From Octopus sinensis (taxonomy: Eukaryota), in assembly GCF_006345805.1 (NCBI RefSeq), contig NC_043001.1, positions 49,228,001 through 49,292,000 of the forward strand: a DNA stretch of 64,000 nt, written 5' to 3'. The stretch's first letter is position 1; each line of letters starts with the position of its first letter. Positions 1 to 64,000 of the stretch are shown piece after piece. A model generated the notes under the pieces. It searched no databases. It saw nothing but the letters and a program-made list of their open reading frames with translations, and was not told the DNA's origin. Position numbers and translations under genes: made by a program.

Positions 1-954
1 TCTTGCAACCAGTTATCGTTGTCATCGTTGTCATCATCAATGTTTTAACTCTTTAGCATTTAAACCAGACACTCTCCCTTCCTCTCCATGAGTCAAACAA
101 AATTCTTTGAGGCAGATTTTCTATGAGCAGATACTCTCCCTTCTGACAACCATTACTTGTTTTGTAGCAAGGTAATATTTCTTCTTTGGCCAGAAAAGGT
201 TTTTCATAGATAATAAACAAGTAATACTGCCTTTTCAAGTAGTGACTTTACAATCAGTATACAATATCTAGACAAGAAGATACAGACACACACACACACA
301 CACATGCAACACAAATATATATATATGCATGCACACATAAATACACACACATACACGTCAGACTCACTCAACCCCTTTCACACATACACAATCACACACA
401 CCATTCTCATGCACATGCTTGTGCACCTTAGTTCATTGGGATCACCATTATTATCTCCCTTCCATTCAGTCTCTTTTTATTATCTCCTTTTCATTTAACC
501 TCTTTTTCTCCAGTCATCATCGCCATTTTGTACCACTGAACTCTACACAGTTTCTCTCTTTCCATTTTTTTTTCTCTTATTCTTTTCTGTCAAAGAGTGT
601 AGGCTTGAAATGTAAATGACTTTTCAATTTTTTCTGAGCATTAAACTAATACATCCACTTGTTGTTCCTACACCTGTCTTTGTCTTTTGTTTTTCTGTAA
701 ATTTGAACTATATATATATGATTCAGTCTGCTATAATGAATCCATAAACACATATAAAACATCCAAGGGTATATTTTTTTTCCCCTGAAAATATTATGCT
801 CAGGTCATATAAATTTGATATTTACTTAATATTTACTGAGTATTAATTGAAACAGGTGTGAGAAATGATGATTAATTTGCTGTTAATAATAAACAATTAT
901 TAACTTCCCAATTTCCATTTCTTTTTTCTTATATATATACACTTTACACTTACA

Positions 955-1354
955 CTTTTACTTGTTTCAGTCATTTGACTGCGGCCATGCTGGAGCACCG
1001 CCTTTAGTCGAGCGACTCGACCCCGGGACTTATTCTTTGTAAGCTCAGTACTTATCCTATCGGTCTCTTTTTGCCGAACCGCTAAGTGACGGGGACGTAA
1101 ACACATCAGCATTGGTTGTCAAGCAATGCTAGGGGGACAAACACAGACACACACACACACACACACACATACATATACATATATATATACGACAGGCTTC
1201 TTTCAGTTTCCGTCTACCAAATCCACTCACAAGGCATTGGTCGGCCCGAGGCTATAGCAGAAGACACTTGCCCAAGATGCCACACAGTGGGACTGAACCC
1301 GGAGCCATGTGGTTGGTTAGCAAGCTACTTACCACACAGCCACTCCCGCGCCTA
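955..1354 (-). mobile_element. tRNA-derived SINE, family B (my label; CORE-like ccttgggcaagtg segment, internal CA/TA tract, (gtaaaaga)n tail)
   Basis: Head taggcgcgggagtggctgtgtggtaagtag with box A/B; more than 10 similar copies in the window. Confidence 0.85.
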
Positions 1355-1379
1355 TATATATATATATATTATATATATA

Positions 1380-1482
<103 letters not shown>

Positions 1483-2639
1483 TATATATACTAGCAGTAT
1501 TGCCCGGCTCAACAGGGATTTCAGGGGAGAGTTTCAGGGAGTCACTGGCGATGTATCGTGATGAGCAAAAATCCGGCCTACTAAAATTTGGTCAAAGTGA
1601 TTCAAACTGCAGACTCAACGCAAAATGGTCACATTTAATTCAAAGCGTTAAAAATGTTATGAAAACAATTGGTATGTGTTCACAAAGTCCAAACGATTAA
1701 TACGAAAAAACCCTCCAGGCTACATCCTGAAAATTCATTTCTTTGCCAAATTTCTACAATGTTTACGGCGATTCGTTTTTATATCTTGATTTTTTATTTT
1801 TCATGCAATTTATGCATGCTTGCACGCATGGTGAACACAGTTCACATCAAACAGCTGACTGAGTAAAGTTCATAATTCAATGCATGGGATAAGGCCTAAG
1901 CAAACACATTATTGATCTTTGCACTTGTGAGATGAATTTCGGAACAGAAATAACGCAGTTCAATTTTCATTCGCCTAAACTTTAAGTGACCCATTTTTGG
2001 TGGTTCTACGATTTGTTGGCTAGGAAGAGATGTGCCAGGAAATTAAACACACAGACACACACACAGATACACACACAGGCACACAAGTTGAGTTTTATAT
2101 ATACAGATGTAGCATCATCATCCTCATCATCATTCAACGTCTATTTTCCATGCTGGCATTTGTCGGACGGTTTGACAGAACTGGTAAGCTGGGGAGCTAC
2201 ACCAGATTCCAATCTGATTTGGCATTGTTTCTATGGCTGGATGCCCTTCCTAATGCTAACCACTCCAAGAGTGTACTAGGTACTTTTTACATGCCACCGG
2301 CATGGGTGCTAGTTATGTGACACTAGCATCAGCCATGACAACGATCTCACTTGGTTTGACATATGTAAGTATATATATATGTGTATGTGTGTGTATGTCT
2401 GGCTGTGTGATAAGGAGTTTTCTTTCCAACCACATGGCTCTGGGTTCAGTCCCACTGTGTCGCACCTCGGGTAAGTGTCTTTTACTTGTTGAGTAGATTT
2501 GGTCAATGGAAACTAAAAAATGTCTGTTATATATATGTGCATGCATCTATGTTTGTTCCCCACCAATGCTTGACAACTGGTGTTTGTGAGTTTACATCCC
2601 TGTAACTTAGCAGTTTTGCAAAAGAGACCATTATGGGGA

Positions 2640-3050
2640 AACCTGACATTGTTTGAGGCAGATCCAGCTGGTTTCCTTGAATGTTTCCTAACCCATGAGT
2701 GTTGGCTTCATCACTTTGAGCCAGAGACAAAAAAAAAATACAATCCATGTAGTGAAAACACACCTTGTCAACTACTCCAAAGAAGGCCAACATTTTTTCG
2801 TTTGCAGGTACAGTGATGGCCTCAGGTTTTTAAGATGCAAAAAGCATTGTGTTTATTGACTATCTTCAAAAGGGCTACACCATCAAGGGAGAGTACTATG
2901 CCAACTTGTTAAAGCAGTTATGAAAAGTTATTAAGACCAGACAACCAGGAAAACTGATGAAGGGGTTCTTCTTTCATCAGGACAATGCTTCAGCACAGAA
3001 TGGCTGCTGTGTGTAACTGTGGCTTTGAACCGGTTGATCGGCCTCTCAAA
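2640..3050 (+). mobile_element. Mariner transposase fragment
   Basis: LFEADPAGFLECFLT..CWLHHFEPETK; GIVFIDYLQKGYTIKGEYYANLLKQL; FHQDNA motifs with frameshifts. Confidence 0.8.
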
Positions 3051-3129
3051 TGAAGCAAGGTGGTGCCCTAGCATGGCTGCAGTTCAATAACTGATATAAG
3101 TTAAAGATAAACAATAAAAGAAACACACA

Positions 3130-4090
3130 CGTTTATGTTTGTATGTATGTATGTTTTATTTCTTTGAGTTATATTTAAGTTCAAGCCAGTCACCAACAAA
3201 ATGATAAGACTTTTTGAGTTAAGAGAGTTCCCAGTGTATGTAAATATGTGGTTGGGTTGGTGTGTTTGTTGAGCTGTTGATGCACTCACCCAAATATGTG
3301 CATCTATTCATCTCAAGAATCTCAAGATGGAGAGTCTTTTGAATGCCTTACAAATCTTCACTTGCCTCCAATAGATTGGATTTAGAGAATCTGCATCAGT
3401 TTCTTTTGCTCTTTCTTTAGAAAACCTGGTATTTCAAGGTAGATTTGTTGCTACATAATCTAATGCACCTATGATGATAGGTACATATGAGAATTTATAG
3501 TCAGGGAACAAGAGCTGTAAGTTCCACGCTAATTCACCATAAATGTTCTTTTTTCCCCCTGGAGTTTTGATTGTATGTATGTATACTTATACATGCATGT
3601 ATATATATGTGTGTTTGTGTGTCTGTGTGCATGTGTATATATTATTGTATGTATGTATGTCATGATTCATTTCTATTTCAATTTCTCGTCAATTCAGAAA
3701 GAGCTAGTTTCTAACCTAGATCCAAGGCTCCTTCATTAGAATTTTAAGATCAACAGGGTATTTTTGCATATATGTGCGCAGTATTTGGAGTCAGTGCATA
3801 TGCAGATTTATATGTTTTGTTTTATATATGTATTCTCATGGGTATAGTTGCATGTCTATACATGCTCATATATATACTTAAATGATAAACTTCTAATTCT
3901 TACAGTTCCAGTGATGGCTTTCTTCTTTCTCGTTTTGAGAAGCCTAATTTCTCAAGATTGATACTTAGGCAGTGTGTTACGTATACCAGTGCCCCAATAA
4001 TTACAATGAACTTGTAATGTGATGTAATGTAAATTACAATGGTCCTGTAATTTGGGTAGTGTAACTGTAGATTTCCTAATAGTTCAGCGT
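3130..4090 (-). mobile_element. 3' end fragments of an RLE-type LINE, interrupted by microsatellites
   Basis: YAELLGNLQLHYPNYR...IIGALVYV...LEKLGFSKRERRK (3900-4090) and IQSIGGxVKICKAF-like (3330-3450); same family again at 44360-44880. Confidence 0.5.
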
Positions 4091-4791
4091 AGGTATTTTC
4101 TTTCATACGTACACACATACACACGTATATATGTACGTAATCACAATAGAGTGGAAGCAACAAGCAAAGTTGGATCTTTTCTATTCTGAAGCCAGTTTTT
4201 TCAAATTTTTCCTACTGAACCAAACAATTTTAAACTTCGTATACTGGTAGAATGTGTCAAAAGTAAACTTAATTGTAAACCAGAATGAAAACGGAATTGT
4301 AACTTCTAAGTTTAACGTTGTTTAATAATTAGAATTTTAACCAATGATATTCCGTCATTCGGCTTTATTTTATTTACTCCGTCTCGACCACCAATTTCGT
4401 GACGTATTAAACAATGTAAACAAGCTATAGTCAGCCACCTTCTAATAACAAAAGTTTGTCTTTGAAGTTACCGTCTAGGGGAAGCATTGATGTACATGTG
4501 TGTGTGTGTGTGTTTGATGGGGTGTGGGAGACAGTATGTTGTGTAAGTGAAGTGCTTCTGTTAGTGTGTGTGAAGAGACAGAGAGAGTAATGTGTGAAAG
4601 AGAGAGATAACTGAAATTTTTTACTCGGTGTATGTGTATATGCCTGAATGTATGTGTGTATGTATCTGTGTATGTGTATGTATGTATGTATGTATGGCCG
4701 ATTCAATGTAATTTTTACACATACTTACACACACACACACACATACATACACACACACATGCAGACATACATATACACATACACCGAGTAA

Positions 4792-4854
<63 letters not shown>

Positions 4855-5991
4855 TTTATAAAAATATGGTAAAGTAGAAAAATTACTTAACCACACACCG
4901 AGCTTTTTAGAAATAGCAGCCAAAAATTTCTCAACTGCAAGAAAAAGTCTCCCAGACAATGCATACTCAGAAATAATTCACATACGTATAAGAGAAAAAC
5001 AACGAAAAATCACATGGATTCTCCGATATATGTTATAAAAATATGGATTCTCCGATATAATTTATAAAAATATGGTAAAGTAAAAAAAATTACTTTACCA
5101 CACACAAAGCTTTTTAGAAATAGCAGACGTCACAAAACTGCTTTCAACGTCACACTAACAGATCGCAGTAACGTTTTAGATATGAAAACAAGCAATCTCA
5201 TTGGTTAAAATTCGCAGTTTTAATCTACGATTAAAGTCATAAAATAGATTTTTCTCAAATAAACTAGTTTCAACTGGCGAATAAACTAGTTCCACTCTAT
5301 GAGTACACAAAGTTTCAAATTATTTAGTTAACTAGAAAGATCTGGGGTCCTGGCCACAAATTTGAAAAGATCCGCAAAGTTTTTAGTCTGATACCGGTTT
5401 TGAGCTGTGTCCATTGACAAGACACTGAACTCTCAACTGACCGTTTCCAAATGATGAAACAGCAGAAGTACCAAGTAGCCGATTAATATTCCATTCACTT
5501 TGCTTAATCCTCTTGAAATTGTGCTTTTGAGAATGTTGTGATTAATCTGCTTGATATTTTCTAGAAAAATGAGAAAAAATATCTCACAATAAGACGAAGG
5601 CTTTATGTTTTTAGAGAACTTCCTAACTACACCTTGTGGAATTTGTGTCACTTTCGCACAATATTTCCTATCAATAATCGTTCGGTTTATAAATAATGAC
5701 GAACAATTACTAAAAACAAGAAAAAGGACTATATAATGGATCAAGGGAAATAACTGAGAGAAAGTTTGCAATTGTTTCCTCTTGATTTGTTCTTTTGTAG
5801 TTGAGCTGCGGTCTTGTCTGACATTATTTAATTACTATGACTTATATGAAAAATATTTGTCTCTCTTTCTCTCACTCTCTCTCTGTTTGTCTTTCTCTCT
5901 CATTGTCTCTCTGTCTGTTTGTCTCTCTCTCTTATTGCACACACACACATATACACACACATTTCATTTAGGATATATATATATATAGGTA

Positions 5992-6048
<57 letters not shown>

Positions 6049-6389
6049 TTATTTGTCCTGTACTCTATTTTTTCGTTGTTTAAGAAAGATGTCCAGTTCC
6101 TTAGTTTTGTGTTTATGTTTTCGTTTCTCATTGTGTTCGACGTTTTTTTTTGGTGTCCTGTACCCATATGTGCATGTATATATACATGTAGAGGTAGGTA
6201 CGTACATATATGTATGTATATATGCATATGTTTTATTTATTTATTTATTATTATATATATATATATATATGTATATGTATATATATAGTGCGCAAACATG
6301 ATGCTGAATGCACTTTTGGTGAATTACAAGAAACCGAAGCCAAGAAGCTGAACAGGCACAATAATGAAAAAAAAACATTTCTACCTACA

Positions 6390-6770
6390 TAGTTTAATTA
6401 CCAATTTACCAATTTGGCTGAAGACAGTTACCTTGTTCTTTAACCAAGCCCTTATCAACTGTTTCAAGTTTTACTTGAAATGGAAAGTGAGGGTAGAGAG
6501 GGAGGTGCTGCCTCCCAGCAATTTTGCTAAAAGGTGGCTGAATGTTGCAAGAATGGTCTGAGTGAATGAGCCTACACTAAACATGTGCTTCTGGATTGAA
6601 GGATGATGATGTGGAGAGCACACTTGATCATGGTTTTGTGGGATCTCCACAAGCAGCCCTAGGAGGTTTCCCTCTTTAGGGGAATTACTCTTTGTTATGC
6701 TTTTATGTTGTTACTGTGTTTTTACTTCTTACATACATTTTATGTAACTCCACATTGTATTATCCTGTAC
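6390..6770 (+). mobile_element. Tx1/L1-clade ORF2 C-terminus and decayed 3' UTR
   Basis: Peptide NQALINCFKFYLKWKVRVEREVLPPSNFAKRWLNVARMV* resembles the Tx1 ORF2 end (R.E......F..RW). Confidence 0.55.
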
Positions 6771-6799
6771 CACCCCCAATGATTTTGATAATAATAATA

Positions 6800-6800
<1 letters not shown>

Positions 6801-6879
<79 letters not shown>
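6801..6879. repeat. (GAT)13(CAT)13 spacer-less palindrome
   Basis: Direct reading; centred on tgatca. Confidence 0.95.
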
Positions 6880-7850
6880 AGTTTAGCGTCCGCTTTCCAT
6901 GCTAGCATGGGTTGGACGGTTCAACTGGGGTCTGGGAAGCCAGAAGGCTGCACCAGGCCCAGTTTGATCTGGCAATGTTTCTACGGCTGGATGCCCTTCC
7001 TAACGCCAACCACTCCATGAGTGTAGTGGGTGCTTTTTATGTGCCAGACGAGTCTGGCAAACGGCCACGAACGGATGGTGCTGTTTACGTGCCACCGGCA
7101 CAAGGCCAGTCGGGGTGGCGCTGGCAATGGCCACGTTCGGATGGTTCTCTTATGTGCCACCGGCACTGGTAACTCAGCTGCAATTTCCATTGATCGATTT
7201 CAATTCTCACTTGGCTCAACAGGTCTTCACAAGTAGAGTTTTGTGTCCCAAGAAGGGAAGGTATGCATAAGTGGACTGGCTACATCCCATGTAGAAGGCC
7301 ACGGGTTATGGTCTCAGTTGTCCTGCCGGGTCTTCTCATGCACAGCATACTTCCAGAGGTCTCGGTCTCTTAGTCATTTCCTCAGTGAGACCTAAAGTTT
7401 GAAGGTCGTGCTTCACCACCTCATCCCAGGTTTTCCTGGGTCTGCCTCTTCCACAGGTTCCCTCAACTGCTAGGGTGTGGCACTTTTTCACACAACTATT
7501 CTTCATCCATTCTCGCCACATGTCCATACCAGCGCAAACGTCTCTCTTGCACACCACAACTGATGCTTCTTAGGTCCAACTTTTCTCTCTAGGTACTTTC
7601 ACTCTGTCGAGTATGAATACTGACATTACACATCCATCGGAGCATACTGGCTTCATTTCTTGCGAGCTTACGCATATCCTCAGCAGTCACGGCCCATGTT
7701 TCACTGCCATGTAGCATAGCTGTTCGTACACATGCGTCATACAGTCTGCCTTTTACTCTGAGCGAGAGGCCTTTTGTCACCAGCAGAGGTAAGAGCTCTC
7801 TGAACTTTGCCCCGGCCATTCTTACTCTAGCAGTTACATCATCACAACAA
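6880..7850 (-). mobile_element. 5'-truncated RTE-clade LINE with (TGA)n tail
   Basis: Peptides KFRELLPLLVTKGLSLRVKGRLYDACVRTAMLHGSETW and GRGRPRKTWDEVVKHDL are typical of RTE ORF2 C-termini; the 3' UTR recurs at 2130-2330, 22500-22940 and 24005-24470. Confidence 0.85.
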
Positions 7851-9594
7851 TTTCACTTGTAACGTTTGAAATGCTAAAGAAACAACATACACGTGTGATT
7901 CTATACACAGACACGTGTATGTATGTATATACGTATATGCACATACATATGTATATGTACATTCATCCGTATACATACACAAATACACACGCAGATATGA
8001 ATCCTAGTAAAACAATGGAACCCTAATCATTCTCTTGTAAAAATATAAAAGCACCCTACCCCCAAAACAAACAAATGAGATTCATGAAGTTGATGAACAA
8101 GGACCATTGCTCAGTCAGTGCTCTGACATCCTCCCTAATCTTTCAGGCTGTCAAGAAATGTTCCAATAAAATCATCATCATCATTTAATGTCCACCTTCC
8201 CTGCTGACGTTCCCTTCATCTCTCTCTCCCTCTTTTACTCTTTAATAAATTGTGGCCTAGAAAGAGACAACACTTCCAGACTGTTTCCGAAGGTTCAATA
8301 TCCAATATTTTCTTATTTCCATGCCAAACTGACAGCTGATATTAATCATCCCTTGATAATTATGGAAGTAATATTATATTATACATATACACACACAAAT
8401 ATACATATCCATTATATATATGCGCATATACATATATAGATAGATATATATACACACACCATCAACTAACTGGCTAAAACCATACACATTACGAGTGTGT
8501 GTCTGTATATACATACATACACATATATATATATGCACACACACACACACCTGCATGTGTGTGTATGCACGCATGCACATATGTGCAATGAGATCAAAGC
8601 AATTAGATATATGTAGGTGTATGCTATAGTATATATCTATATACACACAAACACATATACACGTGTAAGTGTATATATACATATATATATATGTGTGTGT
8701 GTGCATGTATAAGCACCAATGCAAGTATTATACATATAGAGGAATATTTACACATCTTTTGTGAATATTAAATTGCTATTTTATATAAATATATATTATC
8801 CACACGTGCATATACATATACACACGCACGCATATATATACATACACATACATATATATACATACACACACATATAGATATACATACATATTTTTATCTA
8901 CACACACACACACACACACATCAACATTATGTATTTATTCTTTTACTTGTTTCAATCACTGGACTGTGGCCATGCTGGAGTACTGCCTTCAAGTGTTTTA
9001 GCCAAGCGTATTGACTGCAGCACTATTATGGTATTTTGTTAATATCTATTTGCCGAACTGCTAAGTCATAGGACACAAAGGGAGATGACATAAACAATAC
9101 CGGTTTTCAGACAGGTGCAAATACAAACACACAAAAGACAGACAGACATTATATATGTGTACAGTAGGCTTCTGCATCGTACTTGAGGTTATAGAAGACA
9201 CTTGCCCAAGGTGCCATGTGGTGAGATTGAACCAGGAACCACGAGATTGCTATGCCTACACTTTATACACACACGTACATATATATACACATACATACAC
9301 ACACGAAAATATGTGTGCATGTATATATATATCCATATACACACAGTGTATAATCCTTTCTCTCACATACACAAAGACATATACAAGTTTATACACACAC
9401 ACGCTTGACCCTGGTGTATGATGTATTAAAACGACAAAAAACAGAAATGAAGTCAGAATCTGAGTAACAGTTGGAATGTTCTTCCACAGGGCTGATATGT
9501 CACCAATCACCAGCACCACCCACCCACCCATTCTTCCCTCCATCTAAACAGAAATTATACCAAGGGTATGCGAATCTTGCAGTTGGTGCAAGTG

Positions 9595-11202
9595 TCAAAC
9601 TTGAAGCGGACGTTTTGCAGGAGCTGTCCACTTGAGACAATTGGAGTCAATGGTCTTGAAGTCTGGTGGACGTTTGGATTTTTTTTCCAAGAATTCATCA
9701 ATCAGATCCTGTCTTTTCAGAACTAAATGTTTTCCTTTCCAATATTTCAACATTCCAAGTGCTTGCAACGTACTGACTATGTCATTGGCATTGATGGCTG
9801 TCTCTTGGCTGACGTCTTTGATACATATTTCATTAGCTTTATATCGGTGCAAATAGTTTAACAAGACCTCTTTCCAGTAGCTACAGTAGCTAATAAGCCC
9901 AAGGTCAGAAAGGGGACGCTCAGGTGATCCTATCTTCTGTTCCATTCGGCTTAGTAAATAACTGAAATCTATCAACATTTTGCCATAGCCTTGACGCATG
10001 AATTGTGGAAGTGTGAGGATACAAGATACATTGTAATTCAAAAAGGAATTTTTTTCCTTTGAAAAATAGCCAACGATATGGCATCCACTGGAATCATTTT
10101 CAGTCATGACGTAGAATAAGAAGGGCTCAACATCGAAGTACAGGGTTTTATGGTCTAAAAACAGTTTAGCTAACAAACATAGATTTTGACAATAAACCTT
10201 ATTTTTCTGCCCATCTACTTCGAACACTGAAATATTGTTTTTACGATAAATCTCATCACCAGGGGGATGCCGCCAAACACATTTAGCCAAATGTCGGCGT
10301 AAAATAGTAGCCGTTTTCATATATTTTAAACAGAATTCACAGAGGTAAACTTTTGGAAGGCGGGCATATTCATCAGGATATGGAGAAGAATACCAGGTAT
10401 TCATTTCAAAGCGGCCAATTTCCAACTTTTTTATCCGGTATTCTTGAATATCACTGAGCTGATAATGCTGTGTCATTTCATGTTCCATCTGTTCACATGC
10501 GCGAGCTTGAGCCTCTCGGAAAAGCTGTAAATCGTATTGTGATGCAAGCCCCTTCAACAACGGTTCCCTTGTTCGACCATTCTTTGTCCTGTGTAGAAGA
10601 TGTTCAGCTTTGAGTTCGTGGGTCAAAGCAACATTCCCTTTCTTCCTCATTTCTATTACTTTTTGAGCTTTTTCTTTCTGTTCTTCTGTTGGTTGTTGCC
10701 GTCGAAGGTCCCGCCGTTCATTTAAGTTTTTCACAATTTTCTTTCTCTCTTCAGAAGATTTTTGTCTTTCCTCAAATCGTTTTTTACACTCGTCAGCTGT
10801 GGTGTTGTGGTAGAGAGGACATCCCGATATGGTCCGATGTGTTTCATGCTTGCCAGTCATATGACCTCTTGAATCACATCCTGGGAATGGACATCTGGAA
10901 TTCTCATTGTAATCTGTCAGAGGTGTAGCCCGTTTCTCGGCAAACCCATAGAGTGCCTGGAGTTTGGCATTTGCAATTTTCTCCTCTTTAGAAGTTATCT
11001 GACCATTTGGGTCGCACTCTGTATCACTGCTGGACTCAGACTGCACCCTCTTCTTCTTCCTCTCTACACTGGTCTTCTGCAAACCTGAAGACCGACGAGT
11101 AACCCTGGTTTGAGACAACATGTCTCCATCTTCACTTTCCAGTGGGGAGTGGTCGCTCTCATCCGATGTTACTTCAACTTTGCTGGGCTTTCTTTTTGGC
11201 AT
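9595..11202 (-). CDS. KAT7: MYST-family histone acetyltransferase KAT7/HBO1, single uninterrupted ORF (535 aa)
   Basis: N-terminal CCHHC zinc finger ([26 protein letters not shown]) typical of HBO1; MYST C2HC finger ([21 protein letters not shown]); LDHKTLY autoacetylation motif; acetyl-CoA motif [16 protein letters not shown]; catalytic [11 protein letters not shown]. No introns in the CDS. Confidence 0.95.
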
Positions 11203-11481
11203 GACTTGTAATGTTCCTATAGATGAAGGGTTAAATGAAGGAGTGATGCGGCCTCAGAGCAGCGGCAGAAGCGGGGGGGAAGAAGCAGAGCAACGGCCGA
11301 GGCAGCCGTCGACATGATACAGCAACAAGTTCTTTCGCCAAACAACACAACAATAATAGTAATAATAATAATAATGATGATAATAATAATAGTAATAATA
11401 ATAATAATGATGATAATAATAATAGTAATAATAATAATAATGATGATAATAAATAATAATGATAATAATAATAATAATAAT

Positions 11482-12546
11482 AAATGCCCTGATGCAGTAC
11501 CAGGCAGCGGCTCTCATGGCTTCTGATCTTAACTGACTGGAAGTGTTATCATGTACATTGTTTTGTCTTGGTATAAAAGATGGGCTACAGCAAATATTCT
11601 GCTCAATACCACAGATTTGTTTGTCAGTTGTTTGACTGTAACCAGTTGAGCATGTCCCTTAGTGGCTGACGATATGTGCATCTCTGATCACGAGTAGAAG
11701 TAGTTGGGGAGCATCATAGCCATGTATTGAGAGGGATTCTTTGGGGTTTGAATGATTCACCTCTGGAAACATGGGTGTTTCATTCAACATCCTCAAACAA
11801 CCCTTAATCAGGGACCTTTTGAGTGGGATGGGTTACCCAACCAGAAGAAAATTCTAACTGGGCCCCACCAGCAAGGTCATGCGCTGTTTATCTTGTTATG
11901 AGATCACCATGTCGCGCACATATGGTTGTGATGCATGTGCCTGGTGTACCCTTATCAGACGGGTAGTCATGATGGGTATACTGGGCTTCGTATATTTGTA
12001 CCCCAGTGTCACTTTGATGGCATGCACTGCTCTCTCACTCAATAATAATAATAATAATAATAATAATAATCTTGGTATAAAAGATGGGCGACAGCAAATA
12101 TTCTGTTCAATACTAGATTTGCTTGTCAGTTGCTTGATCTTATCCAGTTGAACATGCCTCTTGGTGGATGATGATATGTGCATCTCTGATCATGAGCAGA
12201 AGTAGTGGGGAAGCATCATAGCCATGTGTTGAGAGGAATTCTTTGGAGTTCGAATAATTCACCTCTGGAAACATGGATATTTCATTCATCATCCTTAAAC
12301 AAACCTTATTCATAGACTTTTTGAGTTGGATGGGACATGAAGAAAATTCTAACTGAGCCCCACCAGCAAGGTCATGTGCTGTTTATTTTGATATAAGATC
12401 ACCATATCATGCACACATGGTTGTGATGTATGTGCCTGGTGTACCCTTATCAGACGGGTAGTCATGATGGGTATACTGGGCTTCATATATTTGTATCCCA
12501 GTGTCACTTTGATGGCATGCTGCTCTCTCACTCAATAATAATAATA
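11482..12546 (+). repeat. Two tandem copies of an unclassified ~0.5-kb interspersed repeat with (AAT)n tails
   Basis: 11482-12068 and 12070-12546 are colinear; partial third copy at ~34340-34520. Confidence 0.7.
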
Positions 12547-12752
12547 ACCCTTTCTACTATAGGCACAAGGCCTGAAATTTTTGGGAGATTGGGGCAAGTC
12601 GATTATATCGACCACAGTGCATAACTCGTACTTATTTCATTGATCTCGAAAGGATGAAAGGCAAAGTTGACCTCAGCAGAATTTGAATTCAGAATATATA
12701 AAGATGGACGTAATATCGCTAAGCTTGCCACCTTCTCAATAATAATAATACT

Positions 12753-12797
<45 letters not shown>

Positions 12798-13399
12798 AAT
12801 AATAATAGTAATAATAATTATTTTGTTGTTGTTGTTGTTGTTGTCATCGTCGTTGTTATTATTAAGCATGTGTGTGTGTTCAGGAAAAATGAATAAAAAC
12901 GTTCATTCTCCTTCCTATCAAACTCAAAAACAAAAGCAAAAAAGAAAACCAACAACAAATAAGCAAAAACTTAATCAAAATAACTGCAGCTTCAGCAGAA
13001 CAGCTTAATGTATGGAAGTGGTGATGATGGCAGTGGTGTTAGAGTTATTGAAAAGGTTTACGATGGAAATATTTAAAAAACTATTAACTCTCAAAATTAG
13101 TTGATTGACAGCTTGCTAAAACAACAGTGAGAATTTTTTTTATATAACAAACAACTTAATATAAATTTGAACACCCACTCCATAAATTAAGATTCACTTA
13201 TTTTGTCAATAGTAAAATATTCAAGTGGAATGTATACACTGGCTGGTATCAAGATATTCTAACTATTTAAGGTTCAAGTTATTTGTCTGCTTAGATAAGC
13301 AACATATTTTGAGGGACAGAGGAAATAGTAATTGCAAAATTTATATACAACTTGTGGAAATTGCATATATATATATACAGGGTGCATGTACATTGTTTT

Positions 13400-14045
13400 T
13401 GATTTTGTTGACTACACAGAATAGTAGGGTCAGTTGGGCACTGTCTGTGAGAAAAACAGCACCATCACACAATTCACTCTGCCAGAAATTTGGAAACAAC
13501 ATGCTGTACTACTTGGCATTCATGCCGCAAGCTCTAATGTAAATATTTCTGAGTATTTGGGTGCCAATCTGAGGACAATGCAATCTGAGGACATGTACTC
13601 AGAATGATAATAATCAAACATCCAGTCAAAATCATGGCGTTTGAAGTGATCACTAGTGATGGCAACGTTATGCCTCCATTCATCTTCCAAAACAGCCTCA
13701 GACTCAACATCAAGTGCCTGGAGGAGGTAGTGCTGCCCTGGGTCAAGAGGGTGATTGTTGCAAGATACTATGTCTAGCAACAGGACTCTGCACCATGCCA
13801 CACAAGCAGGAGAACCCAGTTATGGCTGTCAGACAATTTCTGCAACTACATCACCCCTAACATCTGGTCACCTAACTCCCCAGACTACAACCTCCTTGAT
13901 TATTATGTGTGGGTTGCAGTTGAGCGAGAGACCGACAAAACTCCTTGTAACACCAAAGATGAACTGAAGGCAAGGATTTTAACAGCATTCACCAACTTAA
14001 ACAAGGAGACCTTTCAGAAGAGTTGCAGGAGATTCTGAAGTCATC
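13400..14045 (+). mobile_element. Tc1/mariner maT (DD37D)-like transposase relic
   Basis: QQDSAPCHTSRRTQLWLSDNFCNYITPNIWSPNSPDYNLLDY gives 37 residues between the 2nd and 3rd Asp. Confidence 0.75.
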
Positions 14046-14359
14046 TGTGTATGCATTGTTGGGGCATTCCAGCAAATGGTTTTTACACTCTCTTGCATAT
14101 AGTCATGGAAAGGCTATTTAGGTTGCCTCCAATTTGGTTCAACTACATGAAGTTGATAAGCCACAAAAATAGTGAAACATAGATGACCATCCCTCCTAAA
14201 TGGGAGTTGGGGCAAGTTGTCTTACTTGTCAATGACATTCAGGTGTTTTAACACCCAACACTTTGAGAAAAATTCACCTCCACCATGCTAAGTCACGGCA
14301 GCCAACAGGTGAACAAGCACAACACAGACATTGAGTATGTGTGTTTATATGTATATATA

Positions 14360-15205
14360 CGAGGTGATAACAAGAAGTTCCCAGACTAGTTCTGTAGTGC
14401 ACCAACAGATGGCAGCATGCAGTTGCATGCACCGTGAAAGCTAGCTGTGACCGTTCATGAGGCAGTGTGCCAAGTGACATACATCATTGTGTTTACTTAA
14501 CAAGTGGTGAAATTTTTGTGATCACATGTATGCTGGGATTTTTGTCATGGACAGGAAGTTGAAACAGAGAGTCAGCATGGAATTTTGTGTTAAACTTAGG
14601 AAGTCTGCTACAGAAACATTGAGCATGCTTTGGCAGCTTGCTGCAATGAGGTAGTGGATTGCACACAATGTTTTGAGGGGTATGGGTGCTTCAAAAGACA
14701 CAACAGAGCTGCAGCTCAATCAAGAGCATGCTTATCATGTTTTTGATATCTGTGGTATTATGCATCAAGAATTCATCCCCTTGGGTCAAACCATCAACCG
14801 AGAGTTTTACTGTGATATTTTGAAGCATTTGAAGGAGGAAATTTGGCAAAAGCAACTGGATCTGTAGAGCATGAAGAATTGGGTTCTTCATGACAACAAT
14901 GCACCCTTGTCACTGAGCTCTCCTCACTTGTGAGTTTCTCAAAAACAACATGGTACCACTTCTGCACCTGCTCTATTCACCAGATTTAGGACCTGTGGAC
15001 TTTCATCTTCCCCAAGATGAAAATGCAGCTAAAAGAGTGCTGTTTTTAACACCAAAAGGTCGGATTCTGAAACTGGCAGAAATAGTGGGACTACTGTATT
15101 GCTGTGCAAGGTGATTATTTCAAAGGAGGGGTGTTAAAATTTAGTTAAATAAGTTATTTTTTTTATTAAACATAACTAGTCTGGGAACTTTTTGATACCA
15201 CCTCA
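14360..15205 (+). mobile_element. Internally deleted mariner element with TIRs and TA TSD
   Basis: Left TIR cgaggtgataacaagaagttcccagactagtt; the right end reads tgaggtggtatcaaaaagttcccagactagtt on the minus strand; TA flanks; relic LHDNNA and YSPDLGPVDF motifs. Confidence 0.85.
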
Positions 15206-15439
15206 TACATATACTGTAGGTGAAATAAACATCTGAGATGCTTTGTCCCATGCAGAAACTGCAGAAACTACTCAGAGATTTTGCAAGCTCTTTCAAGTTC
15301 ATTGCAATGCTGGAAACCCTTTCTTATCATCAGCAGATATATCAAGGAAACAAGCATTTTGCCCCTTAGCCCGTATCCTTTGCCTGAGTGGGACAGTAAG
15401 GACTGAGCTAGTCTTCACTTATGGGAGGGTTCAACATCT

Positions 15440-16745
15440 GGTCTCTTTCAACCATAGCTATCTCGAGCTTGTTTTAGCTGCCATGTCTTACAGGCTTTCT
15501 TCCATTGTTTGCATTCCAGACCTATCTCCTTCAAGAAGAAGCACACTGGTCTAGATGGAAGGTGGCATGATAGCCCTTAAGTCCTGATTTTTTGGTTTCT
15601 CTACCTGGTGGGAAATATTGAGTCTGAGTGCTTTCGTATTCATGGAGAGTAGGAACATTCTGTCTGATCAGAATGATGTTACCACTATCTCCTCCATGAA
15701 GATAAGCCTGCCTTTCAGGTTCACTTACATTTCCTAGTCAGAGGCTGAGTCCAAAATAGGAAGCAGGTTGCCTACCATTGCTTTCATCTTGGGAATTTGT
15801 CACTTTCTTTTAGGAATTTTATAACATTTGGTGAGAGTAGCTGGTGTTTATTAGCCTTCACCCTTTGCAGACCAGTCTGTTTGGCAATTTCTGCAAGAAC
15901 CTTGTCATGTCTCTACATGTATCAGCCTTCTCCCATTGCCCTAGGGCATTCAGTCAAAATGTGATTCAGGGTGCAAAGCATTGGTTCAGAGTGCAAAATG
16001 TGGCTCAGGGTGCAAAATGTGGTTCAAAGTACAAAATGTGGCTCAGGGTGCTTAAGAGATGGGTCTTTTTCTGTACCCCATATTTTAAGGTTGTTTGGGG
16101 TTGACAAGCTATCAATGACAGTATGAAGACGAAAGGATAATATTCCTTGGTCAGTGCTCCCGAGTTCCTTCCAGGACATTGGGCGCTCAAGTGCCAGGTC
16201 CTACTGCATCCATTGACTCTGGTGGGCAGGCTCTACTACCTTCACCTGATGATCCTCCTCAGTTGAGTCACAGACCCATTGCACTATGACCTCTCTCTTG
16301 CTCTTGGTATTAATGTTTTCCCACGTCTTAGTGCTGTAATTGCCATGCCCTATCTGTCCTTAACAAACTACTCAAACAATCTCTTGGTGTTTCCAGTATG
16401 TCTCTGCCTCCTTCACAACTTACTGAGGTCACCATTTTCTGTTACATTTTATGGTCTTGTTGTTGTCCCTGATTTTCTCATCCCCAGACAGAAGTAATAG
16501 GGTGATTGCTCTTGCTTTTGTAGCATTGAATTCCTCCACCACTGGTGAAATTTTGAGGCAGAGCTTAAAAGTTTTGCAGTACAGATTGACTGAGCTGAAA
16601 TTTGGTGGGGAATGCCTAGCCACTGTTGCATAAATTTATTGTACAACCTTTTCATTGCCTCTACCCGAGTTACTGAGAAGTTGTAAAGCAGTCTGGGTAT
16701 GATACCATACTGGAAGCACTGTGCTTTGAAACTTCCCAAAACTTT
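15440..16745 (-). mobile_element. Degenerate RLE-type non-LTR retrotransposon (HERO/NeSL-like), RT end to endonuclease
   Basis: Minus-strand relic peptides [10 protein letters not shown]...[21 protein letters not shown], and DxEMxVNLKGRLIFMEEIVVTS resemble HERO-type ORF motifs; many stops. Confidence 0.55.
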
Positions 16746-17488
16746 CATACATACATACATACACACACACACACCACACACACACACACACACACGCATA
16801 TATATATATATATAAATATATACATACATACATACATATATATACATACCTACATATATATGTATATATACATGCATATATGGGTACAGGATATCATATA
16901 TATATATATTATATATATATATATTATATATATATATATGTATATATATGTATGTATATATATATATGTATATATATATTAAACTCGAATATGTTGGTCA
17001 TGTATGACGATGGTTGCACCTAAGATGTTCCCATCTGGAGTACAATTCTGGGTGGGAAGTCACCTCACCAGTGAATGGACAACCTAAGATTGTTTTTATG
17101 GAAGATCAGCTGTCGCCCATGCATACCAGCCTCACCTCTCCACACCACCGATATTATCCAAGGGAAAGGTAAAGGCTGATACAGTGACATCACAACCCAT
17201 TTGGCACCAGTGACATCACAACCCATTGGCACCAGTGACATCACAACCCATTTCTACAGTTGAGTGAACTGGAGTAGTGTGAAATAAAGTGTCTTGCTCA
17301 AGAGCACAACATGCAGCCTGGTCCAGGAATTGAACTCACAACCTCCTGTTTGTAAGCTTGACGCTCTAACCACTGAGCCACTGAGTATGCATATATATGT
17401 GTGTGTGTGTGTGTGTGTAGGTATGTGTGTGTACACATATTACCAGATTACATATATTCACTCATCTTTCATTCTTTCCTGTTGGCAG

Positions 17489-17590
17489 ATTTTTGAACGA
17501 GAAACAAAACGAGAGAAGGTTCTGGAATCACGGCTCAGGGAACAGAAACTCAGAGTGAAACTGACCAAGATGTCAATACATCAACCACCT
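17489..17590 (+). CDS. DNAI2: Internal exon of axonemal dynein intermediate chain 2-like gene (IFERETKREKVLESRLREQKLRVKLTKMSIHQPP)
   Basis: Polypyrimidine acceptor ctttcctgttggcag and donor gtaagt; 102 nt, phase 0-0. Peptide matches the post-WD40 motif of DNAI2 ([22 protein letters not shown]), recalled from memory. Confidence 0.8.
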
Positions 17591-18490
17591 GTAAGTATCA
17601 TTTTACTGCAGTGCTGTTGTGCTGTAGGTTAATCAGTAGTAGTGTAGGTGAGTCAGCTTATGGTGCCTCAGTTCTTGGGTTCAAATCCTTTCAAATCCAT
17701 TGTGTCCATTATGTCTATTATGTCCATAGGTAAAGCTTCAAAAGTAGACACATCTAACATATTCTCTTTAAACAAGACATGCCACTCTCTTTGCTCAGTG
17801 AGATAACTATGTGCTGCAGTTACTTGATTGTTCTTAAGCAAGACTCACATCGCCTTATTGGCTTAACAAAGAAGGCACAACTGATATGTTACATTAGATG
17901 AGTAGATCGGGTTTCAAATTTTGGCACATAAGGCCAGCAAGTTCAAGGGAGGGAGTCACTCAATTACATTAACCCCAGTACATAGCTAGTACTTATTTCA
18001 TCAACCCCGAATGGATGAAAGGCAAAGTTGACCTTGGCGGAATTTGAACTCAGAACGTAAGGATGGACAGAAAGATTTTAGCCTGGCGTGGTAATGATTC
18101 TGTCAGCTCGCCGCCTTACAGATGAATAGATATTAACGTTGGTGGGGGACATTGTGAACTCTCTCAATGAAGGGGTGCACATGCAATAAATATGAAAGGG
18201 CTTTGTGGAGGATTCTGGGTTTTTACAGGTGGATTGGGAGTTGTGATTTTTCTGAAAAATAAAATACTGAATCCCAAGTACAATACTTATATTTTAAACA
18301 AATTAAAAACAAAACTTTGTCAGGATTAAAATATTTCTTTCTAATTTGAGCACAAGGCCAGCAACATTTTGAGTGTTGGGGACTTCTTTCTTTCCTTCTT
18401 TTTTCTTTCTCTTTTTTTCCTTTATTTCTTCCTTCCCTTTTCTTTGTTTGTTTCTACATATATTTCTGTAATATCCTTCTTTTCCGAAAG

Positions 18491-18612
18491 CCCGATGAAG
18501 AGCAGAAACCTCCAAGTGCTAAAAAGGTGAAGGAAGCCACTACAGAATTCTGGGATAATGTTAACAAAGACAAGAAACCAACAGATTCCGACAAAAAGGA
18601 TCCATCCACAGT
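18491..18612 (+). CDS. DNAI2: Next DNAI2-like exon (PDEEQKPPSAKKVKEATTEFWDNVNKDKKPTDSDKKDPST)
   Basis: Acceptor ccttcttttccgaaag, donor gtaagt; in frame with the previous exon (phase 0 in, phase 2 out). KVKEATTEFWDNV resembles the DNAI2 helix VSKAEEEFFDII. Confidence 0.72.
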
Positions 18613-19192
18613 GTAAGTGTTTAACCTTCTCATCATCATCAACATCATCAACTTCATCATTGGTATCATAGTTGTCATCATCATCATTGTCGTCATCCTG
18701 ATTATGATCATGATCATCATCATCATCATTTGTGTCATTGACATCATCATCATCATCACCATCATCCTCATCATATGTCTAATTATGCCATCACCATCAT
18801 CATCACCATCATCATCATCATATGTCTAATTATGCCGTCACCATCAACGCCACCACACACATAATGGGCTTCCACACAGTTTTTTTCTACCAAATCCACT
18901 CGCAATGGATTTTATAACTTGAAAGACCAGCGATTCTGGGAAAGTGCTGAGTTGAATTCATCGACCCAGTGCTCAACTGGTACTTATTTTATTGAACCTG
19001 AAAGGATGAAAGGCGAAGTCAAACCCAGCAGAATTTGAACCCGGAATATAAAGAGCTGGAAGAATATAAAGGGCTATAGTAGAATACTCATGCCCAAAGT
19101 GCCATGCAATGAACTGAACCTGAAACCACTGTGTTTTCAAAGTTTTCATTTCAAACAATGTATTCAGACTTTAATATTGCATCTTCCATTAA

Positions 19193-19412
19193 CCTTTAAG
19201 CATTCAGATTATTCTGTCGAATGTAATGCTTATTTATTCACATTGTTTTGAATTAAGCATACACTATTTTGTAGCTTTGAGATTTCAGTGATGTGATTAT
19301 ATGTTATTAGAATGACATTGTAGGGTAGATGTAAGAGACCAGATCAGACCATTTTCAACATGAACCAGTTAGAATATTTGGGCCTAACATGGCTGGCTTA
19401 AATGCTAAAGGG
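19193..19412. mobile_element. piggyBac-type MITE, inverted relative to 26296-26516
   Basis: TTAA at 19189-19192; right end aatgctaaaggg-ttat; internal similarity to the reverse complement of 26296-26516. Confidence 0.5.
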
Positions 19413-20503
19413 TTATGGTGGTGAGCTGGCAGAATTGTTAGCATGTGGGGCAGAATGCTTAGCGGCATTTCTTCCAGCTTTTTATATTCTGGGTTCAAAT
19501 TCTGCTGGGTTTGACTTTGCCTTTCATCCTTTCAGGATCAATAAAATAAGTACCAGTTGAGCACTGAGGTCAATGAATTCAACTCAGCACTTTCCTAGAA
19601 TCGCTGGTCTTTCAAGTTATAAAAATTTTTTTATTATAAAATTAAACCATCAATTTAAGTCACCATTATTCTTATGTTACTCTAGTTAATTTATCATAAC
19701 TTGCTACTGAGCCATCTCTAATCCAACACATTATGTATCTATATGCACAATAATTGTTCAAGATTATAAGGCATTGAGCTGACAGCATCATTAGCATTCA
19801 TTTCTTTATTGCCCACAGGGGACTAAACTCAGATGGGACAAACAAGGAATCAAATTGATTACATTGACCACAGTGCATAACTGGTACTTATTTAATCGAC
19901 CCCAAAAGGATGAAAGGCAAAGTCGACCTTGGCAGAATTTGAACTTAGAATGTAACGGCGGGCGAAATACCGCTAAGCATTTCACCCGGCGTGCTAACGT
20001 TTCTGCCAGCTCACTGCCTTCTGACAGCGTCATTAGCATGCCAAGCAAAAGGCTTTGCGCCTTTACATTCATGTCCAAATTCCATCAGGGCTAACTTTGC
20101 CTTTCATTCTTTCGGGGTCGATAAAATAAGTACCAGTTGAGCACTGGGGTCAATGTAACTGACTCACCACCTCCCACTGAAATCATTGGCCCTGAGCCAG
20201 AATTGGAAATGAAGATTGCATCCTTAATGATATACCACTGAATATCATCAGGCACTTTGTCTTCTCCCATATCCCCATATGGGACATCGTTAACAATATA
20301 TTGGATATCTGTAACAGTATATGGAATATATGTAATAGTATATAAACAGACCATATTTTAGGATTTGAGTGATTAACTGTAGGATGAGGTGTGACCCAAG
20401 GTTACTCAACACTCATCTCTGGAAATATTGTCTAACTATGAAATTTATTCATCTGTAATGAACGTTTCTTGTCAAATTGCTCCATCCTTATATATTAATA
20501 GTA

Positions 20504-21367
20504 CAGTCAACTCTCGCTACTATGCCACCTCGCTACTATGCCACTCTCGCTACTATGCCAGTTTTGCATGGTCCCGGCCAAATAATAAACAAAAAATTTT
20601 TACTATGCAACCCTCAACTCTCGCTACTATGCCACTTGTAAACTGAAGCGCACGCAACTTTTTGAAATTTTGTACTCCTACATTTTGTACATTTCGTATT
20701 TGTAATCTTGTGGAAAAGTTCAGAAAGTAGCACACAATGTCAGCTCAGAAACGCAAGCGGACTGAGTTTACGCTGAAAGAAAAGAAGGAGATTATCGATG
20801 CTGCAAAAAACGTTAGTGTCAGGCCCCTCGTATCATTAGTAATATCTGATACAAGTTACCACCCCTTGTATTGTCTGACATGTTTCACTCTAGAAGAAAT
20901 AGCAAAGGAGGTAATGCATAACGAAGAGCCAGTGGAAAGTGAAGACGACGAGGTAATTGTGGAAGAGGAATATGTTTCGTTTGCAGATGCCCAGAGAGCA
21001 TGGAGCACTATCTGAAAGTTTATGCAGCAGCAGAGCAGCGGAAAACCCAGCGTCATGCAGGCGTGTGATAGGCTAGACGACGAAATGAATGAAATCCACC
21101 GAAAGAAGATGCATCAGCCGACAATTTTTGAGAGCTTCGGGATTAACTAAAAGCAATCTGAACTTAATAAACTTGGATGTCTTCTTTCTACCATTGCATT
21201 GAACTTCTTATTGGCCTTACTTCCTACCCTATGAATTTTTATTCATATGTTCAGTAAATTTTTGGTTATGTAGTGTTTAGATAACAGACCCTCGGTGCTA
21301 TGCCACTCTCGGTACTATGCCACTTTGGCTCAGTCCCGCAGGGTGGCATAGTAGCGAGAGTTGACTG
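20504..21367 (+). mobile_element. Tigger/pogo-type deletion derivative with perfect 26-bp TIRs
   Basis: TIR cagtcaactctcgctactatgccacc at both ends, TA TSDs (20502-20503, 21368-21369); ORF 20737-21015 begins MSAQKRKRTEFTLKEKKEII (CENP-B/Psq-like HTH) fused to an acidic tail. Confidence 0.9.
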
Positions 21368-21419
21368 TACTTTGTCTGTCTGTCTCTATACATCCATCCA
21401 TGTGTTTATCATTTATCTG

Positions 21420-21529
21420 TCCATCTGCCTGTTTGTATGCCTGTCTGTTTATCTATCTATCTATCTATCTATCTATCTGTCTGTCTGTCTGTCTGTCTGC
21501 CTGCCTGCCTGTCTGCCTACCTATCTGCA

Positions 21530-21561
<32 letters not shown>

Positions 21562-21600
21562 GCCTGTCTGTCTGTCTGTCTATCCATCTATCTATCTATC

Positions 21601-21639
<39 letters not shown>

Positions 21640-21642
21640 GCC

Positions 21643-21679
<37 letters not shown>

Positions 21680-21711
21680 GTCTGTCTATCTGTCTGTCTG
21701 TCTGTCTATCC

Positions 21712-21753
<42 letters not shown>

Positions 21754-21860
21754 ATATCTATCTATCTATCTATCTATCTGTCTATCTATCTATCTATCTA
21801 TCTGTCTATCTATCGCCTGTCTGTCTGCCTATCTGTCTATGTATCTCTCTCTCTCTCTCA
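21420..21860. repeat. Compound (TCTA)n/(TCTG)n microsatellite
   Basis: Direct reading; lies just beyond the Tigger TIR. Confidence 0.95.
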
Positions 21861-22087
21861 CAGTCTGTTGTATTATTGCTTAGGAAGGACTCAGTAATCT
21901 CACTCACTTTCTTCTCATTCTGCATTATTCATTCCTTTAGTGACTATTATTTACTAGTTATTACTTATCCATTACTATGGTAACATTTGCGTTATATTCA
22001 TATCTCGTAGGTGAGCTTGTAAGACAACATCATTACTTTATGTCTTATATAGCTCCACAACTTATTATTATCTTTCTATTCTTAAAG

Positions 22088-22138
22088 GGGAGATGACAAG
22101 GAAAAAGCAGCACCTCAAAATGAAGCAGGAGCTGAAAA
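22088..22138 (+). CDS. DNAI2: Small 51-nt exon of the DNAI2-like gene (GDDKEKAAPQNEAGAE)
   Basis: Acceptor tttctattcttaaag, donor gtaagt; phase 2-2, open in the frame set by the upstream exons; acidic low-complexity tail. Confidence 0.62.
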
Positions 22139-22499
22139 GTAAGTTTCTGTTTGTATTGCAGTTATGATTGATTTTAATATGATTACAGCTGAGTGACTGA
22201 TCTATATATATATATATATATATATATACAATTATATGTTACATTACTTGATAGTCAAGATAAAACTCTGAGTTTCAGATGCCGAAGTGGAAATCCACAA
22301 CACCATCTCTTCTGTTATCTGGCTATTTCTGGAAATAGCCAGATAACCGAAGAGATGGTGTTGTGGATTTCCACTTCGGCATCTGAAACTCAGAGTTTTA
22401 TCTTGACTATCGAGTAATGTAACATATTATTGAATAGATAAATTTCCTCTATTTATATAATATTGAGGTCTCTTTCTTTCTTTTGTTATCTTACCGTTT

Positions 22500-22940
22500 T
22501 ACCAAAGACCTGTTGGGGCAAGTGAAATCCTATGACTGGCACTCGGCAGATGCCAGGACCCCTGGACTGGAGATACGTAAAAAGCACTATCTGAATCGTG
22601 GCCGATGCCAGCGCCGCCTCGACTGGCTTCCGTGACGGTGGCACGTAAAAAGCACCATCCGAATCGTGGCCGAAGCCAGTGCTGCCTCAACTGGCTTCCG
22701 TGCAGGTGGCACGTAAAATGCACCAATCCGACCGTGGCCGATGCCAGCCTCGCCTGGCACCAGTGCAGGTGGCATGTAAAAAGCACCCACTACACTCACG
22801 GAGTGGTTGGCGTTAGGAGGGGCATCCAGCTGTAGAAACATTGCCAGATAAGACCGGAGCCTGGTGCAGCCTTCTGGCTTCCCAGATCCCCGGTCGAACC
22901 GTCCAACCCATGCTAGCATGGAGAATGGACATTAAACGAT
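22500..22940 (+). mobile_element. RTE LINE 3' UTR fragment with (GAT)n tail
   Basis: Reverse complement of the UTR at 6880-7230; internal short repeats gcacgtaaaaagcacc. Confidence 0.75.
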
Positions 22941-23039
22941 GATGATGATGATGATGATGATATATATAATGTAGTCATTGGTTATGGCTGGTCAGAAAGT
23001 TATCAGTTGGTTTCACATTTTTTATTGCTCTTACCACAT

Positions 23040-23760
23040 AACCTCTTAAGTAATGGAGGTAAGAATACAGTCTTGATCAGCATGATGGTGAGAAAAAAAA
23101 CCTCTGAAATGAAATTGTTCTTAGTGAAAACCCTTTCTGGGAGATACGATGTTATCTCCCTTTGAATGGTTCCAGTTGTGTCTGAAAAGGGACAGCTTAT
23201 GTATGGTTTCTGTTCACTAGTCAGCAGGCAGGGAATCCCGTATTTCTAACATAAATTTTTGTTCATGAGGGCACTGACTAGACATTTCACTTTTTGAATT
23301 CAAGAACTCTAGATCAAGAAAACATTTTAGGATACTTACCCTCTTGGCCATGCAAAGTTTGCATCAGCAATTCCCATTGAGGTATAGTCCTGGCTGTTGC
23401 AGGAGCTTCCATTTAATTCTGTATGGCATTTCCTCTTCTTTTAAATGCCATATGCAGTTGGCAAAGATGTAACCTTCCACCTCTCTGGGATTCTAAAAGA
23501 GGACTTATGGTTATTCAGTTGCAGTTTAAAATGGTTCTCCATTGCTCCCACTGTGTGTATGTGTCCTTATATTGTTGGTGCTGCTGCTGTTGTTGTTGCT
23601 GCTACTGCTGTCATTGCTGCTGTTACAGCCATACACCACCTTTGCCTCATAGAGCACAGCCTTGGAGTTGCATTGACTCCCTACAAGGCACTCACTGTTA
23701 AGCCTATACAAGCTTCTTGTCTCTAAGCTGGGTATAGGGGCATCCACTAAAATCTTTTTT
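23040..23760 (-). mobile_element. Very degenerate HERO-like N-terminal / RT-start fragment
   Basis: Weak similarity of minus-strand translations to the N-terminal Cys/His motif and first RT motif; heavily disrupted. Confidence 0.3.
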
Positions 23761-24004
23761 ACACTGGACTCACAGCTGCATGAAACCCTTAATTTGTGTT
23801 TGTCAAATAACCATCTGTACCTATGGGATTGTGTGAAATGCTTACTAATCTAAGGGAGGTCCTTCCCAAGCAGGTTTTGACAACTAATTATATACATATA
23901 TTATAATCATAATAAATAATAGATGAGTGATGTTTAAATTTACAACAATTGTTTCACTAGAAATCTTTATTTAATGTAGTCATAATAGATTACATCATCA
24001 TCAT

Positions 24005-24470
24005 CATCGTTTAACATCCATTTTCTATGCTGGCATGGGTTGGACGGTTTGACTGAGGTCTGGAGAGCCAGCGGCTGCACCAATCTGATTTGGCAATGTT
24101 TCTACAGCTGGATGCCCTTCCTAATGCCAACCACTCCGAGAGAGTACTGGGTGTTTTTTACGAGCCACGGACATAGGAGCCAGTCAAGTGGGCCTGGCTC
24201 ATGTTTGGATGGTGCTTTTTACGTGCCACCGGCACAAGAGCCAGTCAGGAGGTACTGGCATTGGCCACAGTCAGTTGGTGCTTTTTACGTGCTACTGGCA
24301 TGGGAGCCAGTCAGGCAGACCTGGCATTGACCACGTTTGGATGGTGTTTTTTACGTACCACCGGCATAGGAACCAGTCAGTGGGCACTGGCCACAACTAC
24401 AATATTGGTTTTACTTGACTGAATAGGTCTTCTCAAGCATATCATATCACCCAACACATCATGGGTATTC
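24005..24470 (-). mobile_element. RTE LINE 3' UTR fragment
   Basis: Same UTR family as 6880-7230, preceded on the plus strand by a (CAT)n tail. Confidence 0.7.
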
Positions 24471-25231
24471 TTAACAAGGCCAATTATACTTCAGTGAAGA
24501 ACTGGCAGAATATTTATAATCCTGGGTAGAATGCTTAGCAGTATTTCATCCATCTTTACATTCTGAGTTCAAATTCCACTGAGGTTGATTTGCCAGTCAT
24601 CTTTTCAAAGTTAATAAATAAGTGCTAGTTACTCACTGGAGTTACTGTAACTGGCTAGCCTCTACCTGAAATTTCAGACTATACCTATAGCAGAAAGGAT
24701 TATTTATTATACTTGTGCCAAACCCAAAATTCCCCTATTGTTGGTAAATAATTGGAATTGAGAATTATTAAACAGCAGCATCCAGCTTGTATAATTGGTG
24801 TCTATGTTGATGGACTATTTTGCTGTCTGCTCTGTGTCACTTTTATCTAGCCAATTAGTGGCATTCTACATGGTGATGTCCCTCGATTCTTAAGGAATCC
24901 TTTTAACTAGACATCAGGAAATGTTACTTTACTTGGCAACAGGTAATAGATGGTAAGAGGAAGGGTGCCCAACTAGAAAATCTGCCTCAGCAAGTTTCAT
25001 CCAACTCATGCAATCTTGGAAAAATGGGATGATGATAATGATGGTACTTGCCATGTAGTAGCAAGTTTGATTCTAAAGCACTAAATCTTCTGTTATGGCC
25101 TCTGATTGACTAATGCTTAGGCTGTAGAACTTGGTAGACAAAGGAACTGTCAGTTAGATAGACAAACATTATTTCTGTATGTGATACATCTGTATATGCT
25201 CTTTATGTCATTCTGCTATTTATTGTTGAAG

Positions 25232-25297
25232 GGAAGCTGACCAGTAACAGTAGTTAAGTGAAACTGACATGGATGCTGAAGACACTTCAGATGAGCA
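25232..25297 (+). pseudogene. Diverged duplicate of exon 22088-22138 with in-frame stops (alternative terminal, poison or dead exon)
   Basis: ggaagctgaccagtaacagtag aligns with gggagatgacaaggaaaaagcag; downstream gtaaatgtccggtttgtatt resembles gtaagtttctgtttgtatt. In frame it reads EADQ* with TAA at 25245-25247. Confidence 0.45.
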
Positions 25298-25510
25298 GTA
25301 AATGTCCGGTTTGTATTATTGTATCATGATTATGATCTCAGTTGTATGATCAAGTGGAAGTGTGTGGCTTAGTGGTTAGGGGTGTTGGACTCATGATTGT
25401 AAGATTGTGGTTTTGATTCCTGAACTGGGAGATGTGTTGTGTTCTTGAGCAAAGCACTTTATTTCAGATTGCTCCAGTCAACTCAGCAAAAATGAACAGT
25501 GGGAAATATA

Positions 25511-25922
25511 TACTCTTTTACTCTTTTACTTGTTTCAGTCAGTTGACTATGGCCATGCTGGAGCACCACTTTTAGTCGAGCAACTCGACCCTGGGACTTA
25601 TTCTTTGTAAGCCCAGTACTTATTCTATCGGTCTCTTTTGCCAAACTGCTAAGTGACAGGGACATAAACACACCAGCATCTGTTGTCAAGCAATGCTAGG
25701 GGGACAAACACAGACACACAAACATACACGCACACATATATATACACATACATATATATGACGGGCTTCTTTCAGTTTCCGTCTACCAAATCCACTCACA
25801 AGGCTTTGGTCAGCCTGAGGCTATAGTAGAAGACACTTGCCCAAAGTGCCACGCAGTGGGACTGAACCCGGAAACATGTTGTTGGTAAGCAAGCTACTTA
25901 CCACACAGCCACTCCTATGCCT
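25511..25922 (-). mobile_element. SINE family B copy
   Basis: Colinear with 955-1354. Confidence 0.85.
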
Positions 25923-26295
25923 AAGAATCTAGGACACTATCTCTATGTGTCTATATGATTTGTGCAGGAACTTTATCCTTTTTGTGTGACTGACATCTTG
26001 ATGTAGTAATGTTGTGGCATAATGTTGATGTGTTTAGGTGTTTGTGGATGATTTGGACATGTAATTATTTTAGTCATGTGGTTGTGTTAGCATTTTGATA
26101 TTATTGATGATGTATTTAGATCAGGTATGAGCAAAATTTTTCAACAAGCAGACTGCATGAGACATGAAACATCACCATCTGATGGGTCAGACTACTAACA
26201 AATATTCAAGTTTATTTTCCATTGGTGTGCCAATCAGAAAGTCACTAGGGCCACACTTTGCCCATGGCTGGTTGAAATGCTTGTCAGTGGTTTAA

Positions 26296-26516
26296 CCCTT
26301 TAGCATTTAAACCGGCCATATCTGGCCAAAAGTATTCTGCCTGTTTTATGTTAAAACTGGCCAGATCTGGTCTCTCACACCAACCCTACAATATCATTTT
26401 AAAAATTAACAGCTACCTCATCAAAATCTCATAGCCTCAAGATAATGCATGATTAGTTCAAAACAATGAGGACAAAAAAGCATTAGTTTTGGCAGAATAA
26501 TGCGAACACTAAAGGG
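26296..26516. mobile_element. piggyBac-type MITE
   Basis: TTAA-ccctttag ... ctaaaggg-TTAT termini; inverted copy at 19193-19412. Confidence 0.6.
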
Positions 26517-26964
26517 TTATAACATGCTGTAAGACAAAACTTAGTGGTTTGGTATTGTGGATGTTCTGATATGTCTGGTGATTTTTAAGTGATCAGGCAT
26601 ACAGTTGCAGAAATTGTGTGCACTAGAGGTAACTGCAAACATCGTCTGTTGGTTTTCCTTACTTATTTTGTTAGTTTAATGATGACAGTTTTTTTTACAT
26701 TTTTGCAGGATTGATGAACAAACCATAGAACTGCCATTTTGCATTCTTCGCACCAAAAGCTGTTTGCTGATCAACATTATATTGTTTTGTTTGCTTTGTT
26801 TATTTTTATATACTGGAAAATTCTTTAAGCCATCAAGAAATGTTTCTTTTTTTTTATGATGGAGACTTGTTTTAACCTTTACGAATACTGTGTACATTGC
26901 TTGACAGGATGAAAATTCTAGAGAAGAATTTACGTTCATAAAACATATATGTGGATGTATGTGT

Positions 26965-26996
<32 letters not shown>

Positions 26997-27493
26997 ACAC
27001 ATGCGTATGTTTTAATATTACAACACACAAACACTCACATGCAGTCATGTAAACACACATGCACACATATATGCATATGCGTTTTAATATAAGCATACAT
27101 ACGTACGCATACATTTTTATATAAACACCACAGTTTCCTCTAGAATTTCCGTCATATCGATCCATGTATACAGTGGTCTCACACATTTATACACGTATCA
27201 CACGCACATACAGATATCCACTCATAAATATCTACAAGCTATCCTATATTCACAGACAGGCATCATACAAATACTTGTGTGTATGTGTATACACACACAC
27301 ACACATAGACACAGACACATGCACACACAGAAACACACAAACACACCTATCTATGTACACACACATATATACCCATATATATATATATATATATACATAC
27401 ATATATTTTAAAATATATATGTGTGTGTGTGTGTATAAATATATATATGTGTGTGTGTATATATATATATATATTTATAAATATATATATATG

Positions 27494-27525
<32 letters not shown>

Positions 27526-27986
27526 TACTTTATTAAAAAGCAGCAAAAATATCCCAAAACTATATGAATATATGTGTGGGTGTATATATATATATATACA
27601 CACACACACCTGTCTGTGTTTCATTTCTATGCATGTGTGCATGTGTGTGTGTGTGTGTGGTGTGTGTGTATGTGTGTACACATGTGTCCTTTGTTTGTTT
27701 TAGCCACACAGTAATGTGTACATGGGAATATAAGCATTGACTTTCAGAAGCAACCACTCTGTTAGAATATCTTTGCAGACATATATTTACATCCACTCAC
27801 ATATACTACTTCTCTCTCTCTCTCACACACACACGCGTGTACACGCATGCACACATGCGTGCACACACACACACACATACACACAAATATATACACATAC
27901 ATACATTCATATATTTACATACACCCAATCAACATGTATTAAATTAAAAGAGAATTATTTTGTGACATCATTTTCTCATATTTCAG

Positions 27987-28011
27987 AAAAAAAAAAAAGA
28001 AAAATGAATAA
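27987..28011 (+). CDS. Candidate terminal coding exon of DNAI2-like gene (KKKKKNE*)
   Basis: Strong acceptor ttttctcatatttcag; phase 2 fits exon 22088-22138; TAA at 28009-28011 overlaps AATAAA (28007-28012); non-repetitive AT-rich sequence follows. Confidence 0.35.
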
Positions 28012-28817
28012 AAGATTTTAACAAAATTTCCTGTTATGTTCATTGTTTCCGAACTGCTCAGTATGATATTGCTTGTATTGTGCCTTTGGATACATGGATC
28101 ATAGAACAGAAGCTGCTGGATATGAGTAATCTCAGTGCCAGGAACAGCCACGGAACACTAAACTTCATATATTTGAATGATACACACATAAATACATACA
28201 TACATGGTGGCTGCCCCCTTGTTATCAAGTATGGCCATTGCACAAAGCTTAATCAATGTTGTTATCGTGCAATGCCTGTGCAAGAAGATATTTTTTTTAA
28301 GTGAGGAAGTCCCACTCACTAAGCAATAGCAGCCATAATCCGAAAAGAAGAACAAGTCAACATCATCGGTAACCACTGAGCCGCAGGTTTTATGTCGGAG
28401 TTATCCTAGTTACCTGAGTTGCCTTCTCCTAGAAGGATGCCCTGACAAAGGCTAGGAGTCCTTCACTCCCAATGGTTTAACTGCGCGATCGGGTATTCAA
28501 TCCGATTATTTCTATGTCTCCGCGCATGATACAGCCTTAAGACATTTATTGGATGGCCGTTGACTCTCAAGAGTTCCTCTGTCCTTTGATGGGTTTTGTT
28601 TTTCATCCCGCAGGGTGACCAATAAACACCCTCCTCACCAAGCGAGCTTGGTGGGGTTGCCGGCTTAGTCGCCGATGACCTGACCATGCAACAGGTAGTA
28701 CTGGGTTACATGTTACCAGTAGCACTCGAAAGTGACCTGACATAAAAATACATACATACATACATACATACATACACACATGTATACATTTATGTGTATG
28801 TGTGTGTGTATAGATAT

Positions 28818-29160
28818 ACAGTGATCCCTTGCTACTTCGTGGTTCAACTATCGTGGATTCACGACTTCACGATTTAAAAAAAATATATATATGAACACCT
28901 AAAATTTTTCATTAAATCCATTAAAATATTAATAATAACGAAGTCATGTCGACGAAGTCATGAATCCCTACAAGATGCTCTTTGAACGGAAAAAGAAGCA
29001 GTGGCAGCAACTTCCTATCTCAATGTTTTTGCAGCCTCGCAAAAAAGAGCCAGTTCCTGCTGCTACTACTATGGCTGCACCTTCGGAAGAAGTGGAAGAG
29101 GTGTCCCAGGAAAGGGCACCGCTGTCAGCTTCATCATCATCATTTCTACTGTGCAGCAAA
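28818..29160 (+). mobile_element. Tigger-like relic (left end and transposase C-terminus)
   Basis: tacagtgatcccttgctacttcgtggttca terminus; peptide MNPYKMLFERKKKQWQQLPISMF resembles Tigger C-termini. Confidence 0.55.
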
Positions 29161-29965
29161 TTCATCACCATCATCATTCAAATTTTACTTCAACTTCTTT
29201 CGTGTTGAGTAAAGTAACAATCTTTATTTTTTTTAGATCTAAAGTGTTATTGCTTAACAGTTGTCCTTGTTATTAATATATTTCTTTACTACCCACAAGG
29301 GGCTAAACACAGAGAGGACAAACAAGGACAGACAAACGGATTAAGTCGATTATATAGACCCCATTGCGTAACTGGTACTTAATTTATCGACCCCGAAAGG
29401 ATGAAAGGCAAAGTTGACCTCAGCGGAATTTGAACTCAGAATGTAACAAGACTACTGTAATGGGTGGGTTGTTAACAGTACAGGGAGAATTTTAAAAGTC
29501 ATCGGCCATGACAACAATTTCACTCACCCCAACAGGTCTTCACAAGTATAGTTTATTGTTCAATGATTGAAGGGTACTCTTAAATGGGCTGGTTATACAG
29601 CTCTGGCATAGGCCACGATTATGGTTTCATTTGGCTTGCCAAATCTTCTCAAGCACAGCATATCTCCAAAGCACAGCATATCTCCAAAGCACAGCATATC
29701 TCACTTGTCATTCCCTTGGTGAGGCCCAAGAGGCTGAAAAGTTCCTGGCTTTGAGTAAACAAAAGTACAGGAGGACTACTTGATTATGATTTTATTCCCA
29801 TCCCATATTCCCATCTCAGACACTTACTGCTTGGTTCTTCACAGTTTTTCTAAGCCACCTAAAAGAACTTGGAAGGTTGGGCCTCCAACCAAACCTTTTG
29901 CAATACGTTTAAAGTCAGAAACTTTTTAGCACCCACTTGTAATTTTTCTTTTTTTCTTTTTATTT

Positions 29966-30139
29966 GATTCAGTCATTTGATGCGGCCATGTCGAACAAAT
30001 TGATCCCAAGACTTATTCTTTGTGAGCCTAGTACTTATTCTATCGGTTTCTTTTGCTGAACCACTAAGTTATGGGGATGTAAACACACCTGCATTGGTTA
30101 TCAATGGTGGGGGGAAAAACAAACACACACACACACACA

Positions 30140-30175
<36 letters not shown>

Positions 30176-30383
30176 TACACACACACACACACACACACAC
30201 AAATATACAAACAGATATGATGGGCTTCTTTCAGTTTCCATCTACCAAATCCACTCACAAGGTTTTGGTCAGCCTGAGGCTATAGTTGAAGACACTTGCC
30301 CAAGGTGCCATGCAGTGGGACTTGGACCGGAACCATGTGGTTGGGAAGCAAGCTTCTTAACACACAGCCACTCCTGCGCCTAT
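29966..30383 (-). mobile_element. SINE family B copy
   Basis: Colinear with 955-1354, with an expanded (AC)n tract. Confidence 0.8.
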
Positions 30384-30418
30384 ATATACACACACACACA
30401 CATATATATATGTAGGTG

Positions 30419-30471
<53 letters not shown>

Positions 30472-30472
30472 T

Positions 30473-30513
<41 letters not shown>

Positions 30514-30522
30514 GTGTATATG

Positions 30523-30556
<34 letters not shown>

Positions 30557-30714
30557 ATGTATGTATGTACTCATGTATATATGCACAGAAATTTTTTTTT
30601 TACACAAAAAGAAAACAATTGGCCATATGGTCAATATCAATTCTTGCAAGATATTAAACATATGGTTACTTATATTAGTGGCTGTAGAGATGGCAGTTGT
30701 GACTATGCTAGCAG

Positions 30715-32100
30715 TTGGACGGTGGTGGTGGTGACGGCGGTGTTGGTCTTGGTGTTAGTGTAGGTTGTGCTGGTGGTGGTGTTGATGTTCGTGATTCGTG
30801 GTGGTGGTGGTGGTGGTGTTGATGATGTCAATGGTGAAGATAAGCTACGATGTTACCGGTAGTGGTGGGTGATGGTGATGGCAGTGGTGGTTCTGATGGT
30901 GTGGTGTTAGTGGTGATAATGATTGTGATGGTGGCGGTGGTGATGGCCGTAGTGGTGGTGATGATGGATGGTCACGGCGGTGATGGTAGTGGTGCCGACA
31001 GCGGCGGCGATGGTGATGGCCGCGGTGGTCGTGGTAGCGATTATAGTGATTGTAGTGGTAGAGGTGATGATGGTGGAGATGATGGTGGCGATGGTGGCGA
31101 TGCGGCTAGCGGCGGCGCCGGTGGTTGTCAAGTTAGTAAAGGCGTGTGAAGGTGGCGGCGAGGGCGATGGTATTGCTGCTGGTGGTGGCGGCGGTGGATC
31201 GGACGCTGTTTTTAGCAAATAGCATTGTTGTGGCGGTGGTGGCGGTGACTGCTATGATGTAAATTGTGTGCGGAGTAACTTTGATGACGGAGACGTGCTG
31301 CTGGTTGTCATGGTGACAGTAGTGTGGTGCCTCAGGCCTGTGCTTGGACTACAGGGATGTTGCTGGTAGCTATGGTGGTGGCAGCGCTGAGGGTAGCGGT
31401 CTTTGTAATAATGGTGGCGGTGGTGGTGGTGGTGGTGTTTATTTTTTTATGGTAGTGGTGTGAGGAGTTACTTTGGTGATGAGATTGGTTTGTAGTTATG
31501 GTTATTAGCGATACCTGAACGGGATGTTCAGGGCAGTGCTGCTTCTGTTGTTGTTGTTGTTGATGGTGTCGGCGGCAGCAGTGGTGGTGGTGGTGGTTTA
31601 AGCGTTGATATGATATTCGTGCGGTGATAAGCCATGCTTAAATGATGGTGGATGTTTATGGTGGTGGTGGTGGTATATTTTTACAAATTTTATTGATGAT
31701 GACGACGACGTCATTCGTCGACTCCGACTCCGACGACGATGATGACGATGATGATGGTGGTAATGATGACGATGTTAATGATGACGATGATGATGACGAC
31801 AATGATTACGGCGACCAGTACGACGACGATGACGTTGGTGCAACGGTGACGACGATGACGACGACGACGACGAGATGATGATGATGATGATGATGACGAC
31901 GACGACGACGATGATGACTATGATGATGACGTTGATGATGGTGGTAATGATGATGACGACAATGATTACGGCCACCAGTACGACGATGACGTTGGTGCAA
32001 CGGTGACGACGACGACGAGATGATGATGACGACGACGACGACGACGACGACGACGGTAATGAGGTGGCGGCGATGACAGTGCTTGTGCTGGTATCGACGA
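30715..32100. repeat. (GGT)n/(GAT)n/(GAC)n low-complexity block with an internal ~165-bp duplication
   Basis: Direct reading; gacaatgattacggc..ccagtacgacg occurs at ~31798 and ~31958. Confidence 0.9.
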
Positions 32101-32286
32101 TGGTCAGTAGCGATGGTGACGATTATCTATTGATAGTAGTGGTTACGTTGTAATCCTTTTTATAGAATTTGTTGTGATGGTCTTCTTTGTCGTTTTGTCC
32201 CGAGTCTGCTCTGATCTTAGACAATTACAATCAACGCTGTTTCAACCCTTTACAATCCCATCGGTTTTTTTGTTTTAAAGACAATA

Positions 32287-32624
32287 TTGAAACCCCCTTC
32301 GGTCATGACTGACCGTGGGATTGCACCTAGAAAGTTACCCTCCGAGGCACAAGTCCAAGAAAGGTTGTTTATGGAAGGCCAGCAGTCGCCCATGCATACC
32401 GGCCTCCCCTCTCCACGCCACCAGTGTTATCCAAGGGAAAGACAAAGGACGATACGGCTTGGCTCCTGTGACGTCGCAACTCATTTCTACAGCTGAGTGA
32501 ACTGGAGCAACATGAAATAAAGTGTCTTGCTCAAGAACACAATACGCAGCCCGGTCCGGGATTCGAACTCACAACCTCACGATCGTAAGCTCGACGCTCT
32601 AACCACTGAGCCATGCGCCTTCAC
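32287..32624 (-). mobile_element. tRNA-derived SINE, family H (my label; V-domain-like central region)
   Basis: Minus-strand head gtgaaggcgcatggctcagtggttagagcg...gagttcgaatcc; older copy at 16985-17385. Confidence 0.8.
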
Positions 32625-33142
32625 TTTTAAAGACAATACGGAGTGATTAAGGCAGTTATAATGACGCAAGTGGCTTAGTAGTTAAGGTATTCGGCTTACG
32701 ATCGCAAGGTCGTGAGTTCAATTCCCGGCGACGCGTTGTGTCCTTGAGCGGGATACTTTATTTCTCGTTCCACCAGTCTCAGCTGGCAAAAATGAGGAAC
32801 ATCTATAAGGAGCTAGACTTGTCGTATTCTGTCTTCCTGAGAACTACATTAAGGGTACACGTTTCTGTGGAGTGCTCAGCCACATGCACGTTAATTTCAT
32901 GAGCAGGCTGTTCCGTTGATCGGATCAACTGGGATACTAGACGTCATAACCAACGGAGCGCCAGTTCCTTTTTTTTTTTTCATAAGTAATGGATCAAGTG
33001 ATCGAGAAAGATTCTCCTGTTCTTGGTGCTTTGTATTCAGCTTTTTGTTACGGATGATGATTGTGGGAATGATGTTAGTAGTGGTGTTTGTTGGGGGGTG
33101 ATGATGGTGTTGTATATTTTTGGTGAATTGGTAGTGTATGGT

Positions 33143-33521
33143 GGAGGCGCAATGGCCCAGTGGTTAGGGCAGCGGACTCGTGGTCGTAGGATCGCGGTTT
33201 CGATGCCAAGACCGGGCGTTGTGAGTGTTTATTGAGCGAAAACACCTAAAGCTCCACGACGCTCCGGCAGCGGGTAGGTGGCGAACCCTGCTGTATTCTT
33301 TCACCACAACTTTCTCTCACTCTTTCTCCCTGTTTCTGTTGTACGTGTATTTCAAAAAGCCAGCCTTGTCACACTCCGTGTCATGCTGAATCTCCCCGAG
33401 GACTACGTTAAGAGTACGCGTGTCTGTGGAGTGTTCAGCCACTTGCACGTTAATTTCACGAACAGGCTGTTCCGTTGACCGGATCAACTGGAACTCTCGT
33501 CGTCGTAACCGACGGAGTGCC
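33143..33521 (+). mobile_element. tRNA-derived SINE, family A (my label)
   Basis: Box A tggcccagtgg, box B-like ggtttcgatgcc; copies at 38458-38831 and 41360-41739. Confidence 0.85.
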
Positions 33522-34639
33522 AAAGGAAAAAGGTAGGGTATGAAATCAATACACCAAGTTAACGAAATGATCAGTTATTCAGCTAAATATTATCAGCTGA
33601 CTATGTTATTCACTAGTAGGTAGACTACCTACATCTACAAGGTACCTGTTGATGTAGGTAGACTCTACCTACATCTACAAGGTACCTGTTGATAGACCGG
33701 TAAAGACTGACTTTCTTCTCCGGAGCCTGAACATACTTCAACCCTCATCAAATACTAACCTTCTATTAAGTTCAAATGAAACCCACAATGGAGTGTTGCT
33801 TACAGAACTTGGACGTTACTGCGGCTACATACACAAAAATCTGACATCGCATCCAAGGAAAGGTCACTCAACTGATTGGCGTGCACCGTTCAACTACTTT
33901 TAAAATTATCATTCAACAGAATAGAATTTTAAAATTAGAAATGAAATATTATGCTTTTCTGTAGCGCGTATAAAAAAGCACAGTGCGGTAAAATACGTCA
34001 AACAACTCGCGTGTTGCTTGATGTCATTTTCTTTGATTCATGAATATTTTCAATGACATCTTTTGTAATATAAAATATATTTCAAAACTTTAACCCATAA
34101 AATTGCATTTTCTCCTGTTGTAATTGTTTGCACAAAGATTCTGGAAAAAATAAACAACAACCTTAAAACGAACTACACTGTGTAACAAAGTTTTAATTTC
34201 ATTTTTGGTATTATTTTATTTTGGTCAGTAAGTATTTTTTCCTATTTGTTTCTATCTAGAAATCAAAGGAAATGACTACTATTCCCTCCAAGCTTTGCTT
34301 TCGTATCCTGGACATCAATGTTTTGAAACTGATCTATTTTCCATTAAATTTCAAACAGATTCGTCGCTGAGTATTCTGCACAATATCACACATTCCCTTG
34401 TCAGTTGCTTGATCTTAACCACTTGAACATGTCCCTTAGTGCCTGGCAATATATGCATCTCTTATCATGAGCAGGAGTCGTGGGGGAGCATCATAGCCAT
34501 ATGTTGAGAGGGATTTTTTAGGGTTTGACTAAATGTAAGAAAAGCAAAGTTTTAAGGAAATAGCCATTCTTCATATTTTCTAGGGGTATAGCAAATAGGA
34601 AATAACAGTTGTTATCCAAGGATAAAAATTGCGTTACAC

Positions 34640-35126
34640 AGTGTGTATTGTCATTTCTTTTCATAATTTTTATGAACTGGATTGACACTCGCAGCCATTG
34701 TGAAAGTGGTATTCCAATCACTAAGTGTAGGATCGGTCGGTTGATTTTTGCAGACGACATGGTGCTACTTAGCTCATCAGGAGATAACCTCCAGCGTGTA
34801 GTGAATAGGTTTGTATTCCTTGATCTGTAGGCTGTAAAAACGATATTACTGTTCCGGAGCAAACACATGATTTCCATATTTTTACTCAGTTTACTGAATA
34901 CAATGGAAGTCTTTTGTTATCCATACATCTTCTCCGCCCTCTATTCCAGCGAACTTATTCACTACACGCCGGAGGTTATCTTCTGATGAACTAAGTAGTA
35001 TCATGTCGTCTGTAAATATTAACCGACCGATTCTACACTTACTGATTGTAATAATACCACTTTCACAACGGCTGCGTGTGTCAATCCAGTTCATAAAAAT
35101 TATGAAAAGAAGTGACAATACACACT
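34640..35126. repeat. Inverted pair of RTE-like reverse transcriptase fragments (~175-bp arms, 138-bp spacer)
   Basis: 34640-34812 (+) encodes LFIIFMNWID...RLIFADDMVLLSSS; 34951-35126 is its reverse complement with scattered mismatches (FTDD). Confidence 0.85.
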
Positions 35127-36893
35127 ACTGTACACAGTACCCTTAGTTTATTATAATACCAAAATACTGGTGGTGGTCATTGGTTGAGGTCTTTAAAATC
35201 CTGTGATTCTGTGCGTTGCAGTACACCAGCCTGAGTTTCAGTTAAAAGTCACCTCAATATTTCCTGCAGACAGAAGTAGTTAGAACTGTATGTCAACGAC
35301 TGGCCTTCCCTTCAGACTGCCAGAGTCTCTAGAGGAACATGAATGGCGTCAATCTCAATTGTTTAGGAGAGCCTACGATGGCCCTGAACACTGACCATAC
35401 CTCCAAACACAGCAAGTAAACGAAATAAACACAAAACATTGTCCCTTATACAAGATAGTATCGTCAATAAAATATTTGCCTAAAATTTCTGTTACTAAGA
35501 GCAGTTATGCGTTAGATCGTCGGAAGAAATGTCATGCAGTATTTGTTCCGGTTCTTTATGTTCTGAGTTCAAACCCCACCGAGATCAACTTTGTCTTTTA
35601 TTCTTTTGGGGTCGATAAAATAAATTATTAGTCATGTACCGCGGTCGAAGATACAGAATAATTGCCTCAACTCAAAATTTTCTGACCTTGCGCCTAAACT
35701 GGAAACCATTATTAGATTTTTAAAGCTTTGATTTTCCTGGGAATAATTCAAGTCAATTACACAAAACAACAGGTGAGTGAAATTTGTAAAAAAATAAACC
35801 ATAATGACTAGAAACTGGGTTAAGAGAAAGTAATTTTATTGATAGATGTGCGAAACCAACAGGGTGTAATTGTAAGCTACCGGTTTTGTGTGTGTGGAGG
35901 TTTTATTAATTATGTTTAATGGAAATTATGCTGTTAAAAATATAGCTCAGAGGTAAGGTGTTGGATTTGCGGGTTGTGCAAACCGCACAGTGTGGATACT
36001 GTATACGGATGTATTTGTTGTCGAAGTAAAGTTACATTTAAAGGAGTTGGTGACGAATTTGGTTACGGCACCGGGCAGCGAAAACTCACTCTACACCACT
36101 GTTACAGTGGGTAAAACCTGAGTAGGTTGGGTGGATTTAAAATAGTGGTTCTTAAGCTTATGTGACTCAGTGCTCCCACTCACTGAATGGCATTTTACTG
36201 CCTGTCTGTCTTCCTCTCTACCTGTCTCTCTCCCTCTCTTATTTTTCACCCTTTCACCCTCTCCCTTTCACCGTTCCCTTTCTCTCTCACTCCTCTTCCT
36301 CCCTCTCGTCGCTGACCAGAGGGCTACTAACTTTCTTTCTGACTACTGCTTTCAACAAGTCAACAACGGCTTCTCCTGTCCTCGTAAGCCGTTCTTCAGA
36401 ATGCATTCGAATGAATTTTTCCACCGTCTAGGCTTAAAAAAACCCTTATTGTTGTTTCTCCTTGTCCTGTCTTTTGCTGTTTTTATCTTTATTTGTACTG
36501 ATTTTATCTTTATTTGTATTGCTTTTACTGTCCTGTTCTTGTCACCTTTTTTTAGCCCCCCACAAAATTTTTATTTAATTTGCTTTGCGGGAAGGATTGT
36601 TTCAAAGTAGTCGTGTCCTCCCCTTACCTTCGAAACACGCAATAAGTCGCAACAGGGGCAGCTGAAGAAGGGGAATGTTCCATGTGTTGTATGTCTTGTA
36701 CTCTGTTTTTCGTTGTTAAAAAAGTCCGTTTCCTTGTTTTGTTTTTATGTTTTCGTTTCTCGTTGTGTTCTACTTTTTTTGTGGTCTCCTGTACCCATAT
36801 ATGCATGTATATATACATATAAATGTAGTATGTACATATATGTATGTATGCATATATTTATTTATTAAATTGTTATATATATATATATATTAT

Positions 36894-36942
<49 letters not shown>

Positions 36943-36965
36943 GTATACGTATGTATGTTTATATA

Positions 36966-37017
<52 letters not shown>

Positions 37018-37442
37018 GTATACGTATGTATGTTTATATATATATATCTATATACATACACTTATGTGTGTGTCTGTGTTAGTTCCCGTGCCATTGCTTG
37101 ACAACCGATGCTGGTGTGTTTACGTCCCTGTGATTTAGCGGTATGGCAAAAGTGATTGATAGAATAAGTACTAGGCTTACAAAGAATAAGTCCTGAAGTC
37201 GATTTCTTCGACTAAAACCCATTTAAGGTGGTGCTCCAGCATGGCCGCAGTCAAGTGATTGAAGCAAGTAAAACAACGAAAGAATTGTTTCTTAGCTTGA
37301 ATATTTTATTTCTAAAACATTCAGGAACCCTCGAAACACTCGATGCTTTCTTAGCAGTCCTTTGGCATATAAGGCTCCCTGAAGAGCTCAAAGCATCCCA
37401 AGAACGAACCAACGCTCGGTTTGAGAAGAATTCATTCTAGAC

Positions 37443-37973
37443 CAGGGATCACCAAACTTCTTTTCACAGCGGGCCAGATAACTGAGAGAGCAACGAGCAC
37501 GGGACGCATAACCCTTTTGCTTAATACGATACAGTGCATACACACACACACACACACACACGCACAAAAAGACATTTAACATATTTATTCACCAAAAAGT
37601 TATCAAAGAAGGCGGCGTTAGCAATAAGAGTTATATCACACCCAGACCACACGCATCACACATCCGAATCTCACAAACTAAACTGCAAAAAACGTTAGTG
37701 GGATTTTTGAAACTGGTGTTTAGCTTTTAAGATATCATCAATATTTGCCTTGGAATTGCTGCAAACCAACCAATAGAATTGCTTTCAAATGTACATCGGT
37801 CAACCTCATCCGATGCTGACTCATAAGGTGTTCCAAACACTGATGTCATACCAGAGGCAAATTAATTCTCATTGCAGGTACTTACACAAAAGGTACAGTA
37901 CGGCGGCGGCGGACCGGATGAATTGACTTCGCGAGCCGGGTCTGGTCTGCCAGCCATAGTTTGGTGAGCCCTA
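37443..37973. mobile_element. Non-autonomous hAT (Charlie-type) element
   Basis: TIR cagggatcaccaaact / agtttggtgagcccta; perfect 8-bp TSD ttctagac (37435-37442, 37974-37981). Confidence 0.85.
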
Positions 37974-38194
37974 TTCTAGACAAACTACGACTTGGTATCC
38001 CAGTTAATAAAATTAAAGATTTACAAAAAGATTAACACGTGACCTGTAGTTCTTCAGATAACAATATTCATTACAGATTGTTGTTAGTGAAAATGATATG
38101 TATGTATGTATATATGTATACACACACAGACGTATACATACATACATGCATACATACATACATACATACATACATACATACATACATACATACA

Positions 38195-38226
<32 letters not shown>

Positions 38227-38457
38227 AGTCAGGACGCCATGATAGATCGTTAGCTCCTACACGCATTTTTTTCTCTCCTTGTTTTTTTTTCTGTGTATCT
38301 TTCTGTCGAAGAGCGCAGGCTCGAAACGTAAAATACTTTTTCTATTTCTATTCTTGAGCGCTATACTAATACATTTGTTTGTTTGTACTCCACCTGCCTT
38401 CATCTTTTGTTTATTTTCGTAAACTTTCCCTTCATACATATATATATGCATACACGT

Positions 38458-38831
38458 GGAGGTGCAATGGCCCAGTGGCTAGGGCAGCGGACTCGCGGTC
38501 GTAGGATCGCGGTTTCGATTCCCAGACCGGGCGTTGTGAGTGTTTATTGAGCGAAAACACCTAAAGCTCCACGAGGCTCCGGCAGGGATGGTGGTGATCC
38601 TTGCTGTACTCTTTCACCACAACTTTCTCTCACCCTTACTTCCTGTTTCTGTTGTACCTGTATTTCAAAGGGCCGGCCTTGTCACTCTCTATGTCACGCT
38701 GAATATCCCCGAGAACTACGTTAAGGGTACACGTGTCTGTGGAGGGCTCAGCCACTTACACGTTAGTTTCACGAGCAGGCTGTTCCGTTGATCAACCGGA
38801 ACCCTCATCGTCGTAACCGACGGAGTGCTTC
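38458..38831 (+). mobile_element. SINE family A copy
   Basis: Colinear with 33143-33521. Confidence 0.85.
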
Positions 38832-39118
38832 CATCTGTCCATCATAAGCACACACGTACATGTATGTATCCCTCTCTGTTCGTCTGTCGGTCTGTTGCTA
38901 TCTATCGATCTATTCCTACACACACAAACACACGTACACACACATCTGTACGTACGTACGTACGAACGTATGTATGTATGCATGCATGCCTCGGTGTGTG
39001 CGTGTTTGGCTCGAAAAGTAAAAGACTCTTTCACTTTCCCGAGCATCATACTAATACACCTGCACGTTGTTCATACACCTGTCTTCGTCTTTTGTTTCTT
39101 TGTAAATTTCAGCTATAG

Positions 39119-39188
<70 letters not shown>

Positions 39189-39311
39189 GTATATATGTAT
39201 GTACATATATATTTCTGTTTGTCTGTCTGTCTGTCTTTCGCCCTCTCACTCTCTCTATATATGTGATTATGTATATATATATATACATATATATATACAC
39301 CTATATATACC

Positions 39312-39361
<50 letters not shown>

Positions 39362-39394
39362 CATACACACATGCACACACATATGTGTGTGTGT

Positions 39395-39447
<53 letters not shown>

Positions 39448-39894
39448 CACATATATATATACATACATACATACTATATATATATATACATACAAAATAC
39501 ATACATAGATTTATACATGCGCATGTATTAAAGATGACCTGGAAATTAATATATTTGGTTGAATTTTGCCTCTAAATTTTCGTGCAAAGAATCTTTAGAC
39601 TAGATAAGACGTACAAAGAAATTAGTATAAAACGTGCATATGTTAAAATAATAGGCTTATCTTTTCAGTATTGTTATATAGATAATATGAATATGGGCAA
39701 ACAACAAAATTTGCTGAAAGCAAAATTTGTTTTATTAAGAAACAAAGGCATTACTAGGTTAAAAGCGTAAACAAAAACTTGGAATCAACTCAAAGAGAAT
39801 CATGTGGAAATGAATGCATCAAGATATAAACTTGGATGTGGATGGTTATAAAGTGTAAAAAAAGTGGATCAAAATGGAGACAGTAAAAGATTAC

Positions 39895-40789
39895 AAGGCA
39901 TAGGTGTGTGGTTAAAGAGGTTCGGTTGGCAACCAAGTGGTTGTAGGTTCAGTCCCACTGCGCGGCACCTGGGGCAAGTGTCTTCTATTATTGCTTTTGG
40001 TCGACCAAATGCCTTGTTAGTGTATTTGACACACGGAAACTGTGGAAGCCCGTCAAATATATATATGTGTGTTTTGTGTTTGTAAGCGCGCGCGTGTTTG
40101 TTTCCCCACTGTCTGGCAACCGGTACTGGTTTGTTTACGTCTCCATGACTTAGCAATTCGGTGAAAGAGACCGGTAGAACAATTAGCAGACTTAGAGATA
40201 AGTACATGGGTCGATCTGTTCAACTGTAGGCGTAGGAGTGGCTGTGTGGTAAGTAGCTTGCTTACCAACCACATGGTTACGGGTTTAATCCCACTGCGTG
40301 GCACCTTGGGCAAGTGTCGGGCCGACCAAAATTTTGTGAGTGGATTTGGTAGACGGAAACTGAAAGAAGCCCGTCGTATATATGTATATATATATGTATG
40401 TGTGCGTATGTATATGTGTATATGTTTGTGTGTTTGTGCCCCCCCTACCCCCAACATCGCTTGACAACCGATGCTGGTGTGTTTACGTCCCCATAAAATA
40501 GCGGTTCGGCAAAAAGAGCCCGATAGAATAAGTACTAGGCTTACAAAGAATAAGTCCTGGGGTCGATTTGCTCGACTAAAGCCGGTGCTCCAGCATGGCC
40601 GCGGTCAAATGACTGAAACAAGTAAAAGATTTAAATCAGTAACTAAAGGCGCAGGAGTGGCTGTGTGGTAAGTAGCTTGTTTACCAACCACATGGTTCCG
40701 GGTTCAGTCCCACTGCGTGGCACCTTGGGCAAGTGTCTTCTGCTATAGCCTCGGGCCGACCAAAGCCTTGTTAGTGGATTTGGTAGATG

Positions 40790-40822
<33 letters not shown>

Positions 40823-41118
40823 ATGAGTTTGTATGTCCATGTTTGTCCCCCCCCCCAACATCGCTCGACAGTCGATGCAGGTGTGTTTATGTCCCCGTCA
40901 CTTAGCGGTTCAGCGAAGAGACCGATAGAATAAGTACTGGGCTTACAAAGAATAAGTCCCGGGGTCGAGTTGCTCGATTAAAGGCGGTGCTCCAGCATGG
41001 CCGCAGTCAAAATGACTGAAACAAGTAAAAGAGTAAAAGAGTAAAAGAGTAAAGCACTTCAAAACGGTGCTTCTGTACGGCCACATTCCAATGACTGAAA
41101 CAAGTAAAAGATAAAAGA
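39895..41118 (+). mobile_element. Cluster of three family B SINEs; two young copies (40227-40630, 40647-41050) nested in an older one
   Basis: The older copy breaks at ~40226 and its 3' remainder resumes at ~41051. Confidence 0.75.
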
Positions 41119-41144
41119 ACCCTCCCCCTCCCTCCCCTCCTTCA

Positions 41145-41176
<32 letters not shown>

Positions 41177-41207
41177 ACAACACTCCACCACCACCACCAC
41201 CACCACC

Positions 41208-41296
<89 letters not shown>

Positions 41297-41330
41297 CGCT
41301 GCTGCTGCCGCTGCCGCTGCCAGCTCGCCG
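41145..41330. repeat. Compound (CTA)n(CCA)n(CTA)n(CTG)n microsatellite
   Basis: Direct reading. Confidence 0.95.
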
Positions 41331-41359
41331 CCTTTTTAGCAACATATATTCTTTTCTGT

Positions 41360-41739
41360 GGAGGTGCAATGGCCCAGTGGTTAGGGCAGCGGACTCGCGG
41401 TCATAGGATCGCGGTTTCGATTCCCAGACCGGGCGTTGTGAGTGTATTGAGCGAGAAAAATACCTAAAGCTCCACGAGCTCCGGCAGGGGATGGTGGTGA
41501 TCCCTGCTGTACTCTTTCACCCAACTTTCTCTCACTCTTACTTCCTGTTTCTGTTGTACCTGTATTTCAAAGGGCCGGCCTTGTCACCTCTGTGTCACGC
41601 TGAATATCCCCGAGAACTACGTTAAGGGTACACGTGTCTGTGGAGTGCTCAGCCACTTACACATTAATTTCACGAGCAGGCTGTTCCGTTGATTCGGATC
41701 AACCGGAACCCTCGTCGTCGTAACCGACGGAGTGCTTCC
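41360..41739 (+). mobile_element. SINE family A copy
   Basis: Colinear with 33143-33521. Confidence 0.85.
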
Positions 41740-41913
41740 CATATTCTTTTCTACTCTTGGCTTAAGGCCCGACATTTTTTGTGGGGAGGGGGCCAGTCGA
41801 TTAGATCGATCCCAGTACGCAACTGGTACTTAATTTATCGACCCCGAAAGGATTAAAGGCAAAGTCGACCACGACGGAATTTGAACTCAGAACGTAAAGA
41901 CAGACGAAATACC

Positions 41914-42145
41914 TATTTCTTTACTACCCACAAGGGGCTAAACACAGAGGGGACAAACAAGGACAGACAGAAGGATTAAGTGGATTATATCGACCCCAGT
42001 ACGCAACTGGTACTTAATTTATCGACCCCGAAAGGATGAAAGGCAAAGTCGACCTCGGCGGAATTTCAACTCAGAACGTAGCGGCAGACGAAATACGGCT
42101 ACGCATTTCACCCGGCGTGCTAACGTTTCTGCCAGTTCGCCTCCT
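41914..42145 (-). mobile_element. SINE family C copy
   Basis: Reverse complement of 45082-45311. Confidence 0.8.
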
Positions 42146-43382
42146 TGTTTAGTTACATATATTAAAACCGGAGAAGTGCATTAAATCACACTGCATATAT
42201 CATTCTATGTTTGATAGCTGTTAAAACTCTATTCTAGTTATACATTTTCTGTCTAGGTACTTCTTCTGAATGCTTCGTTGTAAATGTCGGATTTCTTTTT
42301 AAAAACACTTATTAGAAAACGAAATAGATTGTCAAAAGGATACATTTTAAACTAAATTGATAATAATGATTCGTAAGATTGTGAATTTATTAAAGCTTTT
42401 CATTTGTCTTCTGTATGATGCATATTGGTTAAATGTAACCTGAAAATTTGATGACTTTTAGATGCAATTTAAATGTAATAGAATAATTTAAATTTTTGAA
42501 AAAAAAAATGGGGGTTTTTGCGAAATCTATCAATAGTTTGAAGGTTCAAGTTACGGTTTAGTGACAGACAGTCGTCGTTATACCAAATGTTCTCAAGTTA
42601 CCAAATTTATCATTTTATGAAAGCTACTCTATGAAGCACGTGTAATTGCTGAATAGCCGATTTGACGGCAAGCAGATAAAACTGAAAACGTGAGGACATC
42701 TGATATCACACAATATTAATTTGTTTGTTGGCTTTTCAAGCTTTGAATAAAGCGTTGTAATATCGAAATATCAGCTTCATTCTATATGAAAACTTATTTA
42801 GGAAGATAGGTGGGATAATATTCTTTAAGTACTGCATATTTTTTTTATTTGATCATTTGATCATAGATCTACGCTTCCTGATTGCTTTATGTCGGTTACA
42901 AATGTTCATTCAGACAACGGGGCCATATATATATAAAAAAAAAAAATGCAAGCGGAAGAGAACAAATTGTTGCTAGAAAGCCTCAGCAACATGAGAGAGG
43001 AGGAAATGCTAAATCAATGAATTATTATTATATTATAGCTACGAAGTTGGCGAGCGCATCGGATTTACTGCTTATCGGCATTTCTTCCAGCTCTTTACAT
43101 TCTGAGTTCAAATTCTGCCGAGGTCGAATTCGCCTTTCAACATTTTGGGATCGATTAAAGAAGTACCAGTTAAGCACTGGGGTTGATATAATCGACTAGC
43201 TCCTTCCCCTCAAATCTGCTGGCATTGTGACAACATTCGAAACCATTATATCATAGCAACCTGTGGTCTCACAAAATTTTCATCGTGTAAACGGAGATGA
43301 TGTTGCTTAGCACCTGTGCATCTTCTTCTGTAGGACGCCTGTTTAAGAATAATTTCCAGTTTTAATATATGTAACTAAACAA

Positions 43383-43612
43383 GGTGGCGACCTGGCAGAA
43401 ATGTTAGCACGCGGGCAAAATGTTTCATGGTATTTCGTTTGCCGGTACGTTCTGAGTTCAAATTCCGCCGAGGTCGACTTTGCTTTTCATCCTTTCGGGG
43501 TTGATAAATTAAGTACCAGTTACGCACTGGGGTCGATATAATCGACTTAATCCGTCGGTCTGTCCTTGTTTGTCCTCTCTATGTTTAGCCCCTTGTGGGT
43601 AGTAAAGAAATA
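43383..43612 (+). mobile_element. SINE family C copy, followed by a partial second monomer
   Basis: Colinear with 45082-45311. Confidence 0.8.
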
Positions 43613-44359
43613 GAAATAGGTATTTCGTCTTTCTTTATGTTCTGAGTACAAATTTCGCCGAGGTCGACTTTGCTTTTCATCCTTTCGGAGTCGATAAATT
43701 AAATACCAGTTGCGTACTAATCGATTGGCCCCCTCCCCCCAAAGGGTAGAGAAGTTGGATCTCTGCGTTTCATGTTTATCTGCTCCTATCTATGTGTGAT
43801 AGTGATGGGAGTCACGTCAATTCTTAAACCACGACTATCTATCTATCTATCTATTTGTAGTGACGTCATTCTTCAGTGTGCGTGTGCGGGGCTGGAACCT
43901 TCTGGAAAGGCCTAAGGAAGTTCCCTGATGCACATGCGCTAAAAAACTGGGGACGAGAATTCTATGGCGTTCGTTGAAGAGAGAAGTGTTTCAACGTGTT
44001 ATCAGCCTATTCTCCTGTCCCAGACGCTTGGGATTTGACCGGCTCTGTTGCTGCTGGATTTGTTGTGAAGTTTATCTTTACAAATGTTTAACTTCAGTCT
44101 TGCTGTACCTACACCAAGTGGTTACCAATTTACCAACGTACCTTCTTTATGTAAATAACGAAATAAAGTGTCATATTTTTTAAGGTTGCTTTCTTGTTCC
44201 TGACACCGGTAGTTTCTGGAAACAAAGAAGGAAATTGTGTTGCGCCCAAACAGTATAAAAGACACAACCTGTTCCAGACAGTTCCTTTACAGATGTTTTT
44301 ATGCATGCATGTATGTATGCATGCTTTTTCTTTGAGCTGTATTTAAGTTCTTCTTAAGA

Positions 44360-44880
44360 GAGTTCAAGTCAGTCGTTAACAAAGACAAGACATTCTGAGC
44401 TAAGAGAGTTCCCAGTGTTTGTAAATATGTGGTTGAGTTGGTGTGTTGGTTGAGCTGTTTATCCCCGAGGATAAAGAAATAAGAACCCACAGTATGGTGG
44501 AAGCCATAGCCACTCATTATAAAAAAAAGGGAGTAGTGGTGGAATGTCCCAGTGAAAACTTCAACAAAATAATTAAAAAATAGACCTGATATTATGATTT
44601 GGGATAGAGACGAGAAACTGCGTACAGTTGTGGAAATCAGCTGCCCAGCGGATGATGGTTGAGCTGTATGCATCTTTTCACTGGAAGAATCTCAGATGGA
44701 GAATCTTTGGAATGTTTTGCAAGTCTACACTGTGCTGCTAATTAATTGGATTTGGAGAATCCACATCAGTTTCTTTTGCTCTTTCTTCGAAAAAACCTAG
44801 ATTTTCTAAGTTTTTGTGCAAATTTGTAAGTAAATAGGTCAATGCACCTACGATGATAGGTACAGAACAAACAATGTCAG
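44360..44880 (-). mobile_element. Second copy of the RLE-type LINE 3' end
   Basis: Nucleotide similarity to 3130-3480, e.g. taagagagttcccagtg..tgtaaatatgtggttg.gttggtgtg. Confidence 0.5.
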
Positions 44881-45081
44881 GTCTATCAGTATTCCTTATT
44901 TTCAAAGGTATGAATACATGCTGGTTCTGGCATGCCTTTGATGTATACGTCAGGGTAATCCTTCATATGGATAACATTGTAGTCTTTGCAACTCTATCAT
45001 GGCTCAAGGGTAGTAGTATATCGTAGACATTTTGGGCGGCTGCTGATGATGTGGGTGATATCTTCCATTCTGGTATAATAT

Positions 45082-45311
45082 GCGACGAGTTGGCAGAAAC
45101 GTTAGCACGCCGGGCGAAATGCTTAGCAATATTTCGTCTGCCGTTACGTTCTGAGTTCAAATTCCGCCGAGGTCGACTTTGCCTTTCATCCTTTCGGGGT
45201 CGATTAAATAAGTACCAGTTACGCACTGGGGTCGATGTAATCGACTTAATCCCTTTGTCTGTCCTTGTTTGTCCTCTTTGTGTTTAGCCCCTTGCGGGTA
45301 GTAAAGAAATA
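45082..45311 (+). mobile_element. tRNA-related SINE, family C (my label; cctttcatcctttcggggtcgat core, tail gccccttgygggtagtaaagaaata)
   Basis: Box B gagttcaaattcc; copies at 43383-43612, 41914-42145 (-), 29279-29445 (-) and many partials. Confidence 0.8.
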
Positions 45312-46046
45312 GGTATAACAGAGCCGACATTTTTTATCATTCTTTCTCTCGTTTATCAGGTATTTAGTAACTATCTCCTGTTCCTGGATAGCGATCCATA
45401 TTCTTCTAGGTGGGATGTAATGTATCTATCACAGATCCAGAAGAGGCTACGGGTTATGTACCCCTGCATTGCTTTTTGCTAGTATGATACCTGCTTCTCC
45501 TCCAAGCTTTTGTTCAGGTTGACCAATTCAACTTCCTTTGGGTCGCATAAGTACCTACTCAGTAGTTCTCCAAGTCTGAAGGCCCTGACTTTTGAATGTG
45601 TGTGGAACAACCTCATTTCTTTCTTTACAGTCATATATTCCTCTCCTCTCCTCCCTCTCTGCTCCCTGTTTCTCTTTCCTACTGCTGTTACGTGACCCGT
45701 GGTCGTCGTCATTTTTCATTCTCCTTTCCTTTTCACGCCGACCGCTGATGCGACTGGTCGTATTTTCTCTCGTTCCCACTTTCAACATGTTTCGCCGCCT
45801 CTCTGTTGTCTGTTTCTAAAACTTTGGGATATTCCTCCTGGCGTTAACCATATTTTCGTCTCCTGTCTGGCCCTAAGTCCGTATTCTGTTTATTCATTTC
45901 AGTTCGTTCGTATGTCCACATTTCGTCTTGTTTGTTTTCGTCTTTGTTCCTCGTCCGTCCACTAATGGTCCCGTCTTGAATCACATATATTTCATATTTG
46001 TATGTTCATGTTCTATATTGCGTATTTGTTTATTTCTTGTTTGTTT

Positions 46047-46280
46047 ACTCTTTACTCTTTTACTCTTTTACTTGATTCAGTCATTTGACTGCGGCCATGC
46101 TGGAGCACCGCCTTTAGTCGAGCAAATCGACCCCGGGACTTATTCTTTGTAAGCCCAGTACTTATTCTATCGGTCTGTTTTGCCGAACCGCTAAGTGACG
46201 GGGACGTAAACACACCAGCATCGGTTGTCAAGCAATGCTAGGGGGACAAACACAGACACACAAACATATACACACACACT

Positions 46281-46331
<51 letters not shown>

Positions 46332-46514
46332 ATATATATATACATATATACGACAGGCTTCTTTCAGTTTCCGTCTACCAAATCCACTCACAAGGCATTG
46401 GTCGGCCCGGAGCTATAGCAGAAGACACTTGCCCAAGATGCCACGCAGTGGGACTGAACCCGGAACCATGTGGTTGGTTAGCAAGCTACTTACCACACAG
46501 CCACTCCTGCGCCT
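46047..46514 (-). mobile_element. SINE family B copy
   Basis: Near-identical to 955-1354. Confidence 0.85.
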
Positions 46515-46865
46515 GTTTGTTCACTTTCTGTCATGTTTGGTCTCTTATTCGTTGGCTTGCCATTTCCCGCTGTCTTCTTGCCGTCGGTGCCACCAGAGGG
46601 GAATAGTATTATAGTTTGAAGGCGCGAAATTGTGTTGATCCTAGAGGATTTGTTGACCAGCTGCATCTGTTTTCTGTTTGTGCATTTATTTTACGTTTTT
46701 TAACTTTTACGCACGCACACACACACACACACACACACACATGAAGTAAATAGCCCAAGAGTTTTCTAAATACGCAGTTGAATTTTTAGTAAATGTACTT
46801 TTACTATGTCAGAAATATTAAATTTCTAAATCTCTCATAGAGATATGTACGGTGGTGGGGCGATA

Positions 46866-47129
46866 GAGTGGTTGTATACTGTCAACTTAACGTGACAGTA
46901 GGGGATTACACCACCGCTGTTTAGCCCTAGGAAGCATCGACGTTTCCTGTCGGCTTCGACACATTTCCTGTGTCCTTATATATTTACGAAGGGGAGACAA
47001 ATACCCCCAACAGCTAGGCCTACGAGTGAATTTGTCTCCCCTTCGTAAATATATAAGGACACAGGAAATGTGTAACAAATGTGGTGTAATCCCCTACTGT
47101 CACGTTAAGTTGACAGTATACAACCACTC
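46866..47129. mobile_element. TA-flanked foldback MITE with two nested perfect inverted repeats
   Basis: 48-bp perfect arms (46866-46913 / 47082-47129), 44-bp perfect arms (46959-47002 / 47030-47073), 27-nt loop, TA on both flanks. Confidence 0.85.
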
Positions 47130-48464
47130 TACTTTTACTATATTTTTTATGTAACATTATAATAAAGATTAATGAAAATGTAGTAATATTCAACAGTTTA
47201 TAAGCGAAAGATTATGATTTAGTGCAGTAAAAATAAGAAGGGGGAAAATAATACAGTTTTACACATTTATTTCTTTGGAAAAATACTTGTCTAGAACCGC
47301 ACTCTTTTCTTTCTTTTTTCTTTGCGTACATTTGCATGTAACACCAATCAATGCTTTCCTTCAGATTTTCAATAAACGGTTCGAAATCAATTATTAATAG
47401 CTTGCACTTTTTAAATTCCTATAACAATTCTACAAAATGCTGTTACTGTAATTTCGTTCATTTGTTATTCACTTTCATCAGCATTTTGACTGTACCTCTT
47501 CTTCGCTATGTACGCTGTTGATTCAAATCAAGAGTTCAGGATCAGCTAATTAATCGGAATGTGATATAAGCAGACCACGAATAATTCTATTATCTATTTC
47601 AGTGAAAACAAACTCTTTTGCTGTGTTTGTCGTTTCTTCAGTAATTTCTTCTTATTTTGGAAGGTTAGTCGAATTATTATCAGAATGCACTAAAATATTT
47701 CCAAAGTGCACCCATGTTGCTTTTGTTAGTATCCTCATGCAGTGGCGTTATGTGAGATGTGTGGAGCCTAGTATTGGGTGTTTAGAGCGTGTTGACCTCA
47801 CAAAGCGGCCAAATTATATGCGTGTATTTACTATAGTTGAAGTGTGTTTACTATGTTATATTGAAGGACGTTGGCAGTCAATTTGGCTACTGCAAAGACG
47901 GCCAAAATCTATACTACACCACATGATTCATAAATATATATATTCAGTGACATCTTTTATATCGAATTGTTTCCAAAATACTCCGATGAAATTTCAATTT
48001 CTCCGGTAGTAACTTTAACTGTCTGGGAAAAGAGTCTTGTTAAGAAGCAAGCATTGAAAATAGCAGTAACCCCTAAGTTCATGGACCACAGAAGGATTGC
48101 TGCGTTCAAAGACAAAGATATGGTTTTCGCATTTTTGTACGGGTTCCTAAGTATAGAAGGATGATTAGGGAGTATTGTTTAAAATTAGTAAATATGGGTC
48201 ATTTTACAATCCTTTGTACGGTTGTGCAAAAATAAGTTGAAACTTAATCTTTAAAAAGTGTTTTGAGTCCAGATGCTTTCTTGTTAGAGTATCAAAGAAT
48301 TCAGGGCCCTAGTATTCTGTATGCCATAATACATAGGCAAAGGTTTTAATCTAAAGTCTCTATACGTATTTCCTCCTAAAAGAAGTGTTAAATGGTCTTT
48401 CTACACTTTAAATCCGTATTACTAGTGTAGCAATATCGTCTCTCAGTGCTATCTTCACTGTTTG

Positions 48465-48700
48465 AGAAATGTATTAAGAATAACCTCGGTCGAGATTACA
48501 AACATCTTTGGCTAGTTCAACATTGTTGTAAACGCTAATTCGATTGGTTGACACGTTGGTCTCTACTACGCTCGCACCGCTGGTTATAACTTGGCGCGAT
48601 TTGCCTCCGTATTTTCGCGCCATAGTGCCAAGCAGCCAATCACAGCTTTCCATTTCTGAAGTTCACTGGGAGCCTGGTGAACCTTATATACTCTCTGTGT
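48465..48700 (+). promoter_or_regulatory. Left arm of ~210-bp inverted repeat; putative Pol II promoter facing into the array (antisense to ORF1)
   Basis: ATTGG 48543-48547, GGCGCG ~48593, E2F consensus TTTCGCGC 48613-48620, CCAAT 48636-48640, TATATA 48685-48690; reverse complement of 54162-54372. Confidence 0.55.
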
Positions 48701-48738
48701 GGTCAGAGGTTCGCCCTGAGAAGGACTGGAAACCTAAG

Positions 48739-50578
48739 TATTTCTTTATTACCCACAAAGGGGCCACGAAGAGGGGGACATTACAAGACGGGACATGGGG
48801 TACATAAAGTAAAAATAAAATATGAAGTAAAGATGAATTATATGTAATGAGATGGAACGGCTTACGAACCCCCAACTCGCAGTTCCGTTTAAAATACAAT
48901 TGTACATTTCACAATTACATATATTCCAGTTCAAAATACAATTTTACAGTTACATATATTCCAGTTCAAAGTACAATAATTTTACAATTTACATTTTAAC
49001 ATTACATATATTCCTGTTCAAAATACAACTTTACATCTTACAATTTTACAATTAACAATTTTACTTTTTAACCTTACATATATTCTAATTCTTTTATATT
49101 GGACGTTCGTCCGTCATATATTCTAATAGGTCCATTTGGTCTATTACATTTGGTAAATTGTCATACCGTACATAATGCGTTATATGAATAGCATTAAATA
49201 TCTTTTTTAATTTTGTGTATGTTTCTTTTTCTATAATTGCGCCTTTTACATCGTCACCATACAGTTTTGGGTTCACCTTCACCCTGACCAACCCTTTCCT
49301 ACCTGCAAGTCTCTTTTCCACTTCTGTATTCTTGATATACATCACAACTGCTTTCAGGTTTTTTCCTGTAGGCCTTCTTCCATATTTACACGATTCCAAC
49401 TGTTCGTTCACTTTTGTCTCCCATTCTTGTTCAAACTCTGTCCTTGGCCGCTCTCTCGCCTTCTCTTTTACTTCCTGTTCTTTGCATGTTCTCTCTTCTT
49501 TTTCTTCTGTTATCTTGCTTTCGATTTTTTTCTTTTTTAGATCTTTCGGTGGTGATTCCACCCTTGTTCTCTTCCTATCTTCTGTTCTTTCCTCTTCTGC
49601 ACTTGCTCGTTCTTCTCCCGTATCCTCATTTAGCTGCTCCTCCATTCGTGCCTCCTCCGCTTTCGCTTCCTCCTGCACTTCTCCCTCCTCCACACACGCA
49701 TCTTTACACTCCTCTATTACAGCCTCCGGTGCTTTTGTTTTTTCCCGCGGGCACACATCCTTCATGTGGCCCCTCGATTTACAATTATAGCAGATTGGGG
49801 GTCTTCCCTCTACCACAACTCTAAGCCGTGTCTCATCAGGGTAGACCAACTCCTCCGGGATGTTGTACAGGTCTCGCACGGTTATGTGTGCCAGAACCTG
49901 CACCGTATATCCCCACCACTTAACCTCTGCTGACTTCTCCACCTTCAACACCTCCACACTATCCTTGCAGTTGAAAAGTACTGCCACCAGCAACCTCTCC
50001 ATATTAAATTCGGGCGAAATTCTATTGATTCTCATCCTCACTGCCCTCCTTCCGCAGTAACTTGGTAGTAAAGTCCACTTATCCGATTTCAAAATTCTTG
50101 TTGCATTCTTTTTTGCTTCATTTTCTGTTTCAAAATATACCACCACCGTGGCATATTTCCTTCCTCTTTTGAAAAATGTGGGTTCACCCTCAATTTCCTT
50201 CAGACACTTTTCTACTTCTTCCATTTCTGCTACTTCAATTTTTAGACTCCACACACCATGTCCTGTACGTTATCGTACGCTTCTCCGCGTTGCTTTCCTC
50301 CTCCTCGGACGGTGTGACTCTCACGCAGTCACCCTCCCTCTTCAAACTGTCGAAATGCTTTTGTAAAGTCTTCTGTTCGCCCACCACTTCCTCCATTTCC
50401 AGTTCACCGGCAACTAGGCCTCCGCCTGCCGCTCGCGCGTAAGTCTGCTCTTGCATTTTCAAGAATCTCAAGAAAAAAAAACTATTCCACGTCCTCCAAC
50501 GAACTCGAACTCACAACCTCTTCACAATGACGCACTCGAAACAAACACACCAGAATAACTCCAAATAACTCACTCAAA
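48739..50578 (-). mobile_element. ORF1-only (HAL1-like) Tx1/L1-type non-autonomous retroelement, unit 1 (1840 bp)
   Basis: Short 5' leader, gag-like ORF1, AT-rich 3' UTR, AATAAA tail (plus-strand tttatt 48745-48750), no ORF2; bounded by 15-bp direct repeats. Confidence 0.75.
49094..50456 (-). CDS. Tx1/L1-type ORF1 (gag-like nucleic-acid-binding) protein, ~454 aa after correcting one frameshift near 50240
   Basis: MQEQTYARAA N-terminus, RRM-like central region, CCHC knuckle GRPPICYNCKSRGHMKDVC, E/K-rich linker, basic C-terminal domain. Frameshift lies in a T homopolymer (5 T vs 7 T in unit 2). Confidence 0.72.
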
Positions 50579-50593
50579 GACTGGAAACCTAAG

Positions 50594-52404
50594 TATTTCT
50601 TTATTACCCACAAAGGGGCCACGAAGAGGGGGACATTACAAGACGGGACATGGGGTACATAAAGTAAAAATAAAATATGAAGTAAAGATGAATTATATGT
50701 AATGAGATGGAACTGCTTACGAACCCCCAACTCGCAGTTCCGTTTAAAATACAATTTCACAATTACATATATTCCAGTTCAAAATACAATTTTACAGTTA
50801 CATATATTCCAGTTCAAAGTACAATAATTTTACAATTTACATTTTAACATTACATATATTCCTGTTCAAAATACAACTTTACATCTTACAATTTTACAAT
50901 TAGCAATTTTACTTTTTAACCTTACATATATTCTAATTCTTTTATATTGGACGTTCGTCCGTCATATATTCTAATAGGTCCATTTGGTCTATTACATTTG
51001 GTAAATTGTCATACCGTACATAATGCGTTATATGAATAGCATTAAATATCTTTTTTAATTTTGTGTATGTTTCTTTTTCTATAATTGCGCCTTTTACATC
51101 GTCGCCATACAGTTTTGGGTTCACCTTCACCCTGACCAACCCTTTCCTACCTGCAAGTCTCTTTTCCACTTCTGTATTCTTGATATACATCACAACTGCT
51201 TTCAGGTTTTTTCCTGTAGGCCTTCTTCCATATTTACACGATTCCAACTGTTCGTTCACTTTTGTCTCCCATTCTTGTTCAAACTCTGTCCTTGGCCGCT
51301 CTCTCGCCTTCTCTTTTACTTCCTGTTCTTTGAATGTTCTCTCTTCTCTCTCTTCTGCTATCTTGCTTTTGATTTTTTTTCTTTTTTAGATCTTTCGGTG
51401 GTGATTCCACCCTTGATCTCTTCCTATCTTCTGTTTTTTCCTCTTCTGCACTTGCTCGTTCTTCCTCATTTAACTGCTCCTCCATTCGTGCTTCCTCCGC
51501 TTTCGCTTCCTCCACACACGCATCTTTACACTCCTCTATTACAACCTCCGGTGCTTTTGTTTTTTCCCGCGGGCACACATCCTTCATGTGGCCCCTCGAT
51601 TTACAATTATAACAGATTGGGGGTCTTCCCTCTACCACAATTCTGAGCCGTGTCTCGTCAGGGTAGACCAACTCCTCCGGGATGTTGTACAGGTCTCGCA
51701 CGGTTATGTGTGCCAGAACCTGCACCGTATATCCCCACCACTTAACCTCTGCTGACTTCTCCACCTTCAATACCTCCACATTATCCTTGCAGTTAAACAG
51801 CACTGCCGCCAGCAACCTCTCTATATTAAATTCGGGTGAAATTCTATTGATTCTCATCCTCACTGCCCTCCTTCCGCAGTAACTTGGTAGTAAAATCCAC
51901 TTATCCGATTTCAAAATTCTTGTTGCATTCTTTTTTGCTTCATTTTCTGTTTCAAAATATACCACCACCGTGGCATATTTCCTTCCTCTTTTGAAAAATG
52001 TGGGTTCACCCTCAATTTCCTTCAGACACTTTTCTACTTCTTCCATTTCTGCTACTTCAATTTTTTTCGACTCCACACACCACGTCCTGTACGTTATCGT
52101 ACGCTTCTCCGCGCTGCTTTCCTCCTCCTCGGACGGTGTGACTCTCACGCAGTCACCCTCCCTCTTCAAACTGTCGAAGTACTTTTGTAAAGTCTTCTGT
52201 TCGACCACCACTTCCTCCATTTCCAGTTCACTGGCAACCAGGCCTCTGCCTGCCGCTCGCGCGTAAGTCTGCTCTTGCATTTTCAAGAATCTCAGGAAAA
52301 AAAAAAACTATTCCACGTCCTCCAACGAACTCGAACTCACAACCTCTTCACAATGACGCACTCGAAACAAACACACCAGAACAACTCCAAATAACTCACT
52401 CAAA
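50594..52404 (-). mobile_element. ORF1-only Tx1/L1-type retroelement, unit 2 (1811 bp)
   Basis: Colinear with unit 1; 3' portion nearly identical to unit 1; bounded by 15-bp direct repeats. Confidence 0.75.
50942..52280 (-). CDS. Tx1/L1-type ORF1 protein, ~445 aa after correcting one +1 homopolymer frameshift near 51375
   Basis: ORFs 51279-52286 and 50942-51259 join if one T is removed from an 8-T run (7 T in units 1 and 3); same CCHC knuckle. Confidence 0.72.
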
Positions 52405-52419
52405 GACTGGAGGCCTAAG

Positions 52420-54105
52420 ACTGTTTCTTTATTACCCACTAAGGGGCCACGAAGAGGGGGACATTACAAGACGGGACATGGGGTGTAAAAAATGAATTAG
52501 ATGTAATGAGATGGAACGGCTTACGAACCCCCAACTCGCAGTTCCGTTTAAAATACAATTGTACATACAATTTTACAGTTACAATAATTTTACAATTCTA
52601 CATGTCAACATTACATATTTCAAAATACAACTTTAAATTTTACAATTCTAATTTTTTACATTAGACGCTCGTCCGTCATATAATCCAACAGGTCCGTTTG
52701 CTCTATAACATCTGGCAATTTATCGTACCGCACATAATGCGTTATATGCATAGCGCTAAACATCTTTTTTAATTTTATATATGTCTCTTTGTCTATAATG
52801 ACGCCTTTCACGTCGTCACCATACAGCTTTGGGTTCACCTTCACCCTGACCAACCCTTTCTTACCTACAAGTCTCTTCTCCACTTCTGTATTCTTGATAT
52901 ACATTACGACTGCCTTCAAGTTTTTTCCTGTAGGCCTTCTTCCATATCTGCACGATTCCAATTGCTCGTTCACTCTTGCCTCCCATTCTTGTTCAAACTC
53001 TGTCCTTGGCCGCTCTCTCGCCTTCTCTTTTACTTCCTGTTCTTTGTATGTTTTCTCTTCTCTCTCTTCTGCTATCTTGCTTTTAATTTTTTTCTTTTTT
53101 TGATCTTTCGGTGGTGATTCCACCCTTGATCTCTTCATGTCTTCCGTCTTTTCCTCTTCTGCACTCTCTCGTTCTTCCTCACTTAACCGCTCCTCCATTC
53201 GTACTTCCTCCGCTTTCGCCTCCTCCACACACGCGTCCTTACATTCCTCCATCTCAACCTCCGGTGCTTTAGTTTTTTCTCGCGGGCACACATCCTTCAT
53301 GTGGCCCCTTGATTTACAATTGTAGCAAATTGGGGGTCTTCCCTCTACCACAACTCGGAGCCGCGTCTCGTCAGGGTAGACCAGCTCCTCCGGGATGTTG
53401 TACAGGTCTCGCACGGTAATGTGTGCGAGAACCTGCACCGTATATCCCCACCATTTCACCTCCGCTGACTTCTCCACCTTCAGTACTTCCACATCATCCT
53501 TGCAGTTAAACAGCACTGCTGCCAGCAACCTTTCCATATTAAATTCGGGTGAGATTCTATTGATTCTCATCCTCACTGCTCTCCTTCCGCAGTAACTGGT
53601 AGCAAAGTCCACTTATCCGATTTCAAAAGTCTTGTTGCGTTCTTTTTTGCCTCATTTTCTGTTTCAAAAATACCACTACCGTGGCATACTTCCTTCCTCT
53701 TTTGAAAAATGTGGGTTCACCCTCAATTTCCTTCAGACATTCTTCTACTTCTTTCATTTCCGCTACTTCAATTTTTTTGGACTCACACACCACGTCCTGT
53801 ACGTTATAGTACGCTTCTCTGCACTGCTTTCCTCCTCCTCGGACGGTGTGACTCTTACGCAGTCACCCTCCCTCTTTAAACTGTCGAAATACTTCTGTAG
53901 GGTCTTCTGTTCGACCACCACCTCCTCCATTTCCAGCTCACCGGCAACCAGGCCTCTGCCTGCCGCTCGCGCGTAAGTCTGTTCTTGCATTTTCAGGAAA
54001 AAAATTATTCCACGTCCTCCAACGAATTCGAACTCACCACCTCTTCACTTGAAATAAACACACCAGAATAATCACACCTGAATAACTCCAAATAACTCAC
54101 TCAAA
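52420..54105 (-). mobile_element. ORF1-only Tx1/L1-type retroelement, unit 3 (1686 bp), most diverged copy
   Basis: Colinear with units 1 and 2, shorter AT-rich 3' UTR, many third-position differences. Confidence 0.75.
52656..53990 (-). CDS. Tx1/L1-type ORF1 protein with single-base deletions between ~53595 and 53780
   Basis: ORFs 53763-53990 and 52656-53612 are colinear with unit 2; same knuckle and C-terminal domain. Confidence 0.68.
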
Positions 54106-54139
54106 GACTGGGGGCCTGAGACGAATATTCTTCTGAGAA

Positions 54140-54372
54140 ACCTTATTTATAGGCTTTACATGGCTCCCAATGAACTTCCGAAATGGAAAGCTGTGATTGG
54201 CTGCTTGGACTATGGCGCGAAAATAAGTCGAGACATTTTGCGCCAAGTTATAACCAGCGGTGCGAGCGTAGTAGAGACCAACGTGTCAGCCAATCGAATT
54301 AGTGTTTACATCAATGTTGAACCAGCCAAAGCTGTTTGTAATCTCGACCGAGGTCATTCTATATACTCTTCT
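54140..54372 (-). promoter_or_regulatory. Right arm of inverted repeat; putative Pol II promoter driving the sense strand of the array
   Basis: On the minus strand: reverse CCAAT at 54290-54294, E2F site TTTTCGCGCC (54214-54223), CCAAT (54196-54200), GGAAGT, TATAAATA (54151-54144) 31 nt before the first direct repeat. Confidence 0.6.
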
Positions 54373-54559
54373 TTGATAAAATAACATTTTTGAAGACATT
54401 CTTCAGAAATGTTATTTTCCCCCAAAAGGTCTTATTCATCCAACCTGTGTGGTTGTCTATCTTCATAACTGACTTCTTCGATGCATAGTGAAAAAATTTT
54501 GTCTTTTAGGGGAGAAAAGAAGAGTTATTCCACAAGGATTAGTGTTAACCATAGGTCAA

Positions 54560-55125
54560 ACGTTCTCTAGTTCATAAACGAACATCTCCACATCACTAAA
54601 ACGAATTTGCGCCCATAAGGGTAACATCCGAAAATTTCATTTTTTGAGTTCAAGAAAGCACTTAGGTCGTGTGAAATTTTTAGAATGATTCTTTTCTCCA
54701 ACGAACAAAGCTTGCATCTTCTGCTTTCATTAAGATACGACACAGAACATTCCAGTAACTTCCAGTGATGCTATAGATCGTCGCTTCCTCTTCTAATGGC
54801 TGTATATAGCGGGCTAAAGTTGGATATTACAGCTTTCCTGTTTCTAAGAGAGGATCTGTGATTGTCCAGTTTGGAGTTAAAGGGGCCACCTCCCTGTTAC
54901 TCCGGCGTATTTCTGTACATGCGTCGTTTCGTCGGTGTTGGTCAACATTACTTCTACTTCGTAGACAACAGTGTCTGTATTAATTTGCCCTTTAACAACA
55001 CCAATCCATGAGAATAACTTCTTTTTTACTACCAAATGGCAATTTTTCACTGTTTCGCCACACCTTTTGCCATCACCGAACCAAACAAGGTATATGTACC
55101 CATGCATTTCCGGCCAGTATGTCTT
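54560..55125 (-). mobile_element. Penelope-like element GIY-YIG endonuclease relic
   Basis: Frameshifted minus-strand peptides NTDTVVYEVEVMLTNTDETTHVQKYAGVTG and LNESRRCKLCSLEKRIILKISHDLSAFLNSKNEIFGCYPYGRKFVL resemble the PLE endonuclease and its C-terminal CxLC...EK...LNxxxE motif. Confidence 0.65.
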
Positions 55126-55129
55126 TATC

Positions 55130-55166
<37 letters not shown>

Positions 55167-55383
55167 ACACATGTCTGTGTGTGTTTGTGTGTGAAGGTGC
55201 GTGGCTTACTGGTATATACACGTGTGTATATACAAAGCCATAGCTATGTATAAACATAGACAAACATAATATACATACATATACATTTGTGTGTCAGTAA
55301 GTGTGTATGTGTTTCTGTGTATGAAAAATAAAACAAGGAGCAAGATCATGAAACATGGAGACTAACAAATAATACACAAATAA

Positions 55384-55770
55384 TAGGCGCAGGAGTGGCT
55401 GTGTGGTAAGTAGCTTGTTTACTAACTACATGGTTCCGGGTTCAGTCCCACCTTGGGCAAGTGTCTTCTTGTATAGTCTCGGGCCGACCAAAGCTTTGTG
55501 AGTGGATTTGGTAGACGGAAACGAAAGAAGCCCGTCGTATATATATATATATATATGCGTGTGTGTGTTTGTGTGTCTATGTTTGTCCCCCTAGCATTGC
55601 TTGACAACCGATGCTGGTGTGTTTATGTCCCCGTTACTTAGCGGTTCGACAAAAGAAACCGATAGAATAAGTACTGGGCTTACAAAAGAATAAGCCCCGG
55701 GGTCGAGTTGCTTGATTAAAGGCGGTGCTCCAGCATGGCCGCAGTCAAATGACTGAAACAAGTAAAAGAG
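55384..55770 (+). mobile_element. SINE family B copy
   Basis: Full head to (gtaaaaga) tail. Confidence 0.85.
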
Positions 55771-56379
55771 TCAGGTAAGCGAAATGCGTGACTGAAAAAA
55801 GCGTACAAATATAAAGCAAAACAACAATGGAAGAAGTGTACAATGAAAATAAATACACCATTGCATATGTGTGTGTGAGTGTGTACACAAGCGGTAGAGT
55901 CGTGCGCATTCTTTGGGCATGTATACTTGGTTATCAAAGAATGTTACTCTAGGAGCTGCCTTCCAAGTCATATGATGTTATCAGCTTCAAGTATGCAAAC
56001 TTGGTCAAGGGATGCACTTCGACACTTGGTGGCTAAAAGATGTTGCCGAAGAGGGATATGATACGACATTCAAAGGCATTTTGGATCGATGCTAAGCTTC
56101 TGCCGCCTTATTTTCGTTTTAGGTAGTGGCAGTCTATGTCACTGTTTATGTGGAAATTATGTGTACTTGTTAGTATTTTTCGGGTTTTAATATCAATGGC
56201 TCGGTTTCATAAACCTGGGCCAGGGGTCATAGGTTGTTTTCGTGGTTAATGGATAATATGTGAATATAATCGGGGTTTATACCAGGCTTATATCAATATT
56301 AGCCATAAAATAATATTCAGTCTGCTGAGTTGATTCGATAACACAACACGTAAAAACATAACGGTATATCTTTTATACC

Positions 56380-56470
56380 CTTCTGATGAAATTTTGTCTA
56401 ATATAATGATTTAATAATGATTTAATAATTGCTATTTGAATCTTTAGGCTTAATTGAAACAGCTGTAAGA
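56380..56470 (+). ncRNA. Minimal type I hammerhead ribozyme motif (Penelope-type)
   Basis: CTGATGA (56383-56389), stem II aatt/aatt, GAAA (56456-56459), C-agct-G 2-bp helix III with palindromic loop, TA cleavage site (56466-56467); helix I weak. Confidence 0.5.
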
Positions 56471-56787
56471 TTGGATTTTTGAAGATGATAAACTATATTA
56501 AATGCTATATCTCCATTTTCTTAATTTTCTTCCTATATTTATATGAATGATATATACATATATGCATACGTATATTTACATACATACACATACACACTTG
56601 TGTATTAGGGGATAATGCACTTTTCCAAACCTTATCCTTCAAAGTTATAAATACAGGTCCCAACCCATGTCCTAACTAATACTTTAGAAGAACCAATTAG
56701 TCACAACACAGGATATGCTATTTTTCGTTCTTTTTCAACTTTACGTGAAATTCCAACCAGTTCTTCACACTTCAATAAACGCAGTTG

Positions 56788-56788
<1 letters not shown>

Positions 56789-56818
<30 letters not shown>

Positions 56819-56910
56819 CTTCTTCTTCTTCTTCTTCTTCTTCTTCTTCTTCTTCTTCTCCTCCTCCTCCTCCTCCTCCTCTCTCCTCCTCCTCGTTCTT
56901 CTTCTTCTTG
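56789..56910. repeat. (CTT)n/(CCT)n polypyrimidine tract
   Basis: Direct reading. Confidence 0.95.
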
Positions 56911-57201
56911 CCATGTTTCTTCGTTTTTCCATCGCCCACTTACACTTTACTATTAGTAACCATTAGACACTGTCTAGGTTGCCTGCAGTGATAGCTGATC
57001 CTGCCACTCCCCCTCCAGTCAATCACCTACCTAATCGATGTATATAAAAGCCAAATTCTAAGTCGTTTGAGAACCAGGATCGAGAAATTTTGATGCAGAC
57101 TTAGATTTGAATACATATTGTCACACACACACACACTCACTCGCCACTCGCACAAACGCTCACATACACACACACTCGCCTCTCGCGCACATGCACACGC
57201 A

Positions 57202-57235
<34 letters not shown>

Positions 57236-57237
<2 letters not shown>

Positions 57238-58426
57238 TAAACACACACACTCACACACACCCAAAGACACACACTCACACACACAAACACACACAACCAC
57301 ACACACTCACACATACATCCACCCCCACACACAAACGCACACACCTACATACACACTCACACACACACACACATAAACTCACACACAGACAAACACATAC
57401 ACATAAACGGATACAAATTCATATAAATATCTGTGTGTGTGAGTTTATGTGAGTGCATTCGCTAGGGAAAAACGTGTTTGAAAAATTTTGGACTTGATTT
57501 CTAAAATAAAATAAAATCCGTTTATATAATTGGCGACCACCAAGGCAAGGAATGAAGTATTTTTGGCTTATGGATCCCTGTGCTTTTATTTACTCTACTG
57601 AACCTACGTAGCCATTCACTTGGTTCAGTCATTTGACTGCGGCCATGCTGGAGCACCACATTTAGTCGAGCAAATCGGCCCCAGGACGTATTCTTTGTAA
57701 TCCTAGTACTTATTCTATCGGTATTTTATGCCGAACCGCTATGTTACGTGGACGTAAACACCAGCATCGGTTATCAAGCGATGTTGGGGGGGGGGAGGTG
57801 AGGGCAAACACAGACACACTAACAAACACACACACACACCACACACCAAATAAACACACACACTCACACACACCCAAAGACACACACTCACACACACAAA
57901 CACACACAACCACACACACTCACACATACAACACCCCCCACACACAAACGCACACACCTACATCACACTCACACACACACACACATAAACTCACACACAG
58001 ACAAACACATACACATAAACGGATACAAATTCATATAAATATCTGTGTGTGTGAGTTTATGTGAGTGCATTCGCTAGGGAAAAACGTGTTTGAAAAATTT
58101 TGGACTTGATTTCTAAAATAAAATAAAATCCGTTTTATATATTGGCGACCACCAAGGCAAGGAATGAAGTAATTTTGGCTTATGGATCCCTGTGCTTTTA
58201 TTTACTCTACTGAACCTACGTAGCCATTCACTTGGTTCAGTCATTTGACTGCGGCCATGCTGGAGCACCACATTTAGTCGAGCAAATCGGCCCCAGGACG
58301 TATTCTTTGTAATCCTAGTACTTATTCTATCGGTTTTTTATCCGCCACCGCTATGTTACGTGGACGTAAACACCAGCATCGGTTATCAAGCGATGTTGGG
58401 GGGGGGGAGGTGAGGGCAAACACAGA
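57236..58426 (+). repeat. Recent ~610-bp tandem duplication (CA-rich tract, unique segment, SINE B 3' half)
   Basis: 57236-57812 and 57848-58426 are near-identical. Confidence 0.85.
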
Positions 58427-59019
58427 ACATACACAACAAACACACCACACACACACACACACACACACGACGGGATTCTTTTAGTTTCCGTCTACCACAT
58501 CCGCCCACAAGGCTTTGGTCGGCCCGAGGCTATAGTAGAAGACACTTGCCCAAGGTGCTACGGAGTGGTACTGAACCTGGAACCATGTGATTAGTAAACA
58601 AGCTACTTACTGCACAGCCACTCCTGCGCCTATTATGTTGAAAAAAAAATTAAATTAAATTTAAATCTAATATGATTAAACTCAATTAAATATTATTAGA
58701 CTGGTACTCCTTCGGTTACGGCGACTAGGGTTCCAGTTGATCCGATCAACAGAAACGCCTGCTCGTGAAATTAACGTGTAAGTAACTAAGCATTCCACAG
58801 ACACGTGTAACATTAACGTAGTTCTCAGGGAGATTCAGCGTGACACAGAGTGTGATAAGGTTGGCTTTTTGAAATACAGGTACATGTCATTTTTGTCAGT
58901 TGAGTGGATTGGAGCAACGAGAAATAAAGTGTCTTGCTCAAGGACACAACGCGTCGCTAGGAATTGAATTCACGACCTTACGATCGTAAGTCGAATATCC
59001 TAACCACTAAGCCACGCTT

Positions 59020-59376
59020 ACTCTCTTTTACTTGTTTCTGTCATTTGACTGCGGCCATGCTGGAGCACCGCCTTTAATCGAGCAACTCGACCCCAGGACT
59101 TATTCTTTTGTAAGCCCAGTACTTATTCTATCGGTTTCTTTTGCCGAACCGCTAAGTAACGGGGACATAGACACACCAGCATCGGTTGTCAAGCAATACT
59201 AGGGGGACAAACACAGACACACGAACATACACGCACACACATATATATATACATATATACGACGGGCTTTTTTCAGTTTCCGTCTACCAAATCCACTCAC
59301 AAGGCTTTGGTCGGCCCGAGGCTATAGTAGAAGACACTTGCCCAAAGTGCCACGCAGTGGGACTGAACCCAGAACC
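59020..59376 (-). mobile_element. SINE family B copy, 5' truncated
   Basis: Colinear with the other copies; lacks the start of the tRNA head. Confidence 0.8.
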
Positions 59377-59984
59377 TTATTAGAAATTGTATATAAATTT
59401 TTAATATTTTGTGAATTGTAGAGGTATAAGCTATTTATTGCATATAAGTTTTATCAACGAAATCTTATATAGACTGTTAAAAGCCATATGGCCTCCCTGT
59501 TGAGAACTACTGATCTAGGCATTATTTTTATGAATAGACGCCTGTTATACTACATAACCGTGGGTTATACTACTCCAATTAAGCTACTTGAAAATGGTAA
59601 ACGGTTCGTGAAATTGTGGTTAAAAATAGAATTATTAGCTACTTTAAGACATCTTCACGGGAGAGAATTCCTTTGAAGCATTTATCCTGCATGTGAACAC
59701 TAAGAATTTTCCTCTTTTACTCTCGATTGCTAAACTACTAACTGCCTATGATGAAAAGAAAAAAGAATAAACACACTCACACATTCTAAGTATTTCCTCC
59801 AATCGATAATTATCTCTATCATTTATGAAATGTCCCTCTTCATAAAATGTTCAACTAACAAGTCATATGTTATATCATGCTGATGATTGCTAAAAAGAAT
59901 GAAATAGTACTATATATGATTAACACTGAGTAGTAATTTTAAGAACTTCGTTATAAGTAAAAAAAAATCTATATATATTTATAT

Positions 59985-60001
59985 AAATGTATATATGTAT
60001 A

Positions 60002-60047
<46 letters not shown>

Positions 60048-60281
60048 GTATATATATATACATATGTATATATATATGTATGTATGTATATATATATACA
60101 TATGTATATATATGTATGTATATATATTCATATATGTATGTATGTATATATATATACATATGTATATATATGTATGTATGTATATATATATACATATGTA
60201 TATATATGTATGTATATATATTCATATATGCATGTATATATATATATGTATATACATACATCATGTATACATACATACATA

Positions 60282-60360
<79 letters not shown>
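59985..60360. repeat. Long (TA)n/(TATG)n compound tract
   Basis: Direct reading. Confidence 0.95.
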
Positions 60361-61438
60361 AAAATACAATGAGCTGTTATAATAGTAAATTAATATATTT
60401 TATGATGTATTAAATACATTATAATATATTGTTGGCAATAGAATTTAAAACCGAAACAGCAAAATTCATAAATGAGGGTGCAGCAGAGCACGTACAATTG
60501 CTAGAAATAAGTGCTAAAAATATACCTCGGATAACCACACAAAATCACCAACCTCATGAGATATTCAGAGACTGCGAGCGGTAAGCCACAACATCTTTCT
60601 TCGGCGAGAAAAACTCACAGAATGAAGTAGTTTGATAAAACCCTATCACATAATTCCAAAATTTAACCAGCATGGTCTTGTTTCCCCTCAGGGGTTTCTA
60701 CACTTTACTCCGGGTTAAAGAGATAGCTTGTATGTATGTATGTATGTATGTATGTATGTATGTATGTATGTATGTATGTATGTATATGTATGTATGTATG
60801 TATGTGTATATATCTGTATATGTATATGTGTGTGTGTGTGTGTGTGTGTATGTATATATATATATCGGAAATTAATAATATATTAGTGTCACTATAGAAA
60901 TTATTAATTCACATGCATCTGTGGAAATTAACACCATGTAAACTGATTGACTTGACTGCTTTTTGTATGTATGTGCAAATATTCAATGCCTTGCATAATA
61001 CTGTGGTATTATGCTGGTCCCTAGTTTTGCTACTATATTGCTAATTATGTGATATATGTATTGTTTTATTAGTATTAATGTTATTAGAAATAACAACAAT
61101 GATATTGGTAGCATTAATGATATTGATAACAGTATTGATGTTAACATTAATGACTTTTTGTAAATTAATATAAGGTAATACTGACTCTATATATCTGCAT
61201 TGAAGTATGAATATGTCAATGTTCTCTACGTTGTAATATCTTAATATTAAGTTGAAAAACATTGAATATGGAACATATATATATTTTATTGATTTATATT
61301 ATTTGTATTATTATGTATATGTATATGTGTATGTATAAGAGTATGAGTATATGCACTCATATATATATGTAAATGATTTATTATGGGTATGTACCCACAC
61401 TTATATGAGTATATATGTAATTTGGTTTACACTTTAGA

Positions 61439-61565
61439 ATCTCCGAAGAGGCCTTAAGATATCTTTGTAAATGTCTCATTTTTAACTTCATATTGACATA
61501 CTATACATGGCTAATATAGGTAAAATGAGACATATTTATCTGCATGGCCGAAACAGCTGTAAGAT
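61439..61565 (+). ncRNA. Degenerate minimal hammerhead ribozyme motif (core U4 to C)
   Basis: Helix I atct/agat; CCGAAGA (61443-61449); stem II ggcc/ggcc enclosing an atgtctcatttt/aaaatgagacat hairpin; GAAAC-agct-GTA. Confidence 0.5.
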
Positions 61566-61786
61566 ATAGTGTATATTTATATTTATATCTATTTATATTT
61601 ATTTATTTATATCCTCTTATAATGATTGTACTTATTGTATTGTATTACTCATTCATGTACGCTGTTTTGTTATATATTTTTATGTTTAACCCTAATGTTC
61701 TTATGGAGTGGTTTAATAAAGTATGTGATTGGGTATTATCTGGTAGTTGATAAATGATTTAGATGTATTTCTCCATTTTCTTATTT

Positions 61787-61821
<35 letters not shown>

Positions 61822-61966
61822 TGCATATATATTAATACATGATAAAACAACACAAATTACGTAACCCATTTCATTAGCTTAAGGAGTAACACATTCAGTG
61901 CTGGTTGCTTTTGCAAAATCCTATAACCATTATAATAACCTGTCTGTCTGTCACTCAGTTAGTCAA

Positions 61967-62064
<98 letters not shown>

Positions 62065-62069
62065 GAAGA

Positions 62070-63135
62070 TTGAGTGTGTACGTGCTTGTGTGAACACGTA
62101 AGAAAACAGCACCATGACGCAATTCAATCTGCCAGAAATTTGGAAACTACAGGATATACTGTTTGGCATTCACACCGGAAGCTCCAATATGAACATTTCA
62201 GAGGGTTTGGGTGTCAATCTGAGGACAGTGCATGGGATTCGGAAAGAGTTGGATGAATCTAATGGTGATTACGAAGGTACGGCAGCTCGGAAAACTCACT
62301 CTGATCGTTCTGATAAGAAAATAACACCTGGATTTGTTGGTGAGATCCAGGCCATGATTAACAACGATCCCTCCAAGTCAATCAGGTCCATCGCCAGAGA
62401 CATGGGAGTGTCTGAGTTTCTTATCAGGCAGGTAGTGCATGAAGACATTTGGTATTCCTTATGCAAGATGAGAAGGGGCCAAACCATCAAGTACAAGAAG
62501 TAAGACTGCGCTACGAATCTTTTGAACAAACTCAAGCATCCACTCCAACCGAACATGCTTTGGTTCTTCTGAGCTGAGAAAAATTTCTGCCAGGATCAGA
62601 TGGTGAACACACAGAACAACCATTGGCTTGCTGTGTCCCTAAAACATGTATCGAGAGTAATAAAAATCAACATCATGGTCCTTGGAGTAATCACTAGTGA
62701 TAACGACGTTGTGCCTCCATTCATCTTCCCACACGGCCTCAGACTCAACATGGAGGTCTACATCAAGTGCCTGGAGGAGGTAGTAATGCTCTAGCTCAAT
62801 AGGGTGGCTGCTGGAAGACTCTGTATCAAGTAACAGGAATCTGCGCCATGCCACACACGCAGGAGAAACCAGTCATGGCTGTCAGACAATTTCTGCGACC
62901 ACATCACCCCTTAATCTGGCCACCTAACTCCCCAGACTGCAGCCCCCTTGATTATTATGTGTGAGGCTCAGTTGTGCGAGAGACCCCAAAACTCCTTGTA
63001 ACACCAAAGATGAACTGAAGGCAAGGATTATGGCAGCATTCACCAACTTAAACAAAGAGATCATCCAGAAGAGTTGCAAAAGATTCCGAAGTCGTCTGGA
63101 GGCCGTGGTTGAAGCCAATGGCGATTTTATTGAAT
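62070..63135 (+). mobile_element. maT (DD37D)-like transposon relic, same family as 13400-14045
   Basis: HTH-like region (62114-62503 ORF), IMVLGVITSDNDVVPPFIFPHGLRLN, QESAPCHT, WPPNSPDCSPLDY; frameshifts and stops. Confidence 0.78.
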
Positions 63136-63241
63136 AAATTTACTCCTTAGTATGAATTTCAAGATACTTTTATGTAATTTTGGTAAATATATCTGTTAAA
63201 ATGAGATGTTAGTGTTAGTTTCCTTTTTGCGTAATTTAGAC

Positions 63242-63591
63242 CAGTGCTACTCAAAGTGGTGATCCTCGGACCGGTGCAGGTCCGCGAGCCATCATCTGCC
63301 GATACGCAGCGCGTTTCCAGAAAAGAAAGAAACAATAGCATAATTTTAGTGATTTCGCTTTATACACTGCAGTAAATAACTTATCAGCTTATGTAATATT
63401 GTATTATTTGTTTACAAAATAAATATAAAATTAAAAAAATGTCAACTTTTATTATATTCATTGTATATATTGTTTTCGGTATAATATATTGTTTTCGGTA
63501 TAAATAAATATTACTAAGAAATATTGCCGGTCTCTAACACATTGGGAAAATAAATGCGGGTACGCCACATGAGATAGTTTGAGAAGCACTG
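63242..63591. mobile_element. hAT (Charlie/MER5-like) MITE, 350 bp
   Basis: TIR cagtgctactcaaa / tttgagaagcactg; perfect 8-bp TSD atttagac (63234-63241, 63592-63599). Confidence 0.9.
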
Positions 63592-63609
63592 ATTTAGACG
63601 ACAGTTTAT

Positions 63610-64000
63610 TCACTGCACCCTATACATATGAATCTCTCTTTGCCTTGCCCCGATTCGTGGCTGAACAAGCCGGAAAGCATGCTCTTTCGCTTTTTGTGGA
63701 GGGGCAGCAGACCTCTTGTAAGGCGCTCTATTTGCTACCAAAAGCCGCTGAAGGGTGGGTTAGGGATGCCGTGGCTAAAAATGCGCAGACATGCGCTCAG
63801 GCTTAGGCACCTCTGGCTTTACCTGGACGGTGAGCAAATGTGGTCTCCGTTCGTCAGGCTGTTATTTCCACAGTTTACATCGTTTACCAAACTGAACCCA
63901 TGGATCAAATGTAGACCGAAAATCAACTGGCCAGCTTGTTCCAAAGAACATTCGGTCCGGGGCCTATGGATAATTACCAAAAGTACCTGGCCTGGCAATG
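63610..64000 (+). mobile_element. Tx1/L1-clade ORF2 fragment (region after the RT core), runs off the window
   Basis: Frame reading GGLGMPWLKMRRHALRLRHLWLYLDGEQMWSPFVRLLFPQF contains the L1/Tx1 GGLG motif; frameshifted upstream. Confidence 0.7.

What the first reader, a model, noticed from the sequence alone, without database searches (positions are those of the whole stretch)
48465..54372. Array enclosed by ~210-bp inverted repeats that look like convergent E2F/NF-Y/TATA promoters
Seen: 48465-48674 is the reverse complement of 54162-54372 with modest divergence. Each arm carries two CCAAT/ATTGG boxes, a pair of GGCGCG/TTTCGCGC E2F-type sites and a TATA box 10 nt after the shared GGGAGCC, all facing inward. 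Removing the units leaves a palindrome with a ~100-bp loop. Known: E2F plus CCAAT is a cell-cycle promoter grammar; Mutator TIRs hold inward promoters; Xenopus Tx1L inserts into a DNA element (Tx1D). Inference: either a foldback element that is the specific host of the retroelement, or a locus producing sense and antisense RNA over transposon ORF1 copies (dsRNA, endo-siRNA/piRNA source, ADAR substrate).
Basis: partly seen in the sequence, partly recalled or inferred. Interest (0 to 1): 0.8.

Follow-up and report, generated by a model that had tools for sequence, protein, structure and literature searches.

The report
Retroelement array splitting an octopus palindrome
The two inverted arms are real, and they are the two halves of a ~0.55-kb palindrome in the Octopus sinensis genome that was split at its exact centre by three head-to-tail copies of a decayed, ORF1-only L1/Tx1-type retrotransposon; the arms look like promoters, but nothing here shows that they fire.

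Summary
Observation confirmed. The arms at 48465-48688 and 54148-54372 are reverse complements (about 89% identical, 9.9% substitutions), with weaker homology inward to 48715 and 54121. They occur nowhere else in the window.

Between the arms lie three minus-strand units (48739-50578, 50594-52404, 52420-54105). Each carries a frameshifted ORF1-type gene (CCHC knuckle, no RT). Four copies of one 15-nt target-site duplication (CTYAGGNNNCCAGTC) bound and separate them. With the units removed, a palindrome remains, and the duplicated site lies at its symmetry centre.

The window is Octopus sinensis. Relatives in O. sinensis and O. bimaculoides include full-length LINEs (APE+RT+zf-RVT, closest solved relative human L1 ORF2p) that share the units' 3' tail. 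They also include a solo ORF1-only copy with a perfect 16-nt TSD, other head-to-tail arrays, and an (ATT)n-flanked copy. None of these has such arms.

So the arms are split target DNA, not part of the retroelement. Whether the palindrome is a multi-copy host element like Tx1D, and whether the arms fire as promoters or give dsRNA, could not be tested here. This is a new member of a known kind and of moderate interest.

The parts
48465..48723 (+). Left arm of the palindrome. The well-conserved core is 48465-48688. Weaker homology runs to TTCGCC at 48715, and 48716-48723 (CTGAGAAG) is unpaired spacer. Promoter-like motifs face right (inward): ATTGG 48543, TTGGCGCG 48591, TTTTCGCGCC 48613, CCAAT 48636, GGGAGCC 48668, TATATA 48685.
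48724..48738 (-). TSD copy 4 (minus strand CTTAGGTTTCCAGTC), between unit 1 and the left arm.
   Evidence: 4 matches in the window, 0.20 expected by chance
48739..50578 (-). Unit 1, an ORF1-only L1/Tx1-type retroelement copy. Its 3' tail ...GGGTAATAAAGAAATA ends at 48739. The ORF is split by a frameshift into 50235-50471 (78 aa) and 49094-50254 (386 aa, CCHC knuckle). The 3'UTR carries 35-nt and 15-nt tandem repeats at 48887-49064.
50579..50593 (-). TSD copy 3 (CTTAGGTTTCCAGTC), identical to copy 4.
50594..52404 (-). Unit 2, 2% substitutions from unit 1. ORF pieces are 51279-52286 (335 aa, intact N-terminus, frameshift near the C-terminus) and 50942-51259 (105 aa).
52405..52419 (-). TSD copy 2 (CTTAGGCCTCCAGTC), preceded by GT as in copy 1.
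52420..54105 (-). Unit 3, the oldest copy, 8.5-9.4% substitutions from units 1 and 2. ORF pieces are 53763-53990 (75 aa) and 52656-53612 (318 aa). Its 5' end, TTTGAGTGAGTTATTTGG, directly follows TSD copy 1.
54106..54120 (-). TSD copy 1 (CTCAGGCCCCCAGTC), abutting the inner end of the right arm.
54121..54372 (-). Right arm of the palindrome (core 54148-54372). The same motif set, read on the minus strand, faces left (inward): ATTGG 54294, TTGGCGCA 54246, TTTTCGCGCC 54222, CCAAT 54200, GGGAGCC 54168, TATAAATA 54151. The TATA box lies 31 nt upstream of TSD copy 1 and 46 nt upstream of the first base of unit 3.

Best explanation
A non-coding palindrome of about 0.55 kb (two ~250-nt arms around a 23-nt spacer) already existed in the Octopus sinensis genome. 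Its central spacer was hit by target-primed reverse transcription of a non-autonomous, ORF1-only member of an octopus L1/Tx1-type LINE family. This duplicated a 15-17-nt target (GT)CTCAGGCCCCCAGTC.

The same site then came to hold three head-to-tail copies, each separated by one TSD copy. This happened either by re-insertion into the regenerated TSD or by tandem duplication of [unit+TSD]. Units 1 and 2 are only 2% apart, so they are probably a recent local duplication.

The inverted repeats are therefore the two halves of the split target. They are not ends of the retroelement.

Shown: the anatomy, the TSDs, the family relationships, and the absence of arms at other family insertions.

Inferred: that the palindrome came first. 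Each arm carries a plausible RNA polymerase II promoter layout (two NF-Y-type CCAAT boxes, a near-canonical TTTCGCGCC E2F site, and a TATA box 31-39 nt from the TSD). If active, the right arm would transcribe the array in sense, starting about 15 nt upstream of unit 3. The left arm would transcribe it in antisense. This activity is unproven. I put the chance that at least one arm is a working promoter at about 0.4.
For: - Arms are real and unique in the window.
- Four copies of CTYAGGNNNCCAGTC lie exactly at the three unit boundaries and both arm junctions, and nowhere else. 0.20 are expected by chance and 0 of 100 shuffles reach 4.
- Homology among unit 3' ends, and with relatives, stops right after ...AATAAAGAAAYA. 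What follows differs per locus, as expected of a TSD.
- A solo ORF1-only relative in O. sinensis (L005 2497-4186) has the same ...GGGTAATAAAGAAATA tail and a perfect 16-nt TSD of unrelated sequence.
- Full-length LINEs with homologous ORF1 (35% identity, E=9e-39), APE, RT and zf-RVT share the 3' tail.
- Their RT is closest to human L1 ORF2p (9e-40) versus R2 (3e-24).
- Head-to-tail arrays also occur in L001, L002 and L005. The first units of L001 and L002 are 5'-truncated, and subfamilies are mixed, which implies recurrent insertion.
- None of these arrays has flanking inverted repeats.
- The TSD lies at positions 284-298 of a 587-nt reconstruction of the empty site whose symmetry centre is about 291.
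- The motif grammar is rare by chance, 0.05 per 64 kb.
- Arm CpG observed/expected is 1.04-1.11, against 0.64 for the window.
Against: - Arm divergence (K2P 0.106+-0.02) equals the divergence of unit 3 from units 1 and 2 (0.092-0.102). The palindrome is therefore not demonstrably older than the first insertion.
- Arm differences are unusually rich in transversions (10 ts: 12 tv versus 123:35 in the units, Fisher p=0.003) and partly clustered. This is not simple neutral decay from identical copies.
- No empty copy of the palindrome was available to prove the pre-insertion state.
- Promoter motifs are short, and the grammar was defined post hoc.
- One E2F-like site and the TATA box differ between the arms.
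- There are no transcript data.
Confidence: 0.6

Rival explanations
1. The palindrome is one copy of a multi-copy foldback or MITE-type DNA element, and it is the dedicated target of this retroelement subfamily, as Tx1D is for Tx1L. Its inward promoter supplies transcription to elements that land just downstream of its start site.
For: - Tx1-clade precedent: Tx1 in the piggyBac MITE Tx1D, and SINEU-3 tandem insertions sandwiching a TSD at one position of Mariner-N4_AMi, possibly transcribed from the flank (PMC4494074).
- A sister copy in the same genome is flanked on both sides by (ATT)n, suggesting targeted insertion (L006).
- The same 15-nt site is occupied by up to three copies.
- Near-perfect ~280-nt palindromic MITE-like elements exist in O. 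sinensis (L006 9083-9362).
- A predicted start about 30 nt after each TATA box falls 0-9 nt from the TSD.
Against: - There is no target-site duplication of any usual length around the palindrome.
- There is no second arm copy in the window or in about 110 kb of other octopus loci. This only excludes very high copy numbers.
- The TSD motif is absent from all other loci.
- The other ORF1-only insertion and the other arrays lie in unrelated flanks.
Confidence: 0.3
2. The left arm is a local inverted duplication of the array's 5' flank. It was made by a replication- or repair-based fold-back event at about the same time as the first tandem duplication of the unit. On this view the palindrome is a by-product of rearrangement at a fragile repeat, not a pre-existing target.
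For: - Arm divergence equals the divergence of unit 3 from units 1 and 2.
- There is no TSD around the arms.
- Short CTCAGG/CCTGAG repeats sit at the centre and could serve as microhomology.
- A 177-nt, 98%-identical inverted duplication lies inside a related LINE in L006. A 19-nt mini-palindrome lies 5 nt outside the right arm. Both show that such events happen in this genome.
Against: The inverted copy would have to start precisely at the outer edge of the 3' TSD, so that removing the units restores a clean A-spacer-A' structure. A pre-existing palindrome explains this without coincidence.
Confidence: 0.2
3. The arms are active convergent promoters. The locus works as a sense-plus-antisense RNA source (dsRNA, endo-siRNA or piRNA precursor, ADAR substrate) against this LINE family.
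For: - Promoter-like grammar is present on both arms and faces inward.
- The CCAAT boxes and the TTTTCGCGCC site are conserved in both arms.
- The arms are relatively CpG-rich.
Against: - No expression or small-RNA data could be consulted.
- The convergent arrangement follows automatically from insertion into any palindrome.
- The TATA boxes and one E2F-like site have diverged between the arms.
- Each unit ends in AATAAA followed by a GU-rich stretch. That would tend to stop sense transcripts after one unit (sequence).
Confidence: 0.12
4. The arms are terminal repeats of a composite retroelement (DIRS-like inverted terminal repeats, Penelope-like pseudo-LTRs, or a twin-priming inversion), and the units are its interior.
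For: DIRS and Penelope-like elements can carry inverted terminal sequences that contain promoters (general knowledge).
Against: - TSDs bound each unit, not the arms.
- No RT, tyrosine recombinase or GIY-YIG domain is present.
- Relatives with identical termini lack the arms.
- Rfam finds no hammerhead or other family.
- A twin-priming inversion would lie at the 5' side of the insertion and consist of element sequence.
Confidence: 0.03

Closest known systems
Tx1L inside Tx1D (Xenopus), and SINEU-3 inside Mariner-N4_AMi (crocodilians); Tx1-clade retroelements that land at one site of a non-autonomous DNA transposon (PMC4494074)
   Same: An L1/Tx1-type retroelement sits inside a non-retroelement sequence that has inverted-repeat symmetry. 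Head-to-tail copies sandwich one TSD. Transcription from the flanking host sequence is possible.
   Different: Here the host sequence has not been shown to be mobile or multi-copy. It has no TSD and no other copy in the DNA examined. Its whole length is a palindrome with promoter-like arms, rather than a typical short-TIR MITE.
HAL1 (half-L1), the mammalian ORF1-only non-autonomous derivative of L1 (PMC5753468)
   Same: The units keep only an ORF1-type gene plus the LINE's ends. They share the 3' tail of full-length LINEs in the same genome. They have TSDs and 5'-truncated copies, and they have diversified into subfamilies (35-57% protein identity).
   Different: The octopus units have no poly(A) tail (they end ...AATAAAGAAATA). 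ORF1 is the CCHC-knuckle type rather than the L1 coiled-coil/RRM/CTD type. They pile up in head-to-tail arrays.
Microsatellite- or repeat-specific Tx1-clade LINEs (Kibi, Koshi, Keno; cited in PMC4494074)
   Same: A sister LINE in O. sinensis (L006) is flanked on both sides by (ATT)n. Arrays with repeated junction motifs occur in L005.
   Different: The target of the window's subfamily is a unique-looking 15-mer, not a microsatellite or an RNA gene.
Foldback elements and palindromic MITEs
   Same: Two long inverted arms around a short spacer. Similar ~280-nt hairpin elements exist in this genome (L006 9083-9362).
   Different: There are no subrepeats in the arms, no TSD and no evidence of other copies. 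The arms are 10% diverged.
Cell-cycle (E2F plus NF-Y) TATA-containing Pol II promoters
   Same: Two CCAAT boxes with NF-Y-type flanks (RRCCAATC), a TTTTCGCGCCA site one base from the classic palindromic E2F site, and a TATA box about 45 nt downstream of the proximal CCAAT.
   Different: No gene lies downstream. In the empty site each 'promoter' would only transcribe the antisense of its twin. Activity is untested.

Membership tests
L1/Tx1-type non-LTR retrotransposon (for the units) | ORF2 with an APE endonuclease and a reverse transcriptase | tested here: not met
   The units encode only the ORF1-type protein. Full-length relatives in L005 and L006 do have Exo_endo_phos, RVT_1 and zf-RVT. The units are therefore non-autonomous derivatives, not autonomous members.
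L1/Tx1-type non-LTR retrotransposon (for the units) | ORF1 homologous to the ORF1 of autonomous LINEs | tested here: met
   35% identity, E=9e-39, to the ORF1 of the L005 LINE. A distant relative, P0161, is followed by an APE+RT ORF2. Pfam finds a CCHC knuckle at borderline score. An RRM fold was not tested.
L1/Tx1-type non-LTR retrotransposon (for the units) | Target-site duplications and 5' truncation, the signs of target-primed reverse transcription | tested here: met
   A 15-nt TSD in four copies in the window. A perfect 16-nt TSD around the L005 solo copy. The first units in L001 and L002 are 5'-truncated.
L1/Tx1-type non-LTR retrotransposon (for the units) | A 3' tail shared with the autonomous partner | tested here: met
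   ...TGTAATGTCCCC..GGCCCCTTGTGGGTAATAAAGAAATA is shared by the ORF1-only units and the LINE copies.
Tx1 clade specifically | Phylogenetic placement of the RT within Tx1 rather than L1 proper | not tested
   The support is only indirect. The best solved relative is human L1 ORF2p. A zf-RVT domain is present. L1-Tx1 families are reported in O. vulgaris (PMC13282606). One relative shows target-specific behaviour. No reference RT set was available.
TIR DNA transposon / MITE / foldback element (for the arms) | Terminal inverted repeats | tested here: met
   Arms of 224-258 nt, about 89-90% identical.
TIR DNA transposon / MITE / foldback element (for the arms) | A target-site duplication flanking the element | tested here: not met
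   No direct repeat abuts the arm ends. The only nearby 9-mer match, CTATCTTCA, lies 8 nt from one arm and 84 nt from the other, with no terminal homology.
TIR DNA transposon / MITE / foldback element (for the arms) | Multiple dispersed copies in the genome | tested here: inconclusive
   No other copy in the window or in L001-L006 by nhmmer --max. Only about 110 kb of O. sinensis DNA was searched, which excludes only very high copy numbers. No whole-genome search tool was available. A metagenome scan for a 23-mer gave 0 hits.
Tx1L/Tx1D-type host-guest pair | The same retroelement at the same site in many copies of the host element | not testable with these tools
   This needs a whole-genome search. 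Within this one copy the site holds three units.
RNA polymerase II promoter (E2F/NF-Y/TATA) | Core and proximal motifs in the correct order and spacing | tested here: met
   Motif positions are given. The grammar is found only on the arms, with 0.05 expected per 64 kb. It was defined post hoc.
RNA polymerase II promoter (E2F/NF-Y/TATA) | Transcription start sites or open chromatin at the predicted position | not testable with these tools
   No expression data were available. Exact-protein look-ups of window ORFs in assemblies, including Logan, found nothing.
dsRNA / small-RNA source locus | Overlapping sense and antisense transcripts, and small RNAs mapping to the array | not testable with these tools
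   No RNA data were available.
DIRS-like or Penelope-like composite element | RT with a tyrosine recombinase or a GIY-YIG nuclease, with terminal repeats bounding the element | tested here: not met
   No such domains are present. TSDs bound the units, not the arms. There are no ribozyme hits.

The most novel reading that the evidence does not exclude
The palindrome is a dedicated, multi-copy 'landing pad'. Its twin inward cell-cycle-type promoters guarantee that any Tx1-type element landing in its 23-nt centre is transcribed on both strands. That would make it either a promoter-lending symbiont of a promoterless retroelement or a built-in trap that turns each insertion into a dsRNA or small-RNA source against the family.
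Probability: 0.08. Interest if true: 0.7.

Novelty: new member of a known kind. Interest (0 to 1): 0.35.

Why it matters
If the palindrome proves to be a repeated element that this subfamily seeks out, octopus would offer a second clear case, after Xenopus Tx1L/Tx1D, of a LINE lineage living inside a DNA-element host. In this case the host appears to supply a promoter in both directions. That would bear on how promoterless or weak-promoter LINEs secure transcription, and on how genomes might turn insertions into silencing triggers.

Independently of the arms, the work shows an ORF1-only ('half-LINE') family in octopus. It shares its 3' tail with L1/Tx1-type LINEs and habitually builds head-to-tail arrays. 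This is useful for repeat annotation of cephalopod genomes, where such units are currently predicted as 'CCHC-type domain-containing' genes and are even fused into host gene models.

As it stands, the locus is one decayed insertion site of modest general interest.

Tried and rejected
- Arms as part of the unit or of a longer master element: rejected. Tandem units and all relatives lack the arms.
- Arms as tRNA-, snRNA- or ribozyme-derived: nothing from Rfam at E<=1 or ARAGORN. A single arm is not notably structured (z=-1.8).
- A larger palindrome beyond the arms: the only other inverted match (46062-46517 vs 55382-55771, 80%) is a common ~450-nt interspersed repeat placed asymmetrically. It is a coincidence.
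- TSD search around the arms: nothing convincing.
- Finding more arm copies:
  - The arm's 74-aa ORF was used as a protein query. Not even the query itself is in the database, so the test has no power.
  - A 23-mer scan of JGI metagenomes gave 0 hits.
  - Exact-protein look-ups of window ORFs gave 0 hits.
- The junction 15-mer as a 5'-transduced leader from the right-arm start site: considered because a start about 30 nt after the right-arm TATA box would fall at the start of the 17-nt repeat. It predicts three copies, not four, and the relative in L002 abuts units without it. The TSD reading is preferred.
- Assembly artefact (missed-adapter palindrome): rejected. The arms are 10% diverged, with different outer flanks.
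- Pfam and PDB searches on the ORF give only the CCHC knuckle.

Full report
**1. The observation**

The inverted repeat is real and sits at the stated coordinates. The repeat finder reports arms 48465-48607/54230-54372 (143 nt, 90%) and 48628-48688/54148-54208 (61 nt, 89%). blastn joins them into one 226-column match at 88.9% identity, E=1e-80. A gapped alignment gives 9.9% substitutions (K2P 0.106+-0.02). Weaker, indel-ridden homology continues inward to TTCGCC (48715) and GACGAA (54120-54125). The outer limit is about 48465/54372.

The arm occurs only twice in the window. An nhmmer profile run with --max finds it in none of six other octopus loci.

- two CCAAT/ATTGG boxes with NF-Y-type flanks;
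- a TTGGCGCG/TTGGCGCA site plus a conserved TTTTCGCGCC site;
- GGGAGCC, followed 10 nt later by a TATA box.

Both TATA boxes point inward. This combination occurs nowhere else in the 64 kb and is expected 0.05 times in Markov-1 simulations. The grammar was defined after the fact, and the two arms are one event, not two.

**2. What lies between the arms**

Three head-to-tail units lie on the minus strand. In substitutions, units 1 and 2 differ by 2%, and unit 3 differs from them by 8.5-9.4%.

Read on the minus strand, each unit has:
- a 5'UTR of about 115 nt;
- a gene of about 450 codons with one CCHC zinc knuckle, broken by frameshifts in all three copies;
- a 3'UTR with short tandem repeats;
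- a terminus ...GGGTAATAAAGAAA(T/C)A.

The 15-mer CTYAGGNNNCCAGTC occurs exactly four times in the window: before unit 3, between the units, and after unit 1 (48724, 50579, 52405, 54106). By chance 0.20 copies are expected, and 0 of 100 shuffles reach four. Homology among unit ends, and with relatives from other loci, stops right after AATAAAGAAAYA, and the 15-mer is specific to this locus. It is therefore a target-site duplication.

Joining the flanks with one TSD copy gives a 587-nt palindrome (-236 kcal/mol as DNA). Its symmetry centre, at about position 291, falls inside the TSD (positions 284-298). The arms stop pairing at TTCGCC/GACGAA. The unpaired spacer is 23 nt (CTGAGAAG plus the TSD).

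**3. Identity of the genome and of the units**

The window's intronless 535-aa MYST/KAT7-like ORF is an exact annotated product on Octopus sinensis chromosome CM016863.1 (GCA_006345805.1). Window position plus 49,228,000 gives the chromosome coordinate.

The unit protein has 305 relatives among 1.84 billion representative proteins. The closest named ones are all from O. bimaculoides, O. sinensis or O. vulgaris. None carries an RT domain. A distant relative from an ENA assembly is followed by an APE+RT ORF2.

Loci fetched from octopus assemblies settle the classification:
- L005 (O. sinensis) holds at least 3.5 full-length LINE copies in a 5.3-kb head-to-tail array. Their ORF1 is homologous to the window's (35% identity, E=9e-39). 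Their ORF2 has Exo_endo_phos, RVT_1 and zf-RVT domains.
- The RT of these copies is closest to human LINE-1 ORF2p (9e-40) and further from R2 (3e-24).
- The LINEs and the ORF1-only units share about 55 nt of 3' terminus.
- L005 also holds a solo ORF1-only unit (2497-4186) with the same tail and a perfect 16-nt TSD, GGATGTGATATAATGA.
- L001 and L002 (O. bimaculoides) hold head-to-tail ORF1-only arrays that begin with 5'-truncated units and, in L001, mix subfamilies.
- L006 (O. sinensis) holds a single full-length LINE flanked on both sides by (ATT)n.

L1-Tx1 LINE families are reported as recently active in O. vulgaris (PMC13282606).

The units are thus non-autonomous, ORF1-only ('half-LINE') members of an octopus L1/Tx1-type family. 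The family makes TSDs of 15-17 nt, lacks poly(A) tails and habitually forms arrays.

**4. What the arms are**

The arms are not part of the retroelement. The TSDs bound the units rather than the arms. Internal units and all relatives lack the arms. No other array examined has flanking inverted repeats.

The most economical reading is that a palindrome A-spacer-A' existed and was split in its spacer.

Tx1-clade literature offers a close parallel. Tx1 sits in the piggyBac MITE Tx1D. SINEU-3 copies sit at one position of Mariner-N4_AMi, often as tandem insertions sandwiching a TSD, and may be transcribed from the flank (PMC4494074). Together with the (ATT)n-flanked relative, this makes a 'dedicated host element' reading reasonable.

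The tests I could run do not support mobility of the palindrome:
- It has no flanking TSD.
- No second copy was found in the DNA available.
- The 15-mer target is absent from the other loci.
- Other family insertions lie in unrelated sequence.

Copy number in the whole genome could not be measured with these tools.

**5. Rival origin**

Arm divergence (0.106+-0.02) is the same as the divergence of unit 3 from units 1 and 2 (0.092-0.102). The arms' differences are rich in transversions (10:12 against 123:35, p=0.003) and partly clustered at 48598-48609. A local fold-back duplication made at about the time of the first unit duplication cannot be excluded. It would, however, need a breakpoint exactly at the outer edge of the 3' TSD.

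TSD copies 3 and 4 are identical, and units 1 and 2 differ by 2%. This fits a recent duplication of [unit+TSD]. The GT that precedes copies 1 and 2, but not 3 and 4, would fit a second insertion with a 15-nt rather than a 17-nt stagger. The data do not decide between re-insertion and unequal exchange.

**6. Promoter and dsRNA claims**

The layout is a credible Pol II promoter. The proximal CCAAT is about 45 nt upstream of the TATA box. The TTTTCGCGCCA site is one base from the classic palindromic E2F site. A start about 30 nt after each TATA box would fall 9 nt before the TSD on the left arm and at its edge on the right arm. CpG observed/expected is 1.04-1.11, against 0.64 for the window.

Several points weigh against reading more into it:
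- In the empty palindrome each promoter would transcribe only the antisense of its twin, so no host gene is served.
- Any insertion into the centre, in either orientation, would automatically get a sense promoter upstream and an antisense promoter downstream. The arrangement is therefore not evidence of function.
- The TATA boxes and one E2F-like site have diverged between the arms.
- All three ORFs are broken.
- No transcript or small-RNA evidence could be consulted.

I put promoter activity of at least one arm at about 0.4, and a dsRNA or small-RNA role at about 0.1.

**7. Verdict**

The locus is a decayed three-copy array of an ORF1-only L1/Tx1-type retroelement inserted at the centre of a promoter-like palindrome in O. 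sinensis.

It is a new member of a known kind: Tx1-type elements nested at a reused site of another sequence, and HAL1-like half-LINEs. Interest is moderate (0.35). The interesting reading, a multi-copy promoter-bearing landing pad, remains open at low probability. A single whole-genome search with the arm would decide it.

Noticed in passing
window 9595-11202 (-): An intronless 535-aa ORF with zf-C2HC, zf-MYST and MOZ_SAS domains, a KAT7/HBO1-like acetyltransferase. It is annotated in O. sinensis and nested inside a large WD40-repeat gene on the opposite strand. It looks like a retrogene.
   Followed up: partly
window ~30900-32100: A strong CpG island: up to 37 CpG per 250 nt, observed/expected above 2, GC 0.46, GC skew +0.38. 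It is by far the most CpG-dense stretch of the window.
   Followed up: no
window 955-1354, 25522-25926, 29990-30382, 40226-40629, 46062-46517, 55382-55771, 58233-58632, 59024-59376: A ~450-nt interspersed SINE/MITE-like repeat, shared with O. bimaculoides at 70-86% identity. Two copies happen to lie in inverted orientation about 1-2 kb outside the arms.
   Followed up: partly
window 33182-33523, 38495-38828, 41397-41735: A second ~340-nt interspersed repeat, 82-85% identical to L001 19610-19931.
   Followed up: no
window 54378-54418: A mini-palindrome with 19-nt arms and one mismatch: AAAATAACATTTTTGAAGA-CAT-TCTTCAGAAATGTTATTTT. It lies 5 nt outside the right arm. Its origin is unknown; it may be a fold-back scar.
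   Followed up: partly
window 48598-48609 vs 54233-54244: The differences between the arms cluster between the two E2F-like sites (GCGCGATTTGCCTC--CG vs GCGCAAAATGTCTCGACT). The right-arm version makes a better local hairpin of the two sites. Overall the arms' ts:tv ratio is 10:12, against 123:35 in the units (p=0.003).
   Followed up: partly
window 63598-63998 (+): A fragment of an RT of the same LINE superfamily, 59% amino-acid identity to the L005 RT. It runs off the window end.
   Followed up: no
L005 1-20850 (O. sinensis CM016867.1): A head-to-tail array of full-length L1/Tx1-type LINEs with a 5.3-kb period. Copies are 73-98% alike, and the junctions share (A)CTGAATACTCGTCAT. A 24-nt coding tandem repeat has expanded inside one ORF1 (9562-9777).
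   Followed up: partly
L006 9722-9777 and 15349-15371 (O. sinensis CM016872.1): A full-length LINE of the family flanked on both sides by (ATT)n, which looks like microsatellite-targeted insertion. The same LINE contains a 177-nt, 98%-identical inverted duplication inside its RT region (13307-13483 / 14094-13918).
   Followed up: partly
L006 9083-9362: A ~280-nt near-perfect palindrome (arms ~124 nt, 97% complementary, 31-nt loop). It is a hairpin MITE-like element in the same genome.
   Followed up: no
proteins P0087, P0045, P0010: Public octopus gene models fuse this ORF1 into host genes (a WD40-repeat protein and an RGS-domain protein) or name it 'EPM2A-interacting 1-like'. These are probably annotation artefacts caused by intronic copies.
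   Followed up: no
window 56789-56909, 55131-55164, 46281-46350: Long microsatellites near the locus: (CTT)40, (AC)17 and (TA)36.
   Followed up: no
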